A stretch of 64,000 bases of DNA, taken from IMG/VR virus record IMGVR_UViG_3300025070_000022, positions 1-64,000 of that record. One strand, written 5' to 3'. Shown piece after piece: positions 1 to 64,000 of this stretch. How positions within the stretch are numbered: position 1 is the first letter of the stretch; each line of letters opens with the position of its first letter. Origin of the DNA: a virus. The notes beneath the pieces were generated by a model. The model ran no database searches. It had not been told where the DNA came from and saw only the letters and a list, made by a program, of their open reading frames with translations. Made by a program: the position numbers and the translations under genes.

Positions 1-157
1 CAACGATAGGACGAGAGGAAGAATCGTAAATCATCTTAGTCTTCACTGCGAACTTCTTTTCAATCATTTTAATCAGTTCGTCTAAACTTCCCGTCTTTCC
101 AACTATTTCCTCTATTTCATCTAGAGTCATTTCTTTTAGTATGTTTTCCCAAGTCAT
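1..157 (-). CDS. Hypothetical protein with WxxILK N-terminal tag (runs off window edge)
   Basis: Manual translation MTWENILKEMTLDEIEEIVGKTGSLDELIKMIEKKFAVK..., open to base 1; start overlaps stop of upstream ORF (ATGA). Confidence 0.75.
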   Translation of the reverse strand, partial: MTWENILKEMTLDEIEEIVGKTGSLDELIKMIEKKFAVKTKMIYDSSSRPIV

Positions 158-276
158 TTCTTCACTTCCTTAATCTTATTTCCAGTGACAAACTCTTTCT
201 TTGTCTCTTTCTCCGTTTTATCAATCTTCTTTGATTGTTCATCAAACCAAGCATCTAATGTATTACACCGTGTCAT
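154..276 (-). CDS. Small hypothetical protein (40 aa)
   Basis: Manual translation MTRCNTLDAWFDEQSKKIDKTEKETKKEFVTGNKIKEVKK; ATGA overlaps at both ends. Confidence 0.6.
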   Translation of the reverse strand: MTRCNTLDAWFDEQSKKIDKTEKETKKEFVTGNKIKEVKK

Positions 277-1247
277 AGCAACACTTCCTTCCAACTTTTA
301 ATAACCGGACTAACCTTTACACTCATGTTCGACTTCATGTAATCTTTAATCAATTTACGAGTCTTAGCCGGAGTCAACTCGATTGTGAATTCAGTAATGG
401 TCCCTCCTAAGTCGGGAACTTTCATGTATCTAGATAGCATCTTTTGTGCCTTACCTGTAGGTGGAACCTTGAATGATTTACCGGACATTAACCTCATAAC
501 TCTACCTGTACTTACTCCTTCTTCCGTTCTTGCAGTAGAAATAGCACGACCCAATCTCTTTCTAAAATCGGGAATGGTTTGGAGAGTAGCGGCGGGTTTG
601 GAAGTTGTAATCGTAGCAATGTAGTTTTGGTCGTCAATGTCTTCAATTGCTTTATTCAAAACATCAACCAATCCAACAGGAACTAAATTTCCGCCATAAA
701 GGGCTTGATAAATTGGAGGAGTAGCGGTGTTTTCTTTATCGCTAACCCACCCATCTTTTTGTCTATCGGCAGTACCATGCTTCTTAGCGTAGAAAGTAGA
801 AAGGTAGTGTCCGTAGACCTTTTCCATCTCTACACCTCTAGCATAAGCCCCTGTCTGTCGGTTATACTTCTTAGGAATTGAGAATACGATATTTTGAGGA
901 TTCAAACTAGCATCGTCTTTCAACCCTTCAAGGTCATTGACAATTGCTTCTAGGGTTTCAGCATCCTCTTCAAAGAAAATTCCGTTAGCCCTGTCAACTA
1001 ACATCTTCCTAATTCTTCTAAGCATGGTATGTGCGCCGGAATTTCCATCATTAGGAGAACCCCTTCTAGGACTGGTGGCATGGTTTTCAACTGCAAGCAA
1101 TAAAGAGCCTTTCTTCATGCCGGAATTTGCACCTCTGCATTTTTTCTCCCAAGCCTCAAAATCTTTCTTGAATTTGATAACTCCACCAACTGTTTCAATA
1201 ACAGCGTCACCGATGCTGGCAGTATTCTTATTCACATCTTTAGGCAT
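273..1247 (-). CDS. Hypothetical protein (324 aa), ends in SWKEVLL
   Basis: Long ORF tightly packed in minus-strand operon. Confidence 0.8.
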   Translation of the reverse strand: MPKDVNKNTASIGDAVIETVGGVIKFKKDFEAWEKKCRGANSGMKKGSLLLAVENHATSPRRGSPNDGNSGAHTMLRRIRKMLVDRANGIFFEEDAETLEAIVNDLEGLKDDASLNPQNIVFSIPKKYNRQTGAYARGVEMEKVYGHYLSTFYAKKHGTADRQKDGWVSDKENTATPPIYQALYGGNLVPVGLVDVLNKAIEDIDDQNYIATITTSKPAATLQTIPDFRKRLGRAISTARTEEGVSTGRVMRLMSGKSFKVPPTGKAQKMLSRYMKVPDLGGTITEFTIELTPAKTRKLIKDYMKSNMSVKVSPVIKSWKEVLL

Positions 1248-1690
1248 TACTCATCCTTCCTTTTCTTTCTAGTTCGGTATGCGGGTTTGAATAATTTAGC
1301 ATGTGCTGGAGCAGTAGTAGTCACGGCCCCTGCCATTCTCTCAAGGTTTTCACTATTAACATCTCCCTTAGAATTCTGTTCCTTCTTTCGGCCTCTTTGT
1401 GGCTTAGGAGGTAGCCTTCCTTTCTTTGGCTTCTTTCTACGCTTGGGAGGACTAACCTTGGTGTCTTTAAAATTAGGACTGTCTCTTCTTCCAGCAACAA
1501 ATTCACTCATGGCCCATGTTTCTTCTCGGTTGCCGGATTCCCCATGTTTTCGTTCCCATTCTCTTTGTCTGTTTTCTTCTTCTTTACGCCTTTCTTCCCT
1601 TCTTAAGTAAGCATTATTCCTTTGAATTTTTGCTCTCTTAGCATCCATTTCTTTAGGATTATATTCTTTTAGTATATCTTTCCAACCCAT
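1247..1690 (-). CDS. Basic low-complexity protein with WxxILK tag
   Basis: MGWKDILKE start; K/R-rich. Confidence 0.75.
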   Translation of the reverse strand: MGWKDILKEYNPKEMDAKRAKIQRNNAYLRREERRKEEENRQREWERKHGESGNREETWAMSEFVAGRRDSPNFKDTKVSPPKRRKKPKKGRLPPKPQRGRKKEQNSKGDVNSENLERMAGAVTTTAPAHAKLFKPAYRTRKKRKDE

Positions 1691-1691
1691 C

Positions 1692-2150
1692 TTAAATCAC
1701 CGGATACCGATACATGGGTAATTTACTAAGTTCAACATACATGTCTTTATTCATTATATCCTGTACTTGAGAATAAGAAGTCACCTTATCTCCTACCCTA
1801 GCCGCCATTCTTTCTACCTTCTCCCTAGACTTTTCATCTAGTGGATTCAATAATGTAATTCTAGGCTTGCCTCTAGTATGCTTATTCCTCTCTTGTAATA
1901 ATTTTCCAAAAATTCCCTCTCCTGTATGGTCGGGTCTAATGTAGCCATTGCCTACGAAAAAGAATGTTCCCATGTCCTTATAGGAAGTAAAGCCCAAAAC
2001 TTCGCCCTCATCATTTACTTCGCTAACTAGGTTTAGTGGACTTACCTTAGTTGGGTAGCCCTTATCACTAGCAGTTCTAAAATTTGGCATATTCTCCGAA
2101 ACTGTAGATTCGTTTAGAACCTTGACTTCCTTGAGAATATCTTGCCACAT
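1692..2150 (-). CDS. GNAT-family N-acetyltransferase with WxxILK tag
   Basis: MWQDILKE start; YIRPDHTGEGIFGKLL resembles GNAT acetyl-CoA-binding motif A. Confidence 0.65.
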   Translation of the reverse strand: MWQDILKEVKVLNESTVSENMPNFRTASDKGYPTKVSPLNLVSEVNDEGEVLGFTSYKDMGTFFFVGNGYIRPDHTGEGIFGKLLQERNKHTRGKPRITLLNPLDEKSREKVERMAARVGDKVTSYSQVQDIMNKDMYVELSKLPMYRYPVI

Positions 2151-2151
2151 T

Positions 2152-2394
2152 TCAATCCTTCCTCAGTGAATAAAAATAAGTAGGGGATAAGTAAGGTTGC
2201 TTCTTACTTATCCAATCAGCACTGTTTAAAAATCTCCTCAAATTAGCATCTTTGAATCTACCAATACCTCTTTGTGATAATGAAGACTTTATGCCACCAA
2301 AAGAAATTTCATCTACATTTTCTAAAATGTCAGCGACTGCCTTTACTATGGTAGTACGAAGTCCATCGTGAGTTAGAGTATCCTTCCAAGACAT
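2152..2394 (-). CDS. Small protein, possibly winged-helix, with degenerate tag (MSWKDTL)
   Basis: ORF track; operon packing. Confidence 0.65.
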   Translation of the reverse strand: MSWKDTLTHDGLRTTIVKAVADILENVDEISFGGIKSSLSQRGIGRFKDANLRRFLNSADWISKKQPYLSPTYFYSLRKD

Positions 2395-2396
2395 GA

Positions 2397-3164
2397 CTAC
2401 AACCCCAAATTTCTTTCAATGATTGGGACCAATTCTTTGAGGGAGGGGCTAGATGCAATAACCGCATCTTTTTTGCTGATATGAAATTGTCCCCTATGTG
2501 ATTTAACTTTCAAAAAATCTTTACCATAATCTAACTTCAATTCCGGATTGCCCTTTGCTCGGCTAGATATATGACTAGAGTAAATCTCCCCTCCTAGTTT
2601 TTCTTGGAAGTGTTCTAAGAATTGTCTAGGCCCGAAGAATTTCAAAATAGATTTTCTTAACATAGGAAATTTATCTCGGTTTCTTTTAGAAAGGCCAGTA
2701 TCAACATATTGTCTAGCCCTACTTAGAGGTTGTATTTCTCTATCAATTTCGTTAATGGCGGGAACATAATTTACCTTGTCCAAGTACTTATCAATTCTCA
2801 AAATAATAGAAGACATTTCATTTTCCATCTCTTCTGTCACTCCTTCATAGTTTTCCATCATCTCTTGAGCGGCTTCAGGATACTGCTCCTTAATTTGTTC
2901 AGCATCATCCTTTCGCTGTAGTCTCCACTGTGCTTCATCAACAAGAGATTCTAGAGCCTTAAGTTCTTTAATTGCTGCCTCTTTATTTTCTCTTGTAGCC
3001 TTTCTCTTAGCCACACCAGCCTCTCCGCCAGTTTCTTGACTTCTCTGTGTTGTTCTTTCTTTGGCAGTTCTAGTATCTATTGTTGGGCGTGACATTCGCC
3101 TTGGTGCATCCTTCTTATGAGGTGTCCAATTCTTATCTCTTTTGAGAATATTTTCCCAAGACAT
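2397..3164 (-). CDS. Hypothetical protein with WxxILK tag
   Basis: MSWENILKR start chosen at 3164. Confidence 0.8.
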   Translation of the reverse strand: MSWENILKRDKNWTPHKKDAPRRMSRPTIDTRTAKERTTQRSQETGGEAGVAKRKATRENKEAAIKELKALESLVDEAQWRLQRKDDAEQIKEQYPEAAQEMMENYEGVTEEMENEMSSIILRIDKYLDKVNYVPAINEIDREIQPLSRARQYVDTGLSKRNRDKFPMLRKSILKFFGPRQFLEHFQEKLGGEIYSSHISSRAKGNPELKLDYGKDFLKVKSHRGQFHISKKDAVIASSPSLKELVPIIERNLGL

Positions 3165-3166
3165 AA

Positions 3167-3394
3167 TCAAACCTCTGCATAAAACGATTCGCTGTTTGGC
3201 ATATTAACCTGCCTAGAGATAACTTTCAAGGAGCCGCCCATCATTTGTAGGGCGTTCTTGAATAAGGAAATTTCCCTATCCACAATTTCCTTTTCTTCTT
3301 GTGATAGTTTGGAAGTATTGACAGAATTCATAGTCTTCTCCATTTCTCTTAGGAGGGACAGTACTCTCTTTACTTCTGCTTCCATAGTAATCAC
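3167..3394 (-). CDS. Small coiled-coil hypothetical protein
   Basis: ORF track; operon packing. Confidence 0.65.
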   Translation of the reverse strand: MITMEAEVKRVLSLLREMEKTMNSVNTSKLSQEEKEIVDREISLFKNALQMMGGSLKVISRQVNMPNSESFYAEV

Positions 3395-3399
3395 CGTTT

Positions 3400-3753
3400 T
3401 TAATATCCATGCCTTTTATGAGCCTTTTCCATATCGGAGATATATTTTTCTAAAATCTCGATAATTTCTATTTTTCCCATGTTACTTTTAATCTGTGGAG
3501 GACTCATCCCAACCTCCCCTAGCCAAAAATCAACAGACATAAGTTCATTATGAGTTAAACTATTAGGCCTGAAGTTGTCATTTCCCCCTCTTACCTTTAT
3601 ATTATGAATTATTCGTTTTAATCGAGGAATCACCTCTTTTTGTCTTCTAACCATCTTGTCAGTATCATCTTGTAACATTTCTTTTGACGCATATTTTCGC
3701 CCCAATCTTCGGGCTTCTTCCATCTCTATTTTGAGTATGTTTTTCCAAGTCAT
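3400..3753 (-). CDS. Hypothetical protein with WxxILK tag
   Basis: MTWKNILKI, preceded by GGTGATT SD-like site. Confidence 0.75.
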   Translation of the reverse strand: MTWKNILKIEMEEARRLGRKYASKEMLQDDTDKMVRRQKEVIPRLKRIIHNIKVRGGNDNFRPNSLTHNELMSVDFWLGEVGMSPPQIKSNMGKIEIIEILEKYISDMEKAHKRHGY

Positions 3754-3754
3754 G

Positions 3755-4012
3755 TTAATCACCCAATTCTCTAATGCAAGCATCTAAGGATTCTACAAAT
3801 TTTTCAGTAAAGGCATCGGTTTCCATATTTTTATTTACAATTTGAGCCACTTGATTCAATAATTCATAAGCCTTCATGGTATCTTCGTCTTTACCTTTAG
3901 ACCCCTTTCTCTTTTCAGCCTCTCTCTTCATCCGAGGACTGACATTCATAAAAGCAGTCATGTCTTCGGGGTCTTCGTCAAGTATCTTTCTTAGTTCATC
4001 TTTCCAACTCAT
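3755..4012 (-). CDS. Hypothetical protein with tag (MSWKDELRK)
   Basis: Start reassigned to tag ATG at 4012. Confidence 0.75.
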   Translation of the reverse strand: MSWKDELRKILDEDPEDMTAFMNVSPRMKREAEKRKGSKGKDEDTMKAYELLNQVAQIVNKNMETDAFTEKFVESLDACIRELGD

Positions 4013-4013
4013 A

Positions 4014-4337
4014 TCAATCAGTCCTTTTAGTATGATTAAACTTGAAACGGCCACCCATAACTTCCAACTGTTGTGCCATGCCCCCGCCGCTTTCTTTCAT
4101 AAAATCAGTAATTTTTTCCTCTTTATCTTCCAGTTCATTAAGTAGTCGGTCTAGCGTTTTAACAGTCAAAACTTCTGCTAGAATCAAAGATTCTAAGTAA
4201 TTGTCCAATACGCTTTTAATTAGTTTTATATCGTGTGCGCTAGACTCTACCAAGTCTTGATATAATTTCGCTCCCTCTTTGCTACTTTGTCCATATACCG
4301 TTGGGGTAGTCTTTTTTAATTCATCTTTCCAAGTCAT
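4014..4337 (-). CDS. Hypothetical protein with tag (MTWKDELKK)
   Basis: ORF track. Confidence 0.75.
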   Translation of the reverse strand: MTWKDELKKTTPTVYGQSSKEGAKLYQDLVESSAHDIKLIKSVLDNYLESLILAEVLTVKTLDRLLNELEDKEEKITDFMKESGGGMAQQLEVMGGRFKFNHTKRTD

Positions 4338-4347
4338 ATCAATCCAC

Positions 4348-4740
4348 TCACAAATTTCCTTTAAATCTAATTATAGCAGTATTAGGCTCAAAACTTATTT
4401 TCGCTTCTCGTTGATAGATTCTGTTGAATGCCCTAACAAGCCCCTTATCATCATCACCCATTGCACCTTGTATAGCATAAAATATGTCGGGGTTTTCATT
4501 TCTAGTAAAGCGATAAGGGCTATTCCCTAGTTTCTTCATTGCTGGAACTATTCTGTCTCGAACCATCGAAGTAAATTGGTCTTCGGAAAGACCAGTTTGT
4601 TGAGTGTTTTCTCGTTGAGAAAAATTACCGGACATTAGTTCTTGATGCTGTCTCTCTGACTCGTTCTTGCTTCTTTCTTGTTCTTCATAGTAGCCTTCCG
4701 GCATCGGAGGCTCGTTCTTTAGTATATCTTTCCAAGTCAT
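4348..4740 (-). CDS. Hypothetical protein with WxxILK tag
   Basis: MTWKDILKN. Confidence 0.75.
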   Translation of the reverse strand: MTWKDILKNEPPMPEGYYEEQERSKNESERQHQELMSGNFSQRENTQQTGLSEDQFTSMVRDRIVPAMKKLGNSPYRFTRNENPDIFYAIQGAMGDDDKGLVRAFNRIYQREAKISFEPNTAIIRFKGNL

Positions 4741-4742
4741 AA

Positions 4743-5456
4743 TCATCTTCCGCCGATTCTTTCAGCAATCTTTTCTACAGGAAAACTAGACTGCGTTTGA
4801 GCATCCCGAACATAAGAGTCGGGATTATTGAGGTACTCACTAGCATTGAAATCCCGATGCTTGTAAGTTCCAGCCAATGCTTCTTTCAATAAATCTCTCA
4901 TGTGCATTGCTACCTTTCGGTATTCTGTCGTCACATTCAATGGCTCATTAAGTTGAAACGAAGCCAACTTCCTTGCATTGTCAAAATTAATAAAACCAAA
5001 GTTAGGTCTTTCACTACCCCGCTTCATCATAGCGGCAATTAGTTTCTCATCGTAATCTTGCGGTACAGTTGCTTGTTCGTTTTTCAATTCCTGTTTCTGT
5101 ACGGCGTTTTTATTCGTAACAAGTATTGCATTATTGCCTTGCTTTTCTGCCTTATATTCTAATTTATTTAAATGAGTAACGGCTAGTTCTAAAAATTCAT
5201 CATTGTCCATTCCGAGTGACCCCGTATAAAACATTAGACCGTCCTTGCCTTTTGGATTGTTGGCCAACTTAATACCGAATTGCCCTACTCTTTGAAATTC
5301 TGGGTCATTTCTAAATTCATTAATTATCTTATTTACCTGCTGACCTACTTCGGATATGTTTCTGTTTTTAATCTTGAGTTTGCCCTTATCCATTTGCCTT
5401 CTAATCTTGCTCTCACTACGGAACGGCCCTTTCACTATAATGTCTTCCCATGTCAT
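4743..5456 (-). CDS. Hypothetical protein with tag (MTWEDIIVK)
   Basis: Start reassigned to 5456, downstream of GGAGA SD-like site. Confidence 0.75.
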   Translation of the reverse strand: MTWEDIIVKGPFRSESKIRRQMDKGKLKIKNRNISEVGQQVNKIINEFRNDPEFQRVGQFGIKLANNPKGKDGLMFYTGSLGMDNDEFLELAVTHLNKLEYKAEKQGNNAILVTNKNAVQKQELKNEQATVPQDYDEKLIAAMMKRGSERPNFGFINFDNARKLASFQLNEPLNVTTEYRKVAMHMRDLLKEALAGTYKHRDFNASEYLNNPDSYVRDAQTQSSFPVEKIAERIGGR

Positions 5457-5884
5457 GCTAATCTCTCCAAAAAAAATTCTCAAAATTTTTGGCGGAATTT
5501 GTTCGGGACTACGCAAAATATTATTTTAATAGTAAATGTATTCCCAGTATAAGAATAATACTATTTTTGTAAATGCTATTTGAGACATTAGTAATAGCCT
5601 CGCAGTACAGTACTAATTAAGTAAGCCTTAGCACAATACTATAGTGTCTTGGTAGTTTCCGACCCCCTTCTGCCTATCTACGGCTAGAAGTATCCTACTA
5701 ATAGTAATTTCGCTACCGTTTCATGCGCCAAACTTTGCACATTTAGTAATATGCCAACTACTATAAACGCAGTACTGCGAGCCTGTTAGTAGTGCGCCGA
5801 ATAGTACTCTATTTAACAGGGATTCTAATATTAATAGTGTTAAATTAGCAGTATTAGTGTTAGAATAATAAAAAAAATTTGAAA

Positions 5885-5938
5885 CAAAGCCATATGGTTG
5901 TGTAAAAATAGTGTTATACAACCATATGGTATGCTTTG
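5885..5938. repeat. Head-to-head pair of CCATATGG palindromic elements forming a long imperfect inverted repeat
   Basis: caaagccatatggttgtgtaa ... ttatacaaccatatggtatgctttg. Confidence 0.75.
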
Positions 5939-5955
5939 ACTACCCTGTACGGAAG

Positions 5956-5979
5956 AGAGGGGCCGTTAAGCCCCCCTCT
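5956..5979 (-). terminator. GC-rich hairpin at end of 7144-6021 operon
   Basis: agaggggc-cgttaa-gcccccctct imperfect stem-loop. Confidence 0.5.
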
Positions 5980-6020
5980 AACCTCGTTATAGGCATAGTC
6001 TCCACCTTGGAGTATTGTCT

Positions 6021-6143
6021 TTACTCGTATCTCGAAGCCAATTGGTCTGCTCTTAGTGCCTCAAGTTCGTTATAGCAATCATCGCAGATATATTGGTCGC
6101 TATCGTGATAGTCTTCTGCACATATGGCGCACTCTTCATCCAT
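6021..6143 (-). CDS. Micro Zn-finger protein (40 aa)
   Basis: MDEECAICAEDYHDSDQYICDDCYNELEALRADQLASRYE; CxxC...CxxC; GGTGA SD upstream. Confidence 0.65.
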   Translation of the reverse strand: MDEECAICAEDYHDSDQYICDDCYNELEALRADQLASRYE

Positions 6144-6154
6144 TTTGTTCACCC

Positions 6155-6508
6155 TCACATGCAAGCACTAAAATCATTCAAATGAATGGGTGTACCGTCC
6201 CATTGTCGAAAGGTATCGTTGTTCACTAAATACCATAGCCAATTCCTTTGCACTAGCCTAACGCTAGTATTGGAACGCCAAAGAATACCACTTAGGCGTT
6301 CCTTTGTTGTGTTGCTAGTCCAGCCACCTGCACTAATCATAATGTTGTTAGTGCAACCAGTAGGCTTCCAAGCGATTCGGTTTCCGTGAAGTAGTAGTTC
6401 AGTTATCATCAAGTGCCCCGAAGGAACTTGCCTAACTTCTGTATTATCTACCTTCATAGGACGGTCTGTAAAAAATGCCCTTGTAGTCACTTCTGTTATC
6501 AGTCTCAT
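6155..6508 (-). CDS. Hypothetical phage protein
   Basis: LLHGNRIA...GWTSNTTKERL motif typical of small phage proteins; start at ATGA overlap. Confidence 0.7.
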   Translation of the reverse strand: MRLITEVTTRAFFTDRPMKVDNTEVRQVPSGHLMITELLLHGNRIAWKPTGCTNNIMISAGGWTSNTTKERLSGILWRSNTSVRLVQRNWLWYLVNNDTFRQWDGTPIHLNDFSACM

Positions 6509-6783
6509 TGTTCTTCCTCCTTGTTGTTTTCGTCCCATTCTTTTCGTCCACTCCATTCGTTATCTTCTTCCCAAATTGGTACTAGTGATGTTCTTAGAAA
6601 CCATGTAGTAGAAACAGTGTCACTACCAACCTTTTCGCATACTTCAAAATAGACAGTAGTAGGAGAGGCTTGGGTATAGGAACCGTTAGGGTAGGCTTTT
6701 CCTAGAATGGAGAAGTCGCTAAAACCTACGCTGTGGTGTGTAGTCTCGTAAGTAGTGGATGGTCGTTCTAATATGTCGCTCAT
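6505..6783 (-). CDS. Hypothetical protein
   Basis: ATGA-coupled ORF. Confidence 0.7.
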   Translation of the reverse strand: MSDILERPSTTYETTHHSVGFSDFSILGKAYPNGSYTQASPTTVYFEVCEKVGSDTVSTTWFLRTSLVPIWEEDNEWSGRKEWDENNKEEEQ

Positions 6784-7022
6784 ACCTCTTCCTCCATAGT
6801 AAAAATGTCTGTGTATCCGTTAGCCAAAAGCCAACCTGTAATTAGGTCCAACTTGTCGGAAGAACAAGACCACAAAAAGGAAACCAACGATGCTTGAAAA
6901 TTAGACCACTTATGGTCAAGATAATCTTCTGTAGCGTCGGGGAATAAAAGCATCTTGAATTCATACTGGGTTAATCTTCCTAGGTACTTTAGTGCGTCTG
7001 TAAATTCTCTTAGTGTAGTCAT
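6780..7022 (-). CDS. Hypothetical protein
   Basis: ATGA-coupled ORF. Confidence 0.7.
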   Translation of the reverse strand: MTTLREFTDALKYLGRLTQYEFKMLLFPDATEDYLDHKWSNFQASLVSFLWSCSSDKLDLITGWLLANGYTDIFTMEEEV

Positions 7023-7144
7023 TTGAAATCCATCCTAGCAATAATAATGTGCATTTCATTCACCCGCTCCCTAAGCAACAAAAGTTCCCTAGTCTGTTCT
7101 TTTAGTTCCGTCATTAATTCTATAAATTGCTGTTCTGTTAGCAT
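7019..7144 (-). CDS. Leaderless micro coiled-coil protein (41 aa)
   Basis: MLTEQQFIELMTELKEQTRELLLLRERVNEMHIIIARMDFK; ATG about 27 nt after the TATA-like box. Confidence 0.65.
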   Translation of the reverse strand: MLTEQQFIELMTELKEQTRELLLLRERVNEMHIIIARMDFK

Positions 7145-7209
7145 GACCTAACCCCTACTCGTTTTTCATAAGGGTTGTTAGCAAAGTCACAACCATATGG
7201 TATGCTTTG
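7145..7209 (-). promoter_or_regulatory. Repeated viral promoter element, copy A
   Basis: Minus strand ACCATATGGT-N5-CTTTG-N6-ACCCTTATGAAAA...GGTCATG. Confidence 0.7.
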
Positions 7210-7211
7210 CA

Positions 7212-7242
7212 GACCCCCATAAGGGGGCCGCTCAAGACCTTA
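7212..7242 (-). terminator. 3' hairpin plus 14-bp arm complementary to the 5' leader
   Basis: gaccccc-ataa-gggggcc abutting cgctcaagacctta (7229-7242). Confidence 0.65.
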
Positions 7243-7252
7243 TTTTGCCTAA

Positions 7253-7753
7253 TCAGGCGTCCTCCTGTGGATTAGTACCAGTTCGGTACTGAATCATAGC
7301 GGCAACAGTACCGTCCCAAGAACCGTCGTCGTAGGCCGCACTATGCCATCGCTTGGATTGGTTAGATAGGGTCTTTCGTAGGGTTTCGGGTGTGTAGGCG
7401 ATAATACCTTCTTTGTTTTTCTTGCGGCGCAATACATCGTAAATTGGATGGTCTGCTTCTGTAGGAACTAGCAAGGATACGGCTTCGTCAATAAAGTCCC
7501 AAGCAGTAATTAGGGCTTGGGGGACTGTAGGAATGGAACCTTGTGAAAGGTATTGTCCATAGCCAAATCGCTTTGCTTGCTTTCGTGCATAAGTGTAGTA
7601 CATAGTAAGTTCTTTGTCGGATGCTTCGGTATCAACAGCGTCTTCGATTGCGTTAATCAATCGGTTGTGTATCTTTGCGTCGGGGTTAGGGTTGACTGCT
7701 AGGTGAGCAGATAACCGTTCTAGTTTTAGTGCGTTTTCTTGTGCTTTGGTCAT
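7253..7753 (-). CDS. Hypothetical protein (166 aa) in inverted-repeat-bounded cassette 1
   Basis: MTKAQENALK start after GGAGATGA SD-like site. Confidence 0.8.
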   Translation of the reverse strand: MTKAQENALKLERLSAHLAVNPNPDAKIHNRLINAIEDAVDTEASDKELTMYYTYARKQAKRFGYGQYLSQGSIPTVPQALITAWDFIDEAVSLLVPTEADHPIYDVLRRKKNKEGIIAYTPETLRKTLSNQSKRWHSAAYDDGSWDGTVAAMIQYRTGTNPQEDA

Positions 7754-7782
7754 AATAATCATCTCCATTAAGGTCTTGAGCG

Positions 7783-7859
7783 ACACCTAACCCTCCACCT
7801 TATTTTTATTAGGGTCTTTCCAAAGTTAATACCATATGGTTGTACTTTGCTATAACCCT
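7783..7859 (-). promoter_or_regulatory. Repeated viral promoter element, copy B (near-symmetric palindrome)
   Basis: agggt-ctttc-caaag-ttaat-ACCATATGGT-tgta-ctttg-ctata-accct; minus strand CCCTAATAAAAA...GGTGTCG. Confidence 0.7.
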
Positions 7860-8258
7860 AAGGGTGGAGCGTGTATGGTATCTCGTCCATAACGCTCCTT
7901 TATTACCTCTAGTCCCCAACTACAGTAGGTTTCTAACAGATAGTAAGTCGAGTCAACTATCTACAGGTCTTTTTTGTGAATGTGAGGGGGGAAGGCCGAC
8001 TTGGTTACAAAAGTCTGTGTGTAATTTGCGTCGAGGCTTATTGATGCTTTAACTAGTATTATCTCATCAACTACTCTGTCCAGTGATTCGCTCATCCTTG
8101 GTTCACTTGTCTGCGCCATTCCCCCCTATCCATTGTAAGGTCTGCCCTAGGGTCTTTTTAAGAAACCTTGTCGGCAGGGAGTGTGTTAGCAGTAGAACTT
8201 TTCTTGGGTGGTAGTTCTTCTACTAGGAAATCCCATACATCGTATGGGGGCATTCTTG

Positions 8259-8417
8259 TCATTCTTTGTCATGGGAAGGAGGGGTAGCGGGGCCACCATC
8301 CCCACTACTCCCATCCAACTCAATCCGTTTAGGAATAGGATTTATTGAAATCGCTTCTAGAATTGCATCCAGTGTTATAATCGTGGCTCGTAGTGCTGGT
8401 GTGTACTTTTCTGTCAT
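8259..8417 (-). CDS. Leaderless micro-ORF (52 aa)
   Basis: MTEKYTPALRATIITLDAILEAISINPIPKRIELDG...; ATG at expected distance from promoter copy C. Confidence 0.45.
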   Translation of the reverse strand: MTEKYTPALRATIITLDAILEAISINPIPKRIELDGSSGDGGPATPPSHDKE

Positions 8418-8475
8418 ACACCCTAGCGACTACATTATTTTCATAAGGGTATCTCCAAAGTTAATACCATATGGT
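8418..8475 (-). promoter_or_regulatory. Repeated viral promoter element, copy C
   Basis: Minus strand ACCATATGGT-ATTAA-CTTTG-N5-ACCCTTATGAAAA...GGGTGTATG. Confidence 0.7.
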
Positions 8476-8505
8476 TGTGAATTGTTCTTTTGTGGTGGAA
8501 ACCCC

Positions 8506-8536
8506 GACCCCCACAGGGGGGGCCGAGGAGTAGAAC
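8506..8536 (-). terminator. 3' hairpin plus 13-bp arm complementary to the 5' leader
   Basis: gaccccc-acagg-gggggcc abutting cgaggagtagaac (8524-8536). Confidence 0.65.
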
Positions 8537-8554
8537 GGCGGCTTCCGGAGGGCC

Positions 8555-9067
8555 TCAAGATTCTTGAGGGGCCTCCTCGGTGTCGGCTACGGTTGGGCTG
8601 TAGTCGGTGTTCTTGTTGTATTCGGCAATGTACTTACCGGCGACAAAGGCAACAAGGGCGGGCATGTTAAGGGTGGTAGGACCGCCCTCTGTTTTTCGGA
8701 CTGGGTTGAACAATTCTCCACCTTCGCCCGTAGCAATGAAATGCATGGCGGCGGCTTGAACTGCGTTTTCGTAGTGGATGCGGTTGGGGTCGTTTGAGCG
8801 CATGCGTTGAACCATCAATTGCTCTGCTTTGTAACGCTTGAGCAATGACTTCAAGTGGGAAGCGTCAGCCTTTCGGTAGGCGTCTTCCTGTGATTCGTCT
8901 TTGAGTCCTTCAAGGGCATCTATGATTTGACCTTGCGCTCGCTCGGATAGGGTTGTCCAGTCGTTTGACTGGGCCTCAATTGCTTCTTCAAGTGGAGCGA
9001 ATCGGGCTAGTTCAGCCGATGCGTCCCACGCTTTCTTGGTTTCTGTTTTTGTTTCTGTTTTTGGCAT
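8555..9067 (-). CDS. Hypothetical protein (170 aa) in inverted-repeat-bounded cassette 2; visibly higher GC
   Basis: MPKTETKTETKK start after GGAAGTGA SD-like site. Confidence 0.8.
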   Translation of the reverse strand: MPKTETKTETKKAWDASAELARFAPLEEAIEAQSNDWTTLSERAQGQIIDALEGLKDESQEDAYRKADASHLKSLLKRYKAEQLMVQRMRSNDPNRIHYENAVQAAAMHFIATGEGGELFNPVRKTEGGPTTLNMPALVAFVAGKYIAEYNKNTDYSPTVADTEEAPQES

Positions 9068-9103
9068 GTTATTCACTTCCTTTGGTCGGTGTTCTACTCC
9101 TCG

Positions 9104-9146
9104 ACACCATAACAGCCACATTTCGGCTATAGGGCCTCTAACAAAG
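9104..9146 (-). promoter_or_regulatory. Viral promoter element, copy D (half-site, no CCATATGG)
   Basis: Minus strand CTTTG-N6-GCCCTATAG...GGTGTCG with same spacing as copies A-C. Confidence 0.55.
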
Positions 9147-9299
9147 CACACGACCTAATCAAAACACCCCTCAACCCTATTTTTTAGGTAGTGATAATAC
9201 TATCCAAGTAATTATTAATTTGATACTAGAGTAGTTCAATTGGCCTTATATTACATATACTATAGATGATAAGTTTGAACTTTCCAGCGTGATTCCAAC

Positions 9300-9517
9300 T
9301 AGAATTAGAATCGAAAAGTGGCCTGAAAGGGTTAAAAACCCTGTTTTTATACATTATTCTAATATTCTAATTATTCTAATATCTATTCTATCTATGAGAG
9401 TGTGAATCTACCTATCACACACTCTATGAATATCTAAGGGCTAGAAAGTTAGAAAGTTAGAAACTTGGGAGCAGTACAGCGATGACGATTTGGAAACGAA
9501 AATTAGAATTAGAATAA
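9300..9517. repeat. TTAGAA/TTCTAA short tandem repeat clusters; candidate replication origin
   Basis: tagaattagaat (9300), tattctaatattctaattattctaat (9355), tagaaagttagaaagttagaaac (9442), attagaattagaataat (9502); lies at divergent strand switch. Confidence 0.55.
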
Positions 9518-9654
9518 TGGGATTTCGAGAGGGTCCAATGCTGTTGGTGATTTTGAGGGGGTCGAATGCTATGTGTGAAATGCTATCTTCAAAACACTAC
9601 TTTCATTTTACTATTTTCAAAAATAAACAAGGTCACATAGGACTAAGTGGCGCA

Positions 9655-9690
9655 CCCCTTTAAATGAATCACAGGTGTAAGGGTGTCTCG
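9655..9690 (+). promoter_or_regulatory. Plus-strand promoter of the early block
   Basis: ACCCCTTTAAAT...GGGTGTC with same CCCT-to-GTC spacing as minus-strand copies. Confidence 0.6.
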
Positions 9691-9780
9691 ATGAGATAAC
9701 CGGCGGGGCCTTCTGCTTGAGTAGGGGGCCTAACGACAACGATTGATTCTTCAATCATTACTCGCAAGGGCCTCGCCACA
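9685..9780 (+). ncRNA. Candidate structured RNA or structured 5' leader
   Basis: GGCGGGGCCTT(9702-12)/AGGGCCTCGCC(9767-77), GAGTA/TACTC, GATTGA/TCAATC nested helices. Confidence 0.45.
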
Positions 9781-9803
9781 CACAATATAAATGAGGAATA
9801 CAA

Positions 9804-9971
9804 ATGAAAATAATTGAATTTATGAGAAAGCACTACAAAGGATATAACGGAATGAGTAAAGACATTGGTTGGTACATGTGTGTACCAATGAAGGTCATTG
9901 CCGAGCAATTGGGAATGACAGTCGATGAACTTGGAGAACAGACTTGGTACTGGAAAGGTGAAGAAGAATGA
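9804..9971 (+). CDS. Micro-ORF (55 aa)
   Basis: MKIIEFMRKHYKGYNGMSKDIGWYMCVP...GEEE; GAGG SD. Confidence 0.6.
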   Translation: MKIIEFMRKHYKGYNGMSKDIGWYMCVPMKVIAEQLGMTVDELGEQTWYWKGEEE

Positions 9972-10129
9972 ATATAATGTGCAAAGTATGTTTGAATAAT
10001 AGTTTCAATTGCCGTTGTACGGAGTTCGGTATGACTAGAGAAGTTTTTCTCGAAAAGCAAAGGAATCAAGAAATTAATAAATTTAATTCTATTGTATTGA
10101 CAATGATTGGAAAGGGTGAGGAAGAATGA
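9968..10129 (+). CDS. Micro-ORF (53 aa), Cys-rich N-terminus
   Basis: MNIMCKVCLNNSFNCRC...GEEE; ATGA coupling. Confidence 0.55.
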   Translation: MNIMCKVCLNNSFNCRCTEFGMTREVFLEKQRNQEINKFNSIVLTMIGKGEEE

Positions 10130-10317
10130 AGCGAGTCACCAATCATATCAAAACTCTAGCAAGCCTAATCATTGACGAAGGAATGAACCGTGAAACTGAT
10201 TCCCTTCTAACCATAGTCAACTTTGAATGGGAGATTTACTCAAACCGACCTTTTACTAGCGAAGACATTTATTTGGCTAGAGCATGGGTCTACAAGAAAT
10301 TGGGGTTGGTTTCTTGA
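10126..10317 (+). CDS. Hypothetical protein
   Basis: ATGA-coupled ORF. Confidence 0.6.
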   Translation: MKRVTNHIKTLASLIIDEGMNRETDSLLTIVNFEWEIYSNRPFTSEDIYLARAWVYKKLGLVS

Positions 10318-11765
10318 TTCAAGGAACTGCTCAACAAGAAGCAATTTGGGATGAAATGCAAAACGGTAATGGCGACATTATGGTTGGAGCCGGTGCTGGC
10401 ACTGGTAAGACTTTCACAATTGTAGAAGGTGCAAATCGAATGTCCGGTAACATGGCGTTCTTCGCATTCAACAGTTCAATCGCTAAGGAACTTGGTAAGA
10501 GATTGCCCGATACAGTTTATGCCGCTACCTTTCACTCAATGGGACTAAAGGTAATCAAGGAAAACATCGGCTTTCGTAAGTTAGACAAGTGGAAGAGTTC
10601 AAACATCATCCGAGAAGTCATTGGTGAGAACTACTACGCACAGCCATTGGTCAAACTAATCAGTTTGATGAAGGGTGGTCTTATAGAAGCAACAGATAGG
10701 AAATCAATCAAGGGATTGATAGACCTATACCACATCCAATTCAAAACAGACAGTGACGAAGTTATGGCTTTGAAGAATCTTCCCGTAATTATGCAGAAGA
10801 TTAAATCATACCATACTATTGATTTCGATGATATGATTTGGCTTCCTATTGCGCTAAATATGCCAATGAAGAAATACGATGTTGTCTTTGTCGATGAGGC
10901 ACAAGACTTCAATCAAGCACAACGAATGCTCATACTAAAGTGTCTAGATGAAAACTCTCGATGCGTTATTGTTGGCGACCCAAATCAAGCAATCTATGGA
11001 TTTCGAGGAGCAGACTCTTCTTCTATGTCTTTGTTTGAAAAGAGCCTACTTCAACTGGGACGCACAGTAAGTAAGTATCCACTTTCTTTAACATGGCGTT
11101 GTCCAACTAGTGTGGTAGAAGAAGCCAATCGCTTCGTCAAGGATTTCCATGCTATTGAAGATGCCAAGGAAGGCAAAGTAGTGACCCATGCGGCCTTTGA
11201 GCCGGTCAAGGGTGACATGGTACTGTGTCGCTACAATGCTCCCCTCGCTAGTGCGTTCTACCGCTTGATTTCTAAGGGTAAATCTGCCTACATTCTAGGT
11301 AGTGACTTAGGGAAAGGGCTTGTCCAAAGTGTGAAGAAAATCACAAAGGACATGAACATGACTACCGATATGTTTGCTGAAAAATTAGACGATGAATATG
11401 TCCGTCAGCGAACTAAACTACAGGAGCAAAAGAAGTTGGCACAACTTAATACTCTTGAAGACCGACACGAATGTATTTGTCTTTTCGTTTATAGAACAAA
11501 AACTGTGAGAGAACTAATTGCTGAAATCGAAAGAGTCTTCCCTTACAAAGATGGCAAGGGAGATATTATGCTCTCTACTGTTCACAAAGCAAAGGGACTA
11601 GAAGCAGACAATGTGTATATTCTTGCTACTGAAAGAATGCCGCATCCAAGGGCAATAAACATGCGTGAAGAGATGAACATTTGCTATGTTGCTATTACAA
11701 GGGCCAAGAATAATCTTTACTATGTTGGACCTAAACCCGCAGAAGGAGTTGTACGAAATGGCTAG
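10314..11765 (+). CDS. Superfamily 1 (UvrD/Rep-like) helicase
   Basis: AGAGTGKT Walker A, VDEAQD, VGDPNQAIYGFRGA, STVHKAKGLE, YVAITRAK. Confidence 0.92.
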   Translation: MIQGTAQQEAIWDEMQNGNGDIMVGAGAGTGKTFTIVEGANRMSGNMAFFAFNSSIAKELGKRLPDTVYAATFHSMGLKVIKENIGFRKLDKWKSSNIIREVIGENYYAQPLVKLISLMKGGLIEATDRKSIKGLIDLYHIQFKTDSDEVMALKNLPVIMQKIKSYHTIDFDDMIWLPIALNMPMKKYDVVFVDEAQDFNQAQRMLILKCLDENSRCVIVGDPNQAIYGFRGADSSSMSLFEKSLLQLGRTVSKYPLSLTWRCPTSVVEEANRFVKDFHAIEDAKEGKVVTHAAFEPVKGDMVLCRYNAPLASAFYRLISKGKSAYILGSDLGKGLVQSVKKITKDMNMTTDMFAEKLDDEYVRQRTKLQEQKKLAQLNTLEDRHECICLFVYRTKTVRELIAEIERVFPYKDGKGDIMLSTVHKAKGLEADNVYILATERMPHPRAINMREEMNICYVAITRAKNNLYYVGPKPAEGVVRNG

Positions 11766-12051
11766 ACACACTTCAGTTACACACCGAAGAAATAGAAAGA
11801 AGTTCAAAGGAAAGAATTCTTACGCTCTTTCTGCTATGGATGAATGTTTCGATAAAAAGAGCGAGTGGTATTCTAAGGACTTATTCGTAGAAGTAAAGGG
11901 TATGATTCACCCTAACCACATGCCTAGGAATGTTCATGCTATGAGTTCGCTATTGCGTAGATACTATGCCAAGGCTAACGAACAAGACGGTACTTTAGGA
12001 CATAGAGAATCTGCCAACTATGTTGCATTGTGGAAGAGGCGAGAAGTATGA
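11758..12051 (+). CDS. Hypothetical, possibly winged-helix protein
   Basis: ORF track; basic N-terminus. Confidence 0.65.
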   Translation: MARHTSVTHRRNRKKFKGKNSYALSAMDECFDKKSEWYSKDLFVEVKGMIHPNHMPRNVHAMSSLLRRYYAKANEQDGTLGHRESANYVALWKRREV

Positions 12052-12221
12052 AGGATAGATGGAACGACGACCCCGAATATTTGATTAAATTAATCAATGA
12101 ATTCCATCAGTGGATGGTTTATGCTTCTACGCACAACTACAACAATACGAAAGTATTAGTTGATGCCTACAAAACTTTCTTTGCTGGACAATTGAGTGAT
12201 TCCGATGATAAATTGGATTAA
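12048..12221 (+). CDS. Hypothetical protein
   Basis: ATGA-coupled ORF. Confidence 0.55.
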   Translation: MKDRWNDDPEYLIKLINEFHQWMVYASTHNYNNTKVLVDAYKTFFAGQLSDSDDKLD

Positions 12222-12444
12222 GACATTCTTTGTCAGTGAAGAAAGAGTTGAAAGAAAACCAAAGTGCGGCAAATGCGGCCTTGGTGCTTCTGTCAATATG
12301 CTAATTGAATTCCAAACTCTAGATATGGAGGAGATGGAAGAAAAGATACTAACTCGACTATGCTACGGGTGCATGGAAGATATTCATATAAGATACAATC
12401 CTAAATGGATACCCGAACCAATAATGAGGAATAAAAATGAATGA
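12205..12444 (+). CDS. Small Zn-finger protein
   Basis: CGKC...CYGC. Confidence 0.6.
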   Translation: MINWIKTFFVSEERVERKPKCGKCGLGASVNMLIEFQTLDMEEMEEKILTRLCYGCMEDIHIRYNPKWIPEPIMRNKNE

Positions 12445-12655
12445 AAAAAATATGAAAGAATACTACGATGATATGCTAAACGAAGTGTTTCCTAAGACAA
12501 ATATATCCGGAATAGATTACCCCTACTCCTATTTATTGAAGGAAATTGACCCGATTGCATACGAAGTTGGAATGAGCGACTATGAAAGCGTACTCCGTGA
12601 AGCACACGAAGAAGACGGTTCCTATGCCGACCTATTTGGAGATGAAGAAGAATGA
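12437..12655 (+). CDS. Conserved-type small phage protein
   Basis: YDDMLNE...S.LLKEIDPIAYEVGMSDY pattern common in phage small proteins. Confidence 0.7.
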   Translation: MNEKNMKEYYDDMLNEVFPKTNISGIDYPYSYLLKEIDPIAYEVGMSDYESVLREAHEEDGSYADLFGDEEE

Positions 12656-12945
12656 GTGACGCAAACAAATGGATAACATCAACGAGAGTATCGTTGGATG
12701 AATTGGATAAGGAAGTCAAGCGACTACAATACTTAGAGAAGTATGCACCCACCTTCCAAGTATTCGCACAAAATGAAGAAGAGATGGATGAGGAATACAC
12801 ACAGCATGGTTCTTTGAAAGAGTGTGAGGAATACATAGCCGCACTTGAAGATGGATGGATAGGTAGAATTGAAGTCATCGAATACTATGTACCTACTAAC
12901 AATCCGCAAGTAAAGACATTAGAAGAATGGAGGAAAGAAGAATGA
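12652..12945 (+). CDS. Hypothetical protein, shares N-terminal module with next gene
   Basis: KWITSTRVSLDELDKEVKRL. Confidence 0.7.
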   Translation: MSDANKWITSTRVSLDELDKEVKRLQYLEKYAPTFQVFAQNEEEMDEEYTQHGSLKECEEYIAALEDGWIGRIEVIEYYVPTNNPQVKTLEEWRKEE

Positions 12946-13145
12946 CTGACACAGAAAAATGGATGGCATCTTGGAGAGTATCGCTAGTCGAATTAGAGAA
13001 AGAAATCAAGCGGTTGCGAAGAGCATGGCAAATACTACGCTCAAGAACAGAAATGAGTTGCGTATGCTTTACTGAATATCCCGATAGCCAAGACATAAAC
13101 ACACACGAATTGATGGACTTGGCTATGAAGGAGGCGAGCGAATGA
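12942..13145 (+). CDS. Hypothetical protein, shares N-terminal module with previous gene
   Basis: KWMASWRVSLVELEKEIKRL. Confidence 0.65.
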   Translation: MTDTEKWMASWRVSLVELEKEIKRLRRAWQILRSRTEMSCVCFTEYPDSQDINTHELMDLAMKEASE

Positions 13146-13438
13146 GTGAATGTACTGAATGTAATGGAACTAGAGAGAGAATTGTAGAATGTCATACCCA
13201 TGATGTTCTTTACAAGGAACCTTGTTACTGCTTGTTGTGGGAAGAAAGACTCAAGGAAGAACTAGCAATTAAAATGGCTAATGTGATTTCGGAAAAGACT
13301 TCCAAGGAAAGACTTGCACTGATAGTCGCTTCTCTAATTGCAGAAAAACACGGTTCCGAAGAAGAATCAGTTAGAGCGTTAGAGTATAGCGTACAACATG
13401 GTAACGCCGAATACCTTTTGAACTGGCCTCTCATGTGA
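13142..13438 (+). CDS. Zn-finger protein
   Basis: CTECNG...CYC. Confidence 0.65.
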   Translation: MSECTECNGTRERIVECHTHDVLYKEPCYCLLWEERLKEELAIKMANVISEKTSKERLALIVASLIAEKHGSEEESVRALEYSVQHGNAEYLLNWPLM

Positions 13439-13701
13439 GGGTTGGTGACAAAGTGGCTAACATTAGAACTATCCAAAGATTAGAAAAAATACTAAAGAAT
13501 GGTAGTAAAAACACAGCAGAAATACTAGATGAGTATAAAAATCGCTGGCCGAAGGAGTCTTCGGGGGGTAGTAAGATTGGTAATCTTCTATCTCGACACA
13601 AACAATTTAAAAAAATTGGAACCGAAACTGTAACGGCTGAATTCAGTCAATACAGTTACCCCGTCAATGTATGGATATTGACAAAAGAGCATATGGTGTA
13701 A
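13435..13701 (+). CDS. Winged-helix-like DNA-binding protein (paralog family)
   Basis: L.NGSKNT.EI ... IGNLLSRHKQF.KIG ... VWIL pattern shared with 27328-28045 genes. Confidence 0.65.
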   Translation: MRVGDKVANIRTIQRLEKILKNGSKNTAEILDEYKNRWPKESSGGSKIGNLLSRHKQFKKIGTETVTAEFSQYSYPVNVWILTKEHMV

Positions 13702-13761
13702 TGGATAGCATACTGGCCTTCTAAGCCGGTGATACGGGTTCGACTCCTGTTATGCTCGCCA
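13687..13761 (+). tRNA. tRNA-Arg(UCU), CCA encoded
   Basis: GAGCATA/TATGCTC acceptor, CTGGC-CTTCTAA-GCCGG anticodon arm, TTCGACT T-loop. Confidence 0.92.
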
Positions 13762-13763
13762 AT

Positions 13764-13846
13764 GTCGGAGTGGTGGAGTAGGTCAAACACGCAGGGCTTA
13801 AACTCCTGTCCTAAATGGTTCGCAGGTTCAAATCCTGCCTCCGACA
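13764..13846 (+). tRNA. tRNA-Leu(UAA)
   Basis: GTCGGAG/CTCCGAC acceptor, CAGGG-CTTAAAC-TCCTG, long variable arm, TTCAAAT T-loop. Confidence 0.9.
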
Positions 13847-13851
13847 CCTAC

Positions 13852-13926
13852 GGAACAATAGCATAGTTTGGTTAATGCTCTCGGCTCATAACCGAGTGAC
13901 CACAGGTTCAAATCCTGTTTGTTCCA
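13852..13926 (+). tRNA. tRNA with CAU anticodon, probably Ile2 (or elongator Met)
   Basis: GGAACAA/TTGTTCC acceptor, CTCGG-CTCATAA-CCGAG arm resembling archaeal tRNA-Ile2; lacks initiator features. Confidence 0.88.
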
Positions 13927-13998
13927 CTAATTCAAATAGTGTAGTAGTGCTATCAATGACTACCGAGAGGGTGCGATGCCCAATAATGAGGAATAAAA

Positions 13999-14352
13999 AT
14001 GAATATACATAAATTAGAACAACGAATATTGCTAAACGAACTAATGAACAGCCAATCTGTAAGTAGACAAATGCTAGTAGATGCTTTGATTGCTAACGGA
14101 CATTGTGGGTTAGACCCACTACCTGTGAAGAATTCAGTTAGGGCTGGAATGCTTAATCTTAGGATTAAATGTAGGGCTTTGGGCTTTGAACTCTTTACAT
14201 TTAACATTGGTGGACCTGCTGGTATTGACTACGGAATTACAGAAGAGGCTATCGAATACATGGAAGAAAACTTTGGAGTACCGGATTATGATGAAATGGG
14301 AGAGATAGTTGGGACTAAGTACCTATTCCCTCGATTAGAGGGAGAGGAATGA
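13999..14352 (+). CDS. Hypothetical, possibly winged-helix protein
   Basis: ORF track; GAGG SD. Confidence 0.7.
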   Translation: MNIHKLEQRILLNELMNSQSVSRQMLVDALIANGHCGLDPLPVKNSVRAGMLNLRIKCRALGFELFTFNIGGPAGIDYGITEEAIEYMEENFGVPDYDEMGEIVGTKYLFPRLEGEE

Positions 14353-14353
14353 T

Positions 14354-14704
14354 TTGGGTAGAGGAGCAATACGAAGAATAGATTGGCCTTTGATGAAGGA
14401 AAGTGTTGAATTGGCTTTCGATTCCCTAGAAGATAGGGAATATGACAAGACTGAATTATATGACATTATCATACTCAACTACCGAACTTTAGGTAGAGAA
14501 AGATACGGACATAGAGGTACAGTACGCCAATTCGCTAGAAAGGGCGGAAGCGACTCTTACCGAAGAGTAGCGCAATGCGTCAAAGAAAGTGTGATTAATG
14601 GATATGGATGGGAAACCTACTACAAAAAAACTTACTTTTTCGAGGCTGACGGCACTAGACACATGAAAGAAAAAGCAAAAATAAGGAGGAATAAAAATGA
14701 GTAA
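14354..14704 (+). CDS. Hypothetical protein
   Basis: ORF track. Confidence 0.65.
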   Translation: MGRGAIRRIDWPLMKESVELAFDSLEDREYDKTELYDIIILNYRTLGRERYGHRGTVRQFARKGGSDSYRRVAQCVKESVINGYGWETYYKKTYFFEADGTRHMKEKAKIRRNKNE

Positions 14705-14843
14705 AAAATGTGAACATGAATGGAAATGTACTGGATATTATATTGATTCTTTTATGGATGGATATGGTATTGATGCAGTACTAGTTGAAGAAAGAATAAA
14801 TGAATATATCTGCACAGAATGTGGAGAAAATAAGGAGGAATAA
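14697..14843 (+). CDS. Micro Zn-ribbon protein (48 aa) flanked by 23-bp direct repeats
   Basis: MSKKCEHEWKC...ICTECGENKEE. Confidence 0.6.
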   Translation: MSKKCEHEWKCTGYYIDSFMDGYGIDAVLVEERINEYICTECGENKEE

Positions 14844-14845
14844 AA

Positions 14846-15112
14846 ATGAACACAAGAAATAGAGAAAACAAAACACAAGTAGAATTTAAACTGATTGACG
14901 ATGAAAACATGCCGCCTATGGTGATTAGCATGAATGAGAACGATGAACCGAAGGTAGTGTTGAACACACATCACAGAATTTGGATTAGTCTTAACCGCCG
15001 AATTATTGCAGGTATTATTGATAACCTACAAGAAAAGATGGATGAGATTCTTAGTGGCTTCTTACTAGAACAGCGTCAAAACGAGAGAATGGATACGGAG
15101 GAATGGCTCTGA
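14846..15112 (+). CDS. Hypothetical protein
   Basis: ORF track; GGAGG SD. Confidence 0.7.
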   Translation: MNTRNRENKTQVEFKLIDDENMPPMVISMNENDEPKVVLNTHHRIWISLNRRIIAGIIDNLQEKMDEILSGFLLEQRQNERMDTEEWL

Positions 15113-16188
15113 AGAAGTTCAAGAGAGAACTAGGCAATGGCCGATGGGACCAAGCACTAAAGCGTGAACTTACCTTTCTATCCGAGGCTGATAACTACGA
15201 TGATGCTAAACTAGAATGGGAGGCTACTGGTGAGTGTTGGTGGTGGAATGGTGAAGATAATGCTGAAATACCCGAATGGATTAGAGACTATGGCTACTGT
15301 CTTTGTGGCCACAGCATTGTTTATCACTTCGCTATTCGTAATACTATCACTGGACTTACTATGGCTGTTGGTTCCGACCACATCAACTCCTATCTTATCT
15401 TGAAAGAGATTGAAAAGAATACTGGCATTGATAGGAAACTTATCACAGACGCTATGATTGAAGAATGGATTTCTGTTCGTATTGAAGGAATGAAGAATGA
15501 AGCATGGTGGTCTAAACACGGTGAGGATTTTGTTGAGAAGTTCACAGCAGTACGAGAATTGGACTTACGGTTGAATGTCAAAAGTACTTGGAAAGGTACT
15601 AAATTACGAAAGAGGGCTAACGACGATGGTATTGCTTCTATTGTTTGGAGATGGAACCATCCCGATAATCGTAGGGCGCAGATAAATGGAAGGGGTTATC
15701 CTAACAAGTCATTGTTAGCCGACCTAGACTATTTTTACAGATTTGTCGGAGGAGCGACAATCAATGGTCGCTCTTTTACAGAAGAAGAGTATGCTGACTA
15801 TCGAAAATCACTAGAAGATAAAAGAACCAAGTGGTCTACTAGTGAAATGTTAGAATGGTATGGTTTTTCCGATAAAGGTTATTTACAAAATTGGGAATTC
15901 CTATCTCCTGCTGAAAAGAATTTCATTAGGAAGTTGCACGATAGTTATTTGATGGCACATCGAAACTCGAATTACATGTCATTAAGTGCAGATGACATTC
16001 AAACTATCAAGCGTTTTATTGAATCGCCGGATGATTGGCTAATTGAAAAGGCGCAAGAGTTGAACATGGAGAACAGCGACATAGAAAGATTCTCCAAACT
16101 ACAACTAGGACGGGCTATTGCTCTAGAGCAAGCCCAACAGAAAAGGGAAAGTGACCGCTTAAATAGTGGTAGGACATGGGAGAAATGA
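15103..16188 (+). CDS. Hypothetical protein with CxCGH...GSDH metal-binding domain
   Basis: CLCGHSIVYHFAIRN...VGSDHI. Confidence 0.75.
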   Translation: MALKKFKRELGNGRWDQALKRELTFLSEADNYDDAKLEWEATGECWWWNGEDNAEIPEWIRDYGYCLCGHSIVYHFAIRNTITGLTMAVGSDHINSYLILKEIEKNTGIDRKLITDAMIEEWISVRIEGMKNEAWWSKHGEDFVEKFTAVRELDLRLNVKSTWKGTKLRKRANDDGIASIVWRWNHPDNRRAQINGRGYPNKSLLADLDYFYRFVGGATINGRSFTEEEYADYRKSLEDKRTKWSTSEMLEWYGFSDKGYLQNWEFLSPAEKNFIRKLHDSYLMAHRNSNYMSLSADDIQTIKRFIESPDDWLIEKAQELNMENSDIERFSKLQLGRAIALEQAQQKRESDRLNSGRTWEK

Positions 16189-16201
16189 GAAAGGTGATAT
16201 T

Positions 16202-16408
16202 ATGATTACACTACGAATTTTAAACGAAACAGGACACACACAAGTTGAGATGGCTTCTTCCGAAGTCATTGAACAAATCGACAACCATCCGACACACTGG
16301 ATTTTTGTCGATGGAGAGATGATTAGCCGTCAAGACCTTGCTGGTATCAATTGGGATACCGTCGCATCTATTGACCTAACCCCCGCTATTGTCGGAGGTT
16401 CTCTCTGA
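16202..16408 (+). CDS. Ubiquitin-like (beta-grasp, SAMP/ThiS/MoaD-like) protein with GG-SL C-terminus
   Basis: 68 aa; IFVDGE and IDLTPAIVGG-SL match the ThiS/MoaD C-terminal pattern. Confidence 0.75.
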   Translation: MITLRILNETGHTQVEMASSEVIEQIDNHPTHWIFVDGEMISRQDLAGINWDTVASIDLTPAIVGGSL

Positions 16409-16452
16409 GGTTGTCCTCTCCCCCATAACCAAAACTTTCCCCAAGTGAAACT

Positions 16453-16743
16453 ATGGCTCTCTTCCGAGATTTCGATGAGTGTAAGAAACTCGCTGTTCTT
16501 ATTCTTGACGATTTCTTGGAAGAGAGTCACCCCGATTACCAAAGAGTAGTCGAAAGAATCCGCTACGAAGAAACGAGCGGAAGAACAAGTAAGGCCCAAT
16601 GCTACATGGTCATTACAAAAATAAAACAAGCCCTATGGAATAGCAATATTGCTGTAGAAATAGGGTTTCATGCCTACCTAGAAAGAAAGGTAGTTCAAAA
16701 AAGATTCATTTTAGAATACCAAGAGGCGAATAAAGATGAGTAA
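16453..16743 (+). CDS. Hypothetical protein
   Basis: ORF track. Confidence 0.65.
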   Translation: MALFRDFDECKKLAVLILDDFLEESHPDYQRVVERIRYEETSGRTSKAQCYMVITKIKQALWNSNIAVEIGFHAYLERKVVQKRFILEYQEANKDE

Positions 16744-16894
16744 AAACCCAGAATATACTAACAACAATCGAGGTCGCCCTATAGCGACCAAATGCAGAGT
16801 TTGTGGCGGCTCTTTAATAACACCACAAGACATGAAATTAGAGGCGCATGAACCCTGCCTCAAACAATACAAATCAAAAACATACATGATGTGA
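16736..16894 (+). CDS. Micro Zn-finger protein (52 aa)
   Basis: Manual translation: CRVCGG...HEPC. Confidence 0.6.
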   Translation: MSKNPEYTNNNRGRPIATKCRVCGGSLITPQDMKLEAHEPCLKQYKSKTYMM

Positions 16895-16898
16895 TAAT

Positions 16899-18188
16899 AT
16901 GCAAAGAACAATTAGATTTAATCGAGACATTACTCATGGTGGGCCGCTAACTTGTACGGTCCACTTTGAATACGAAGGGCAAATAATACAATGGACTCAG
17001 CACCAAGTAGGGTCTGTCTTCTCTTTCGACGCCAATGCTTTAGGGTCTGCTGACCCTATCTTAGAACAATGCACCTCCGCCTTTTATAGTACTCTAAAAG
17101 GAGCATATTCTAGAACCCAATGGTATAGAACTACAGCCCATTTGCGTAGAACTTTAGTGGCTGACGATATTATGTTTATCGTATCTTTCCCTACTTCCGG
17201 CCATACTGCTGAAGTCATAATCTCTAAGAAAGGTAGTTCCTATTCTATTAATGGAATTACTATGGCTAGAAAGCAAATAGCCCCTGTCTTGGCCCGTATT
17301 CTATTGGACCTTAATGCTAAGAGCAAGAGAAAGGTAATGACCTATAGAGATTGTAGAAATGTTGTCACTTCTGCGATTACAGTTCCCGAAGACATTCGAT
17401 ATGTACTAACTTCCCGACTACCTTACACTTACTATAGAGAAGGTAACACTGTCCAAGTGAGGCTAAAGGTTATGCAAATATCGGATGATGATTATGCCAT
17501 TGAGATTAGTTCTAATGTATGGGGTAAAATATCTTCAAAGAACTTATTGACTCTCATAGGATTCTATCGACACGGGAAGAAAGTCGGTAATTGGAAGTTC
17601 CTAAGCCCCAAGACTTTGTTTGAACGGCTAGTTGGTAGAGAACCTACAGACTCGGAAGTGAAACTAATGCATGCCTTCCTAGAACAAAACCGCTCGGAGA
17701 AGTTAGTACAAGAGAGAGCAATGACTTTGTTAGATGATTTGCTAAAACAATACCCTACTAGAGTCATTAGAAACGATTGTGCAGAAATGATTAGAATAAT
17801 CGTTTTGGGTAAATCTTGTGATTGGTTGCTAACTGGTAGCAAAGAATCTTTGAATCGAGTTACGATAGGCCCACAAGCAGTGGCGACTAGAACCATGTTG
17901 AATGAAACTTCTTCGGAGGGTGAAGGCTTTACTCAAATGAAGTGGGGTAGTAGTATTTGTATTAATACTGGAGGGAAGAACCCTTCCCTTGGCGACCAAT
18001 TTGCATCTAGAATTCTTTCCCTATTGAATGATACTATTACAATAGGTAGGGTTAGTACTCTAAGTTCTTACCTACACAAAGAGAAACCTAGGTTGGTTTT
18101 TGAGAATTTGAAAACCCGTCACTTTGCTAGTGATTTTAATGGAGATGTAAATAATGAATTGCTTAGAATGCCAGTCGAAGAAGTTTAG
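16899..18188 (+). CDS. Hypothetical protein; C-terminal domain is a candidate E2/UBC-like fold
   Basis: 429 aa; WGSSICINTG recalls the E2 G-x-IC catalytic-Cys segment (weak). Confidence 0.55.
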   Translation: MQRTIRFNRDITHGGPLTCTVHFEYEGQIIQWTQHQVGSVFSFDANALGSADPILEQCTSAFYSTLKGAYSRTQWYRTTAHLRRTLVADDIMFIVSFPTSGHTAEVIISKKGSSYSINGITMARKQIAPVLARILLDLNAKSKRKVMTYRDCRNVVTSAITVPEDIRYVLTSRLPYTYYREGNTVQVRLKVMQISDDDYAIEISSNVWGKISSKNLLTLIGFYRHGKKVGNWKFLSPKTLFERLVGREPTDSEVKLMHAFLEQNRSEKLVQERAMTLLDDLLKQYPTRVIRNDCAEMIRIIVLGKSCDWLLTGSKESLNRVTIGPQAVATRTMLNETSSEGEGFTQMKWGSSICINTGGKNPSLGDQFASRILSLLNDTITIGRVSTLSSYLHKEKPRLVFENLKTRHFASDFNGDVNNELLRMPVEEV

Positions 18189-19020
18189 TTTTGATGAGAA
18201 TTTAGGTGAAATGATTTGTGTAGATTGTGGCTTAGTTATGGTCACAGAACCCTTTGAGCAAGGCGTGTATTTACAAGATAACCAAGGCTCCATAATTAGG
18301 GAGAGATGGTCTTCCAATCTACATGAAATGGGACTACAAACAATAAAGAAAAAGACCATATCCTTCGCTCAAATTGAAAACAAAGCAGTGTATAAAGGAG
18401 TTTCAATGTGTAGGCTATTAATGGCTTCTCTAAAGATACCAAGGACTTCTGTCGTCTTTACTTCAGTCGAGGAACTGTATTTGTCATTATACCGAAGACA
18501 TACCTTCACTACAATACCTCTTGAAGATAGGGCGGCGGCACTAGTCTACTATTCTTTGAAGAATGAAGCACTGCCTTTCACGCTAAAAGAAGTGTGTGCA
18601 GAATTCGAGTGTAATAAGAGACTCGTATTTAAGTTGGCTAGGAAAATAGCAAAGGAAGAAAACAATACGGGAGTATTCCTAATAAAAGAATGTAGACCAT
18701 TTGCTGAAAAATATGCTATGTTGTTAGTAGAAGAACTAACCCACTACCCTTCTTATCTAAGAAAGGTTTCGCAGTTATCAATTTATTTTGATAACTTACT
18801 CTCTAAATCTAGTGAGAACATAAAACCAAGCACTCCAGCCGCCTACTGTTCTATTGTGGCTACTATGGAGAACATGAACATAACGAACAAGAAAATAGAA
18901 TCGGTTAGTGGTATTGGGTATGATGCCATTGGCCGAGAAGCCAAGAGACTTCTAAAAATAATTAATACCAATAAAAAACAAATAAAAGGAAAGGGAATAG
19001 AATGCCTAGAAAAATACTAA
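18154..19020 (+). CDS. tfb: Transcription factor B (TFIIB/TFB) homolog
   Basis: CLECQS...DENLGEMICVDCGLV Zn ribbon; AAALVYYS and PAAYCSIV cyclin-repeat helices. Confidence 0.85.
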   Translation: MNCLECQSKKFSFDENLGEMICVDCGLVMVTEPFEQGVYLQDNQGSIIRERWSSNLHEMGLQTIKKKTISFAQIENKAVYKGVSMCRLLMASLKIPRTSVVFTSVEELYLSLYRRHTFTTIPLEDRAAALVYYSLKNEALPFTLKEVCAEFECNKRLVFKLARKIAKEENNTGVFLIKECRPFAEKYAMLLVEELTHYPSYLRKVSQLSIYFDNLLSKSSENIKPSTPAAYCSIVATMENMNITNKKIESVSGIGYDAIGREAKRLLKIINTNKKQIKGKGIECLEKY

Positions 19021-19595
19021 TAATCGGAGCCGGTGGAATTGGGAGTTATCTCATTGACACCTTGAACAACCTAACAGGAAATGGAAGTTACGAGCGGGAA
19101 CTCTACGAGATTACCGTAAGCGACCCCGACACTGTAGAAGAAAAGAATGTGACATACCAACGCTTTACAACAGATAATGTTGGAAAGAACAAAGCGTTTG
19201 TTATGAAGTCTAACTATGAACAAGTAAAGATTGGAAACAAATATCCAATTTTAGTTGACGACCAATTGAAAGGATATGACCTAGTGGTTTGTTGCGTTGA
19301 TAATTTGAACACACGACGCATGCTATACAAGGCAAATGTAGAAGAAGTAAAGTGGCTAGACCTTCGTTCACAAGGAAGAAACGCCGCAATGATTTCTTAC
19401 TTAGCAGAACCAAACACCTATGATTCGCTATTGGCTGGTCCGGATGGTTCTTTCTCATGTCAAGGAGATTCTTGGGATGGTAGCAAGGAAGGTATTCATT
19501 TCATGCATGCTGTAATTGCTAGTATAGGCGCACAGTGGATACAACGCTGGTTTGTTGGAGAGAGTGTTAATGCGTTTATGGTGGTGAATGTATGA
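19002..19595 (+). CDS. ThiF/MoeB/E1-like activating enzyme
   Basis: IIGAGGIGS, DPDTVEEKN..Q, K in GKNKA, DLVVCCVDN..R; candidate catalytic Cys in SFSCQ. Confidence 0.88.
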   Translation: MPRKILIIGAGGIGSYLIDTLNNLTGNGSYERELYEITVSDPDTVEEKNVTYQRFTTDNVGKNKAFVMKSNYEQVKIGNKYPILVDDQLKGYDLVVCCVDNLNTRRMLYKANVEEVKWLDLRSQGRNAAMISYLAEPNTYDSLLAGPDGSFSCQGDSWDGSKEGIHFMHAVIASIGAQWIQRWFVGESVNAFMVVNV

Positions 19596-19849
19596 AGTGT
19601 TGTGTTTGTAAAGGCGACATACAAGAGCATAGTCACAACGGTAAAGTCTATTGGACGGAAGGGCATAACGCACAACCTTTGGTAGATGGCCGTTGCTGTG
19701 ACGATTGTAATAATTATGTGGTCGGATTTAGAATATTCTGTTTCACCAATCAATCTTTAAATAAAGAAGAATGGGGAATACAAAAACTACGATACATACA
19801 AGCGGCAGTTCAAGAGCAACTAATTAGAAGTAAGGAGGAAGAGGAATGA
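19592..19849 (+). CDS. Small Zn-finger protein
   Basis: CCVC...GHNAQP...GRCCDDCN. Confidence 0.7.
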   Translation: MKCCVCKGDIQEHSHNGKVYWTEGHNAQPLVDGRCCDDCNNYVVGFRIFCFTNQSLNKEEWGIQKLRYIQAAVQEQLIRSKEEEE

Positions 19850-20436
19850 GTAGAAGCGGAGATTGGTACATAAAAGTACACGGAGAAGACGACGATAGAC
19901 ATGACTGGGGTGAAGCAGAAGCAGACCACGAAGCGCACTGTCAAGGTCTAATCGAGAAATTGATTAGAGATGGTTTTGATGGCGATTGGTCAGCAGTAGC
20001 ATTTCACAATTCTATTTGGGAGGCATCTACTGAAATTCTTAATGGATTGGAAGTACAAGTTGTTGTAGATGGTAAAGATAATCTACACATTTCTTTTGGT
20101 ACTGCTGGTTTTGTTTCCTTCAAGGTTGACCCTGTTGGAATGACTCTACCGATTAAGTGCTGGATTCATACTCACCCTTTCGGCTCTGCTTACTTTAGTG
20201 GTACTGACTGGAATACAGTTGGCAAGTGGGAGCCTTTGATGCACAATGCTATTGTTCTAGGTGGCATAGGTCACTATGGCATTTGGAATAATAAGCACCC
20301 CAAACATCTTGACATCTATCGTAATTTTGAATACGACAGAAGGCAACATAAGCGAGAATACAAACCTGCTGAAATTAAAACGACTATCAATGAAATGCTA
20401 CTAGAGAAGAATTGGGATAGAGGTGAAGAAGAATGA
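19846..20436 (+). CDS. JAB/MPN+ (JAMM) metalloprotease
   Basis: E(VQV)...WIHTHPFGSAYFSGTD = E-Xn-HxH-X7-S-X2-D. Confidence 0.88.
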   Translation: MSRSGDWYIKVHGEDDDRHDWGEAEADHEAHCQGLIEKLIRDGFDGDWSAVAFHNSIWEASTEILNGLEVQVVVDGKDNLHISFGTAGFVSFKVDPVGMTLPIKCWIHTHPFGSAYFSGTDWNTVGKWEPLMHNAIVLGGIGHYGIWNNKHPKHLDIYRNFEYDRRQHKREYKPAEIKTTINEMLLEKNWDRGEEE

Positions 20437-20573
20437 AGCAAAGCGAAGCAGAGAACATGGACGATGAAGATTTTAGAGAATGGTGGATAAACGAAGTGAG
20501 TGGTATTCCCAAAGGCGAATTGATTCAACTGTTTATGACTGTCGAATGGCAACTCATAGAGGTGGATAAATGA
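20433..20573 (+). CDS. Micro-ORF (46 aa)
   Basis: MKQSEAENMDDEDFREWWINEV...; ATGA overlaps at both ends. Confidence 0.55.
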   Translation: MKQSEAENMDDEDFREWWINEVSGIPKGELIQLFMTVEWQLIEVDK

Positions 20574-21160
20574 ATATATTTGCATTAACCAAAGACCCAG
20601 TACTATCAGCACAACAGATGTTAGACAAGCATGTGGTAAAAATGCCAACAGAAAGTTGTCAAATGTTGCACACAAACAGTCTGTATTTCCATTACAAAAG
20701 CGTTTATGGTACAGAACCTTCTCTCAAAGAATTGAAAGAATTTCATGTATTCATCAACTCTAAATTGATGAAGCCAGCCATGCTCAATCATCCTAGCACT
20801 ATTTGGGCAAGAACAACAAAGGCTAACTACATGTGGCTCTACAAACATGCCATTGCTCTATGTAAAGAATACACATTTAGGTATGGTAAGATTCACGGTA
20901 CAGAAAAAAGAATTGGCGACAGTTTCACTTTCTCTTATGAAGAAGAGGACTTAACTCCTGTGTCTATTGCTATGGCTGATATTTACCGTCTACCAAAGGA
21001 AAGACACAGTTGGGACTTTGTTATCAAGTCTTATCGTCACTATTACCTACAAGGTAAGTGGGACTTTGCTACTTGGAAAAAAGATAGAAGACCGGAATGG
21101 TGGCCCGAAAATCACTATCATAATATGATAAAGAATAGAAAACCCTTTGGAGGTAATTGA
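20570..21160 (+). CDS. Pyrimidine-dimer DNA glycosylase-like (DenV/Pyr_excise family) protein
   Basis: MNIF...DKHVVKM..ES.QML, NHPSTIWAR, EYT.RYGKIH. Confidence 0.75.
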   Translation: MNIFALTKDPVLSAQQMLDKHVVKMPTESCQMLHTNSLYFHYKSVYGTEPSLKELKEFHVFINSKLMKPAMLNHPSTIWARTTKANYMWLYKHAIALCKEYTFRYGKIHGTEKRIGDSFTFSYEEEDLTPVSIAMADIYRLPKERHSWDFVIKSYRHYYLQGKWDFATWKKDRRPEWWPENHYHNMIKNRKPFGGN

Positions 21161-21161
21161 A

Positions 21162-21380
21162 ATGGAATATACACATGAAGATATTGGAAAAATAGTTGAA
21201 GTCACAGCATCCGATGGAACTTACATTGATGAAAGAGTTGTCACAGTACATTGTTCTGTTTGTGGTGCTTCTTTCATTGGGTTGATACGACACGCCGGAG
21301 GGTTTCTCGCTGGCCATACTGCCTTCCATACTTGGGAATTTCAAATGGAAATGGAAGCAGACAATGGAATGACTACTTGA
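21162..21380 (+). CDS. Small Zn-finger protein
   Basis: CSVCG...H...H. Confidence 0.65.
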   Translation: MEYTHEDIGKIVEVTASDGTYIDERVVTVHCSVCGASFIGLIRHAGGFLAGHTAFHTWEFQMEMEADNGMTT

Positions 21381-21417
21381 TGTTGTAGGTTAAATACTGA
21401 AAGGAGATGAGATAATT

Positions 21418-21636
21418 ATGAAGGCAATTGGAAATTGGGTGATACTGAAAACACAAGAAGAAGTTAGCGGTAGCGGCATTGTTTCTATAAATGATAATAT
21501 TTGTTTGGTTGTTGACTGCAACTATGATGATAGTATTGTTGGAAAGAAAGCAATCTACAATGCTAGTGGCAACCACTTCACTTACAATGAATTCATCATC
21601 GTTGAATGGAAGGACATTATGGCGGTGGTTGAGTGA
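21418..21636 (+). CDS. groES: GroES-like co-chaperonin
   Basis: MKAIGNWVIL...SGSGIV mobile-loop pattern, DIMAVVE end; directly upstream of groEL. Confidence 0.7.
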   Translation: MKAIGNWVILKTQEEVSGSGIVSINDNICLVVDCNYDDSIVGKKAIYNASGNHFTYNEFIIVEWKDIMAVVE

Positions 21637-23171
21637 TTCTAAACGGTAAAGAAGTTGGAGAGAAATTGCTAGAAGGTATTAGTTTAGTCGCTGATACTGT
21701 AGCCCCAACATTCGGGCCACAGGCCAAGACTGTAATCCTACAAGGTAATCCTCCAGTCGTAATCAATGACGGCGTTACTATCACTAAGTATGTGCGTTCC
21801 GAAGACCCATATGCTCAGTTGGGAGTCCAACTTGTTCAAGACTTAGCATCAAAGGCTCAATCAAAAGCCGGTGACGGAACAACCACTGCTTGTATTTTGG
21901 CTAGAGCATTATGCAAATCACTACATGAATTTAGAGATGCTAGAAGCATCCACGAATGGAGAACATACCTAACAGATGTTAGAGATGGTCTTCTATCTTA
22001 TTTGGATGATAGTAGTATTCCTGTCACCGACGATGATATTCAAAAGATTGCTACTATTGCGGCCAACAATGATGAAAAACTAGGCGAACTTATTGCTGAG
22101 GTTTTCAAAGCAGTTGGTAGAAACGGAGTAGTTTCTGTCGAAGAAAGTTTAGACTTGAATACTTCCTTTGAGATTAAGGAAGGACTAGAATTAGAGAGTG
22201 GTTACATTAGCCACTTGTTTGCTAATCGAGATAACGGAGATTGTGTTTTAGAGAATCCACTCATCTTATCCACTAACAAAATCATTAGAAAGTTCCAAGA
22301 CATTTTACCTGCTTGTGAATATGCTTCACAGAAAGGAAGACCCCTACTACTAGTTTGTAGGGGACTACAGAACATGGCTTTACAGAATGTCTTGTTGAAT
22401 GTAGCCCAAGGTAGACTCGATGTAGGAGTTATCGAAACTCCCAATTATGGAGATGCACAATTGGATGAACTCAAAGACTTGATAGCCGTTGTTGGTGGTA
22501 AAGCCTATTCCGATGAAGCAGACGACGACCTAAGAATAGTCAACGAGAATACCCTAGGTAGTTGTTCTAAAGTTGTTATTGATAAAGTCAAGACTACTAT
22601 TGTTGGAGGTAACGGAGGAGAGGCAGTTGTTGAAAGAATAGAAGCCTTGAGAAAACTTCACGAATTGGGTACGAATGAATTTGTGAAGGAAAGCATCTCT
22701 AAGAGAATCTCTAGGCTTAGTGGAGGTATCGCAGTAATCCGTGTGGGTGCTGGTTCATCCGTTGAAATGAGAGATACTAAAGAAAGACTTGATGATGCAC
22801 TCAACGCAACTAAGGCCGCTCTAGACGGCGGCTATATTGTAGGTGGTGGACTTACTATCCTAAAGTTCCAAACCCATTGGCCCCAAGAAAAACCTGTTGA
22901 CTATAGAATGTCAATGGCAACACTTCTATCTCCAATAGATACGCTCATGGGTAATAGTGAGTTTCCTCTAGCCGAATATGATATTGTAATTAATAGATGG
23001 ATTGAGGATAAAGAAGGCTGGCAAGGATTCAATGCTAAGGAAGTCACCATTAGTGATTTATTGATTGATGGAATCATTGACCCAACTCTTGTAACAAAGA
23101 GTAGTGTGTCTGCGGCCTTCTCTATTGCCATGATGTTTTTAACAACCGATGTAGCAGTTCTTCTTGAGTGA
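21633..23171 (+). CDS. groEL: Group I chaperonin GroEL
   Basis: TFGP, INDGVTI, AGDGTTTA, KERLDDALNATKAA, GIIDP. Confidence 0.95.
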   Translation: MILNGKEVGEKLLEGISLVADTVAPTFGPQAKTVILQGNPPVVINDGVTITKYVRSEDPYAQLGVQLVQDLASKAQSKAGDGTTTACILARALCKSLHEFRDARSIHEWRTYLTDVRDGLLSYLDDSSIPVTDDDIQKIATIAANNDEKLGELIAEVFKAVGRNGVVSVEESLDLNTSFEIKEGLELESGYISHLFANRDNGDCVLENPLILSTNKIIRKFQDILPACEYASQKGRPLLLVCRGLQNMALQNVLLNVAQGRLDVGVIETPNYGDAQLDELKDLIAVVGGKAYSDEADDDLRIVNENTLGSCSKVVIDKVKTTIVGGNGGEAVVERIEALRKLHELGTNEFVKESISKRISRLSGGIAVIRVGAGSSVEMRDTKERLDDALNATKAALDGGYIVGGGLTILKFQTHWPQEKPVDYRMSMATLLSPIDTLMGNSEFPLAEYDIVINRWIEDKEGWQGFNAKEVTISDLLIDGIIDPTLVTKSSVSAAFSIAMMFLTTDVAVLLE

Positions 23172-23574
23172 TACTATGAAGAGAGCCGTGACTGTAACAT
23201 TACCCGCCCCCTATGCGGCAGAAATAGCCTGTCCTATATGTGAGGGAAATAAATGTCTTGTTTGTAAAATGACAGGAACAATGAAGATTAATGTTGCACC
23301 AAAGATACCGATACAAAGAGCGCACATCATCAAGTATGTTGTTGATAACTTAGTAGAAGTATCCGCAGAAGTCACACGAATGTACGGTCTAGTTCCGGAG
23401 ATAAATACTACTGAAATGGTCGAAGTCAATGGAGAGCAATATGAGATTGTTCAAATCTCCAGTATAGGTGGGGCGTGTTGGATTGCTAATTGTTTATCTA
23501 ATTTAGAATCCCCCCAATATTTCACTAGCAGAAAGACCCTTTCTACATTTAAGGAGGGGATGCAAATTGAGTGA
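23164..23574 (+). CDS. Zn-finger hypothetical protein
   Basis: CPICEGNKCLVCKMTG (DnaJ-like Cys repeats). Confidence 0.7.
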   Translation: MSDTMKRAVTVTLPAPYAAEIACPICEGNKCLVCKMTGTMKINVAPKIPIQRAHIIKYVVDNLVEVSAEVTRMYGLVPEINTTEMVEVNGEQYEIVQISSIGGACWIANCLSNLESPQYFTSRKTLSTFKEGMQIE

Positions 23575-23773
23575 ACTGACATTCGTAGGAGAGATACCTA
23601 GAAACAGCGAAGACTCGATAAGAGTCTACCAAGGACAGTATTGGAAGATTGATGTAATAGATTGTCGTTGGTATAACAATGATAAACCTACTAGAAAGGG
23701 AATACGAATGAACAAAGAGGAAGCCTTACTTCTATATCATATGCTAGGAGAAATATTGGAGGAAGACAAATGA
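23567..23773 (+). CDS. PC4/p15-like ssDNA-binding protein
   Basis: IRV...Y...VIDCRWY...KPTRKGI pattern. Confidence 0.75.
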   Translation: MSELTFVGEIPRNSEDSIRVYQGQYWKIDVIDCRWYNNDKPTRKGIRMNKEEALLLYHMLGEILEEDK

Positions 23774-24129
23774 GAACACTAAAAAATAGAGCAAGACAAA
23801 AAAACTTCGTAAGTTGGTGCAAGACTGTTGAATCATCAGCAGAACTGCCCTCTCAAGAGAGAGCCGCCTTCGTAGACTCTTGGCCTACAGTTGCTAACAC
23901 AAATGATTTGATACGAGGGGCTTTTGTTTCCCACTGGAGTTTAATTTTAGGCGGAGAGATAAACCACATAGCACTGCCTGTCACCATCGGAACGCTAACT
24001 TTTATGCAATACGCCGCAGACCAACAGGGACTTAACGACTTATCACAAACAATCAATACCATGATTGCCAACATACCTAGAATACACAACAAGATTCTTT
24101 CGGATGGGGAAGATAATGAAGAAGAGTGA
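23770..24129 (+). CDS. Hypothetical protein
   Basis: ORF track. Confidence 0.7.
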   Translation: MRTLKNRARQKNFVSWCKTVESSAELPSQERAAFVDSWPTVANTNDLIRGAFVSHWSLILGGEINHIALPVTIGTLTFMQYAADQQGLNDLSQTINTMIANIPRIHNKILSDGEDNEEE

Positions 24130-24361
24130 GTGGGTTGAACTAGCAAGTTATCTTTGGTTTCTTAAAAAAATGAAACAGGGAAGACACGAACACATTGAGG
24201 AATTAATAAAACTCGTAAATGCTAGAATATTTACTGCTGGAATAGAAGAAGTAAGGGTGGAAGATAATGACGATGAGCCACCTAGCAAGACTTTGCGAAA
24301 CGATGCAGAAAAAAACATCAGCACAACAGACTCGTCTAATTCTTCAAGCGTTTGGTTCTAA
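24116..24361 (+). CDS. Hypothetical protein (overlaps ligase 5' end)
   Basis: ORF track. Confidence 0.45.
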   Translation: MKKSEWVELASYLWFLKKMKQGRHEHIEELIKLVNARIFTAGIEEVRVEDNDDEPPSKTLRNDAEKNISTTDSSNSSSVWF

Positions 24362-25772
24362 GCACATTCAACCACTACAACTTTTAAAGATACTAACTCT
24401 AGATTTAGAAAGTTCTAATATTGGTAAGCACAAAACAAAGAAGTGGATTTGTGAACACTTTGGTATATTTATAGAAGAGTTGGAAATATACGGAGATGAT
24501 TTGGGAAGAGCCGTATTCAATCTAGAAAGAGATAAACAGAAGACAGCCGACTATAGCCTAAATATGGTTATGCGACTCTTAGAAATGGATTCTAGACAGA
24601 AAGGTTCCTTTGAATTATTCTCCGAAGTTCTAGAAAGCCTATCTTCTATTGAAAGAAAATGGTTCATTTCTTTTTGGGTTAGAGAGCCTAAACTAAAGAT
24701 GGACAGAAAAAGAATCGTAGTCAATACCCTAAGCAAGTATTTTAATTTAGAACGCTCTTTAGTAGAAAAAGATTCCAAGATGCACGAACTAGATACTATG
24801 TATCATGCCTATTCTAATGATAGGAAATTAAGAAATGAATCAACTCATGGGTTGTTCATACCACCTATGTCAGCAAAGTCAAATACTAAGTGGAGCAAGT
24901 ATATACAACCTACTAATTCTATTTGTGAATACAGGTATGGTGGCATAAAAATACAGATTCATAAGAAAAAGAATAATATTATCTTCTTCAACAGAAAGGG
25001 CAAAATACTCACCTTGCCTAAGAGAATTAAGAGTTACATAGCCGACTACCCATCCGACTTCATTTTGGAGGCTGAACTCTATTGTGTAGACTCAGATGAA
25101 AAACCGCTAGACTACTATGAAGTGTTGAAGGTACTTCACAACAACCATGCTCAAACACAGGACTCTCTAAGGTATGTAATATTAGACTGCCTATCAAAGA
25201 ACGGAAGATGTATGATGAATGCGCCCTTCTCGGATAGGCTCAAGGCACTAGAAGAACTACCATGTCCTCCAACTAGGTCGGAAGAAAACGAGCCGTCTAA
25301 GGCGTTCTACAACCAAGCAATTAGTGATGGGTTCGATGGCATCCTCATTAGAGATTTAGATAGTAAGTACTATCCCAATGAAAATAGCGTAGCCGTCGTC
25401 ATACACTCTCCTCCTAGAATAGACTTGAACTTGGTAGTTGTAGGGGCAAAGGTAGATGACAAGAATGGCTTCTCAAGTTTTGAAGTGGCCTGTAGAAAGG
25501 AAAACGGATATGTTTCACTTGGTTATGTTTCTGGACTTTCTACAATAAATCACAAATTACTTTCTAATATGCTAAGGAAGATAGTTTCTTCGTTTAAGAA
25601 TAAAAAGTATTCTTTCTTACCTAGAGTAGTTTTGCATGTGAAAGCAGAAATAATAATGAAAAAGGATGATAAATACTCCCTAAGACTATCTAGAATACAT
25701 GCAATAAGAACTGATAAGTATGCGATAGACTCTAGTACAATTCAAGAAGTTGATGCCATAGGGGGGTTTTAA
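24267..25772 (+). CDS. ATP-dependent DNA ligase homolog with degenerate catalytic motifs
   Basis: DBD-NTase-OB layout; motif I reads EYRYGG instead of EYKYDG; ILEAEL; DGILIRD. Confidence 0.8.
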   Translation: MTMSHLARLCETMQKKTSAQQTRLILQAFGSKHIQPLQLLKILTLDLESSNIGKHKTKKWICEHFGIFIEELEIYGDDLGRAVFNLERDKQKTADYSLNMVMRLLEMDSRQKGSFELFSEVLESLSSIERKWFISFWVREPKLKMDRKRIVVNTLSKYFNLERSLVEKDSKMHELDTMYHAYSNDRKLRNESTHGLFIPPMSAKSNTKWSKYIQPTNSICEYRYGGIKIQIHKKKNNIIFFNRKGKILTLPKRIKSYIADYPSDFILEAELYCVDSDEKPLDYYEVLKVLHNNHAQTQDSLRYVILDCLSKNGRCMMNAPFSDRLKALEELPCPPTRSEENEPSKAFYNQAISDGFDGILIRDLDSKYYPNENSVAVVIHSPPRIDLNLVVVGAKVDDKNGFSSFEVACRKENGYVSLGYVSGLSTINHKLLSNMLRKIVSSFKNKKYSFLPRVVLHVKAEIIMKKDDKYSLRLSRIHAIRTDKYAIDSSTIQEVDAIGGF

Positions 25773-25793
25773 ATTAATTCTATTGCAGAAGAT

Positions 25794-26096
25794 ATGATTC
25801 GCAGATACGGAGAGGCGACTCAATTCGTATTTGGTTTAGATAAAGAAATGAGGGCTAGAGATGCTTTCTTAATAGGAAAGGTCAACAGTGAAATGATGGA
25901 AAGAAGAGAAATGAAAGCCAAGAGTACTGTCCACTTAGAAGAGATTAGCAATGGGGTTGGCCCCTACGAAGGATATATGGTGCTTACGATAGCAGGAAAT
26001 CAATTAGATTCGGAAGCGTTTATTCTAGCCAATGTAGTTTCAACCATACAGCAGAACTATGAATACATAGGAGCAGTGGTTCGTAGTGCTGAATAA
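25794..26096 (+). CDS. Hypothetical protein
   Basis: ORF track. Confidence 0.65.
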   Translation: MIRRYGEATQFVFGLDKEMRARDAFLIGKVNSEMMERREMKAKSTVHLEEISNGVGPYEGYMVLTIAGNQLDSEAFILANVVSTIQQNYEYIGAVVRSAE

Positions 26097-26502
26097 GAAT
26101 ATCTTAATAGGTATTCTTTTGAGCAAACCTGCTTACAACATAGAATTCTTTAGAAGTCCAAATTCTAGACTAGGTTATAGCATTAGGCCACGCATAGTCA
26201 TAAGAGGAAATCTACCTTTACTCCACCAAATAAATAGAACCCTTTCTCTCTACGGAATAGTTAATTCAGTGAAAGAAGTAGAGAACAAAAAAAGACCAAA
26301 ACCAATACTGGTAATTAGGGGCATTGAAAACAATGCTAAGACAATGGCTCTTATTCCCGAACACCTATTACAATTACAAAATCACATTCAAGAACACAAT
26401 GATGTTGTTCAAATGCTAGTTAGAAAGGAACACCTAACTCTAACTGGTATAGAAAACATAATGAAAATTAGAGGAATTATAAATGGCACTGACTACGATT
26501 GA
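26086..26502 (+). CDS. Stand-alone LAGLIDADG-fold protein, likely nuclease-inactive
   Basis: GYSIRPRIVI, C-terminal HLTLTGIENI typical of I-CreI-like proteins; N-helix LIGILLSKP lacks acidic residue. Confidence 0.6.
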   Translation: MLNKNILIGILLSKPAYNIEFFRSPNSRLGYSIRPRIVIRGNLPLLHQINRTLSLYGIVNSVKEVENKKRPKPILVIRGIENNAKTMALIPEHLLQLQNHIQEHNDVVQMLVRKEHLTLTGIENIMKIRGIINGTDYD

Positions 26503-27328
26503 AAACAAGAAACCAACAATAATTGTCGGAAAGGCAGGAACAGGGAAGAGTACTCAAGCAAGACAAATATTGCCTAATGCTATCGTACTTTATGCTGACG
26601 AAATGAATATACGAGATGTTCTTTCCTTTCCTTTAGAACTAGGAATCATAATCGAAGATGTTCATTACAAACCAAAGACCGATGAAATTCTAAATGTCTT
26701 AAGAAAGTATCGAGGTACTATCGTCTTAACAAGCATAAATCAAAAATCAATACCTAATGAAATTAAAAATATGGTTAAGATAAAAAGAGCGGGTAAGATA
26801 AATTATAGACAAGAGCGGTTTGCAGAACTAGCCCCTAGAAGTCAAGAACCTAATAATTTAGAACGAGATGTATTTTCCTTAGTATTGGACTATCTAAGAG
26901 AAAGCGATAGAGAGCAGGTTTTAGAATTGATAGAATTCAATAACCCTCCCGATGTTCAAATAATAAGTTGGTTGGCTGAAAACATTCATCCTAACCGCCT
27001 ACTATTCATAGACACTGTAGTAAAAAGAAGATGGCCTCCCCGCTACTTCAAAGAAATGCTAGCCTATTCTCACAGTGGAAAAACATTCACTAGACCTAGA
27101 ATGCCTCAACGGAGAACCTATTCCAAAGTACCTAGCCTTTGTAGAAGGTTGGGGCTAAAGGGTAGTGATGAAAGGATACTTAGACAACTTCTCAAAGATG
27201 AAGCGTTTTCTAATTTCGCTAAAACCAAATTAAACAATTCCGAGTGTAGACTTTTAGGTTTGGGCGAGAAGAGAAAAAGAAAGCCGAAAAAGAAGACGAC
27301 TAAACGCATATCATTTGGTGAATTCTAA
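26483..27328 (+). CDS. rfcL: Replication factor C large subunit-like AAA+ protein
   Basis: GKAGTGKS, IIIEDV; basic tail ending in PIP-like RISFGEF. Confidence 0.65.
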   Translation: MALTTIENKKPTIIVGKAGTGKSTQARQILPNAIVLYADEMNIRDVLSFPLELGIIIEDVHYKPKTDEILNVLRKYRGTIVLTSINQKSIPNEIKNMVKIKRAGKINYRQERFAELAPRSQEPNNLERDVFSLVLDYLRESDREQVLELIEFNNPPDVQIISWLAENIHPNRLLFIDTVVKRRWPPRYFKEMLAYSHSGKTFTRPRMPQRRTYSKVPSLCRRLGLKGSDERILRQLLKDEAFSNFAKTKLNNSECRLLGLGEKRKRKPKKKTTKRISFGEF

Positions 27329-27516
27329 TGGCTAATGAAGTGGCAATAAGGCACTTGAAAAAGTACCTAAGTAGTGGTTCCAAAACCACAGATGAAATCT
27401 ATAATCATCTAAATAAAAAACTAAAGTGGGGTATCAGCATGCCCGAACTTAGCAAAATGTTACCTAAGTTTGCTAGGTTAATTTCTATAGAAGAAGGCTG
27501 GAGGAATAAAAATTGA
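27328..27516 (+). CDS. Winged-helix-like paralog
   Basis: LKKYLSSGSKTTDEIYNHL. Confidence 0.6.
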   Translation: MANEVAIRHLKKYLSSGSKTTDEIYNHLNKKLKWGISMPELSKMLPKFARLISIEEGWRNKN

Positions 27517-27761
27517 AACACATAAGACTAACAAATAAAATAAAGACATATTTAACAGAAAACGGACCAAAGAATACTAGAGAAATACAAGTCCACTGTT
27601 CTAAATTAAAGAATAAAAAGACTGGCTCGAAATCTAATGTAATGTATAATCAAAATATGAATGTGATTGGAAATCTAATGCGAAGAAAATACTTCGTAAA
27701 GGTTGGACATGATAAAAAAGTTGCCTTAGATATTTGGGCAATAAAGGAGGAATACAAATGA
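27513..27761 (+). CDS. Winged-helix-like paralog
   Basis: YLTENGPKNTREI...IGNLMRRKYFVKVG...IWAI. Confidence 0.65.
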   Translation: MKHIRLTNKIKTYLTENGPKNTREIQVHCSKLKNKKTGSKSNVMYNQNMNVIGNLMRRKYFVKVGHDKKVALDIWAIKEEYK

Positions 27762-28045
27762 AACACAAAAGACTACAAAATAAAATAATTCAATTACTTG
27801 AGAACGAAGGAAAACCGATGAACACAAAACAAATCGTAGACCATCTATCTACATTGAAGACGACTCAAGTTGTCAAGAATAAGAATACTATTTATCAGTA
27901 CGAATCGGAAACTGCCTTTTGGCAACAACACAAAAGAGTGGTTGGCCAAATAATGAAGAGAAAACAATTTGATAACTTAGGCTATGATAATGAAACTAGA
28001 ACTAGCATTTGGGGATTACGAGGTGTAGCATATGCTATGGACTGA
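27758..28045 (+). CDS. Winged-helix-like paralog
   Basis: LLENEGKPMNTKQI...VGQIMKRKQFDNLG...IWGL. Confidence 0.65.
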   Translation: MKHKRLQNKIIQLLENEGKPMNTKQIVDHLSTLKTTQVVKNKNTIYQYESETAFWQQHKRVVGQIMKRKQFDNLGYDNETRTSIWGLRGVAYAMD

Positions 28046-28937
28046 GAAGTATAGACCAAGTAAATTATCCGATGTACTGGGACAAGAACCATTTGTAATG
28101 GATGCTGAACATTGGGTTCTAGACAGACAATGCCCCAACCTACTGTTGTATGGTAATTCCGGTACTGGAAAAACAGGGGCCGCAGTTGCCCTAGCAAATG
28201 CTATTCTAGGCAAAGATGCAACCTCAAACTTTTTTGAAATTAATGCTTCCGATGATAGAAGATTGGAAACAGTTAGAACTAAAATCAAAAACATTGCACA
28301 AGAGTCTTCGATTGGAGATGTACCCTTTAGAATGATTCTTTTAGATGAGATGGATGGTATGACTACTGATGCTCAAAACGCTCTTAAGCGTTTGATGGAG
28401 CGTTACGAATCTAATATACGATTCATCATTACTTGTAATAATAGGAACAAGATTATCTATGCTTTACAATCTAGATGTGCAAACTACTTCTTCAAAAACC
28501 TCACATTTGAAGTCATTGAAGAAGCAATTGTTAGAATCCTAGAGTCCGAGGGACACCCCGTACCCGAAGAAATAAGGCAGTTCATATACTCCTTCAACGG
28601 TGATATGAGAAGGACACTTACCGAATTACAGGCATCAGTCGCATCCGGCATCCGGCTCAACCTGCAAATCGAAAAAGGCCTCAAAAAGTACGAACAAATT
28701 ACAATGAACATATTGAATAGCAATCCAAACGAAGCACTGAAAAATCTACATAATCTAATCTACGATGGAATCTCTACTAAGGAGATTTGCGTAGGATTAC
28801 ATGATTATATCATTTCTTCCGAGATGGACAGTAAAAAGAAATTGAAATTCCTACGAGTAATTGGTGAAGGAGAATGGCGTTCCCACAACATGACCCCTAA
28901 ATTACTTGTTTCATGGATGGTGGGAAATCTACAATAA
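28032..28937 (+). CDS. rfcS: Replication factor C small subunit (clamp loader)
   Basis: WTEKYRP, GNSGTGKT, EINASDDR, LDEMD, AQNALKR, LQSRC, GDMR. Confidence 0.93.
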   Translation: MLWTEKYRPSKLSDVLGQEPFVMDAEHWVLDRQCPNLLLYGNSGTGKTGAAVALANAILGKDATSNFFEINASDDRRLETVRTKIKNIAQESSIGDVPFRMILLDEMDGMTTDAQNALKRLMERYESNIRFIITCNNRNKIIYALQSRCANYFFKNLTFEVIEEAIVRILESEGHPVPEEIRQFIYSFNGDMRRTLTELQASVASGIRLNLQIEKGLKKYEQITMNILNSNPNEALKNLHNLIYDGISTKEICVGLHDYIISSEMDSKKKLKFLRVIGEGEWRSHNMTPKLLVSWMVGNLQ

Positions 28938-28950
28938 GGAGGTAAAAAAA

Positions 28951-30153
28951 ATGCAAAACGAAATAAACAAAGCGGCAGAGAAGTTAGGCATCTCGCAAGA
29001 AGATGCACAACTGAAATTTGAAGAGATATGCAAAGCGAATGGTGTAGAAACCGACTCGACCTTGGCAAAAGGTCTGTGGCGAGCCTACGCTCATCAGCAG
29101 ATAAGCATGAAAAAGAGAACGAACAACAACACCGAGCGTAAATCATTTGGAGATACGGCTTTCGGTTTCTTTGTTTCCCTAGAGGAACCAAGAGATATGA
29201 TGGCTTACAACCGACGAAGAGCGATTGAAGAATGGAAGCGTGATGCTTACAAAGCCTATCAAGAAGGTTTTGTTGCTACTGTTGAAGAAACAGAAGACGG
29301 CAAGTACACTGTAAGTCGAGTGTTCGATGGTGAGGAACAAACTAGAACTCTAGCAGTACTAGCAGACGGAGCAGAGACTCTAGAAGACGGCACTATTGTC
29401 ATTCCCTTAGATGTTACTAAGCGTTATACTAATGGTGGAGAAAACAAGAACTACGGGAAGCCATTGGCCAAAGAACTAATGCGCCGAAGTGGACTCTTCG
29501 TTGGTAAAGTCGGTGACGATTCCGACTACCAATTGTACTACTTCTCTTACAAGAATCAAAACGGTGTTGACTTCCTACCAAGAACCTTTGAGTACATTCA
29601 CATGCCAGTGATTAAGGATAGTAATAGAGAAGGATACATCTACGGATACACTAAGAAGACTTTGGAAGGTTGGGAATACAATGCGGAAATGGACCCCGAA
29701 GGTGACAACCATCGAGAAACTCCAATGACACCCTACAACTTAGTCAGCAGTATCCTAGCAGATAAGGTAGTTTCTCTATCTCTTCTTGATGATAGGCACA
29801 TGGAACAGCGTGACCTGCCATCAGTTGAACGATTTGTGATTACTATGGGTACTGTGTGTAATATGAACATGACTCCTACTTCTAACGGAAATAGAATCTT
29901 GAACATCACTGACCTTAACGCAGACTTCGACTACGACACTGACGGAATGACTACTTGTTGGGTTCCCCAACATATCGAAGTTGACTTTGGTATTGGTTCC
30001 GAAATTGTTGTTGTTGGTCGTACTTCTATGCGAGAAGGTGATGATGGCATGGAGCCTTCTACCATCAACTTGTCTGGACTTCTAGTTACTGAAAGAAAGG
30101 GACAAGTCGTTGAGATTACCGAAGACGAAGAAGAAAACCTTGATTGGTTTTAA
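28951..30153 (+). CDS. RPA/SSB-like OB-fold ssDNA-binding protein
   Basis: C-terminal OB-like strands, acidic tail EDEEENLDWF; replisome context. Confidence 0.55.
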   Translation: MQNEINKAAEKLGISQEDAQLKFEEICKANGVETDSTLAKGLWRAYAHQQISMKKRTNNNTERKSFGDTAFGFFVSLEEPRDMMAYNRRRAIEEWKRDAYKAYQEGFVATVEETEDGKYTVSRVFDGEEQTRTLAVLADGAETLEDGTIVIPLDVTKRYTNGGENKNYGKPLAKELMRRSGLFVGKVGDDSDYQLYYFSYKNQNGVDFLPRTFEYIHMPVIKDSNREGYIYGYTKKTLEGWEYNAEMDPEGDNHRETPMTPYNLVSSILADKVVSLSLLDDRHMEQRDLPSVERFVITMGTVCNMNMTPTSNGNRILNITDLNADFDYDTDGMTTCWVPQHIEVDFGIGSEIVVVGRTSMREGDDGMEPSTINLSGLLVTERKGQVVEITEDEEENLDWF

Positions 30154-30244
30154 GTCGGCTAACTAACTCTAATGTGCGTGTGCAAGCAAGTTACCATATA
30201 ATGTTGCTCAAATGGGTGCGAAGCCCATTAACACGGTGAAAACT

Positions 30245-30499
30245 ATGAATCAATTAACGATAACAGAAAATATGATTAAAACAAGCAGGGCTATTATTTC
30301 CTTTAGAAATATTGCTCACATTTCTTGGAAGTCCGATAGAAAATACAAGGAAGAAATAGACAATGACGAAATATTCTACGATGTTAGAATTTATTCTAAT
30401 TCATCAAAGGCAGACGCTATTCGACAAATGATGAATGAAAAAGAATTTATGAAACTAGCGGCGAACTATACTAATTGGGTGAATGCTAATGAGCGATAA
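30245..30499 (+). CDS. Small beta-rich protein, paralog of next gene
   Basis: ISFRNIAHISWK...YDVRIY. Confidence 0.65.
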   Translation: MNQLTITENMIKTSRAIISFRNIAHISWKSDRKYKEEIDNDEIFYDVRIYSNSSKADAIRQMMNEKEFMKLAANYTNWVNANER

Positions 30500-30710
30500 T
30501 ATTATTTTTGAAGAAGGTTTTCTTACCAAGGTAAATACTTGGACTGTGTGCATGACTGATATTCAGTTTATCACATGGAAAGAAAACTACGAAACTGGTA
30601 GTTACTTTGTTAAACTCCACATCGGAGATAAGGAAACTAGACTACAACTAGACACAGTAGAAGAAGTAGAACAACTAGTCCAAGAATGGACAACATCAAA
30701 AGGTGAATAA
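30489..30710 (+). CDS. Small beta-rich protein, paralog of previous gene
   Basis: VCMTDIQFITWK...YFVKLH. Confidence 0.65.
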   Translation: MSDNIIFEEGFLTKVNTWTVCMTDIQFITWKENYETGSYFVKLHIGDKETRLQLDTVEEVEQLVQEWTTSKGE

Positions 30711-30712
30711 AA

Positions 30713-31501
30713 ATGCAAAAAAGAAAAGAAGAACAAACGGAGATTGACATTGACAGTATGAGGGCCAAGATTCTAGCACAGACTAAGATGGCTAAGGACA
30801 CCCCTAGGAGAATGCGACTAGGAATAGAAGGTGATGCTAAGACTGGCAAGAGTGGAATAGCAATGGATACTGATAAGCGAACCTTCTACTTAGATGTAGA
30901 CGATGGCGGAGTACCTACTTGGAAAGCAAACCACGATTCGACTGATAGAATTACTATCTACAATCCGGCTGAATACGGAGAAGATGGAGAACTGCTACCA
31001 TATCAAACACAAGGAAACATTAGGTCTTTCATTGCTCTAGCAAGAGAAGCGGCTAAGACAGAAGATATTCTGTTTGTTTGGGATGGAATTGATACATGGC
31101 TTGAGTACTGTACTCTTTACATGACAGGAATGGAGAATGCTAGAATGCGACCTATGAAGACAGCAAAACAACAAGATTGGTGGCAACGAAACAATCCTTT
31201 TAGACAAGTTCTAAAGGAAGCCAAGGCTATTGACTGTGACCAAATTTACATCACTCATACTAAACCTCCCTTTAGAGATGAAGACCCACAACCAATTTGG
31301 AATAAGTGGGACTCCCATCTTTGGGGAGTAATCCGAACTACCCAAAGAAACACCGTCAAAGGTATGGAATACGAAGCCTATGTTAAAAGTAGTAAGTACT
31401 TCCCTAACCTCTTAAATAAGAGGTTTAGCGTCTTGACTGTTAGCCGAGAAGGTGAGGTTACATGGAAGGGATTGGACTGTGTTAAGAGTGGTGAAATTTG
31501 A
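30713..31501 (+). CDS. RecA-superfamily (Sak4/AAA_24-like) ATPase
   Basis: GDAKTGKS, YLDVDDG, VWDGIDT, ITH. Confidence 0.75.
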   Translation: MQKRKEEQTEIDIDSMRAKILAQTKMAKDTPRRMRLGIEGDAKTGKSGIAMDTDKRTFYLDVDDGGVPTWKANHDSTDRITIYNPAEYGEDGELLPYQTQGNIRSFIALAREAAKTEDILFVWDGIDTWLEYCTLYMTGMENARMRPMKTAKQQDWWQRNNPFRQVLKEAKAIDCDQIYITHTKPPFRDEDPQPIWNKWDSHLWGVIRTTQRNTVKGMEYEAYVKSSKYFPNLLNKRFSVLTVSREGEVTWKGLDCVKSGEI

Positions 31502-32331
31502 TGCAACTAAGAGTTGAATCAAAGGAACTACTAGATGCAATCACAAGCGTAAAAGGTGCTGGAAAGTACTCGGTTGCTAGTGGTCTTAAGAGCGATAGTA
31601 TTGGCGACTTTACTTTCTTGGTACAACTAAATGACTCGTTAGAAGTTTGGAACGCTGATGCTGGTTTCATTCTTAGAGTTTCTATTCCACTAGTTGAAGT
31701 TTCTCAAGAAGAAGCAAATACAGTTTGGACACAGACTAAGGATTTGGGTGTCAATGCAACGCTAAGAATATCGGAAATAATTCCAATCTTGAAGAAATTC
31801 AAGGGGCAGATTACTATTGAAGGAGGTACTAGACTAACAATTACAGATACTAGTTCTAACCAATTTACTCTAAATACAGTACAGGTTCATCCTAGTTTAG
31901 ATGTAATTCATAGAGTTTCTGCAATGAATCGTCTAATCGTAGAAGAAGGAATGCCATACTTTAACACTACACAATACGAAGGTCACATTTCTATGGACGC
32001 TAAGGTGTTCTCTAGGACAATGGAGTTTTGTGAGTTAGTGGGTACAGGAATCTATGAAATAGACTTCAAGGCTGTTTCCGATACACCTACATTAGAATCT
32101 CCTTCTGTTCGTTTTTCATCTACTGATAGAGGTCGAAAGTCTTACTCACATGAATTAACCACAGAAGAATTACTACACTCAACAGGACAGTCTGCTACTG
32201 TTCTTTTCAGTGGACCCATCCATAAATTCTTCAAAAGCGGAACTATTGAGTTCTATTTGAAAGATGCTTTCCCGTTGCTTTTGGTGGGAGAAGACCGACT
32301 ATTGATTAAAACGCCAAGACTAGAAGAGTGA
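31498..32331 (+). CDS. PCNA-like sliding clamp
   Basis: 277 aa two-domain beta-rich pattern ending FPLLL...IKTPR; next to PolB and RFC. Confidence 0.55.
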   Translation: MMQLRVESKELLDAITSVKGAGKYSVASGLKSDSIGDFTFLVQLNDSLEVWNADAGFILRVSIPLVEVSQEEANTVWTQTKDLGVNATLRISEIIPILKKFKGQITIEGGTRLTITDTSSNQFTLNTVQVHPSLDVIHRVSAMNRLIVEEGMPYFNTTQYEGHISMDAKVFSRTMEFCELVGTGIYEIDFKAVSDTPTLESPSVRFSSTDRGRKSYSHELTTEELLHSTGQSATVLFSGPIHKFFKSGTIEFYLKDAFPLLLVGEDRLLIKTPRLEE

Positions 32332-32335
32332 TTAA

Positions 32336-34081
32336 ATGATAATCTCACATAATAATTCAAATATTTACATATCGTGGAGAGAAAATGGTACTAAGCACGA
32401 TTCTACTATTCCGTTTCGCCCATACTTTTTTGTGGAAGAGACTAGTAAGGAACCACCTACTTACCAGCCTAGTAAGTACATTACTAGGGAAATAGAATAC
32501 GAGAGAGGCGATTGGGTTAATCTTGAAGGTACTCGATTGAAGAAAGTCTATGCAGAAATGCCGGAAGACTTGAGGAATTTGAAGAGTTCCTTTTCTAGAA
32601 CTTACGAGGCTGATGTACCTTACCCCTACAGATATTGTGTAGACCGATTAGAAGAAATCAAAGAGTACGATATGCGTAAGTGGTATTGGGATATGGAATG
32701 GCAACAAGGTGGAGAACACCATGATAAGATTACTACTATTGTAATGTATGATAATTACGATAAGGAATACTATCAATGGGTTTGGTTTCCCGACCAAGAA
32801 CCCTATGATGGATTCAAAGCCTCCACTGATAAAGCACAACATTTATCGGTCTTTAATACAGAAGAAGAAATGATTGAATCTTTCTTGACTACAATGATAG
32901 AGAAAGACCCCGACATGTTAATTGCATGGTTTGGTAATTGGGCCGACCTTCCTAAGTTGTTTTCTAGATGTGCCTTCTACGATATTGACCCTAGCGTTAT
33001 TTCTCCTTTGGGAGTTGTTGATGGTATAAAGGTCAAAGACGGTAAGGTAAGATTCACTAAAGAAGAGAATGGCTATCACGCTACTGCTCAACCCATCCGA
33101 GGTAGGATTACACTAAACTTGGACATGGCTTTTGAAAGACAATGGAATGATGCACAAAAAGGCACACTACCTAGTCTCTCTCTAGATTATGTTTCTACTG
33201 CATTATTCGGTGAAGGTAAATCTAAGGAAACTAAATTTGAAGATGCTAACGAGTTTTATCGTAGAGGTTGGCTAGAAGACACTCAAGCCTACTTGAAGTA
33301 TGCTTTGATAGATGTAGAATTACTAGTAAAGATTGATGAAACTAACTTCTGTAGTGAAGCCATTCTTTCTTTACAGCGATTACTAATTGCTCCTTTCGAT
33401 GCTTGCTTCTTTGCTTCTAACATGGGTTCAATCTACTTTATGAGAAACGCTTGGTGGAAAGCCCCAACGGGAGAGAAGCCTAAGTTCAAAGTCTGCGATA
33501 AGTGCAATCATAAGAATCCAAACGAGAAGACACTAAGAGAGTGTAAGAAGTGCGGAGCAAGCCTATCTTATTCGGGTGCTATGATTTACAATCCTACTGA
33601 CGAAGGTACTAACGGGTTGCATTACAATGTAGCCGCTTTTGACTTTGCTGGTCTTTATCCTAGTATGATTATTGCTAGGAATATCTCGTTTGAAACTCTT
33701 ACAGAAGAGCCAACACTATTCAGTGCTGACTTGAATACTCCACAGAATCTACAGCCCGTAGCAGAAGACTACGAGAAAGACATGCGCTATTTCAAGACTG
33801 ACGAATTGGGACTATTGCCTCGCTCTCTTATCGACTTGAAAGAGTTGAGAGGCGAGTACAAGAAGTACATGAAAGAGGCTAGGAAGGCTGGAGATAAGGA
33901 GGCTGTTGTTAAGTGGAACAACAATCAAATGGCTGTAAAGCGTTTGATGGCTTCCTTCTATGGTATCCTTGCCTTCAAGGGATTCGGTTGGGCGAATGTA
34001 GACCTAGCCGCTAGCATTACTGCTAGTGCAAGAGAGGCTATTCGTAAGGCCGCATTTACAGCAAGGGAGATGGAAGGATGA
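32336..34081 (+). CDS. polB: Family B DNA polymerase, N-terminal part (3'-5' exo, motifs A and B)
   Basis: WDME, YALID, DFAGLYPS, K.LMASFYG; CDKC...CKKC insertion; ends before motif C. Confidence 0.93.
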   Translation: MIISHNNSNIYISWRENGTKHDSTIPFRPYFFVEETSKEPPTYQPSKYITREIEYERGDWVNLEGTRLKKVYAEMPEDLRNLKSSFSRTYEADVPYPYRYCVDRLEEIKEYDMRKWYWDMEWQQGGEHHDKITTIVMYDNYDKEYYQWVWFPDQEPYDGFKASTDKAQHLSVFNTEEEMIESFLTTMIEKDPDMLIAWFGNWADLPKLFSRCAFYDIDPSVISPLGVVDGIKVKDGKVRFTKEENGYHATAQPIRGRITLNLDMAFERQWNDAQKGTLPSLSLDYVSTALFGEGKSKETKFEDANEFYRRGWLEDTQAYLKYALIDVELLVKIDETNFCSEAILSLQRLLIAPFDACFFASNMGSIYFMRNAWWKAPTGEKPKFKVCDKCNHKNPNEKTLRECKKCGASLSYSGAMIYNPTDEGTNGLHYNVAAFDFAGLYPSMIIARNISFETLTEEPTLFSADLNTPQNLQPVAEDYEKDMRYFKTDELGLLPRSLIDLKELRGEYKKYMKEARKAGDKEAVVKWNNNQMAVKRLMASFYGILAFKGFGWANVDLAASITASAREAIRKAAFTAREMEG

Positions 34082-34317
34082 GTTCACAATTAAGTAAATT
34101 ACCACCACATGAAGGCTTAGGAGAAATTGTATTACTAGAAGCCGAAGAAGAAACAGGTGATATTAGTTTCTACAGACCGTGTTTATATCGTTGGAGTGCA
34201 GAAGAAATGTCTGCGTATGAAACTAAAAATGATAGAAGTAATTTTGGTTGGTGTGTTTATGGTGCTAATCCTGTTTATGGTGTGTTGGCATGGATAGTAA
34301 AGGAGGATGAGAAATGA
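34078..34317 (+). CDS. Hypothetical protein inside polB split
   Basis: ATGA-coupled ORF. Confidence 0.6.
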   Translation: MSSQLSKLPPHEGLGEIVLLEAEEETGDISFYRPCLYRWSAEEMSAYETKNDRSNFGWCVYGANPVYGVLAWIVKEDEK

Positions 34318-34424
34318 AGTGCATAAAACCAATGATACACAGACCGGAATTTGAAAGCAGTCGTCACTGTAAATTGTGTGAAGCAGAACGAATCATCAAG
34401 GAAATAACAGGTGAAGAAGAATGA
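34314..34424 (+). CDS. Micro Zn-binding protein (36 aa) inside polB split
   Basis: MKCIKPMIHRPEFESSRHCKLCEAERIIKEITGEEE. Confidence 0.55.
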   Translation: MKCIKPMIHRPEFESSRHCKLCEAERIIKEITGEEE

Positions 34425-34621
34425 GTAAAAGAATACGAAGAACCGGCGTTGCTTGCACAGTATGTGGGGAAACCACTACTTCGGTTTATGCGAAAATTCA
34501 ATCAACAAAGAATTATAGAAGCATAGGAGGGGTTTGTTCTAATCTCCATTTTTTCCCAAAAAATCAAGATAACGAAGGATGGAAACACATTAACAGATTT
34601 ATTACAGGTGAAGAAGAATGA
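34421..34621 (+). CDS. Micro Zn-finger protein inside polB split
   Basis: CTVCG...CSNLH; flanked by 18-bp direct repeat. Confidence 0.6.
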   Translation: MSKRIRRTGVACTVCGETTTSVYAKIQSTKNYRSIGGVCSNLHFFPKNQDNEGWKHINRFITGEEE

Positions 34622-34799
34622 TTGAAATAGTAAAAGCCTTCGCCCTAGAAACATCAAAGGTGATAATAAATGAATGACAGATGTGTTAGATGCAAAAGCA
34701 ATGTGAGGATTACCCATCCTTCAAAGTGCTACTGCTTCTCATGCTATGTCAAATACTACAGAAGAACTGTAGTCAATAATAATAAAAGAGGAATAAAAA

Positions 34800-34955
34800 A
34801 TGTTTAATTTAGATGAATTAATTGAAGTACAAAAAACAACAAACGGAACACTCAGCGAACTACTGGCTAATGTCAAGAGAAGTAATAAGATTTTGATGAT
34901 GGTCAACATTGTCAACATTGCTACTATCGTCACCTTATTGGTGGTGGTTCTGTGA
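34800..34955 (+). CDS. Micro coiled-coil membrane-anchored protein inside polB split
   Basis: MFNLDELIEVQK...ILMMVNIVNIATIVTLLVVVL. Confidence 0.55.
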   Translation: MFNLDELIEVQKTTNGTLSELLANVKRSNKILMMVNIVNIATIVTLLVVVL

Positions 34956-35129
34956 ATTTACCTTACTGGTATTTAACAGAACTAACTCATAGTCCAGTTG
35001 GAGAATTACTATATTTTACGATAGTTTTGATTCCGTTTAGACTTGCTTTAAAATATTTATACAAGAGTTGGAAAAGTAATGATAGACAACCTAGTTTTTG
35101 GGATGATTACGATACGGAGGTTCGATAAT

Positions 35130-36014
35130 ATGGAAGTAGTTTATGGACACACAGACTCAATCTATGTCAAGGTAGATTCTATAGAGTCGGCCTTTTCATC
35201 TCTCGAAAAAATAAATGAAGAAGTTAGAACTATCTTTCCTAATTTACTAGGCCTAGAAGAACACCCTGTTATTCTAGAATTTGAGAAATACTTTGAATCA
35301 TTAGGTGTAGGAATTACAAAAAACAGAAACGCTGGTTTAATTTCTTGGGAAGATGGAGTTTGGTTAGACGAGCCTAAATTTACTCTAACAGGATTTACTT
35401 CTAAGAGAATTTCCGAAACAACAACGATGAAAGAAGTTCAAACAGTGGCCCTCAATATGTGGGTTTCCGGTAAATCGGAACTAGAAATAGTCGATTACGC
35501 TAAGTCTGTTTATGCCAAAGTCCTTTATGGGGAAATCAATTACCGTGAAGTAGCAAAAAGAACTAGACTAAAGAAAGAGAGATTCCAAGTCAAATGTACC
35601 TGTAATAGAAAGTACGACATTAGAGAAATATCTTGGACTGATGGTGAGTTCTTTTGTGGAAAGTGTGCAAAACACCCTTCTAAGTTCCTAACAGCCAAGG
35701 GAAAGAAGCCGACTATAAGCGAAGGCATTGTAGGTGTATTGTATTCCATGCAAGAAAGAAACCTTACCTTTGAAGACTCCTATGTATTCTTAAGAATAAG
35801 ACCAGTTGGATTCTTTACTGACCCCTTAACCGGAGTTCGTAAAGAAGCCACTTATGTTTCCGGAAATACTTTTTCCGAGATAGAGGGTTTTGAACCCGAT
35901 TGGCCCCACTACGCCGAACAAGTAGTGAAAAAAGTACAACCCATTTTCGATGCTATGGGTTGGGATACTAAACAAATTAAAACTAAGCAACGAACTTTTG
36001 ATGAATGGTGGTAA
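35130..36014 (+). CDS. polB: Family B DNA polymerase, C-terminal part (motif C, thumb)
   Basis: MEVVYGHTDS, LEFEK, KNRNAG, Cys-cluster insertion, PIP box QRTFDEWW; GGAGG SD. Confidence 0.92.
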   Translation: MEVVYGHTDSIYVKVDSIESAFSSLEKINEEVRTIFPNLLGLEEHPVILEFEKYFESLGVGITKNRNAGLISWEDGVWLDEPKFTLTGFTSKRISETTTMKEVQTVALNMWVSGKSELEIVDYAKSVYAKVLYGEINYREVAKRTRLKKERFQVKCTCNRKYDIREISWTDGEFFCGKCAKHPSKFLTAKGKKPTISEGIVGVLYSMQERNLTFEDSYVFLRIRPVGFFTDPLTGVRKEATYVSGNTFSEIEGFEPDWPHYAEQVVKKVQPIFDAMGWDTKQIKTKQRTFDEWW

Positions 36015-36016
36015 CT

Positions 36017-36934
36017 ATGACAGATAAAACAGATTATGAAATAGAAATAGAAGCGATGGCAGATTACACATACCAATTCTTGCCGGAAAATTACGACGAC
36101 CCAACCGAACCTATCCTAAAGATAAGTAAGTCTTCTCTAGGAACTTTCGATTGGTGTCCCAAAAAGTACGAGTTTAGTTATGTTAAGCGACTACCTCAAG
36201 ACCAAACAGAAGCCATGCGTAAGGGTACTATCATGCACAACGCAAGAGAAGATTTCTTTAACGATTTCGATATTAAGAAGGCAGAAGACATGACCCATAG
36301 CGAAGTAGTTGACTACTGTGCAACACTATTCCCGCTAGACGACTATTCGGACGACTACCAAACAATCATTGCTTTCGAGGCTCAACGATTTGTAGACGCT
36401 AGAACTGATGAAAAACTGGATGAGTTTTTACCTGCTTGTAACGAAGGTAAGTTTGATTGTGCTATTGTTATTCGTGCAGACCAAAACCCCGACTATATTC
36501 TAAGCAGGGATTATGTAGTTCATCTACAAGGAATCATAGATAGAATATTTAAGGAAGGCAACGGTTACATTCCAATGGAATTCAAGACTGGCCCTTGGAA
36601 GGATTACAAAGCAACTTCTATGAGAAAGGAAATGGCATTCTACAAGATTCTAATTGAAAACTCTAGTGACTTGGTTTTGAAACAGGCTGGACTAGAACCC
36701 AACATTCCTGTTAGCCATTGGGCTTGGTACTATCCAATCTCGAACCACTTCCATTGCGAAGACGCTACTAGTAGATACCGAGTAAATAATGTAAATGGAG
36801 TTATGAAGAACATTGCTAAGTTGATTCATGCCTACGAACAAAAAATATTCGAGACTAAGTTTTACTACAAGACTTGCACACACTGTTCCTTCTTTGGGCT
36901 TTGTGATGCGGCTCAAGATAGTGGGTGGCTTTGA
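36017..36934 (+). CDS. Cas4-like PD-(D/E)xK nuclease with Fe-S cysteines
   Basis: WCPKKY, GIIDR, MEFKTG, CTHCSFFGLC. Confidence 0.85.
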   Translation: MTDKTDYEIEIEAMADYTYQFLPENYDDPTEPILKISKSSLGTFDWCPKKYEFSYVKRLPQDQTEAMRKGTIMHNAREDFFNDFDIKKAEDMTHSEVVDYCATLFPLDDYSDDYQTIIAFEAQRFVDARTDEKLDEFLPACNEGKFDCAIVIRADQNPDYILSRDYVVHLQGIIDRIFKEGNGYIPMEFKTGPWKDYKATSMRKEMAFYKILIENSSDLVLKQAGLEPNIPVSHWAWYYPISNHFHCEDATSRYRVNNVNGVMKNIAKLIHAYEQKIFETKFYYKTCTHCSFFGLCDAAQDSGWL

Positions 36935-37072
36935 TGGTGGAAGGCTTAGACAGAAGTACTAAGAGAGATGATAACGCTGGTAAAATTGCATTAGACGCAA
37001 TTACTATTCTTAGTAATTTAGGTTATAGCCAATATTCCATACTACTGCTCAACAGATTGGAGGCTGTACTCA

Positions 37073-37438
37073 ATGAACGAAACTGAAATAGAAAACATAG
37101 TTAGGAATCGAGAATGGTCTTTCTCCGAGTTATCCAATTTGAGAAGTACTATTTCTAATCTAGGGGACGAGATTTACCATGAAATGAATCTAATGGATAG
37201 GTTTTCTTTAATTAGAGATGCCGAAGTTTATCCTTCTAAGACCTACGAAGAGAGTATGAAGAAAGCAGTTAAAATAGAATTAACTGGAATGATTGCAGAA
37301 GTTTTTACTAAAATGCTACAAACAGCAAAGATTGATTTTGGAGGAAATAAAAATGAAATATCCGAGGGAAGTGTGGGCGGGAAGTCACATCAAGAACGCC
37401 CCACAGATGAAAAGAAGAATAGTGCAGAAGAAGAGTGA
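37073..37438 (+). CDS. Hypothetical protein
   Basis: ORF track; GGAGG SD. Confidence 0.65.
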   Translation: MNETEIENIVRNREWSFSELSNLRSTISNLGDEIYHEMNLMDRFSLIRDAEVYPSKTYEESMKKAVKIELTGMIAEVFTKMLQTAKIDFGGNKNEISEGSVGGKSHQERPTDEKKNSAEEE

Positions 37439-38408
37439 CTACATTGAGTTTGTGAGAAGTCACAATAATAGGACCAATGTCTACACTACAGTCTACGACT
37501 TTGCTAAGTTTGCAGAAACAGCAAAGGTGGAATCTTCTGTTATCCTAGATAGGGTATTCTTCGACTTTGATGCTCATGGGGAAGACGGACTACAACATGC
37601 CTATGAAGATTTAAAGGATACCTTAGACTACATCGGTGGCACTAAACATACTACCTTCTTTTCCGGAAGAGGGTTTCACTTGTTTGTCTTTGGTGAAGTG
37701 ACCGATGAACCAAGAAATCTACAGTTCTACTTTAGAGAAGTAAAGGATTACCTAAAGTCTAATCATTATCAAAATGCCCCACTAACTTTAGATGAAAGAG
37801 TGGGACAGACTACTAGATTAAGAAGAGTACCCAATACTGTAAATCTAGCCAGCGACAATGGACATGGCATCCCCTACTATTGCATTCCAATCTTTGAAGA
37901 AGATATAGAGAAGGGAATCGACCACATACTAGATTTGGCTATGGCCCCTCGTCTTGTCCCTATGAAGTTCTCCGGTAGCAAGTTAGCAGTATGGCCTTCC
38001 GCACCCCCCATTGATGAAGTCGAAGGGGAAATTGAGCCTGTAGTCGTTGAGGGTTCGCTCCCTGTTCTCCCCTGTATCTACAATGCCATAATGGTTGAGA
38101 ACCCTTCCCACATGGCTAGAGTTTATTTGGTATCTTGGTTCCGAGATTTACTAACAGGAAGACAAGATTTGAAAGAACAAAAACAAAAAGAATCAATACT
38201 CAATACTATTGTAGATGAGATAGAAAAGATTGCTACTAGTTCCGATGAAGTTTGGCTTGATTGGGATAAGGCAACTACAAGAAAGCATGCAAAATTTACC
38301 GTATATGGTAATTACAATACTCCTAACTGTAAAACCAAGTTAATACCCGAAGGGTATTGTGCTGGTAAATGTTGGAGATACCCCGACTATTTGGAGGAAA
38401 AAAAATGA
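37353..38408 (+). CDS. Archaeo-eukaryotic primase, PriS-PriL(Fe-S) fusion
   Basis: FFDFD, SGRGFH, RVPNT, C-terminal PCI...H...C...C...C. Confidence 0.85.
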   Translation: MKYPREVWAGSHIKNAPQMKRRIVQKKSDYIEFVRSHNNRTNVYTTVYDFAKFAETAKVESSVILDRVFFDFDAHGEDGLQHAYEDLKDTLDYIGGTKHTTFFSGRGFHLFVFGEVTDEPRNLQFYFREVKDYLKSNHYQNAPLTLDERVGQTTRLRRVPNTVNLASDNGHGIPYYCIPIFEEDIEKGIDHILDLAMAPRLVPMKFSGSKLAVWPSAPPIDEVEGEIEPVVVEGSLPVLPCIYNAIMVENPSHMARVYLVSWFRDLLTGRQDLKEQKQKESILNTIVDEIEKIATSSDEVWLDWDKATTRKHAKFTVYGNYNTPNCKTKLIPEGYCAGKCWRYPDYLEEKK

Positions 38409-38749
38409 ACTACGATTATGCAAAATGGAATCAAATGATATACGGCCCTGCTTATTATGATGAAGGAGAACAAGAAGAACCTGCTCCTGTCATTTTATCC
38501 GCTTGGAAGTGGGAAGTTAGAATGGAAGGAAGACAAGTCTTTTGGAGATTTGAAAATAAGATGATGGGAACTTTTAGGTTCTCTCCTAAGAGATGGAATG
38601 ACGAAGGAAATGAGTATCCTAGGGAGTGGCCCGATTGGTTGCTCTTCGATTTTATAGATTATGTATGGGGCTATACCGACAAAGAAACAAAAGTTCTCAC
38701 CACATCTATAAACGAAGACTCTAAGCAACAAAAGTTGGAGTTGAATTGA
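38405..38749 (+). CDS. Hypothetical Trp-rich protein
   Basis: ORF track; GGAGG SD. Confidence 0.65.
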   Translation: MNYDYAKWNQMIYGPAYYDEGEQEEPAPVILSAWKWEVRMEGRQVFWRFENKMMGTFRFSPKRWNDEGNEYPREWPDWLLFDFIDYVWGYTDKETKVLTTSINEDSKQQKLELN

Positions 38750-39441
38750 TGCTGACTATTGATAGTAGGGAAAGAAAAGGCTCTAAACTAGTCGGTCTAG
38801 TTGTCGAAAAAGCCGACTCACTTGGGATACCAAATGAGAAAAAATGGATAGAGGTAGGTGATTATGTTTTTGACGATGTTTGTTTTGAAGCAAAGTCTTG
38901 TCTTGACTTCATTCAATCAGTATTGAACAAAAGAATTTGGACTCAAATAGATAACATGGACCGACATTACAAACACAACATAGTAATTATCTATGGTGAT
39001 TTAGAGAGCGATATTAAGTCCTTAGTAGAACATTCTAGAAAGACTAACTTTGTATTTAGTCAACACAATCTAAGAAGAAGATTTCTAGGAGCATTAGGTA
39101 GAATTACTCTAGACACTGACACAAGAGCCTTTTGGGTTCCTAGTGAAAAGGAAGCCTCTTTGATAATAACAACTATTTGTAAGATGAAGCCAATAGAAAG
39201 GCCCTCATTAAATCCGCAGTTGATAAAACGGATAGCAACTGATGATATGAGAGTTGATGTATTGACTTCTATTAAAGGAATTTCAGTGAAGAAAGCCAAG
39301 GCCCTTTTGAAGAAGTTTGGCTCTGTCGTTGAAATTTCCTATGCCAAACTATCCGAGATAAAAGCAGTAGAGGGATTTGGGACTACCCTTGCTGAAAGAG
39401 TACTAGAAGTCCTAAACACAGAAGATAAGGTGACAATATGA
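38746..39441 (+). CDS. ERCC4/XPF-family nuclease with HhH2 domain
   Basis: IDSRE, VGDY, EAKS..DF..S, IKGIS and VEGFG HhH motifs. Confidence 0.88.
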   Translation: MMLTIDSRERKGSKLVGLVVEKADSLGIPNEKKWIEVGDYVFDDVCFEAKSCLDFIQSVLNKRIWTQIDNMDRHYKHNIVIIYGDLESDIKSLVEHSRKTNFVFSQHNLRRRFLGALGRITLDTDTRAFWVPSEKEASLIITTICKMKPIERPSLNPQLIKRIATDDMRVDVLTSIKGISVKKAKALLKKFGSVVEISYAKLSEIKAVEGFGTTLAERVLEVLNTEDKVTI

Positions 39442-41021
39442 ATGATGAAGATTGGGTAACAACCCCCGAATACAAAGACGAAGAATTACACGCCCTTCCT
39501 ATGGAAGAAGCGAGAGAACAGCCGGATAGGATTATAGGAGATACTAAATTACCTAAATTCTTAGAGGGATGGGTGAAGGAAGCAACCAATGTTTCTCACT
39601 ACAATGAAATACCTGCGGCCATGACTGCTTTAGTTCTAGTCGGACAAATGTGTAAAGGCTTTGTTAAGATACCAATTAAATCTTCTATCATAGATTCGAG
39701 AGTACATTTCATTTGGATTCAAACCTCCGGTACTGGAAAAAGTGAATTGATGAATTTTGTAATACCAGTTTCAAAGGGATTGTGGGAAAAAATTAACGCA
39801 CACCACAGTTATAGAGAACACAAGTACATAGGCCCACATGAAAAGTTAGAACAATTTGATAACTTTGAAGTTGTTGAGTACACTGATGCGGCATTAATAG
39901 GATACCAAAAAATAGTAATTGCTAATGAAGCATTTGTAGAAAACAATGCAGAAGTTGAAATTGGTGACGAAGTTTGGGAGCCAGTTAAGGGTTCTTTAGA
40001 TGGACATGGTTTAGCCCGATGGGATGAGTTCACTAACTCCGGTGTTTTCAGTAAAACCCAACATAAGAATTCAATTGTCACTTATTTGAATACATTAATG
40101 AATTCCATTGGTGGTTCTTCTCAAGTAATAACTAAGAAATTAAAAGAAGGTCCAGTAGTAGAATGCCATTCCGAGCGTTCTATTATGGCAACTACTTTCC
40201 CGCCGGATACACTAGATAAGGCGATTACAGAAACCGGACTATTTCAAAGGGCAACCGTCTATATTTGGAGAGTTCCGGAATACATCAAAGATGAAATTGA
40301 TGAGATGATTGTAGATAACTTTGGGACATTTGAAGATGTTAATTTGCCTATTGAGAAATACACAGAAGAACTGTTTGAGATTTACAAACTGACACAGGCT
40401 CGCTTCCTGTCTACTGCTAAGTACGATGAACAAGGGAATCAAATAGAAGCACCCAACCCAACTAAGGTAATTAGAAGGGGTAATGATTTTAGAGATGCTA
40501 TGCGCCTAAGAATGCATGACTTGAGAAAAATGGTAAAGGCAGAAGAAGGATTGACTAGAGAGGCCGCTAGAACCTTCTTGACAAGGATGAATATAATGAT
40601 GGGTAGGATTGCCTACCTTTGTTCTGTAGTAGAAGCCAAGGACATAAAAGACCCTAAAAAACAGTTCGTAGTCACTGCTAGAAATGTTAATCAATCCGCC
40701 TTCATTATCCGCAACTGCTATAAATCATTGATTTCGTGGTTTGCTCAAAGCCTACGGGTCACTAAGTCCGGTATGGCAAAAACGATTGGAGCGGGATATT
40801 TGGAAGTCTATGAAAATTTGATGGAAACTCAAGTTCGTAGAATCAATGATGTAGACGGTTGGGTTCCTAAGAAATCTATGATGGAGAACTACCGAACTAC
40901 AAAAAAGGTAAGTCCAGCAACAGGGTACAATCATTGGGATAAAGTCGAAGGATATTTTGAGGAAACAAAAGACAACCGAGCAGTATTCGTTAGATTAAAA
41001 AAAGAAGGTGAAAGAAAATGA
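39438..41021 (+). CDS. P-loop ATPase, probable replicative (MCM-related) helicase
   Basis: TSGTGKS, WDEF, GLFQR arginine finger; C-terminal wHTH-like region. Confidence 0.65.
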   Translation: MNDEDWVTTPEYKDEELHALPMEEAREQPDRIIGDTKLPKFLEGWVKEATNVSHYNEIPAAMTALVLVGQMCKGFVKIPIKSSIIDSRVHFIWIQTSGTGKSELMNFVIPVSKGLWEKINAHHSYREHKYIGPHEKLEQFDNFEVVEYTDAALIGYQKIVIANEAFVENNAEVEIGDEVWEPVKGSLDGHGLARWDEFTNSGVFSKTQHKNSIVTYLNTLMNSIGGSSQVITKKLKEGPVVECHSERSIMATTFPPDTLDKAITETGLFQRATVYIWRVPEYIKDEIDEMIVDNFGTFEDVNLPIEKYTEELFEIYKLTQARFLSTAKYDEQGNQIEAPNPTKVIRRGNDFRDAMRLRMHDLRKMVKAEEGLTREAARTFLTRMNIMMGRIAYLCSVVEAKDIKDPKKQFVVTARNVNQSAFIIRNCYKSLISWFAQSLRVTKSGMAKTIGAGYLEVYENLMETQVRRINDVDGWVPKKSMMENYRTTKKVSPATGYNHWDKVEGYFEETKDNRAVFVRLKKEGERK

Positions 41022-41251
41022 AAAAATACGAAAATACATTCATCGTGTTCGATGTAACAAAGGGACCGAAAGTTATCATTGAAGCGTTGAATACATACGG
41101 AGAAGAAGGATGGGAATGCGCTACAATGATTACTGTAGGAAACATGAACATTGTTGCTTTCCTAAAGAGAAGCATTGGCGAAGAAGAAACTAAGGCTGAC
41201 CCTGCTACGGAAAAAATCAACAAACTTTGGGCTACTGATGGCGGTAAGTGA
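41018..41251 (+). CDS. DUF4177-like small protein
   Basis: LNTYGEEGWEC...FLKR. Confidence 0.65.
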   Translation: MKKYENTFIVFDVTKGPKVIIEALNTYGEEGWECATMITVGNMNIVAFLKRSIGEEETKADPATEKINKLWATDGGK

Positions 41252-41255
41252 TTAC

Positions 41256-41867
41256 ATGTCTAATGTACTAGCGTTGGACATAGAAACAAAAAACATGTCC
41301 CATGAGATAGGTGGGTTTGGTAACACACACATGTTCCAAGTTTCTACTGTGGCCACATGGAATGGCACAACAGGAAATGTTTATCTCTCTAAGGAAGAAG
41401 TAGGGGATAGTGTAGAAGCCCTTACAAAGTCCGGATTTAGTGTGAAGGATATGTCGGAGTTGAAGTATGATTTGGAGAAGCACCAAGAAGAAGGCGGTCT
41501 TTTGTTAGGCCACAACATAGGTGCTTTCGACTTACCCATCTTAAAAAATTCTCTAGACATTTATTGCGTTAGAAAATACTTAGACAATAAGCAGTACATC
41601 GACACTAGCCGGTACTTGACCAGCAACTTTGGTGAGCGTTTTAAGTTACAGAACTTAGCAGAAAATACGCTAAAACAAGATAAATTGATGGAAAGCGCAG
41701 AAGCCCCTAAACTTTGGAAGATGGGTAGATACGAAGAGGTTGTAGAGTATTGTATGAAGGATACTCAAATCGTATATGACCTTTGGAAGCATGGTCAAGA
41801 GAACGGCTTAGTCAAAGCCTTCTCAATAGAAAAAGAAGAATTTTTAGACTTGGAGGTTGATTGGTGA
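41256..41867 (+). CDS. DEDD/DnaQ-like (RNase H fold) exonuclease
   Basis: LDIET, GHNIGAFDLPIL, YCMKD. Confidence 0.85.
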   Translation: MSNVLALDIETKNMSHEIGGFGNTHMFQVSTVATWNGTTGNVYLSKEEVGDSVEALTKSGFSVKDMSELKYDLEKHQEEGGLLLGHNIGAFDLPILKNSLDIYCVRKYLDNKQYIDTSRYLTSNFGERFKLQNLAENTLKQDKLMESAEAPKLWKMGRYEEVVEYCMKDTQIVYDLWKHGQENGLVKAFSIEKEEFLDLEVDW

Positions 41868-42019
41868 TGGATACATGGGAATGGGTTGGTTTGTTTGCTT
41901 TCCTTATCGTGGTAGTTCTGCTGTTCTTTGCCGCTTTTGGTGGCTCGAACCTAACAGAACAAAGCGTTGAAGAATACATGCAACGGCTTATGCGAGATAA
42001 CAAAGACGACTTGAAATGA
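41867..42019 (+). CDS. Small membrane protein (50 aa)
   Basis: MDTWEWVGLFAFLIVVVLLFFAAFGG... Confidence 0.6.
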   Translation: MDTWEWVGLFAFLIVVVLLFFAAFGGSNLTEQSVEEYMQRLMRDNKDDLK

Positions 42020-42147
42020 CGCTAAAGCAGAAATGCAGTGAATGTAGCCAGTCTACTATTGCGTTTAGGTTACAGGGGTTTTATCTAGGCTCGGATAAAA
42101 AAGTAAAGTTATGGGAATGCCGCAACTGCGGTAATATTTGGAAGTAA
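42016..42147 (+). CDS. Micro Zn-ribbon protein (43 aa), TFS/RpoM-like
   Basis: KCSECS...LWECRNCGNIWK. Confidence 0.6.
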   Translation: MTLKQKCSECSQSTIAFRLQGFYLGSDKKVKLWECRNCGNIWK

Positions 42148-42149
42148 TT

Positions 42150-42199
42150 TGGCCACTCGGCTCGCTCTATTTTGGGGCGAATCGGGTGGCCATTTTTTT
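42150..42199. terminator. Strong hairpin plus T-tract between convergent blocks
   Basis: ggccactcggctcgctc-tatttt-ggggcgaatcgggtggcc followed by atttttttt. Confidence 0.75.
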
Positions 42200-42249
42200 A
42201 TGGATTTTTTTCCGGAGTGCAAAAGCGATTTGAAAAAATACTATTTTTT

Positions 42250-42357
42250 TTAAGAATACCTATTACCTACTAAAGAAGGCGACCACCAAAGCATCACTAG
42301 ATAAATTATAGCAACCACAACAACCACCATATCCAGTAGTTTTTCTTTAGTTATCAT
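42250..42357 (-). CDS. Micro single-TM protein (35 aa) at end of tail operon
   Basis: MITKEKLLDMVVVVVAIIYLVMLWWSPSLVGNRYS; ATGA overlap. Confidence 0.5.
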   Translation of the reverse strand: MITKEKLLDMVVVVVAIIYLVMLWWSPSLVGNRYS

Positions 42358-43412
42358 TGCACTCTAAATTCAATAACTGGCATAGTGTTAGTTCTATATT
42401 TAGACCCGTTTGAATCTACTCCATCGTGACCACCAGTGAAGTCGGCATTTGTTAGTGTTGCCGGACCAACAGTTCCACTAACTTTAGATTGTTCAGTCAT
42501 ACCCCATAATGAAATGGCATATAATTTACTTCCATCATCATTCCAAGATATACCGGAAAGCCACGGTGTTGTTCCAGTATTGTTTGTTGGTCGCCACGGA
42601 GATGTACCCTCATTACCATAGAAAGAAGTCAAATCGAAGGTAGTAATGAGCGTTCCGCTTGTAATATCGTAAGCAATTGATAAGTCATATTCGTAAATAT
42701 ATCCAGTATGTTGAGAAACATACATCTTAGTGCCATTAGGATTGAAAATTAAGTCAGATATGAGGTTATGTGATAATTGAATGCTACCCACAAATGTATC
42801 GTTCCTTTCAACTACATAGTTCGCAGTAGATACTGCGTACTGTTTAATTACTGATAGGCCGTTTGATTGACCGTAACCAAAATAATACCCAGAACCATCA
42901 GCATTCCAGCGAGCGTATCTAACGCCACCTCCACCGGCTAAAGCCCTACCAGTTGGAGAAAATGTTAAACTACTACCGCTTTGAGAAAGAGTCCCACTAC
43001 TTATTCTATTTCCGTGAAAGTCAGCAATAATTATTTTTGTTTCAGTGCTGTCCAAACCAAAACCATCACAACTGTTTAATAACCCCGCCCCCGCCCCCGC
43101 AGGGTTTTGTCTTACAACTGCTCCTGTTCCAGTAGAACTAATTGGTAACTTTGAAAAAAATACATGGTTGCTATCAAAAGAGTTCCCATTCCCTCTATTT
43201 GAAATATACATATCTGTACCTATTACTTGCATACCAGTCATCCAAGCGGAATTAGCCGCACCAGCGTTAAAGTTAATTCCTACTGCATTGTTTCCGGCAG
43301 TTTCATGTATGGCTTTAACAGAAGCCAAATTGTATAAGTTTGGATTAACTGTTGTAACAGCATTAGCCTCCTGTTCAGCACAAGAACCAGCAATAGCAAG
43401 ATACAAAATCAT
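42354..43412 (-). CDS. Beta-propeller virion protein (tail fibre tip/adhesin)
   Basis: Repeated WNADGS, FNPNGTKMYV, WNDDGSKLY blades. Confidence 0.7.
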   Translation of the reverse strand: MILYLAIAGSCAEQEANAVTTVNPNLYNLASVKAIHETAGNNAVGINFNAGAANSAWMTGMQVIGTDMYISNRGNGNSFDSNHVFFSKLPISSTGTGAVVRQNPAGAGAGLLNSCDGFGLDSTETKIIIADFHGNRISSGTLSQSGSSLTFSPTGRALAGGGGVRYARWNADGSGYYFGYGQSNGLSVIKQYAVSTANYVVERNDTFVGSIQLSHNLISDLIFNPNGTKMYVSQHTGYIYEYDLSIAYDITSGTLITTFDLTSFYGNEGTSPWRPTNNTGTTPWLSGISWNDDGSKLYAISLWGMTEQSKVSGTVGPATLTNADFTGGHDGVDSNGSKYRTNTMPVIEFRVQ

Positions 43413-45307
43413 GCCCCCAAAACAACATAATCAGTTCCAGTTGAAATACAAGTAACACCATTACGAGCCGCTACTGCAATATCAGTTTGTGCGCCATTCA
43501 TGTTATCGCCCGTACTACTATCTGACCCAGTTCGCAATGTAAAACCATTACCGTCGTTATTGACAATAGTGAAATGAACACCTGCACCCTGATTGTCGGG
43601 AATCGTAATAACAGTGCCACTTCCAGTAACAAAGATGTATCTTCCGGCGTGAGTTGCTTCTGTTAAAGTAGTAGAAGTATTTAAACTAACAACTGGTAGT
43701 CTTGGAGAAACGAATGTTTGACCTGTTGCTACTGTTACACTACCACTCAACGCTAAAGTTGATACTCCTTCAACTGCGGCGACAGCACTAGAACCGCCGC
43801 TAGTATCGGTATCAGCAATATACCATCCTTCTGCTACACCTGCAATACCACCATCAGCAATAGCCTGTAATGTAATAGATTCACCTTGTAGTAGTTTAAT
43901 TGTATTAGTTACAGTGACTCTTTTATCGTGATTGATTAAACCATTATCAATAGTTCCTGCTGTAGGGGTAATTGTCATAGTAGTAGGGTGAACATTTTTA
44001 ATTGTAATAACCGTATCAGTATAAGCAGTAGGGGCAGGTAAGGTAGCAGTACCCGAAGGGTCATTAAGATAATTCATAGTAGCAGTAATTGTTGGATTAA
44101 TGGTAGCGGCATTATTTGGTGCGGCATTTTTATTATGAATAATAGTTGAACCAAAATTAACAACTCCATTTAATACGACTCCAATTGAAGTAGAAGCACC
44201 TCTTCCTGTAACTGTTTGTAATGTATCTGCCTCAGCAGTTAAGTAGGTATTACCATCTACTGTATAATTACCAACACCGTTTCTTTTCATAAAGCCGTTG
44301 CTTGTAAAGTCTGCATCTTGAAGAGGGTCGCCTAAAAAAGTTAATACTTGCCCTTGAGTTAATTCTTCAATTACACCATCAGCACCAGAAACTCTTCCCA
44401 ACACTCTTTCGTCATTAACAACATTTTGAATCTTAGCATAAGTTATTCCATCGTCCTTTACTCTTAAAGCATCTGAATTAATTTCAATGGTGGAATCATC
44501 AACACCCACATTTAGTGTAACATCTCCAGTTGTTCCTCCACCAGTTAAAGCACTACCCGCCACAACAGAAGTAATATCTCCCTGTGGTGCTAATGCGGCT
44601 ATAGAAGAAGCAGTAACGGTTTTAATAACATCATTCACTCCCGTAGCGTTAGTATCTTGAATTAAAACCTTATCAGTACCTTCAACCGTAGCAGACCCTA
44701 TGCCCGAAATAAATAATCCCTCACTGGTTCCAGTAATAGCACTTGTTTCTGTGTAGGTAGTACTTCCAGCATCATAGCCGATACTCACTGAATTTTCGCT
44801 CTTAGCCGTAGTCAAATACTGAATAGACCTATCATTCACAGTCCCACCCGCATTCAATTTAATTATAGCAATAGGAATATCACCCGAAGTTAGTTGTGGC
44901 ACTACATCAGTATCGGCCTTATCTCCTCTAATGGCCAATACATTTGTAGAGTCACTAGTCACCACTAAGACGAAGTATGCGTTTCCGGAGGCAGGTTCAT
45001 CGAAGGTAGAAGGAGTTCCTTGAGTGAAAGTAGCAGTAGCGATTTCTGGCATTAGTTTTCCATCTCTAATGACCTTACCTGCCCTCACTAAGAATTGCGT
45101 ATTTCCGCTAGAGTCTGTCTGTACTATGCTAAAATTTTTAGTTGCGTCTGCTGTAGTTCCGTTTAGAATGGCATAACTATTCTGCAACCCTACCGATAAT
45201 GCCTTGAGCAAACCACTATGCGGGAAATCTACGCCATCAACTAAGCCACTACCTGCGGGGTTAGAATGAAATCTACTGTACTGTCCTATGTTTCTGCTGT
45301 CTGTCAT
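43409..45307 (-). CDS. Tail fibre protein
   Basis: T/G/S-rich, GDITSVVAGSALTGGGTTGDVTLNV and DTLQTVTGRG fibre motifs. Confidence 0.75.
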   Translation of the reverse strand: MTDSRNIGQYSRFHSNPAGSGLVDGVDFPHSGLLKALSVGLQNSYAILNGTTADATKNFSIVQTDSSGNTQFLVRAGKVIRDGKLMPEIATATFTQGTPSTFDEPASGNAYFVLVVTSDSTNVLAIRGDKADTDVVPQLTSGDIPIAIIKLNAGGTVNDRSIQYLTTAKSENSVSIGYDAGSTTYTETSAITGTSEGLFISGIGSATVEGTDKVLIQDTNATGVNDVIKTVTASSIAALAPQGDITSVVAGSALTGGGTTGDVTLNVGVDDSTIEINSDALRVKDDGITYAKIQNVVNDERVLGRVSGADGVIEELTQGQVLTFLGDPLQDADFTSNGFMKRNGVGNYTVDGNTYLTAEADTLQTVTGRGASTSIGVVLNGVVNFGSTIIHNKNAAPNNAATINPTITATMNYLNDPSGTATLPAPTAYTDTVITIKNVHPTTMTITPTAGTIDNGLINHDKRVTVTNTIKLLQGESITLQAIADGGIAGVAEGWYIADTDTSGGSSAVAAVEGVSTLALSGSVTVATGQTFVSPRLPVVSLNTSTTLTEATHAGRYIFVTGSGTVITIPDNQGAGVHFTIVNNDGNGFTLRTGSDSSTGDNMNGAQTDIAVAARNGVTCISTGTDYVVLGA

Positions 45308-45308
45308 A

Positions 45309-45647
45309 TCACTCAACCTCTATGCTAATGTAAAAATCAATTTCTTCTCCGGAAGTAAATGGCCCTATTCCATCGAATGTAACTCTAGACAACATTTCTG
45401 TGTATCCGCTATTGAAAATTCCTATTTCTCTTATTGTGTATCCAGCAACGGAGGAACCCAAGAGAGTGAATTTGAAATCTACAATGTTCCCGTCACTAGT
45501 AGTAGAAGAAGCAGAAATATCGTATATGGGTACATCTAGGTTAATAGATGCCGGATTGGTAGAGTTACCACCCACTCCCACCCTAGCCTTTGTAAATGTG
45601 TTTTTCAAATGCAAGGCAATGTTTTCTCTAACGGAATCTACTATCAA
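45309..45647 (-). CDS. Small tail/baseplate protein
   Basis: IREIGIFN...LSRVTF tail-collar-like motif. Confidence 0.65.
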   Translation of the reverse strand: MIVDSVRENIALHLKNTFTKARVGVGGNSTNPASINLDVPIYDISASSTTSDGNIVDFKFTLLGSSVAGYTIREIGIFNSGYTEMLSRVTFDGIGPFTSGEEIDFYISIEVE

Positions 45648-48600
45648 AATTCATCCTCCAGTATTGTTTCAAGGGTATTTCCGCCAGCCGATAGACCTAA
45701 ATTTAGGTCGAAGCCTAGTGTCTGCTCAAACCCAAGATTGAAAGAGTTTGCGCTTGCATTAGCCCTTTTCTTGACAACGATTTTTCTTTCTGTTAGGCTT
45801 ATCTTCTCAAAGAAATCTTTAGATGTACGAACATTATCGAAAGAATCGCTTCTTGATTGAGCCTCTATCTTTTTAGTATTCTTCAAAATTTCAGCAAACC
45901 TATCCGTTAAGCCTTTAGTGAATTTACCAAGTTCTAATTTGATAGTACCAATTTGAGTATGTTCCATTTCTAAAATTACATATTTAGAGTATGCAATTCC
46001 TTCTTGTAATAGTTCAAGTCCTATAATATCCGATGGTCTTACTTGTCCTAAATTCCTATGACCTAGTTCCAAAGAAATCTTCTTGTTAGAACTGGAATGT
46101 AATCTTAATAGGTTATACGCCCTATCGTCTACTTCCTGTTGAGTAGATAGGCTATTGTCGTTAATTTCCAATACCTTTCTTCCTCTTTCACGAATACTAC
46201 TTCCGTTCTTTCTAACTGCTATTTTATCGTTAGAATAAACTCTAACTTCATTGTAGAAGTCAAAGAGAACATCAGATTGGCTAAAGTTCACAATTTGTAA
46301 TTCGTTTTTTGCATCTGTAATTGTTATCTTAGGTGAAAATGCTGAATCCTTTTGGTCCTTGATTGAAAATTTATTATTGTCATAAATCAATCTTTTATTT
46401 TTCTTTTCAATTAGATAGTTAATTGCTGAAAATAAATCAGTTCCTTTTAGATTAGGTGCTACAATTAAGGGGTAGTCGTCGGAGTAGCCAGTAGTAAATT
46501 CTATGTCATTTTCTTCAAAGAGATTATTGATGAGAGTTTCTGTTTCTTCACCAATAGTAACTCCAGTACCTATGACTGCCCTAACTGGCTTACCTTTTAG
46601 GTTCTTATTCGTGGTGATAGTAATGGTATCCGATAATGAAACTATGCCTTTAGTCAACTTATGTTTCCCAAAGGTAATGGCAAGACCCCTTCCTACAATG
46701 TCACCATCTCCAGTCCCTAACCAATCTATTTCAGTTGAGGTTTTGAAAGCGGTATTACCGTCGCTGATACATAGTGTCGAAGGTATTTCTGCCTTCTTAG
46801 TTTCTATATCAGCGAATTGATATAAAGCCAATAGCGGGCTTCTAGACACAACATGTTCCTTTGTACCACTGACCACCTTTCCATCTAAGTCTACAGTACA
46901 ATACATAGACAACACTCCTTCGTTATGTCCCATGTTTTCTATTGCAGTACCAGTGCTATATGTTAGGCTTCTCTTAGGGGAGTTTTCACCCTTTATCAAA
47001 TAGTCTTTAATTGTACTATAGGTTTCATTCTTATATGGCATCTTAGTATATTCCGATGATAAAGTGTTTATTTTAATTTTACTAGGAGTATATTCGTAAG
47101 TACAAGTTTCATTAGGTTGCATAACCCTATAGTATCCCGTAGGCAAATTAACATCACTTAGTACTATATGTCTTTTAGTAGAACTACCACTGTCTATTTC
47201 ATGGGTCACTACATAACCCATTGAAGAAGGGGATGTGTTGTTTATTGCGGGTTGTTGTGTATCTAAGTCCACTGTTTGTGTAATGGTAGTGCCAGTTCCG
47301 TATTCTATCCCCTTTTCCGATACTAAATAGCATCCTGTTAAGTCTTTAATGAAATCTAAATATGGATAGTCACTGGAATTTAATGTGTATTTATACAAGG
47401 TAGTTCCCGATGGTCCTCTTACAGAAGCACTACTAGGTAGTTTAATTCTAAGTTTGAATCCCATATAGACCCCTTCTCCGTCGCTAGTCGTTGTAGATTC
47501 TAGACTACTATTGCCACCTCTTACGGTTCCTATTGGATTGTCAAATAGATTAGGTCTTACTGTAAATCCATAATTTAGCAAAGTTCCATTTGGATATTCT
47601 CTTAAATGGGCGTTGTTGATTGGCGGAGTTACTGTTCCCGACTCCGATAGAATTGAGCCATCTTCCGTGTCGAATCTATCTAATACTACTCCCATAAACC
47701 CATATCTTAGGAATTGAGAAGGAGTGGTAGCATTGACAGTAGCGTCTAAAAGAGAATTATAGTGTTTTAATAATAGACTAGAATGCCCCGTCACAGCAGA
47801 GTTGTCGATGAACGGAGCATTATTACTAGAACTACCTTGAGTCATTGGTAGGATTAAATGACTATGGTGATTGCTAGTAGCAGTGAGTCCGTTTAGTGCG
47901 CCTCCTATCTCTGTCGTAGAAGTATCATTTTCAAACTTACCACCGTGAAGTATTGAAATCAAAGGATGAATACTAGAATCAAACTCGGAAGCCCCCTTAC
48001 TATCTCCATGTCCTCTAAATATGGCTTGCCGTTTAACTGCCTTGAATAAATTACCTGTAGCAATTCCTCCCGAACTAGTTGTCTTTACTATCTTTCTAGT
48101 AGAATCCCCATGATACAAATTCTTTAGCGTTATTGTAGTGGTCGAAACACTAGAAACTTCCCCAATCATATTTCCATCGCTGTCACAAATAATGTCATTT
48201 GCACTTAGGGAAGAACTCACATCTGAAGTAGTGAGTATAGCATCGTCGGAATCTCTAAAGCCAAAAGTCGTTCCTAAATCTGTAAATTCATAAAAGTGAT
48301 AATTGAAGATTCTCATTGTTTTTGTTTTGTTTGGAAGGTGTTCGGGGTTTATTTGATTCATAGTTGAATCGAAAACTAACTCAGTTAATCTCATTAAACC
48401 AAAAGTAGTCATTTTGGTAATGTCTTCTACATCGTATTCTAAGATGTTAGCCGTATCATAATCATTGTCTAGGTATTTCTTTGCCTTTCCAGAACCTCCA
48501 TACTTAGAATGTTTATCGGAAGTAGTATCTTCTGTTGGTTTGTTCAACAAATACAGACTAAAGTTTTTCAAATCCCTATTAGAGTAGAACAGACTATCAT

Positions 48601-51600
48601 CTCTCAATTTACTATACGGTAATAAATCCGAAGTCGCAAATAGGAAAAGTCTAGCGGCTTTAGGGTCTAACTGTTCCAAGAAATCTTTAATGTAAAAGTT
48701 AGATTTAATTCTACCACCTAATGTAGAGTCGTGTGAAGTAAAAACTTTATCTCTAGAGTGACCTGCTTCATGTACCACATAATCCCAAAATAGTGAACCA
48801 CTAGCAGGGAAATATCCCCTCTCCTCAACTGGCAAGTGTAAATGAGAAGTTTCTCTAAATCTACTAGGTATTTTTTCTAAGGCGGTAGAACTTCTTCCTT
48901 GATTCATTTTGTAGGACGAAGCATAGTATTGAACCGAACTACTACCATCATAGTAATTAGCATCGGAAGCCCTACCAACCTCTTCCTTTTCTGCGGTACT
49001 AACATCAGTAGTGTGATATTTACTAGCAATCACTTGTGTTTTTCTATTAAAAATTCCTTTCTCTATGTGGTTTATTTTGTAAAGAGGAACTCCATATTTT
49101 TCAACATAGGTTTCGACCAATTCGTGAGTTAGTGCTGTAGTTGGTCTAAGATAATTGTAGTAGGTTGGCTTCTGCATATCATCAGCCCCATAATCAACTC
49201 CTGCTTCAATTCCATATTGAGAATTCAATAGAGTTATCATCTTACCCCCATGTAAATGCTCTCCATTCACTAGGTACAAATTGTGAGTATTTTTTCCGGA
49301 ATACTGATTATTTGCTGTAGTTGTGAACCCTAATGTAGAAATGGTTTCACCCAAACTGAAATTATTTACTGCCCTATCTAAGAAAACTCTCCAAGTATCT
49401 ACCCCACTTGAAACTGTATTATAGCATACTACTTGAGTACAATATCCTACAAATACAGAACTCAAATAAATAGGCAACCCTACATCTGCCACTGTCTTGA
49501 TAGTAGAAGTATTGGACGGGTTAATGTCTAGGTATTTGTTACCATCAACATCAAAACCACTACCACTACTAGTAGTAACACCTATTGTGGTTAATGTGGT
49601 ATCGTAAGTATCGCTATCATTATGGTCTACTCTTCCTAAAGTTACAGGGAAGTAAGGGGCTAATTCTATGGTGGTTTTTCCATCTACAGTAGAGGTGTTC
49701 AAAACAGTAAAATCAATCAAGGTATTGACTGTTTCAAAGGTTTCATAATTTGTACCTCCATCACTTAGTTTGGCTTGGAACGCTTCTTCCTTTCCTATAG
49801 AAGAGGGGTGTTGTATATGAAATCCAACGGCATTGCTATCAACTCCGGAAGTTCTAGAAGTAGTACTCCCACTCAGTAGAGTACCGTCTAGTTTTTCGCC
49901 ACTGTTGAAAAGTAATCCCTTGTCACTATTTCCCCCTAGGCTAGTAGCAAAGGTGGGTAGTTTATTGTTAGCAGATAGGGCTTTATTTAGAATATAATTT
50001 GTTTCTACTTCTTTCCATAGTTGTATTTCATTGACAGTATCAGTACTCATTGCTTCCGCCAATGGTAAATTTTTCAAAGATATTGTAGTTTTTCCTATTG
50101 ATGGAAAGTTTAGTGTTGTGGTCGCTCCCTCTCCTATGTACGCTACTACACCATTTGTGTATTTTACAAATAGTTTTTTATTTACTAAACCAGTACTAAA
50201 ATTAGTGATAGCAAAGGTTTTATTGTTAAAAGTTAAATCTCCCCCACTGTCCAAAACCCCGACAAGTTCTAACTTATTGTGTGGACTTCTAGTTGAATAG
50301 ATAATATCCTCCGAAAAATTAGAATTACGATTTACTATTGGAGAAATTAGTTTTGAATAGTTATCCCTACCGGAAATAGTCATAGTACTCATACCCATAT
50401 TTTTGTCTATTTCTATTTGTTCTATTTCTCCGTTGAATCTCTCTACTTCAATGATATATTGTCCGGAGACATATTCCAAAGAAGTGTAAGCAACATTGTA
50501 TTTTTTACCTATTGAGTTATTGAAGGATAGAGTTAGAAACTTTTGGTCTTTATTTGAACTCGTTACAGTCGCTTCAAGTCCTGCATAATTCTTATCCAAG
50601 AAAACTATTTTTAGTTGACTTTCTCTTCCTTCAATGAAAGGAAAGGTAGTGAGTAGATTGCTCTTAGATGAACTAAAGGCTCTACGATATAATCTATCAC
50701 CTGCGCTTAGTGTATAGGAAGAGGTAGAGAAGGAACTTTCTGTGTCTAATCTAGAACTAGTAGTGAAAGTAATATCTTGTGTAAATGCACTAGCATTGAA
50801 AGCATCAATTGTATCAACTCTTACTACTCTAGACCCTACTAATATTTCATCATCTAATGATAACAAATTCGCTAAATCATATCCTTCTTCTGTAGTAAAT
50901 GTGTACTCATTTCCTGTGACATTTGCCTTCACTGTCGCCTTGAGGGGGAACCATTCAAAGAACTCACCCCTATGCTGTTGCTGTCGAACTCTAAAAGCCT
51001 CAAACTCCCCTACCTTTGAGGACATGATTCGGGAGGTGTCTACAATTCTTGACTCCGCATAACCCCCCCTCCCGCCAAATGATTCTTTCAAATTGGTGCT
51101 AATAACCATAGGGACTTCGTTGGCTGTTTCGGGAGAATAGCCGTAGTGAAGATACCGATATGGGCCAACTAGATTGAGAGCGGATTTCACATTGTTGTCG
51201 TCACGCCTAGCATGGTAAAACGATTCATCATAATCTGTGAAGTCATTATTCACTAATGTCAATCCTTCATTAGAAGTCTGTTTGGTGCTAGTATAACTGC
51301 TAGTACTGGGGTCGTCTAGTACCTTTAAATTGTCAACAAGCGCAGTTTTAATGTTAAACTTACTGTAGTCTTTAACAGAAAAACCATAGTCTTGAGAAGT
51401 AATAAATGTGTTTGTCACAAATGAACTAATGGTAGCACTGCCCATTTGAGAAGAAGCATATTTGACATAATATTTTTTATTGTGGTCAAGTTGATTCTTC
51501 TTATCTAGTCTAGAATTGTGAAAGTAAAATAGGGGTTTAGAACATAGCAATGATTTATTCATTCTGTAGGTAGTGCTACCCGCAGTAATTTCAGTAGCAA

Positions 51601-52129
51601 GAACACCACTACTCACCGCCACTATAGTAGATTCATCCTCATCATCTCCTCTAAATACCATGAATTTAGTGTCCTTGGTAATAGAAGAACCTAGTCTCGG
51701 CTCAAATTCAAAACTATCCCCTGCAACATCATCAGTAGTAAATTGTGTAATTCTAGCAAAGTGGTGAGTTAATCCACTATCCGAGTTTATCAATACATAG
51801 TGATTATAGCCATTATCAGTAGAATTTAGGCGAATGCCTTCTTCAGTAATGCTATCATAGCACTTTATTTTGTACCCCTCGGTATTTTCTAAATTGGAAT
51901 ATTGTGTACCGGCAGAATCCGAACCTTGTAATTGCTGAACGAAAATGTCATTATTAGAATCATCAGTAGATATGTAAGTGAACATTCTATGGGTATCAGT
52001 ACAAGTAAGCGTATCGTGAATAATAGGATTCGTAGGGCAATCGAAATTGACATTGTTACCTGCGTTTCCTAGAGTGGCTTCCACAGTAGGATTTATTGCA
52101 GTACCCTTACGCATAGCATATACTGTCAT
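45644..52129 (-). CDS. Giant tail-tip/central fibre protein (2161 aa)
   Basis: Beta-rich; ISGRDN and C-terminal hub-like region; position after Dit-like and LamG genes. Confidence 0.75.
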   Translation of the reverse strand: MTVYAMRKGTAINPTVEATLGNAGNNVNFDCPTNPIIHDTLTCTDTHRMFTYISTDDSNNDIFVQQLQGSDSAGTQYSNLENTEGYKIKCYDSITEEGIRLNSTDNGYNHYVLINSDSGLTHHFARITQFTTDDVAGDSFEFEPRLGSSITKDTKFMVFRGDDEDESTIVAVSSGVLATEITAGSTTYRMNKSLLCSKPLFYFHNSRLDKKNQLDHNKKYYVKYASSQMGSATISSFVTNTFITSQDYGFSVKDYSKFNIKTALVDNLKVLDDPSTSSYTSTKQTSNEGLTLVNNDFTDYDESFYHARRDDNNVKSALNLVGPYRYLHYGYSPETANEVPMVISTNLKESFGGRGGYAESRIVDTSRIMSSKVGEFEAFRVRQQQHRGEFFEWFPLKATVKANVTGNEYTFTTEEGYDLANLLSLDDEILVGSRVVRVDTIDAFNASAFTQDITFTTSSRLDTESSFSTSSYTLSAGDRLYRRAFSSSKSNLLTTFPFIEGRESQLKIVFLDKNYAGLEATVTSSNKDQKFLTLSFNNSIGKKYNVAYTSLEYVSGQYIIEVERFNGEIEQIEIDKNMGMSTMTISGRDNYSKLISPIVNRNSNFSEDIIYSTRSPHNKLELVGVLDSGGDLTFNNKTFAITNFSTGLVNKKLFVKYTNGVVAYIGEGATTTLNFPSIGKTTISLKNLPLAEAMSTDTVNEIQLWKEVETNYILNKALSANNKLPTFATSLGGNSDKGLLFNSGEKLDGTLLSGSTTSRTSGVDSNAVGFHIQHPSSIGKEEAFQAKLSDGGTNYETFETVNTLIDFTVLNTSTVDGKTTIELAPYFPVTLGRVDHNDSDTYDTTLTTIGVTTSSGSGFDVDGNKYLDINPSNTSTIKTVADVGLPIYLSSVFVGYCTQVVCYNTVSSGVDTWRVFLDRAVNNFSLGETISTLGFTTTANNQYSGKNTHNLYLVNGEHLHGGKMITLLNSQYGIEAGVDYGADDMQKPTYYNYLRPTTALTHELVETYVEKYGVPLYKINHIEKGIFNRKTQVIASKYHTTDVSTAEKEEVGRASDANYYDGSSSVQYYASSYKMNQGRSSTALEKIPSRFRETSHLHLPVEERGYFPASGSLFWDYVVHEAGHSRDKVFTSHDSTLGGRIKSNFYIKDFLEQLDPKAARLFLFATSDLLPYSKLRDDSLFYSNRDLKNFSLYLLNKPTEDTTSDKHSKYGGSGKAKKYLDNDYDTANILEYDVEDITKMTTFGLMRLTELVFDSTMNQINPEHLPNKTKTMRIFNYHFYEFTDLGTTFGFRDSDDAILTTSDVSSSLSANDIICDSDGNMIGEVSSVSTTTITLKNLYHGDSTRKIVKTTSSGGIATGNLFKAVKRQAIFRGHGDSKGASEFDSSIHPLISILHGGKFENDTSTTEIGGALNGLTATSNHHSHLILPMTQGSSSNNAPFIDNSAVTGHSSLLLKHYNSLLDATVNATTPSQFLRYGFMGVVLDRFDTEDGSILSESGTVTPPINNAHLREYPNGTLLNYGFTVRPNLFDNPIGTVRGGNSSLESTTTSDGEGVYMGFKLRIKLPSSASVRGPSGTTLYKYTLNSSDYPYLDFIKDLTGCYLVSEKGIEYGTGTTITQTVDLDTQQPAINNTSPSSMGYVVTHEIDSGSSTKRHIVLSDVNLPTGYYRVMQPNETCTYEYTPSKIKINTLSSEYTKMPYKNETYSTIKDYLIKGENSPKRSLTYSTGTAIENMGHNEGVLSMYCTVDLDGKVVSGTKEHVVSRSPLLALYQFADIETKKAEIPSTLCISDGNTAFKTSTEIDWLGTGDGDIVGRGLAITFGKHKLTKGIVSLSDTITITTNKNLKGKPVRAVIGTGVTIGEETETLINNLFEENDIEFTTGYSDDYPLIVAPNLKGTDLFSAINYLIEKKNKRLIYDNNKFSIKDQKDSAFSPKITITDAKNELQIVNFSQSDVLFDFYNEVRVYSNDKIAVRKNGSSIRERGRKVLEINDNSLSTQQEVDDRAYNLLRLHSSSNKKISLELGHRNLGQVRPSDIIGLELLQEGIAYSKYVILEMEHTQIGTIKLELGKFTKGLTDRFAEILKNTKKIEAQSRSDSFDNVRTSKDFFEKISLTERKIVVKKRANASANSFNLGFEQTLGFDLNLGLSAGGNTLETILEDEF

Positions 52130-53283
52130 TGGTCTATCTCCTCGAATCTAAAGTAAAGTACTGTGTCTGCAAATCTAGGGGTTAAATTATTGACATTGAA
52201 TTTATTTCTAGCCCCCCTACTCATAGCAAATTCGTGAAACTCTCCCATAAATTGCTTGTTAGTGGTCGCACTATTTGTACCAGTAGCCCCGCTACCATTA
52301 GCACCCAAAAATAAATCTTCTTTATCCATAGCAAATGTCCCACTCCCCGAATGGGTAGCACTTGCCACTTCACTATTATTAAAATAAATTGCCATTACTT
52401 TGCTATCCGAATCATAAGTAGCGGCTATGTGAAATAGCCCATCAACATAAGATGGATTCATTGGTGCTTTGATATAGAGGTCTGTTGAATTTAGTGCAGT
52501 AGATTGAGAAGTATCCAAAGTCACTGCAAAAGAATCTCCGGAAGAAGACGATGGAGTGGCGGCAACCTTTCCTATGGAAGTAAAACCAAATCCATTCTTT
52601 ATGAATAGTTCTTGGCCTTCGTGTAGTATATTGTTTGCAGTGGAAATAAAGGTCAAAGTAGTCCCACTATTCCCACTAGATTTTGTTGTTCTAGCATAGA
52701 CATGACTGTATTTACCATTGGAGTCAAAAATACCTTTAGCATACGAGACTTGTGTGTGACTACCAAGCGGCCAATTAATTCCACTAGAAGGCAAAATTAA
52801 TGCAGAAGTTTCTAGACTTTGAGTAGTAGTACCCAGTGTAACAGAAAATTTAATCTTGTATTCTGCCGGTTGGTTTTCATTATGCAAAGTAGTATTTATC
52901 AAAGAAAGTTGCACCTTACTACTATGGAATATTCTCATCTCATGTGTGTGTTTTGCAGTTTCAGCCAAATAGTAATGAGAAACATAATCTGTTTGAGTCA
53001 CATCTTTGTCAATTGCTGGCATTACCTTTCCGGAGTCTGTTGATACATAATTTAAGGCTCCTACACTATGCCTACCGTATCCGTTTAAGTCGTATGGTGT
53101 CACAGTAGCCTCGATAGTAAAAGCGTCGTCTAAAGACCAAGGCCCATACACTACATCATCACTACTACCAATGCTAGAATCTGCTCCTATCGCAATATTA
53201 TCATAATAGTCTATTTTCACATGACCATTACACATTACAGGGAAGACTAAACTTCTTTGCTTTCCTGTTAATACTCGATACAT
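52126..53283 (-). CDS. LamG/concanavalin-A-like tail protein
   Basis: FTIEA, FHIAATYD...IYFNN, LFLGA, FMGEFHEF. Confidence 0.75.
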   Translation of the reverse strand: MYRVLTGKQRSLVFPVMCNGHVKIDYYDNIAIGADSSIGSSDDVVYGPWSLDDAFTIEATVTPYDLNGYGRHSVGALNYVSTDSGKVMPAIDKDVTQTDYVSHYYLAETAKHTHEMRIFHSSKVQLSLINTTLHNENQPAEYKIKFSVTLGTTTQSLETSALILPSSGINWPLGSHTQVSYAKGIFDSNGKYSHVYARTTKSSGNSGTTLTFISTANNILHEGQELFIKNGFGFTSIGKVAATPSSSSGDSFAVTLDTSQSTALNSTDLYIKAPMNPSYVDGLFHIAATYDSDSKVMAIYFNNSEVASATHSGSGTFAMDKEDLFLGANGSGATGTNSATTNKQFMGEFHEFAMSRGARNKFNVNNLTPRFADTVLYFRFEEIDQ

Positions 53284-53292
53284 AATTTCACC

Positions 53293-53964
53293 TCAAGAAA
53301 GAGCGTCGGCTAACTTGGTAGCAACCTTTCCACTTGGGAATACTTCTGCAATTTCAAACTGCATACTAAAACCCACATCAATAGTTTCCGAGTCTATTGT
53401 AGATTCAAAACTTCTAATGAATCCTTTCATTCCCTCGGAAGTACTAGAAGTAGGAAAGTCACTGACTACTCTACCAACAGTTCCGTAGTTGTCTAACTTA
53501 CCACCTTCCCCTCTAGAAGCGTAGTTGAATGGAATAGTGGTAGCAGTTCTAGCGTTGCCGTCTGCCCCTACCTTAGAATCATATAGAAATACTAGTTCGT
53601 TGATAGATTGGAATGTTTGTAATCCAGTAGAGTCTACACTAGAATGAATCATTTGTGCTATTTCAATTGGAGTGTAAATCCTAGGGCCTTCATCTTCTGT
53701 AGCCAGCCCATTCCATTTTTTATTGATAGCCTGTTCTGTGATGAAACCTTGTAGACTCACGCTTTTAGAAGCCATACCCAAGTCTAGAGCGGCGGTTACT
53801 GATTCTCCGGATAACGCTCCCGATAGAGGAACTTCGATAGAAGGAATTGTCTTGTTAGTACTGATGCTAAGACTAGTGACCTTCAAAGGAATGGTATTGA
53901 TAGATAAGTCGTCAGTTCGGTATGCCCCGAATTTCAAGAATACTACATGGTCTAATGCGCTCAT
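53293..53964 (-). CDS. Distal-tail-like protein
   Basis: Position directly after tape measure gene; beta-rich. Confidence 0.5.
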   Translation of the reverse strand: MSALDHVVFLKFGAYRTDDLSINTIPLKVTSLSISTNKTIPSIEVPLSGALSGESVTAALDLGMASKSVSLQGFITEQAINKKWNGLATEDEGPRIYTPIEIAQMIHSSVDSTGLQTFQSINELVFLYDSKVGADGNARTATTIPFNYASRGEGGKLDNYGTVGRVVSDFPTSSTSEGMKGFIRSFESTIDSETIDVGFSMQFEIAEVFPSGKVATKLADALS

Positions 53965-53968
53965 ATTA

Positions 53969-55495
53969 TCATGCTCCTAAACTTCTAGAGGAAGTCGTTC
54001 TGTTGATTTCTTTGTTAATCATCTTACCAACCTTCTGTGCTATAATTCTTAATTCACTGTCGGAAGACCCAACCCTACCGTTAATATTGACGGTGATGTT
54101 ATTTCCTCCACTGCTAACCATCTTTCTAGATTCTTGATTAGAATGTACTCGGCTTCCCTTTGGTAGTCTTACTAGTTCCGGTCCTCTTTCTCCAACTAAG
54201 GAGAGGCCGCTCTTAGTCACACCGCCGTTAGCGAATGGGTTTATTGCCAAAATAATAGCCCCTATTGCCGCCACAATAATACCAGCAAGAATGGCTGGTA
54301 ATGATATTACACCTAAAGCGAGTATAGGAAACAACGCAATTAAGGCTCCTATAGCCATGATAGTAAATGCTATTTTATTTAATTGATTCCCAAAAGAGTA
54401 TTTTATATCATCTATTTCTTGACCCAATATGGTCATTATTCCAGCCAAGGCAGGAGATAATAAAATAATTAGTAGGCCTACTGCCATTTCTAATAGGCCG
54501 TTAAGAGTGGTAACAAAACCACTCAGTAAGTCGGAAAAACTACCGTCTTCAAAAATAGCCTCATACATCAAAGTCAAGCCGTCAATAACAGTACCTAATC
54601 CTCTCCCTATTGTACGAAGACCTACCATTGATACTGCTAAAATGTTCTCAGCCCACTTCATTAATCCCTCTCCAGTCACCCCTAAATATTTAGCAAGTTT
54701 AACGACGGCATATACGCCGAGAATTACAAGTAATCCTATGGCTAACGCCTTTCCTATTACAAGTAAGGAAACGGTGAAAAACATACCTGCTTTTTTAGAC
54801 ACCTTATCTAATCTTTTATACATGGAAACTGACTTACTACCCAACCACGAAGTATATCGTGACAACTTCTTTTTATTTTTGAGTTCTTTTTTAACAGCAA
54901 TTGAACTCTTAGAAATAAAAGATAATAATTTAGATTGAGTAAAAAATTTCTTTAAGGTTAAGTCTGCCGGACCTTTGGGAGAAAGACCTAACAATCTATC
55001 CTTTCTAGTTTGAAATGCAGGGCCTTGCATCTTATTAGGGCCTTTTGCCAGTTCCATTACAGTTTCTATTTGCTCTTTAGATTTCCTAAAAGAACCCCCA
55101 ACTCCATAGAGAACAGAACCAATAAAACCCTCTTTCTTCCCCCCTGCTAAGGGCTTGGCAATGAATGTATCAATACCGGATAACATGGTATCCATACGAT
55201 TTTTAAAGATGAAATATCCGGGGACTCCGTACATTAACTTGTGGAAAATACCAGCAGGGCCGCTAGTTCTTCTTAAAAAACCCTTTTCCGCACTACCAAT
55301 AAATCTAGTAAGTATTGTTTCTACTTCTGCAACATCTTTAGTAGTTTTTTTAGCAGATTCCCCCAAAGTTTCCACTGCTTTGCTTTGTGCTTTCATAGCA
55401 GTACTAGATGCTCTTAGAATAGTAAGCATTTCTTTTTGAATTTGGACTAAACCATACATATTGTTGTTGATTTTTTCCAAATTTAATTCAGCCAT
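53969..55495 (-). CDS. Tape measure protein
   Basis: Helical, hydrophobic segments, FANGG...LVGERGPELV motif; follows chaperone genes. Confidence 0.8.
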   Translation of the reverse strand: MAELNLEKINNNMYGLVQIQKEMLTILRASSTAMKAQSKAVETLGESAKKTTKDVAEVETILTRFIGSAEKGFLRRTSGPAGIFHKLMYGVPGYFIFKNRMDTMLSGIDTFIAKPLAGGKKEGFIGSVLYGVGGSFRKSKEQIETVMELAKGPNKMQGPAFQTRKDRLLGLSPKGPADLTLKKFFTQSKLLSFISKSSIAVKKELKNKKKLSRYTSWLGSKSVSMYKRLDKVSKKAGMFFTVSLLVIGKALAIGLLVILGVYAVVKLAKYLGVTGEGLMKWAENILAVSMVGLRTIGRGLGTVIDGLTLMYEAIFEDGSFSDLLSGFVTTLNGLLEMAVGLLIILLSPALAGIMTILGQEIDDIKYSFGNQLNKIAFTIMAIGALIALFPILALGVISLPAILAGIIVAAIGAIILAINPFANGGVTKSGLSLVGERGPELVRLPKGSRVHSNQESRKMVSSGGNNITVNINGRVGSSDSELRIIAQKVGKMINKEINRTTSSRSLGA

Positions 55496-55499
55496 GTTA

Positions 55500-55706
55500 T
55501 CACTTCACCTTATTCATTTCCTTGTTCATGGCTTCGGCTTTAAGTTCTTCTACATTTCTGTGTATATACAAAAAGTCCATCACCATACTTGCTGGCATTT
55601 GCATCACTTCTAAGGGGCTTATTGATAATGCGCTGGACAATGTATAGGTGATTAAGAGAGATGCCATAGCAGGGTCTTTACTCCTACCATTAAGGGCATC
55701 TCTCAC
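55500..55706 (-). CDS. Tail assembly chaperone, frameshift extension (gpT-like)
   Basis: In the -1 frame reached from A AAA AAC at 55712-55718. Confidence 0.7.
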   Translation of the reverse strand: MRDALNGRSKDPAMASLLITYTLSSALSISPLEVMQMPASMVMDFLYIHRNVEELKAEAMNKEMNKVK

Positions 55707-56068
55707 TCTTCGTTTTTTGCTGAATCCTCTGCTAGTGCTTCCATTGGATTAGGTAGCACTTCTTTCAGTTGTGAGCCAATATATGGCGTGAGTCTAATTA
55801 GTTCTAGAGTAGATAGAGTTGGTTCTGTGCGAACAACAAACTTCTCTACTAGGTAGCGATACATTCCATTTAGGTCAATATCAAAACTTTGTGTCTTGGC
55901 ATCAATGTTCATTAGAGAAGTCATAGCCTGTTCTACTTCTAGCCATGTAGGTTCTCTAATCCAAACCTTAAGGTATTCGTCGCTTTCCGGTGACACTCTT
56001 AATTCGTGACACTTCTCTTCTTGTAGTGCAAATAATACACTCTTATTTTTTACGGTATTTTTCTCCAT
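55703..56068 (-). CDS. Tail assembly chaperone (gpG-like)
   Basis: Between tube and tape measure genes; slippery heptamer near 3' end. Confidence 0.75.
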   Translation of the reverse strand: MEKNTVKNKSVLFALQEEKCHELRVSPESDEYLKVWIREPTWLEVEQAMTSLMNIDAKTQSFDIDLNGMYRYLVEKFVVRTEPTLSTLELIRLTPYIGSQLKEVLPNPMEALAEDSAKNEE

Positions 56069-56123
56069 AGTTTTCTCCACCTTCAAAACCAACAAACAAA
56101 CAAACGGTGTTGGTGGAATATAA

Positions 56124-58364
56124 TCATCCTTGTAAAATCCAATGTGTTATGACCTCACAAGTATGCAAACTTCTTGCTTGGATAGTGCCTTCAATAGTCA
56201 CTGCTCCTTTGTCTTCCGGCATAGGCCAAGAGTTAGAAGTTAGGAAATAGTTGCTAAACTTGAGAGTAATCTTTTCTCCGTTGCCCTTTGTGAAAACTAA
56301 CTCAACTTGGCTATCTGTAGTTTCGGAAGTATTGACTAGTTCATTATACATTGCATCATCAGTGACCATAGCACTGAAAGTCATTTCGTAAGTTCTTTGT
56401 GCTGGAATAGCATCCTTAACTCCTCGACTTCCAATTCCAATGAATCGCTTATCAGTAAGTGTATTATTCATGGCTAGGCTGAAACTAGTAATCTTCAAGA
56501 ACGATTGTCCGAACATCTTAATTTGTCCATCGGAAAAGAAGAAAGGTTCTCGGAAAGAATCAGTAGAATCATAGTTGATGAATGAAGTTTCATCAGTGAC
56601 TCCCCTTCTAGCCTCATAAGATTCAGTCTTTTCTAAGTTGTGAATTGAACGAACCATGCAGTTCATACTCATCTTGAGTTCTTCGTTTTCGTTAGCAGTG
56701 AGGTTGAGAGTATTGACTCGGTTTCCTCTAGCAATTCTAACAAAGTTTTCTGTTTCATCAGCGTCACCTGTTTCAGTTCTGTAGGTATTGCTAGATGAGA
56801 GTTTAGAAAAGGATTGTTCTAAAGAGAACGATGGTAGATTATCTCCATCCTCTTCTGTCATTGTGTAAGTGATTGGATTAGTGATAGAAGTGGCCGTTCC
56901 TGTAGGAGCAGTCAATTCATCTAAGTCAGTATGTTGGTCGTCTAAAGCAGAAACAGGAGGAGTGAGGATAGTACCAATAGAGCGATAGAATAGTGGAGCC
57001 TGTCTATGGTTTCCTGTTGAACTTCTGTCGGGGTTTAGATAAAACTTGTCAGCAACATCAGCCGCTATATCGCTAGCGGCATTATCAGTAGCATCCAAAG
57101 TAGCACTAACAGTAGCCTTACCAAAGAAATAGTAAAGCCAAGCACCGTGATTTGCCATGACTCCTAAATCAGTAGCCCCTGCGGTTTCGATTCCTTTGTA
57201 TTGGTATGTGTAGTTTCTAGAACCACCAACCATAAGATTGACTTGTTTATTTTCTATTTCATTTTCGGGGAAAGTTAGTGAATCAACAACACCTAACCAA
57301 TTGTCTGCCGCTAGACGCTTGACCGACGAAGTTGCTGGAGCAGGTAATGGTGCGCCATATCTCTTTAGTACGAAAAAGTCAGCAGAGGCACTAACTGTAG
57401 TAGTAATTGCTGGAGAAAATGTAAAACTGGTAGAAGTGTTCGAGATTATTCTATGGATTGAAGTAGGAGAAGTCACAACATCTCCAGCCCCAGTAGTAGT
57501 AAAGGCAATAACTGGATTAGTACCAGCAACAGACAAAGTAAGACTATCTGCTCCCGAAACGCTAGAACCAGCATTAATAATAGTAGCATCTCCTAGTGAA
57601 ACTACTCCACCGTCAACATCACTCCCAATACTTACAAAGTCCCCGCTATTATCTCCGCCGGTGGCCACTGCCATAGTACCACTGCCAACATATCCACCTG
57701 TATTATTAGTGATGGTTAATACAGCACCGCTTCTAGTAATAGTAAGCCCACCCGCACCATTTAGTGCTGTTTGAACTGCTACAGCACATTGGATAGCAGT
57801 AGCAGAATTAGCAATACTTACTTCTACAAATTCATCAAAACCAGCATCACTAGCAACAGAGTCTCCCGCCGCATCAAATAAAATACCAAACGGTGAATCA
57901 CCCGCCGCACTTGCTCTTTGGATTGTAATAACTCCCGCACCATAATTTTGTCCGTCACCATCTGCGGCGGCAAAGGTAAGTTCTGTAGAATGAGCAGAAG
58001 GAGATAGGTGAACTTCTGCTCCAGTAGAAGACATGCTTCCAAGGCCAGTGATTGCGGCATTTTCTATAATTGCTTGAGCCGCAGTGACTTGAGTTCCAGC
58101 AGTTGTGACAGTGGCACTTCCTAATGTACCACTAGCAGAAGAAGAGGCTGGATTAGCAGTACGGCCTCCAGCGTAGTACTCTAAAGTACAACCTTGGTAG
58201 AGATTATTCACGAAAAGGAATTTACCTGTGTCAACATTTTCCGTATTTAGAGTGACCGTAGTTCCACTATCAGTCACATTTCCATTGCTTCTAAATGTAA
58301 AATCAACTTCGGGGACAAATGTCACCGATGCACCGCTTCCTAAAAATATATTATTGTTCGTCAT
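56124..58364 (-). CDS. Major tail tube protein with large insertion
   Basis: SFSLEQ, ITSFSLAMNNTL, RTYEMTF, ITLKF tube-like motifs; A/G/T-rich insert. Confidence 0.7.
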   Translation of the reverse strand: MTNNNIFLGSGASVTFVPEVDFTFRSNGNVTDSGTTVTLNTENVDTGKFLFVNNLYQGCTLEYYAGGRTANPASSSASGTLGSATVTTAGTQVTAAQAIIENAAITGLGSMSSTGAEVHLSPSAHSTELTFAAADGDGQNYGAGVITIQRASAAGDSPFGILFDAAGDSVASDAGFDEFVEVSIANSATAIQCAVAVQTALNGAGGLTITRSGAVLTITNNTGGYVGSGTMAVATGGDNSGDFVSIGSDVDGGVVSLGDATIINAGSSVSGADSLTLSVAGTNPVIAFTTTGAGDVVTSPTSIHRIISNTSTSFTFSPAITTTVSASADFFVLKRYGAPLPAPATSSVKRLAADNWLGVVDSLTFPENEIENKQVNLMVGGSRNYTYQYKGIETAGATDLGVMANHGAWLYYFFGKATVSATLDATDNAASDIAADVADKFYLNPDRSSTGNHRQAPLFYRSIGTILTPPVSALDDQHTDLDELTAPTGTATSITNPITYTMTEEDGDNLPSFSLEQSFSKLSSSNTYRTETGDADETENFVRIARGNRVNTLNLTANENEELKMSMNCMVRSIHNLEKTESYEARRGVTDETSFINYDSTDSFREPFFFSDGQIKMFGQSFLKITSFSLAMNNTLTDKRFIGIGSRGVKDAIPAQRTYEMTFSAMVTDDAMYNELVNTSETTDSQVELVFTKGNGEKITLKFSNYFLTSNSWPMPEDKGAVTIEGTIQARSLHTCEVITHWILQG

Positions 58365-58391
58365 AAAATCCCTCTCCCTTTTACAAACTTA

Positions 58392-59111
58392 CTAGGGGAT
58401 TGTCTGTGCGTATCTCTTTGCCGTTAATGTCACTTTATATCCAAAGAGTCGTTTCTTTCTGTCATTTGCTTCGCTTCGATTTCCAACTTCCAATAAACTA
58501 AAGCATGAACCATCGCTTGCAGTATAACCCCGTCGTTTGCTCTCAAGTGCATGACGAAGTATCAAGTATAAAGACCTTAACCTATCTCTTCCGTAATTAG
58601 AATCTCTTGAATTAAACTTAATCGACTGCCCAGTTCTTGCTTTAGTTGGTGTAGCCGATAGAACAAGAGTAGTGCTATTCGTGATACTGGATACTGTTGT
58701 GCCATCTGGGATTCCTGTACCTGTGACCTCCATGCCTACAGCAATACCCGTAGTTGAAGTAAGGGTCATGTTGGTACTGCTGGTTGTATATGCCCCTCCC
58801 GAACTTGTGAACGAAGTACCAACGGCTCTCTCGTCGTGAATACAACGAAGGTGTAAAGTGAAAGTATAGGTTTCATTGCGAACATCATAAAGAACCGTAG
58901 GATATTCTATGGTGTTACCATCTTCAAAAACTATGATAACATCTTTGCTAGAAAGGTCATATCTAGCACCCTGTCCTTTTTCTAAAGTTCTAACATCAAT
59001 TAGGTTTGGCTTAGGTAATGCTACTGGAATAGTACCTGCTTGATTCAAAGCAGTAGCAGAAGCAGACCAATTATTATCCAGCAAATCTAGAATTAGAGTG
59101 ACCTCATCCAT
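58392..59111 (-). CDS. Tail terminator/neck protein with inserted beta module
   Basis: Position upstream of tube gene; insert IAVGMEVTGTGIP. Confidence 0.6.
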   Translation of the reverse strand: MDEVTLILDLLDNNWSASATALNQAGTIPVALPKPNLIDVRTLEKGQGARYDLSSKDVIIVFEDGNTIEYPTVLYDVRNETYTFTLHLRCIHDERAVGTSFTSSGGAYTTSSTNMTLTSTTGIAVGMEVTGTGIPDGTTVSSITNSTTLVLSATPTKARTGQSIKFNSRDSNYGRDRLRSLYLILRHALESKRRGYTASDGSCFSLLEVGNRSEANDRKKRLFGYKVTLTAKRYAQTIP

Positions 59112-59295
59112 AGACCATTCCCTCCATTATTGATTGAGAGATAGCCCTTTCTAAATCCTCTTCGATGAACCTAGCCAATTCTTCATCCGAGAAAGAAATG
59201 TCGATTCCTAGAATAGTAGAAACCCTTTCCATTTCTAATTGACGCTCTTTGTGTTTATCTATCAAAGAGTTTAGGGTTTCAGTAATCTTCAACAT
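59104..59295 (-). CDS. Small hypothetical protein
   Basis: ORF track. Confidence 0.6.
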   Translation of the reverse strand: MLKITETLNSLIDKHKERQLEMERVSTILGIDISFSDEELARFIEEDLERAISQSIMEGMVYG

Positions 59296-59296
59296 A

Positions 59297-59803
59297 TCAA
59301 TCCCTTCCGTCAAATCTACTTTCTATTTTTTTATGAATGTTTTTAATTAAAGACTCAATGAATGAATTAGAGGTTTTTGAAAACACACTAATTGTACCGT
59401 TTTCTTTATTGTGAGAACCTGCATTGTATTCATAGACAGGATAAACGCCTTGGTCTTCTGCTTTTAATCTGTATTCTTCGCCAAAATTATCAGCAATTTC
59501 ATTTATTTCGTCTTCAAACCCTCTGTACCACAAATCATACCAATCTACATCTAATGTTATTTGTATTTCTTCAAATGGTTTTGATATAAAGTCGTCATTA
59601 TGACGGCCAACATTTGGGTTAAAACTCAATATGTAATTAGGAAAATAAATCATTCCATTGCTGAACTCAAAACCTTCAAGTCCTTCCTTTCTTTCTATTG
59701 TATCAACAAGTTCCCGATACAAACCATTCATAAATTCTACTTTAGTGTGATAAGGAATGTGGGTTTTACCACCACTGTTATTTTTTAATATTTTTTTCCA
59801 CAT
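59297..59803 (-). CDS. Hypothetical protein with WxxILK tag inside the structural operon
   Basis: MWKKILKN; very AT-rich. Confidence 0.7.
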   Translation of the reverse strand: MWKKILKNNSGGKTHIPYHTKVEFMNGLYRELVDTIERKEGLEGFEFSNGMIYFPNYILSFNPNVGRHNDDFISKPFEEIQITLDVDWYDLWYRGFEDEINEIADNFGEEYRLKAEDQGVYPVYEYNAGSHNKENGTISVFSKTSNSFIESLIKNIHKKIESRFDGRD

Positions 59804-59804
59804 A

Positions 59805-61109
59805 TCAATCCAACATATACACTAAGTCTTTCTTACCATCAATAAGAGCCATCCCTTCTGTACGAAGTAAATCGTACTTCTCCTTCGCTGATATGTTTGC
59901 TCCAGTTTCAGCAATCATTATTGTTTGGTCGTCATGTCGTAGAATTTCTGCCGCAACTAATTTAGTAGTGGCTTCGTGAACTGTAGAAGGTACTCTTCCA
60001 TCACCAGCAACATAAGAAACAATGATTGAGTTCTTGTTATGATAAGGATACTTCTTCAAAAAGAAAATTCTTCCATCGTCGCTCATCATCCAAAAGTCTC
60101 CTAAACGCTTCATATCTTCTTTGTCAGTAAAAGGTACAATAGAACAGACTGTGGGGATTTCATTGGTAGTGGTAAAGGTTAGTGTACTTGAGGCAGAACC
60201 AGTAGCGGCTTTGGAAAGAGTGACGGTAGTTCCACTATCAATAGAAGAAATAGTAGTAGAGGCAGGGATATTAGTTCCTGTGACTTCCATATCTACTGCT
60301 AATTTACTAGAATCGGCTACAGTCAAACTAGTGCTGGAGTTACTAGTAGTACAAGACTGTTGAATAGTAGCCTTTAGTGTGCAACCTGCTCCATCATCTC
60401 CCGATAATAAAGATGAAATTAAGACCTTAGTACCATCTTGGTCGTCTTTTTGTGAAAAGAAGAAATCCGAAATATTTAGATTACTAGTTTCTAATTCTTT
60501 TGAAGCAGTTGCTCCTGTAAATTGAGAGGTATTCGAGGGAAATTTCTCATTAATCAAATCAACAATTTCATTGTTAGTGGTCTTTATTCCGAAGGTAGTA
60601 CAAAACTCATCGTTTGCTAGTGCGGAAACATCATTTTCTGCTAGTAATTCAAAAGAAACTCCACCGTTAGGTAGTTGGAAAATAATAGAGTGTATATCTC
60701 TAAAGTTGTCTAAGAGGGTAATGGACCCTTGAGCCGAGGCTAATTCTCGATAGTCATTACCTTCCCAAACTCTAAGGCTTACAATCTTTCTAATCTTCAT
60801 CTGTTGTAGTTGTATAAAACCCACATATCCACCATAATAAGAAGCAATAGGACTCCTAGTAAATTCAAAATCTTTAAACTCATTCTTCCAAATAATGGGT
60901 CTAAAAGAACGGTTAATTTTTTCATCTACCATCCCTTCTATTCTTTTAATAATGGAGCCGACTTGTGCGGCAGAAGGATTAGTACCGGAGGTGAAAGGAG
61001 TGACTTGTAGTAGGTCAGAAACTGCGGCTATATCTGTGTAGAAACCTTGTCCTGTAGCATAGTTTGGGTTAATTGAAGTATAGTCACTGGGGGAGGATGC
61101 TACTGGCAT
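59805..61109 (-). CDS. Head-tail adaptor-like protein with inserted beta module
   Basis: IIVSYVAG...VPSTVHEATTKLVA adaptor-type C-terminus; insert LAVDMEVTGTNIP. Confidence 0.65.
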   Translation of the reverse strand: MPVASSPSDYTSINPNYATGQGFYTDIAAVSDLLQVTPFTSGTNPSAAQVGSIIKRIEGMVDEKINRSFRPIIWKNEFKDFEFTRSPIASYYGGYVGFIQLQQMKIRKIVSLRVWEGNDYRELASAQGSITLLDNFRDIHSIIFQLPNGGVSFELLAENDVSALANDEFCTTFGIKTTNNEIVDLINEKFPSNTSQFTGATASKELETSNLNISDFFFSQKDDQDGTKVLISSLLSGDDGAGCTLKATIQQSCTTSNSSTSLTVADSSKLAVDMEVTGTNIPASTTISSIDSGTTVTLSKAATGSASSTLTFTTTNEIPTVCSIVPFTDKEDMKRLGDFWMMSDDGRIFFLKKYPYHNKNSIIVSYVAGDGRVPSTVHEATTKLVAAEILRHDDQTIMIAETGANISAKEKYDLLRTEGMALIDGKKDLVYMLD

Positions 61110-62722
61110 TATATCACCTTCTCTTTTAATTCAGCAAGTTCTTCTTCTAAATCGTCAAAGTTTCCTAGTATATCACTTATGAAATCCGAGACAAATACTT
61201 GTTGTGTCCTTACCTCATCTTTCATTAAGCGGAGATGGGACAAACCATAACTAGCCATTCTTTCAGCGTATTCTTCTTTGGTTTCTATTCTTGTTTTTTT
61301 GCCTATCTTTACCCTTTTTCCATATAGGAGAGGTCTTTCTGTAGGGGTGAATTGCCCTACTCTATCGTCACCTTTACCTTTTACTTTTAGATTAGCCATT
61401 TGTGTGAATTTTAGTTCAGTATATTGGTGGGCTATTTCAATCATAACTTCATTCTTTGCTTTGATATTATCTATAACATCTCTTTCAATAGCACCAGTAA
61501 ATCCAGCAGACATAAACTTCTTTTGTTTAACTACAGCAGTCTTAGTTTTCTCCGCTTCTGCTTCAGCCATAGGTATCCGTTGTCGGTCTTTCCATTGAGT
61601 ATCTAGGGAGTTTAGTTCCTTATACAACTTCTTTGCTTCCTTTAAATCTTCATCATCAAGAAGACCATCCTTCCTCTTTTTATTGACTAGAGATAGTTCT
61701 TCATATGTACTAAGAATATCTATTTTCAAATCTTCTACAGTCCTTCTAGGCTTAACAGATTTAACATTCTCTACTAAGTTCTTCACTCCTTCTGTGATGA
61801 AATCGTGAGATTTTTCTCCGATTACTTGTCTCTCACCCTTACTTTTAAAATCCAATGTCAATTTCAAATTATTAGAAATATCTAAATCTAAAACAGATGG
61901 CATAATGAGAAGAATGATTTTAGCAATAACTCCTGCATCAAAATCCAAACTTAAAAATATTTCAGTATCGGTTTTTTTCCTAGATTTAATTTCATCGGAA
62001 AATAATTCTTTAACGGCTTCGCCTAATGCATCCTTATCTTCTAAACTAACAAGTGCCTTTACTCTTTCTGTATCAGTACCGACCCTAACAATTTCTGCAA
62101 TTCCTTGTTCTCTAAGCACTTGTGATTTTTCTTCCAAGTCTATTTCTAGAGTGAATTTTTCTCCCTCGAAGAATTTCTCTTCTGTAAATTTACTTTCAGC
62201 CTCTTCCAATTTAGCGTCTATTGCATCTAAGAGAAGTTTGCCTAAACGAACATAGACTCTATCTTGTAATTTAGATATTTGCTCATCATCCAGTTCCTTT
62301 GCTTCATCTATATCTTTATCTGTAGGCTTTCTAAACTCGGAAAAAGAGCCGAAGCCGGAAACTCTTTTCAGTAAATTAGGAGCCTCTAAATCCTTTATTG
62401 AATAATTAAGTAGACTTGGAATTATCGGAGTTTTATCGGTTTCTTTTTTAGAGTAATCAATTATCAATCTATTCTTCAAATTATACGATTCATCATTAAC
62501 AATATCAGCAATAGTTCTTTGTTCTAAAGGAACTATTATCTCTTGTAATTTATCAACAAATTCTTGAAAATTTTCTTCTGTTCCATCCAACGAATCCAAA
62601 TCATCTAAAATTTTAGAATCTGTTGATAAATGTTCATCAAAAACAAGTTCTACAATATCCTTTTCTAAAGTATCCTTATTTAAATTATAAGTTGTTGTGC
62701 GATTCAGTTTGAAGTTGACCAA
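61109..62722 (-). CDS. Charged helical hypothetical protein (537 aa)
   Basis: Long ORF, K/E/D-rich. Confidence 0.75.
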   Translation of the reverse strand: MVNFKLNRTTTYNLNKDTLEKDIVELVFDEHLSTDSKILDDLDSLDGTEENFQEFVDKLQEIIVPLEQRTIADIVNDESYNLKNRLIIDYSKKETDKTPIIPSLLNYSIKDLEAPNLLKRVSGFGSFSEFRKPTDKDIDEAKELDDEQISKLQDRVYVRLGKLLLDAIDAKLEEAESKFTEEKFFEGEKFTLEIDLEEKSQVLREQGIAEIVRVGTDTERVKALVSLEDKDALGEAVKELFSDEIKSRKKTDTEIFLSLDFDAGVIAKIILLIMPSVLDLDISNNLKLTLDFKSKGERQVIGEKSHDFITEGVKNLVENVKSVKPRRTVEDLKIDILSTYEELSLVNKKRKDGLLDDEDLKEAKKLYKELNSLDTQWKDRQRIPMAEAEAEKTKTAVVKQKKFMSAGFTGAIERDVIDNIKAKNEVMIEIAHQYTELKFTQMANLKVKGKGDDRVGQFTPTERPLLYGKRVKIGKKTRIETKEEYAERMASYGLSHLRLMKDEVRTQQVFVSDFISDILGNFDDLEEELAELKEKVI

Positions 62723-62734
62723 TGTAAATCACCT

Positions 62735-63382
62735 TCACATTAACCACTTGCCCCAAGCCGCTAATTTCTGCGCTTTTTGGGCTAAATGTAGACCGCTTTG
62801 TGGAGGTTCATAACTCATCTGTCCATTTGTAGGGTCAATCCAGTAAGGCCTTCCATAATTATCATTTCCACTAGGAGGTATAGGATAGCCACTGCCATTA
62901 TTCATAGCCAATCCAGTAGTGCCATAGGCTCCTTGTTGAATTGGTTGTTGTGGCATTCCATGTGAGGGATTAGAAGCCCCACTAAATCCTTGAGATTCAA
63001 GATATTGTTGTTTTGCCATTTTTCTTTGATTAATAATTTCACTATTTATTGCAGAATTCAAGATAGCATTCATATCTAAAGCGATATTCTCTTGAGTAAT
63101 TTGCTCATATTCTCGTAGGCTATCACTACTAACTTTCATATTTCCAGTAGTAGAATCTTGACGAAACTCTAATTTAGTTAGCATTCTACTAACACTTCTG
63201 TCAATTACATCTTCCATCAATTGCTCTAAACTAGATAAAAACTGTTCTCCGTGATATTGAAAGAATTCTTCCACATGGTTTTCTTGTAGAGAAAGCAGGT
63301 TATTTACAGTCTTAAACTGCGTGTCATTTTGCGCTTGTACTGCGCCCATTACTGCCCCATTACTTGTTCCAAATACGCCCAT
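62735..63382 (-). CDS. Hypothetical protein, Q/G/P-rich C-terminus
   Basis: ORF track. Confidence 0.75.
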   Translation of the reverse strand: MGVFGTSNGAVMGAVQAQNDTQFKTVNNLLSLQENHVEEFFQYHGEQFLSSLEQLMEDVIDRSVSRMLTKLEFRQDSTTGNMKVSSDSLREYEQITQENIALDMNAILNSAINSEIINQRKMAKQQYLESQGFSGASNPSHGMPQQPIQQGAYGTTGLAMNNGSGYPIPPSGNDNYGRPYWIDPTNGQMSYEPPQSGLHLAQKAQKLAAWGKWLM

Positions 63383-64000
63383 TATTCCTCACCTTTAGTC
63401 ACTATAGTATTCAATCGCTCGCTAGATATTCTTATTTCGTTTGTTAGTCGTATTACTTCTTCTAGTTTATTTTCATCCGTAGTCGGAGTAGGAGGAGTAA
63501 CTATCCAACCTACGCCCACTAGCGAAACAACATCGGCCTTTGATAAGGTGGTAAGTGGCCCCTTAGATAAAACTTGGGGCATTTTTGGTCTTGGAATGAA
63601 TGCCTTAAAATCTAAGCCATGCTCGTCTGCCAGTATTTGCTGTTGTAGCATTTCCATTTGTCTATGATGTGTAGCGTGTTTAGGGCAATAAGTACCTCTC
63701 ATCGGCCTACCTTTAGTGACATGGCTTAGTGGGATAGGGGGTCGCATGTAATCTCCGCTCTCCCAAATATGATGAACACCGCAGACAACGCAACGGTCTT
63801 TTAAATTAAATTTCCAGCCATATTTGATGAATAAGAATTTCTTTTTTTCTGCATTGAGTACCTTGGTAATTTCTTTCAGCATCTTCTTTGGTTTAATCTG
63901 CACGAAAGAATATTCGGAAACTGGACCTGCGGCTCTTGCGCTCATTAGAGGAGGCAAGAAAGAACTAGCAATGCTAGGATTGTTGGCGATTAGGTTGGGC
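63382..64000 (-). CDS. Zn-binding hypothetical protein (5' end beyond window)
   Basis: CVVCG...CPKH; frame open to window edge. Confidence 0.7.
   Translation of the reverse strand, partial: PNLIANNPSIASSFLPPLMSARAAGPVSEYSFVQIKPKKMLKEITKVLNAEKKKFLFIKYGWKFNLKDRCVVCGVHHIWESGDYMRPPIPLSHVTKGRPMRGTYCPKHATHHRQMEMLQQQILADEHGLDFKAFIPRPKMPQVLSKGPLTTLSKADVVSLVGVGWIVTPPTPTTDENKLEEVIRLTNEIRISSERLNTIVTKGEE

Follow-up and report, generated by a model that had tools for sequence, protein, structure and literature searches.

Why should so many otherwise dissimilar proteins of a single virus begin with the same short peptide? The stretch of DNA analysed here (the window, 64,000 nucleotides) comprises bases 1-64000 of an 89,940-bp contig that is magrovirus-like. 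Crude ORF calling over the whole contig gives 137 ORFs, 80 on the minus and 57 on the plus strand. The set of genes is magrovirus-like, the plus strand carrying a split PolB, RFC, ligase, a thermosome-like chaperonin, ThiF and TFIIB, and the minus strand encoding terminase, portal, S78 protease, capsid protein and tail tube. ORFs opening with M-(x)-W-x-x-[IV]-[LI]-K account for 26 of the 137 calls, with one more that has a displaced TTG start; these 26-27 genes, about one-fifth of the gene set, encode 3,178 residues. The consensus peptide is M-(S/T/N)-W-x-(D/E/N)-(I/V)-L-K, often followed by a Lys-rich linker, and each N-terminal tag has an ATG one or two codons ahead of the tryptophan and a Shine-Dalgarno-like GGAGG or GGTGA stretch upstream. 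All twelve of the tag items listed by the sequence-only reading that drew attention to this locus are present, on the minus strand (Table 1). We found no paper on this tag in the literature.

The tag is not due to chance: six-frame translation yields 21 matches to the strict pattern M.?W..[IV][LI]K, whereas 100 base shuffles average 0.12 and never exceed 2. Shuffling residues within ORFs gives the same picture, with a mean of 0.12 N-terminal matches and a maximum of 2 over 200 shuffles, against 26 observed.

Table 1. Tagged ORFs and their neighbours (window coordinates unless marked as genome).
Feature	Position	Strand	Remarks
Tagged ORF MTWENILKEMTL... (MTWENILK)	1..157	-	W codon 151; cut by contig start
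Full copy of tagged ORF 1..157, 81 aa	genome 88721-88966		
Untagged 40-aa ORF	154..276	-	two tagged genes in its place at other contig end
324-aa protein, C-terminal motif KSWKEVLL*	273..1247	-	motif codons about 276-299
Tagged ORF MGWKDILK, 147 aa	1247..1690	-	W codon 1684; very basic (pI 10.5)
Tagged ORF MWQDILK, 152 aa	1692..2150	-	W codon 2147
Tagged ORF MSWKDTLT, 80 aa	2152..2394	-	W codon 2388; degenerate tag
Tagged ORF MSWENILK, 255 aa	2397..3164	-	W codon 3158
Untagged 72-aa ORF	3167..3385	-	within tagged cluster
Tagged ORF MTWKNILK, 117 aa	3400..3753	-	W codon 3747
Tagged ORF MSWKDELR, 85 aa	3755..4012	-	W codon 4006
Tagged ORF MTWKDELK, 107 aa	4014..4337	-	W codon 4331
Tagged ORF MTWKDILK, 130 aa	4348..4740	-	W codon 4734
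Tagged ORF MTWEDIIVK, 237 aa	4743..5456	-	W codon 5450; first in cluster; no called ORF in ~470 bp upstream, next crude ORF call from 5926
Tagged ORF MWKKILK, 168 aa	59297..59803	-	W codon 59800

All 26 tagged ORFs lie on the minus strand, which is that of the head and tail genes, and none falls inside the plus-strand replication block (9517-42147). The interval from terminase to portal (genome 77556-79725) holds seven of them, and an eighth is found between portal and protease (73361-73714). Several head-module tagged genes abut or overlap adjoining genes, and the MWKKILK ORF is packed between structural-strand genes at 59805-61109 and 59104-59295. The main tagged cluster crosses the genome ends (5456 to 1, continuing from 89776 to 87584), and it is also found at the ends of a complete 95,639-bp record (82734-94321, and from 1626 onward). 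Genome ends are also the place where early host-takeover genes sit in some phages, so this location counts against a role in packaging. The contig ends show terminal redundancy with a cassette difference, 106 nt with one untagged ORF at one end versus 796 nt with two tagged genes at the other.

The tag is present in 72 of the 80 related loci examined, and 326 of their 329 tagged ORFs are on the portal strand. The tagged set falls into 114 sequence clusters, 68 of which are singletons. Five other records have 7-13 matches each, on a single strand in each record, and none to a reversed control pattern. In one related group of four loci, no tagged genes were found within 10 kb of the protease; three of these, when scanned as whole records, have 7-12 tagged genes elsewhere. 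Contigs from RNA libraries are taken to indicate presence only.

Does the motif also occur away from N-termini? The search over genome and relatives that the sequence-only reading had suggested finds tag-like ends on two head proteins, the protease-scaffold protein and a 75-aa head-module protein. We built an 8-mer profile from the tags of 221 relatives and scanned it over 26,613 non-N-terminal positions of this genome. The top match overall is one displaced N-terminal tag, and the best true non-N-terminal match is in the 75-aa protein (MSWNDIEK, six residues before the C-terminal end, 14.4 bits). The C-terminal end of the protease-scaffold protein, which reads ..A-D-M-S-W-S-D-I-H-K-A-V-G-G-N-I*, has MSWSDIHK six residues from the end (14.1 bits), ranking third of the 26,613 positions and second among true non-N-terminal ones. 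Next come an internal site of the tagged 255-aa ORF (9.9 bits) and the C-terminus of the 324-aa protein. The scaffold end departs from the tag at a conserved position, with H or E in place of L. In a complete second genome the 75-aa and protease-scaffold counterparts rank 6 and 7 of 28,810 positions, the scaffold end being weaker there (4.8 bits), and tag-like matches also occur deep inside proteins (residue 114 of 250 and 348 of 395). A purely terminal model does not predict these deep matches unless those ORF calls are fusions.

The scaffold-end motif is present in 51 of 56 close relatives, the remaining five being cut by locus ends. Of 150 distant protease or protease-scaffold representatives, 24 have W-x-[DE]-[IVL] within their final 30 residues, versus 18 of 2,199 other 30-residue windows. 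Similarly, all eight homologues of the 324-aa protein (43-99% identity) have KSW[KRQ][DE][VLM]L, with K317, S318, W319 and L323 invariant. From these sequences the tag appears to be a short linear motif of protein ends, mostly the N-terminus, and the C-terminus in a few families. On the question of capsid binding, a search by sequence found no solved relative, and both monomer models were too poor for use (mean pLDDT 59 and 40).

The proteins behind the tag are soluble and in flux. Membrane-like segments were predicted in 0 of 26 tagged proteins and in 1 of 109 tagged families, versus 11 of 103 untagged ORFs. A secretion or membrane signal peptide, which calls for a hydrophobic core or a membrane-spanning segment, was considered and rejected, the tag being charged and amphipathic and the 26 tagged proteins having no membrane-like segment. 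Isoelectric point is no discriminator (11 of 26 tagged proteins above pI 9 versus 14 of 51; p = 0.18). In another group, an untagged protein of 743-858 aa, encoded downstream of the portal, ends in ~100 residues that match the body of the 117-aa tagged protein (45-51% identity, E 1e-26 to 1e-30), and in a third lineage the entire 794-aa protein has the tag at its own N-terminus. A fragment split from the post-portal protein has gained a tag.

What, then, might the tag do? Since it copies the tail end of the capsid scaffold, its probable role is to bring soluble proteins, a fast-changing set, into the head. We put at roughly 60% the probability that it is a portable terminal docking peptide, a mimic of the scaffold's capsid-binding end that loads variable cargo into proheads by analogy with the capsid targeting sequence (CTS) of T4. 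The W, I/V and L of the tag would share one face of a short helix that leads into the nearly invariant Lys, and the tag would imitate the C-terminus of the viral protease-scaffold protein; by analogy with other tailed viruses, this end may be the part that grips the inside of the capsid protein. Tagged proteins would be produced along with the head proteins, would bind the scaffold-end site or co-assemble with the scaffold end during prohead formation, and would thereby be enclosed, to exit with the DNA at infection. Binding, packaging and ejection are steps that we infer; a large, soluble cargo of fast turnover is what might be expected of proteins acting first in the host cell. For the Lys, a further role in marking a cut by the S78 prohead protease is somewhat less likely than not. 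The head-packaging signal with variable cargo proposed from sequence fits the portability, terminal position, structural-strand location and solubility of the tagged proteins as well as the match to the scaffold end; its cleavage component draws on a single motif. More tentatively, the address could be general and open-ended, such that any soluble protein with an eight-residue copy of the scaffold end, at either terminus, would be loaded into the head. If so, each virion would deliver a large and rapidly reshuffled effector arsenal, representing about one-fifth of the genes, together with its DNA into marine group II archaea, and the address would be short enough for use as a tool.

One alternative is that the tag docks some other shared partner (the chaperonin, a ThiF/JAB ubiquitin-like system or a host hub protein), bringing small viral proteins to one machine. 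A motif acting at either protein end would suit such a role, the genome encodes ThiF and a weak JAB match besides the chaperonin, which is a fragment, and binding of the tag to capsid protein or scaffold is only a step we infer. However, docking elsewhere leaves unexplained why the best non-N-terminal matches are at the ends of the scaffold and a head-module protein, why tags are confined to the structural strand, and why a fragment of a post-portal protein should gain one. We consider it improbable.

Somewhat less probable still is that the tag is mainly a pro-peptide, marking proteins for cleavage by the S78 prohead protease or a different one so as to confer inactivity or timed activation, with no role in capsid addressing. 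The Lys, found in 341 of 355 tags, is nearly invariant, and at this position 491 synonymous versus 52 non-synonymous pairwise codon differences were counted in 11 orthologous families, the pairs being non-independent. In 50 of 50 relatives, N-x-[LIVM]-L-K-[QTAS] occurs near the N-terminus of the capsid protein, at a distance of 23-28 residues, and in a lineage with the variant tag A-W-x-[LIV]-L-K-A-D the capsid protein has S-E-L-L-K-A-D. Yet the C-terminal form KSWKEVLL* has no Lys at the corresponding place and leaves nothing to remove, and the 355 tags show no preference for the residue after Lys. Furthermore, the prohead protease works inside the prohead, so its substrate would still need to reach it. 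ILK-like tripeptides are common; distant S78 homologues keep two of those in the protease, which are therefore probably fold strands and not cut sites. The suggestion of cleavage after Lys is in accord with the capsid protein motif and at odds with the C-terminal form and the two protease sites.

Descent of the tagged genes from a single old multigene family, with bodies diverged past recognition and a tag that is inherited and not portable, is very unlikely. Local duplication of tagged neighbours does occur, as in the weakly related bodies at 4743-5456 and 88977-89396 (39.5% over 43 aa), and another genome has a run of paralogues with a common ..ILKNIQI. Nevertheless, comparison of the 26 tagged proteins with the tag removed relates just 2 of the 325 pairs at E<0.01, one of the two being a terminal-redundancy duplicate, which bears out the earlier impression of dissimilar bodies. 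Lengths range from about 50 to more than 790 residues, and the bodies match various unrelated families in Pfam and PHROG (PAP2, pentapeptide repeat, phrog_7595 and phrog_17747), with tag and linker preceding the known domains (residues 19-101 match phrog_7595 and residues 25-74 phrog_17747). On this evidence we rejected shared ancestry of the bodies; nor does such ancestry sit well with C-terminal copies of the motif or with acquisition of the tag by a fragment of a larger untagged protein.

Conservation at the DNA or RNA level, as a translation-start enhancer or as short homology for cassette swaps, is scarcely credible: the borders of the contig-end cassette do fall at gene starts, and ATA and CTA are somewhat over-used in this genome's tags, but the motif occurs at C-termini too and amino acids are fixed despite abundant synonymous differences at Leu and Lys. 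Among 304 distinct tag-coding stretches, taken from this genome and the 80 related loci, all six Leu codons are present in proportions near genome-wide use, which places conservation at the protein level. In the same 11 families and non-independent pairs, synonymous versus non-synonymous differences number 809 versus 44 at Leu, and 34 versus 707 and 192 versus 638 at the two x positions. The claim of synonymous codon change under protein-level conservation is thereby upheld, and codon use and the frequency of synonymous change in these data reveal no base conservation beyond amino-acid need.

Returning to the preferred reading, a capsid-loading address, how does it compare with known systems? 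Encapsulin cargo-loading peptides are short and terminal, and dock varied cargo inside an HK97-fold shell; encapsulins belong to cells, in which each compartment usually holds one or a few kinds of cargo. Compared by description, the likeness to the tag lies in the short terminal cargo peptide and the HK97-fold shell. In phage P1, the N-terminal 30 residues of DarB send a reporter into capsids, and this N-terminal stretch suffices for capsid entry and delivery with the DNA; the accessible part of that account reports no consensus among Dar proteins (PMC9024508), whereas here a sharp consensus is found on about one-fifth of genes. The 80alpha scaffold, according to the accessible text on that system, has a C-terminal helix-and-hook with an RIIK motif that binds the N-arm of the capsid protein; SaPI1 CpmB, which shares this end, is a competitor for binding there (PMC5644958). 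The parallel is a short conserved scaffold-end peptide shared by an unrelated protein: here the tag resembles the scaffold end, the viral scaffold itself having the motif at its C-terminus. In that system one competitor redirects capsid size, whereas here there are dozens of unrelated carriers, mostly tagged at the N-terminus.

The closest parallel in kind is provided by the T4 internal proteins (IPI-III and Alt), which are diverse and whose sole shared part, in the portions of the sources available, is a short N-terminal capsid targeting sequence that addresses them to the assembling prohead (PMC3012670, PMC9024508). Here, too, one terminal peptide is found on unrelated proteins, tagged genes occur both within and around the head module, and the putative cargo changes fast. 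The two are likened by kind and not by peptide sequence. The host here is archaeal and the protease is of the S78 family. The present system, with packaging and cleavage putative, differs from T4 in that its motif is also C-terminal and copies the scaffold's own end. Moreover, at 26-27 genes in a genome, with over 100 clusters among relatives, its scale is far above the few T4 internal proteins named in the accessible account (PMC3012670), an excess that tells against the packaging reading. On the open-ended reading, should it prove correct, this system would far exceed any known capsid cargo in breadth and would have no precedent among archaeal viruses.

Densely packed minus-strand ORFs occupy the left end of the contig, and ten of them start with M-(x)-W-x-x-[IVET]-[LI]-[KRTV]; one further tagged ORF of the window lies far from this cluster, and the ORF for a 324-aa protein carries the motif at the opposite terminus, reading SWKEVLL* (see table). 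The list of tags drawn up in the sequence-only reading was thus recovered in full. A scan of the whole contig yields 26 tagged ORFs, and a further one whose TTG start is displaced, among 137 crude ORF calls (the longest non-overlapping ORFs of at least 40 aa, some of them certainly spurious). The 26 all lie on the minus strand, with none in the plus-strand block. Across six frames the strict motif was observed 21 times, against a mean of 0.12 (maximum 2) over 100 shuffles, and the 26 N-terminal matches compare with 0.12 after residue shuffling. The tagged genes lie in and immediately upstream of the head genes, frequently overlapping their neighbours. Membrane-like segments are found in 0/26 tagged proteins here and in one of 109 tagged families, versus 11 of 103 untagged ORFs. 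Nearly all tagged proteins are without a match in Pfam and PHROGs, and the ESM Atlas gave no usable match for those of 237 and 255 aa.

Pfam places a UvrD-type helicase, TFIIB zinc ribbon, ThiF, a weak JAB match, a thermosome-like chaperonin fragment, DNA ligase, RFC, PolB in two ORFs, a PD-(D/E)XK nuclease and ERCC4 on the plus strand, and a tail-tube protein on the minus strand, which also carries the terminase and head genes. The same gene content has been reported for magroviruses, a group of tailed viruses that infect marine group II archaea and have terminally redundant genomes close to 100 kb in size (PMC5434244). Searching solved structures by sequence returned nothing significant for the protease-scaffold protein (the S78 protease with its extension) or the capsid protein. 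The two contig ends repeat one another in two stretches, between which lie 106 nt with an untagged 40-aa ORF at one end and 796 nt with two tagged genes at the other; the arrangement reflects either terminal redundancy or a mixture of strains, and the cassette is exchanged precisely at gene starts. Elsewhere, three tRNA genes stand in a row, the two family B polymerase ORFs are separated by about 1 kb in which small ORFs run on the opposite strand, and an untagged 133-aa ORF matches a Pfam family named from cyanophage proteins. Inside the head module, the gene between those for the portal and the prohead protease encodes 828 aa and includes an ATP-dependent DNA ligase domain; this ligase is additional to the one in the replication module.

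Features of the magrovirus-like contig and of related loci (genome coordinates unless a locus is named; positions above 64,000 lie beyond the window)
Feature	Position	Strand	Remarks
End repeat, first stretch	1-165 and 88810-88975		97.6% identity
End repeat, second stretch	272-440 and 89772-89940		98.2% identity
Main cluster of tagged ORFs	1-5456	minus	ten tagged ORFs
324-aa protein	273-1247	minus	motif at C-terminus
Tagged 255-aa ORF	2397-3164	minus	internal profile match
Untagged 133-aa ORF	6155-6556	minus	Kyano_Gp96, 1e-12
Plus-strand block	9517-42147	plus	no tagged ORF
tRNA genes	13687-13927	plus	Arg-TCT, Leu-TAA, Met-CAT
ThiF-like E1, weak JAB-like match, chaperonin fragment	19002-20436 and 22374-23171	plus	replication-strand block; E1 8e-16, thermosome-like fragment 2e-18
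Replication-module ligase	24267-25772		
Family B DNA polymerase	32336-34081 and 35079-36014	plus	split
Eleventh tagged ORF of the window	59803 (start)	minus	
Capsid protein	67612-68955	minus	
S78 prohead protease	68966-70141	minus	long C-terminal extension
Head-module ligase	70179-72665	minus	1e-27
75-aa head-module protein	73141-73368		
Large post-portal protein	73361-75234	minus	
Large post-portal protein, relatives	L140 4159-6666; G004 16995-19379		
Portal	75854-77497	minus	
Large terminase	81448-82872	minus	
RNA-library contigs on tagged genes	L001 12743-13726, 18168-18373, 19429-19993		L001 10179-12665 is genome 70179-72665
Tagged PAP2-type phosphatase, relative	L032 784-1359		
Tagged pentapeptide-repeat protein, relative	L052 1666-2421		

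Conservation of the tag is at the protein level and not at the DNA level, as the variable codons had suggested in the sequence-only reading. In 304 distinct tag-coding stretches from the genome and 80 related loci, codons for Ile, Leu and Lys occur in approximately their genome-wide proportions, and all six Leu codons are used. Pairwise codon differences were counted within 11 orthologous families of at least five members each, to the exclusion of the largest cluster, whose members are joined through low-complexity matches. Synonymous differences are in excess at the Leu (809 against 44 non-synonymous) and Lys (491 against 52) positions, and the first x (34 against 707) and second x (192 against 638) show the reverse, though the pairs share ancestry and so are not independent. 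Orthologues also switch between M-W and M-x-W.

The distribution of the tag over its bearers shows that it is portable rather than inherited. Once the tag is removed, just two of the 325 pairs of bodies in this genome are related at E<0.01, one being a terminal duplicate, which bears out the earlier impression that the bodies are dissimilar. Relatives were sampled as portal-gene loci, taking the best 80 of 378 matches (portal identity 76-94%), and at least one tagged ORF is present in 72 of these 80. Together the 80 loci hold 329 tagged ORFs, 326 on the portal strand, which fall into 114 single-linkage BLAST clusters including 68 singletons (about six of these being noise from the loose pattern); W occupies the third position of 242 among their 1,401 distinct ORF products, 20 times the background frequency. 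Few tagged bodies match any family, and those that do fall in unrelated ones: a soluble PAP2-type phosphatase (1e-11), a pentapeptide-repeat protein (2e-10), phrog_7595 (3e-23, residues 19-101) and phrog_17747 (4e-8, residues 25-74). In both PHROG matches the domain is preceded by the tag and a short linker, often Lys-rich. The phosphatase is without membrane segments, and PSGH and SR...H...D motifs can be read in it by eye.

Other magrovirus groups, with scaffolds 50-54% identical, contain 7-13 pattern matches per record, always on a single strand, with none for a reversed control pattern. Across a set of 78 loci, all 126 tags are on the strand of the scaffold gene, and in a complete record of 95,639 bp, the ends of which share an exact repeat of 99 bp, 21 of 121 ORFs are tagged, all on the structural strand. 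A more distant scaffold query (P0012) found no locus in the viral collection. Five records of 86-107 kb from a sister lineage, whose scaffold is 45% identical, contain no match to the DNA pattern of the tag, but the lineage is not tag-free: in its loci (L163-L236, reached with scaffold query P0009) the tag takes the form A-W-x-[LIV]-L-K and is set a few residues inward of the N-terminus. Six of the 681 distinct products of plus-strand ORFs lying no more than 10 kb from the protease have this variant, and it also stands once at a C-terminus. Some 30 residues into the capsid protein of this lineage is the sequence S-E-L-L-K-A-D.

A probable link of the tag to head assembly is its resemblance to the end of the scaffold itself, one of the places where the sequence-only reading had proposed looking for the motif. 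An 8-mer profile built from 221 tags of relatives, none of them from this genome, was used to score all 26,613 non-N-terminal ORF positions here. The displaced N-terminal tag with the TTG start ranks first (16.1 bits), followed by MSWNDIEK, six residues from the end of the 75-aa head-module protein (14.4 bits), and MSWSDIHK, at the same distance from the end of the protease-scaffold protein (14.1 bits); an internal site at residue 168 of the tagged 255-aa ORF ranks fourth (9.9 bits), and KSWKEVLL* in the two copies of the 324-aa protein takes ranks five and six (8.7 bits). The scaffold-end motif is found in 51 of 56 close relatives, the remaining five being cut by locus ends. W-x-[DE]-[IVL] occurs within the last 30 residues of 24 of 150 distant protease(-scaffold) representatives, versus 18 of 2,199 other windows. 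When the complete second genome was scored, these two proteins, head-module and protease-scaffold, came sixth and seventh of 28,810 positions, at lower scores (6.5 and 4.8 bits).

At the C-terminus of the 324-aa family, K317, S318, W319 and L323 are invariant in all eight homologues, down to 43% identity, so the motif is functional there rather than a scar. Monomer models of this protein (alignment of nine sequences, mean pLDDT 59.2) and of the tagged 133-aa family (17 sequences, 40.0) are too poor for fold search; in the former the tail, residues 308-324, is of low confidence, with a short helix predicted at 319-322.

The large protein encoded after the portal gene exists in three states: untagged, at 743-858 aa, in another group; as a full 794-aa protein with the tag on its own N-terminus in a third lineage; and here as two ORFs, one of 506 aa and a tagged one of 117 aa, the latter corresponding to the C-terminal ~100 residues of the untagged form, separately encoded. 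This split gene, the solubility of the tagged proteins and the position of their genes fit with the scaffold-end link to head assembly.

Tailed-phage scaffold proteins hold the capsid protein by their C-terminal ends. In 80alpha that end is a helix-and-hook with a conserved RIIK motif sitting on the N-arm of the capsid protein, and a satellite protein, CpmB, competes for this site by means of an identical end (PMC5644958). [quoted passage not shown] From these precedents we infer that the magrovirus tag is a copy of the capsid-binding end of the scaffold. Its bearers would then become enclosed in the prohead and, as cargo, exit with the DNA.

Cleavage of the tag after its Lys is possible, since N-x-[LIVM]-L-K-[QTAS] is present in the capsid protein of 50/50 relatives, and L-L-K-A-D or similar occurs in both the tags and the capsid protein of the variant-tag lineage; against this, the C-terminal form of the tag is without such a Lys. 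F-x-I-L-K (residues 12-17) and FDILK (167-172) of the protease were rejected as cut sites: distant S78 homologues retain the equivalent strands, so these are probably part of the fold. MWLSVLK within the capsid protein was treated as a coincidence, since it lies in an invariant core stretch with L in place of M in most relatives.

Several observations count against the tagged proteins being cargo. The scaffold end carries H or E at the position of L in the tags, tag-like matches lie within two proteins of the second genome, and the main tagged cluster spans the genome ends, the location of early genes in some phages. The implied cargo, 3,178 residues across 26 protein species, would also be unusually large, and isoelectric point does not significantly separate tagged from untagged proteins. 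Contigs of four marine RNA libraries fall mainly on the capsid and scaffold genes and in some cases on tagged genes; such contigs are no sure sign of transcription and are silent on strand, level and timing.

Magrovirus genes are mostly without known function. If the tag, as a copy of the scaffold end, does load its bearers into the head, a single rule would apply to a fifth of the genes, and many 'hypothetical proteins' would become members of one class, virion-delivered effectors. To our knowledge, capsid cargo targeting has so far been described only in phages and encapsulins, and it would thereby extend to archaeal viruses. The tag would offer a concrete experimental handle, with two candidate binding partners and no need of a cultured host, in viruses that are described as abundant and whose marine group II archaeal hosts are uncultured (PMC5434244). 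A search of the main texts of the open-access literature found no description of the tag, and the words 'N-terminal' and 'motif' are absent from the founding magrovirus paper. An address of eight residues working at either end of a protein could serve to load proteins into HK97-type shells. In the way it is read to work, the magrovirus tag system would resemble both the capsid targeting sequence of T4 and the scaffold-end mimicry of 80alpha and SaPI1; it differs from them in host domain, in scale and in its use at both termini, and, to judge from the motif itself, apparently also in being a copy of the scaffold's own end.

What the first reader, a model, noticed from the sequence alone, without database searches (positions are those of the whole stretch)
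16202..20436. Virus-encoded ubiquitin-like conjugation module (Ubl-GG, candidate E2, E1, JAMM) wrapped around a viral TFB
Seen: co-oriented genes for a 68-aa beta-grasp-type protein ending ...PAIVGG-SL, a ThiF/E1 enzyme, and a JAMM protease with an intact E/HxH/S/D motif, with a TFB homolog whose stop overlaps the E1 start. Established: Ubls with residues after the di-Gly need a JAMM/DUB to expose the GG before E1 adenylation (as in SAMPylation and Bil/CBASS-type systems). No ThiG/MoaE/sulfur-transfer partners are present, arguing against cofactor synthesis. Inference: an archaeal virus carries its own protein-tagging pathway; the 429-aa ORF (WGSSICINTG) may be a divergent E2, and TFB, host defence proteins or virion proteins are possible substrates. 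I cannot confirm from here whether this has been described in related viruses.
Basis: partly seen in the sequence, partly recalled or inferred. Interest (0 to 1): 0.85.

Follow-up and report, generated by a model that had tools for sequence, protein, structure and literature searches.

The report
Archaeal virus ubiquitin-like tagging gene set
A complete genome of an abundant ocean archaeal virus carries its own small ubiquitin-like tag, a stripped-down activating enzyme, a probable carrier (E2-like) enzyme and a trimming protease, which suggests these viruses tag proteins themselves, on targets that are still unknown.

Summary
The window is part of a complete 89,940-bp magrovirus-type genome.

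- **Ubl:** a 68-aa ORF folds as a beta-grasp (pLDDT 86.5). All 65 distinct homologues end in GG plus 0-2 variable residues.
- **E1:** a 197-aa ThiF domain, above the Pfam cut-off.
- **JAMM protease:** the E...HxHx7SxxD motif is invariant.
- **Synteny:** starting from the Ubl, 73 of 73 loci with enough flank carry orf52, orf429, TFB, E1 and JAMM in the same order.
- **Context:** no sulfur-transfer partner was detected anywhere in the genome.

Most likely this is a virus-encoded Ubl conjugation pathway. Conjugation itself, the E2 role and the targets are inferred. The magrovirus papers I searched do not mention it. This scan noted the same module earlier on four other magrovirus genomes.

The parts
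16202..16408 (+). Ubiquitin-like protein precursor. It is 68 aa; the mature form is predicted to be 66 aa ending ...PAIVGG, followed here by a two-residue tail, SL.
16736..16894 (+). orf52, a small single-zinc (CCHC) protein that always lies directly upstream of orf429. Its role is unknown; it may be an accessory subunit.
   Evidence: C20-x2-C23...H38-x2-C41 is invariant in 55 sequences. It is present in 66 of 80 E1-anchored loci and in 73 of 73 Ubl-anchored loci with full flank.
16899..18188 (+). orf429, the candidate E2. Residues ~1-255 are N-terminal domains of unknown role. Residues ~261-403 form a UBC/RWD-like domain carrying the invariant Cys354 (codon 17958-17960).
18154..19020 (+). Viral TFB/TFIIB homologue (zinc ribbon plus cyclin-fold core). 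Its start overlaps the end of orf429 by 35 nt.
   Evidence: Pfam Zn_Ribbon_TF 4.7e-8. The profile hits TFIIB at 1.5e-15 over residues 13-262, and the archaeal TFB core (1d3u/1ais) at 4e-14.
19002..19595 (+). Minimal E1: a single ThiF-type adenylation domain of 197 aa (about 185 aa in most relatives) with invariant Cys153.
   Evidence: Pfam ThiF 58.3 bits against a cut-off of 28.1. Over the whole genome the match covers ThiF model positions 22-204 of 238. The profile hits UBA3, UBA5, MccB, Cap2 and MoeB. Invariants are GxGGIGS, D41-P-D43, D100-N101...R105 and S-x-S-C153-Q-G-D-S-W-D-G.
19592..19849 (+). 85-aa Cys-rich ORF between E1 and JAMM. It is not a conserved part of the module.
   Evidence: Found in only 11 of 80 E1-anchored loci. 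No family hits.
19846..20436 (+). JAMM/MPN+ metalloprotease. It is predicted to remove the tail after GG and probably also to act as a deconjugase.
   Evidence: E69, H108-x-H110, S118 and D121 are invariant in 66 sequences. The profile hits AMSH-LP at 1.6e-3 and Rpn11 more weakly. The intact motif is kept in 73 of 73 loci, including 12 of 12 whose Ubl already ends at GG.

Best explanation
This is a self-contained, virus-encoded ubiquitin-like protein conjugation pathway. It is a core gene set of a magrovirus lineage (tailed viruses of Marine Group II archaea).

Proposed steps:
1. The 68-aa precursor is trimmed after Gly66 by the JAMM protease. The motif and the variable tail are shown; the cleavage is inferred.
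2. The minimal single-domain E1, probably a homodimer like MoeB/ThiF, adenylates the exposed Gly-Gly carboxylate. It may then take the Ubl onto its invariant Cys153. The ThiF domain and nucleotide-binding motifs are shown; the thioester is inferred.
3. The Ubl passes to the invariant Cys354 of the UBC-like C-terminal domain of orf429. The N-terminal domains of orf429 would choose the targets, since no E3 is recognisable. The fold resemblance and the invariant Cys are shown; the transfer is inferred.
4. The same JAMM enzyme reverses the modification. This is inferred from its retention where no tail needs removing.

The modifier is lysine-poor, so single tags rather than Lys-linked chains are expected. 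The targets are unknown. The genes sit at the head of the replication/early-type gene block, next to the viral TFB and a chaperonin. Host or viral regulatory, replication or proteostasis proteins are therefore the most plausible targets.
For: **Ubl**
- Confident beta-grasp model.
- Top fold matches are only Ubl/sulfur-carrier chains.
- In 65 of 65 distinct proteins, GG is invariant, the mature length is fixed (66 aa in 64 of 65) and the tail is free to vary: 13 have none, 4 have one residue, 48 have two, with 25 different tails.

**E1**
- Pfam ThiF above its cut-off.
- E1-family structures are hit by the profile.
- Invariant nucleotide-binding and Asp motifs, and one invariant Cys 53 residues after the DN...R motif.

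**JAMM**
- Exact invariant motif.
- Retained intact in 12 of 12 viruses whose Ubl has no tail.

**E2-like domain**
- Of the 50 rows listed in an all-against-all search of 48,161 chains, about 36 are E2/UEV/RWD proteins by my reading of the entry titles. All of these align to residues ~260-410, and one search agrees.
- Cys is kept in 132 of 132 divergent representatives, within G-P-I-C-I-D-N followed by an invariant D-Q-x3-R.

**Co-occurrence**
- E1-anchored loci: JAMM 79 of 80, TFB 74, orf429 69, Ubl 53. The shortfalls fit the 6-kb flank limit.
- Ubl-anchored loci: 73 of 73 with full flank have all parts.
- Capsid-anchored long records: E1 and Ubl are both present in 5 of 5 that are at least 90% complete and in 7 of 9 overall. 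The two records lacking one lack both, and they are 72% and 77% complete.

**Context**
- No ThiG/MoaE/TtuA-type, rhodanese or desulfurase domain in 93 ORFs scanned across the complete genome.

**Precedent**
- Bacterial Bil operons have the same four parts, and their JAB pre-processes the Ubl (PMC10557695 passages; PMC11601596 sections 3 and 5).
Against: **E2 call**
- No sequence-profile link to any E2 family: none of the 63 family members hits a UBC, Prok-E2, UEV or RWD family in Pfam; no PDB sequence hits for the whole-protein or domain profiles; a closed family of 155 representatives.
- The HPN motif of canonical E2s (recalled) is absent.

**E1**
- The Arg of the conserved N-L-x-R-Q motif, seen in the 9egc alignment, is Tyr in 68 of 68 sequences.
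- No CxxC zinc pairs are present. That these are typical of MoeB/ThiF is recalled.
- Profile alignments to solved E1s cover only about the first 100-142 residues, so equating Cys153 with the E1 catalytic Cys is an inference.

**JAMM**
- Below the Pfam cut-off.

**Ubl**
- Its best structural matches include the sulfur carriers MoaD, TtuB and ThiS as much as ubiquitin, so the fold does not discriminate between tagging and sulfur transfer.

**Function**
- No target, no E3 and no conjugate has been observed.
- The RNA evidence is contigs from RNA libraries only.
Confidence: 0.6

Rival explanations
1. SAMP-like, E2-independent tagging. Ubl, E1 and JAMM form the whole pathway, as in Haloferax sampylation. 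orf429 would then be a non-catalytic UBC/RWD-type scaffold, or a factor working with the adjacent TFB, rather than a carrier enzyme.
For: Archaeal SAMP systems work without an E2 (the abstracts of PMC4895103 and PMC4443979, seen, name only E1, SAMP and JAMM; that no E2 is needed is recalled). RWD and UEV proteins share the fold without catalysis, and they top the hit list together with E2s. orf429 is fixed next to TFB (35-nt overlap here; constant spacing), while E1 and JAMM drift 1-3 kb away. There is no sequence link to E2.
Against: A non-catalytic scaffold would not be expected to keep one Cys in 132 of 132 divergent representatives, inside a strongly conserved G-P-I-C-I-D-N motif placed between the last strand and the next helix of the UBC-like domain. 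Inactive E2-fold domains in the bacterial 6e operons characteristically lack that Cys (PMC1779556 section 14). orf429 co-occurs with the Ubl in 73 of 73 loci.
Confidence: 0.2
2. Sulfur-carrier chemistry. The E1 adenylates the Ubl so that it becomes a thiocarboxylate sulfur donor, for example for tRNA thiolation or a small-molecule or DNA modification, using host sulfur transferases. JAMM would process the carrier or release a product, as in CysO/Mec-type pathways.
Against: No rhodanese domain is present on or near the E1. No ThiG, ThiH, MoaE, TtuA/NcsA, CysM or desulfurase was detected in 93 ORFs covering the whole 89,940-bp genome. The invariant-Cys UBC-like partner has no role in such pathways. 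The E1 is closer to the PRTRC and CBASS E1 models than to UbaA or MoeB.
Confidence: 0.1
3. Counter-defence. The set exists mainly to oppose a host Ubl-based system. The viral JAMM would strip host tags from viral proteins, and the viral Ubl/E1 would act as a decoy or competitor, rather than tagging chosen targets.
For: Bacterial Bil systems defend by tagging a phage tail protein (PMC11601596 sections 3 and 5), so a viral answer is conceivable. JAMM is kept even where the Ubl needs no trimming.
Against: A decoy role does not explain a conserved E1 with intact nucleotide-binding motifs together with an invariant-Cys E2-like protein. No host Bil-like system was examined here. The Ubl is virtually absent from about 185,000 species genomes by pattern search, so it does not mimic a close host protein.
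Confidence: 0.07

Closest known systems
Bacterial Bil (BilABCD) operons, which correspond to the operon type with a standalone Ubl, an E2 with a conserved Cys, a JAB and an E1 in Iyer et al. 2006 (type 6d)
   Different: [quoted passage not shown] The PADLOC BilD model scores only E 0.024, and the JAMM, Ubl and orf429 hit no defence model. The system is encoded by a virus of archaea as a core gene set, not by a bacterial defence island. The E2-like domain sits at the end of a 380-480 aa multidomain protein.
Archaeal SAMP system (SAMP1-3, E1 UbaA, HvJAMM1/2) of Haloferax
   Different: The SAMP system has no E2 (recalled). The UbaA model scores only 26.9 bits against a cut-off of 450. UbaA also serves sulfur transfer (recalled), for which the virus has no partners.
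Caldiarchaeum subterraneum ubiquitin system (Ub, E1, E2, small RING E3, Rpn11)
   Different: That system is close to eukaryotic ubiquitin, E1 and E2 in sequence and has a RING E3. Here no RING is found, the E2-like domain has no sequence similarity to UBC, and the E1 is much smaller.
Bub (6E/DUF6527) operons
   Different: Bub works through Tyr/Ser oxyesters and lacks catalytic cysteines (PMC11601596 abstract and section 3), whereas here both E1 and E2-like proteins keep an invariant Cys. No DUF6527 protease is present. The zinc-motif spacing differs.
PRTRC-system ThiF family (TIGR03736), and the unnamed ThiF-type protein of PDB 9egb/9egc
   Same: These are the best curated-family and best solved-structure sequence matches of the E1 (1.7e-15; 6.5e-9). 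Both are compact ThiF domains.
   Different: The PRTRC score of 57 bits is far below the family cut-off of 144.75, and no other module protein hits a PRTRC family. I found no paper describing 9egb, 9egc or 9egd.
E1-like genes of Asgard (Helarchaeota) 'Nidhogg' viruses
   Same: This is the only archaeal-virus precedent I found. Those viruses carry ThiF/E1-like genes proposed to act on ubiquitin-type systems (10.1101/2021.07.29.454249 passages).
   Different: Those viruses are described as carrying only E1-like genes and as hijacking host Ubl and E2. Here the virus encodes the Ubl, the E1, an E2-like protein and the protease itself.
Lambda/T1 tail-assembly TAPI (Ubl) with TAPK (JAB plus NlpC/P60)
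   Same: A virus-encoded Ubl with a conserved C-terminal Gly sits beside a JAB peptidase (PMC1779556).
   Different: Those systems have no E1 or E2, they lie in the tail gene cluster, and the Ubl is fused to another domain. Here the genes lie in the replication/early-type block and include E1 and E2-like enzymes.

Membership tests
Ubiquitin-like beta-grasp modifiers (Ub/SAMP/ThiS/MoaD superfamily) | Beta-grasp fold | tested here: met
Ubiquitin-like beta-grasp modifiers (Ub/SAMP/ThiS/MoaD superfamily) | C-terminal Gly-Gly used for activation | tested here: met
   GG is at positions 65-66 in 65 of 65 distinct homologues, followed by 0, 1 or 2 variable residues.
Ubiquitin-like beta-grasp modifiers (Ub/SAMP/ThiS/MoaD superfamily) | Encoded with a cognate E1 | tested here: met
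   73 of 73 Ubl-anchored loci with full flank carry the E1. In 9 capsid-anchored long records, both genes are present or both are absent.
Ubiquitin-like beta-grasp modifiers (Ub/SAMP/ThiS/MoaD superfamily) | Covalent attachment to target proteins | not testable with these tools
   This needs biochemistry or proteomics.
E1 / ThiF-MoeB adenylating enzymes | ThiF-type Rossmann adenylation domain above the family threshold, with a GxGxxG loop | tested here: met
   Pfam ThiF 58.3 bits against a cut-off of 28.1. Model positions 22-204 of 238 are matched. G9-x-G11-G12-I-G14 is invariant in 68 sequences.
E1 / ThiF-MoeB adenylating enzymes | Conserved Arg of the N-L-x-R-Q motif | tested here: not met
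   The aligned position is Tyr52 in 68 of 68 sequences (alignment to 9egc). Lys48 and Asn49 are invariant nearby. The role of this Arg in ATP binding is recalled.
E1 / ThiF-MoeB adenylating enzymes | Catalytic Cys in the crossover region | tested here: inconclusive
   Cys153 is invariant and lies 53 residues after the D100-N...R105 motif. Alignments to solved E1s end before it, so the equivalence is inferred.
E1 / ThiF-MoeB adenylating enzymes | C-terminal CxxC...CxxC zinc site, or a rhodanese or UFD domain | tested here: not met
   The protein ends at 197 aa. The only invariant cysteines are C98 and C153. That MoeB/ThiF have such a zinc site is recalled.
JAMM/MPN+ metalloproteases | E...HxHx7SxxD metal and catalytic motif | tested here: met
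   E69, H108, H110, S118 and D121 are invariant in 66 sequences. The motif is intact in 73 of 73 loci.
JAMM/MPN+ metalloproteases | Family-model score above threshold | tested here: not met
   Pfam Prok-JAB scores 17 bits against a cut-off of 25, matching residues 104-127 only. The profile against PDB gives AMSH-LP 1.6e-3 and Rpn11 0.06-0.2.
E2 / UBC-fold conjugating enzymes | UBC fold (helix, four-strand meander, active-site loop, C-terminal helices) | tested here: inconclusive
E2 / UBC-fold conjugating enzymes | Catalytic Cys in the loop after the last strand | tested here: met
   Cys354 lies between strand 345-349 and helix 364-376. It is invariant in 63 of 63 homologues and in 132 of 132 representatives. 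Positional equivalence to the E2 Cys rests on topology, not on a superposition that I could inspect.
E2 / UBC-fold conjugating enzymes | HPN motif upstream of the Cys, and a sequence-profile match to UQ_con or Prok-E2 families | tested here: not met
   None of the 63 members hits an E2, UEV or RWD Pfam family. There are no PDB sequence hits. No His-Pro-Asn appears in the consensus upstream of the Cys. The HPN definition is recalled.
Bil (BilABCD) systems | Four-gene set of Ubl, E2, JAB and E1 | tested here: met
   Analogous parts are all present and co-conserved. The definition is taken from PMC11601596 section 5.
Bil (BilABCD) systems | [quoted passage not shown] | tested here: not met
   This is a single 197-aa domain. 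PADLOC BilD scores E 0.024, and there are no hits for the JAMM, Ubl or orf429. It should not be filed as a Bil member.
Archaeal SAMP/UbaA system | UbaA-type E1 | tested here: not met
   NCBIfam SAMPActivE1UbaA scores 26.9 bits against a cut-off of 450.
TFB/TFIIB | N-terminal zinc ribbon plus cyclin-fold core | tested here: met
   Pfam zinc ribbon 32.9 bits against a cut-off of 29. The profile matches TFIIB over residues 13-262 at 1.5e-15 and the archaeal TFB core at 4e-14.

The most novel reading that the evidence does not exclude
Magroviruses, among the most abundant viruses of the surface ocean, encode a complete and unusually small ubiquitination-type cascade. It has a 66-aa lysine-poor tag, a ~185-aa single-domain E1, an E2 with built-in target-recognition domains and no E3, and a JAMM deconjugase. 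The virus uses it to tag host proteins during takeover. One bold version: it marks host basal transcription or proteostasis factors for the archaeal proteasome while supplying its own TFB and chaperonin. This would be the first full Ubl-E1-E2-DUB cascade encoded by a virus of prokaryotes. It would also be a new, sequence-orphan E2 lineage that bears on how E2-dependent tagging arose from E2-less archaeal systems.
Probability: 0.4. Interest if true: 0.88.

Novelty: new variant of a known kind. Interest (0 to 1): 0.78.

Why it matters
If real, protein tagging by a ubiquitin-like modifier is not only something cells use against viruses (Bil, CBASS, ISG15). It would also be a tool that a very abundant group of archaeal viruses brings along as a core function.

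The set is small: 66, about 185, about 190 and about 400 residues. It is highly conserved and seems to need no E3, so it would be a convenient minimal system for biochemistry.

The E2-like protein is a sequence orphan with a closed family of 155 representatives at 50% identity. The E1 is among the smallest ThiF enzymes paired with a Ubl. Both widen the known range of this machinery.

Public annotations call these proteins hypothetical, or give the E1 a dehydrogenase-type name. The three magrovirus papers I searched do not mention ThiF, JAB/JAMM or ubiquitin in their main text.

Tried and rejected
**Complex prediction**
- I sent E1 + mature Ubl (residues 1-66) + orf429 residues 255-410, with orf429 as the scored partner. 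The verdict was 'no answer': score 0.00 in two runs, and the controls were not run. This counts neither for nor against binding.

**Sequence-level links for orf429**
- Pfam on the window protein and on all 63 family members: nothing consistent.
- PHROGs, PADLOC and NCBIfam: none.
- PDB sequence profiles of the whole protein and of the C-domain at E up to 10: 0 hits.
- Profile search of 1.84 billion representatives: only the family itself.
- ESM Atlas on residues 255-410: no usable feature hit. The Atlas's own model is poor (pTM 0.20), so its structural rows mean little.

**Sequence-level links for the Ubl**
- PDB profile: nothing meaningful, best E 0.35.
- No family hits.

**Leads and side questions**
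- Extra paralogues of the E2-like domain (lead from e1-6028005): only one copy in this genome, by profile search at E up to 1 and by a motif scan of all frames.
- Cellular homologues: the pattern scan of species genomes with the Ubl gave two true hits on short contigs of one flavobacterial MAG, probably mis-binned virus, and two spurious partial hits.
- Expression: contigs from three RNA-library runs (two studies) cover the Ubl gene and patches of the other genes. Contigs cannot show transcription level or transcript ends, and DNA carry-over is possible. Parts without cover mean nothing.
- Terminator after the Ubl: no T-rich run or hairpin is evident in 16409-16452 by eye, so I make no claim.
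- The 2.4-kb insert between the Ubl and orf52 in many relatives is a class II ribonucleotide reductase, not a module part.
- The 85-aa Cys-rich ORF is not conserved (11 of 80 loci), so I dropped it from the module.

Full report
**What is there.** The window is bases 1-64000 of a single linear virus record of 89,940 bp that CheckV rates as complete.
- Pfam scans of 61 window ORFs, 31 ORFs of the remaining 26 kb, and the one ORF that straddled my two pieces show a tailed archaeal-type virus.
- The replication block holds a UvrD helicase, an ATP-dependent ligase, an RFC-like clamp loader, a family B polymerase in two ORFs, a PD-(D/E)XK nuclease and an ERCC4 nuclease.
- The morphogenesis block holds a tail tube protein, a capsid protein, a prohead protease, a portal and a terminase.
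- Gene content, the ~90-kb size and the chaperonin match the magroviruses of Marine Group II archaea described by Philosof et al. (PMC5434244, passages seen).

**The observation.**
- Ubl 16202-16408
- orf429 16899-18188
- TFB 18154-19020
- E1 19002-19595
- JAMM 19846-20436
- In between lie orf96, a 52-aa zinc protein (orf52) and an 85-aa Cys-rich ORF.

The genes are tightly packed. E1/Zn85 and Zn85/JAMM overlap by 4 nt each.

Family support (unless stated):
- ThiF at 58.3 bits against a cut-off of 28.1.
- The TFIIB zinc ribbon just above its cut-off.
- Prok-JAB below its cut-off (17 against 25 bits).
- Nothing for the Ubl or orf429. PHROGs, PADLOC and NCBIfam add nothing for those two either.
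- A profile of 47 TFB homologues matches TFIIB/TFB structures at 1.5e-15 over residues 13-262, so the TFB call is sound.

**Conservation and synteny.**
- With the E1 as query, 100 of 109 candidate stretches in IMG/VR encoded a relative and the best 80 were kept. With 6-kb flanks, tblastn at 1e-3 found JAMM in 79 of the 80, the chaperonin in 78, TFB in 74, orf429 in 69, orf52 in 66 and the Ubl in 53. The Ubl lies 3-6 kb upstream of the E1, so the shortfall is largely a matter of flank length.
- In the reverse test with the Ubl profile, 185 of 200 stretches were confirmed and the best 80 kept, with 10-kb flanks. Of these, 73 had at least 9.5 kb downstream. All 73 carried orf52, orf429, TFB, E1, JAMM and the chaperonin, co-oriented and in the same order. 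The other 7 are cut short by contig ends.
- The two locus sets share contigs and include near-identical ones, so these counts overstate independence.
- For a sample not chosen through the module, I used the capsid protein: 582 matches, best 80 kept. I took the 9 records of 66 kb or more. E1 and Ubl were each found in 7 of the 9, and in 5 of the 5 that are at least 90% complete. The two records lacking one lack both, and they are 72% and 77% complete.
- The 2.4-kb insertion between the Ubl and orf52 in many relatives is a class II ribonucleotide reductase. The module therefore spans subgroups with different cargo.
- The E1 family is very abundant in marine data. At least 1,265 clusters at 90% identity pass E 1e-3 among the 8,000 candidates scored. 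The 120 listed are 184-203 aa (nearly all 184-192), and their longest contigs do not exceed ~99 kb. The names are 'hypothetical' or a dehydrogenase-type label.
- The Ubl is almost absent from one genome each of about 185,000 prokaryote species. There are two true hits on short contigs of one flavobacterial MAG, most likely mis-binned virus, and two spurious partial hits.

**The Ubl.**
- The 40-sequence alignment is 79% identical on average. This is higher than any neighbouring gene.
- The AlphaFold2 model is confident (pLDDT 86.5, pTM 0.70) and has the strand-strand-helix-strand-strand-helix-strand order of a beta-grasp.
- Foldseek finds no match at E 0.001 or better. However, its top rows are all NEDD8, ubiquitin, ISG15, SUMO, MoaD or ThiS, with probability up to 0.98 and TM about 0.4-0.5.
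- The decisive feature is the C-terminus. Among 65 distinct full-length proteins from 132 locus hits, all have GG at positions 65-66. After it, 13 have no residue, 4 have one and 48 have two, with 25 different tails. The mature length is 66 in 64 of 65. A fixed GG with a freely drifting short tail is what a precursor trimmed to GG should look like.
- The modifier is also lysine-poor: none in 21 of 65, and one (Lys3) in 39. This argues against Lys-linked chains.

**The JAMM protease.**
- In 66 sequences the N-terminal ~55 residues vary, but E69, H108, H110, S118 and D121 are invariant, with the exact E...HxHx7SxxD spacing.
- The profile's best hits among solved structures are AMSH-LP (1.6e-3), AMSH/Sst2 and, more weakly, Rpn11.
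- The intact motif is retained in all 73 full-flank loci, including 12 of 12 whose Ubl already ends at GG. The enzyme must therefore do more than trim the precursor. Deconjugation is the obvious second role, as for HvJAMM1 and BilC (PMC4443979 abstract; PMC10557695 passage).

**The E1.**
- It is a single ThiF domain of 185-197 aa. Invariant residues include the GxGGIGS loop, D41-P-D43, K64, D100-N101...R105, R122/Q124/R126/N127 and an S-x-S-C153-Q-G-D-S-W-D-G block.
- The profile matches an unnamed ThiF-type structure (9egc, 6.5e-9), UBA3, UBA5, MccB, Cap2, Uba1, MoeB, Uba4, SAE2, ThiF and TcdA.
- The best curated family is the PRTRC-system ThiF (57 bits, below its cut-off of 144.75). UbaA scores only 26.9 bits. 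The PADLOC CBASS E1-E2 models reach 7e-8 and BilD 0.024.
- Two departures from the canonical enzyme stand out. The Arg of the N-L-x-R-Q motif is Tyr in all 68 sequences. There is also no C-terminal zinc site, rhodanese domain or ubiquitin-fold domain.
- Cys153 is the only candidate for an E1 thioester. Its equivalence to the catalytic Cys of MoeB/UbaA-type enzymes is my inference from its distance to the DN...R motif.

**The E2 candidate.**
- The 63-sequence alignment of orf429 homologues is 34% identical on average, and a few residues are invariant, among them Cys354.
- The model is good (pLDDT 83.5). From residue ~266 it shows a long helix, a beta-meander, a loop carrying Cys354 and then three helices. 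That is the order of a UBC domain.
- Foldseek's best whole-chain hit (E 2.4e-3) is chain C of the BRCA1-A complex. From memory this chain is BRE/BRCC45, a tandem UEV protein.
- A second look among Foldseek's top 1,000 agrees. It also lists actin-capping protein at similar Z but much worse rmsd.
- No sequence method links the domain to E2s.
- What lifts the case is conservation. In the 150 listed representatives at 50% identity, the Cys is present in 132 of the 132 domain hits that cover the column. It sits inside G-P-I-C-I-D-N and is followed by G-D-Q-x3-R, where D is kept in 138 of 139, Q in 139 of 139 and R in 139 of 139. From memory, G-x-[LIV]-C-[LIV]-D resembles the canonical E2 active-site signature, while the upstream HPN is missing.
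- BFVD holds three unnamed full-length structural homologues (E about 1e-26).

**Mechanism and alternatives.**
- The parts, their invariants and their complete co-inheritance fit a Ubl cascade of the prokaryotic Ubl-E2-JAB-E1 type. That type was first predicted by Iyer et al. (PMC1779556 section 14) and shown biochemically for Bil (PMC10557695; PMC11601596).
- I put about 0.9 on the triad of Ubl, E1 and JAMM acting on the GG terminus. I put about 0.7 on protein conjugation rather than sulfur transfer, and about 0.6 on orf429 being the carrier enzyme.
- Sulfur-carrier chemistry is disfavoured. The complete genome has no recognisable sulfur-transfer enzyme or rhodanese, and such pathways have no use for a Cys-bearing UBC-like partner.
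- An E2-less, SAMP-like pathway with orf429 as a scaffold remains a serious rival.
- Targets are unknown. The constant orf52-orf429-TFB trio and the report that a Haloferax TATA-binding protein is sampylated and degraded (PMC4895103 abstract) make transcription factors an attractive guess, but only a guess.

**Expression.** Contigs from three RNA-library runs of two studies cover the Ubl gene (16118-16443 with one mismatch in one run) and patches of orf96, orf52/orf429, the TFB/E1 junction, E1/Zn85 and JAMM. This shows presence in RNA libraries and nothing more.

**Novelty.**
- Full-text searches found no paper holding 'magrovirus' and 'ubiquitin', and one unrelated paper with 'Poseidoniales' and 'ubiquitin-like'.
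- None of the 15 papers listed out of 33 for ThiF/JAB/ubiquitin-like terms mentions archaeal viruses.
- The main texts of three magrovirus papers have zero occurrences of ThiF, JAB, ubiquitin and MoeB, and two of them also none of JAMM (PMC5434244, PMC10160649, PMC11706807). I did not open their supplements.
- The nearest precedent is a preprint on Asgard viruses with E1-like genes proposed to hijack host ubiquitin systems. It states that such genes had not been described in archaeal viruses (10.1101/2021.07.29.454249, passages).
- This scan itself noted the same module earlier on four other magrovirus genomes. I re-derived the evidence here independently. One of those leads, extra E2-like paralogues, was not reproduced in this genome. 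Another, diverged host relatives, could not be tested.
- I class the finding as a new variant of a known kind. The logic is that of Bil-type and archaeal Ubl systems. The differences are the carrier (a core gene set of an abundant archaeal virus), the minimal E1 and the sequence-orphan multidomain E2-like protein.

Noticed in passing
window 14000-24130, + strand: Many consecutive ORFs end in Glu-rich tails just before the next start codon. Examples are ...LEGEE...ENKEE...SKEEEE (Zn85)...RGEEE (JAMM) and ...DNEEE. This is probably because a purine-rich GGAGG-type ribosome-binding site for the downstream gene lies in the last codons of the upstream gene, i.e. translational coupling.
   Followed up: no
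window 21418-21636 (+), directly upstream of the chaperonin at 21633-23171: A 72-aa ORF is conserved in 65 of 80 related loci. Its position and N-terminal sequence are reminiscent of a shortened GroES-type co-chaperonin. Pfam gives no hit. Philosof et al. assumed that magrovirus chaperonins work without GroES.
   Followed up: no
window 32336-34078 and 35079-36011 (+): The family B DNA polymerase is split into two ORFs about 1 kb apart. Pfam DNA_pol_B positions 41-196 fall in the first ORF and 221-342 in the second. This could be a split gene, or an intein or other insertion.
   Followed up: no
window 20570-21160 (+): A DenV-type pyrimidine-dimer DNA glycosylase lies just after the JAMM gene (Pfam Pyr_excise 3.3e-6; PHROG 624 3.4e-49). 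Its position varies among relatives.
   Followed up: partly
window 45647-52129 (-): A 2,161-aa ORF in the tail region has no Pfam match at 1e-3.
   Followed up: no
G000 70182-72665 (-), outside the window (L162:6182-8665): A second ATP-dependent ligase-domain protein of 828 aa lies beside the capsid and protease genes, in addition to the 501-aa ligase at window 24267-25769.
   Followed up: no
Record behind L194/L050/L125/L153 (G004, 184,733 bases): This record carries two copies each of the E1 and the Ubl about 90 kb apart. It looks like two related genomes joined in one contig rather than one virus.
   Followed up: no
L164, L165 (contigs of a flavobacterial MAG): Two short contigs (14.8 and 7.5 kb) binned into a bacterial MAG encode the magrovirus Ubl at 71-72% identity. 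This is most likely a binning error.
   Followed up: no
L104:10667-12541: A class II (B12-type) ribonucleotide reductase is inserted between the Ubl and orf52 in roughly half of the related viruses, but not in this genome.
   Followed up: partly
window 16202-16408: The Ubl keeps two invariant His-containing surface motifs, N-E-T-G-H-T at positions 8-13 and H-P-T-H-W at 29-33. They have no counterpart that I know of in ubiquitin or the SAMPs. They may be contact sites for E1, E2 or JAMM, or a metal site.
   Followed up: no
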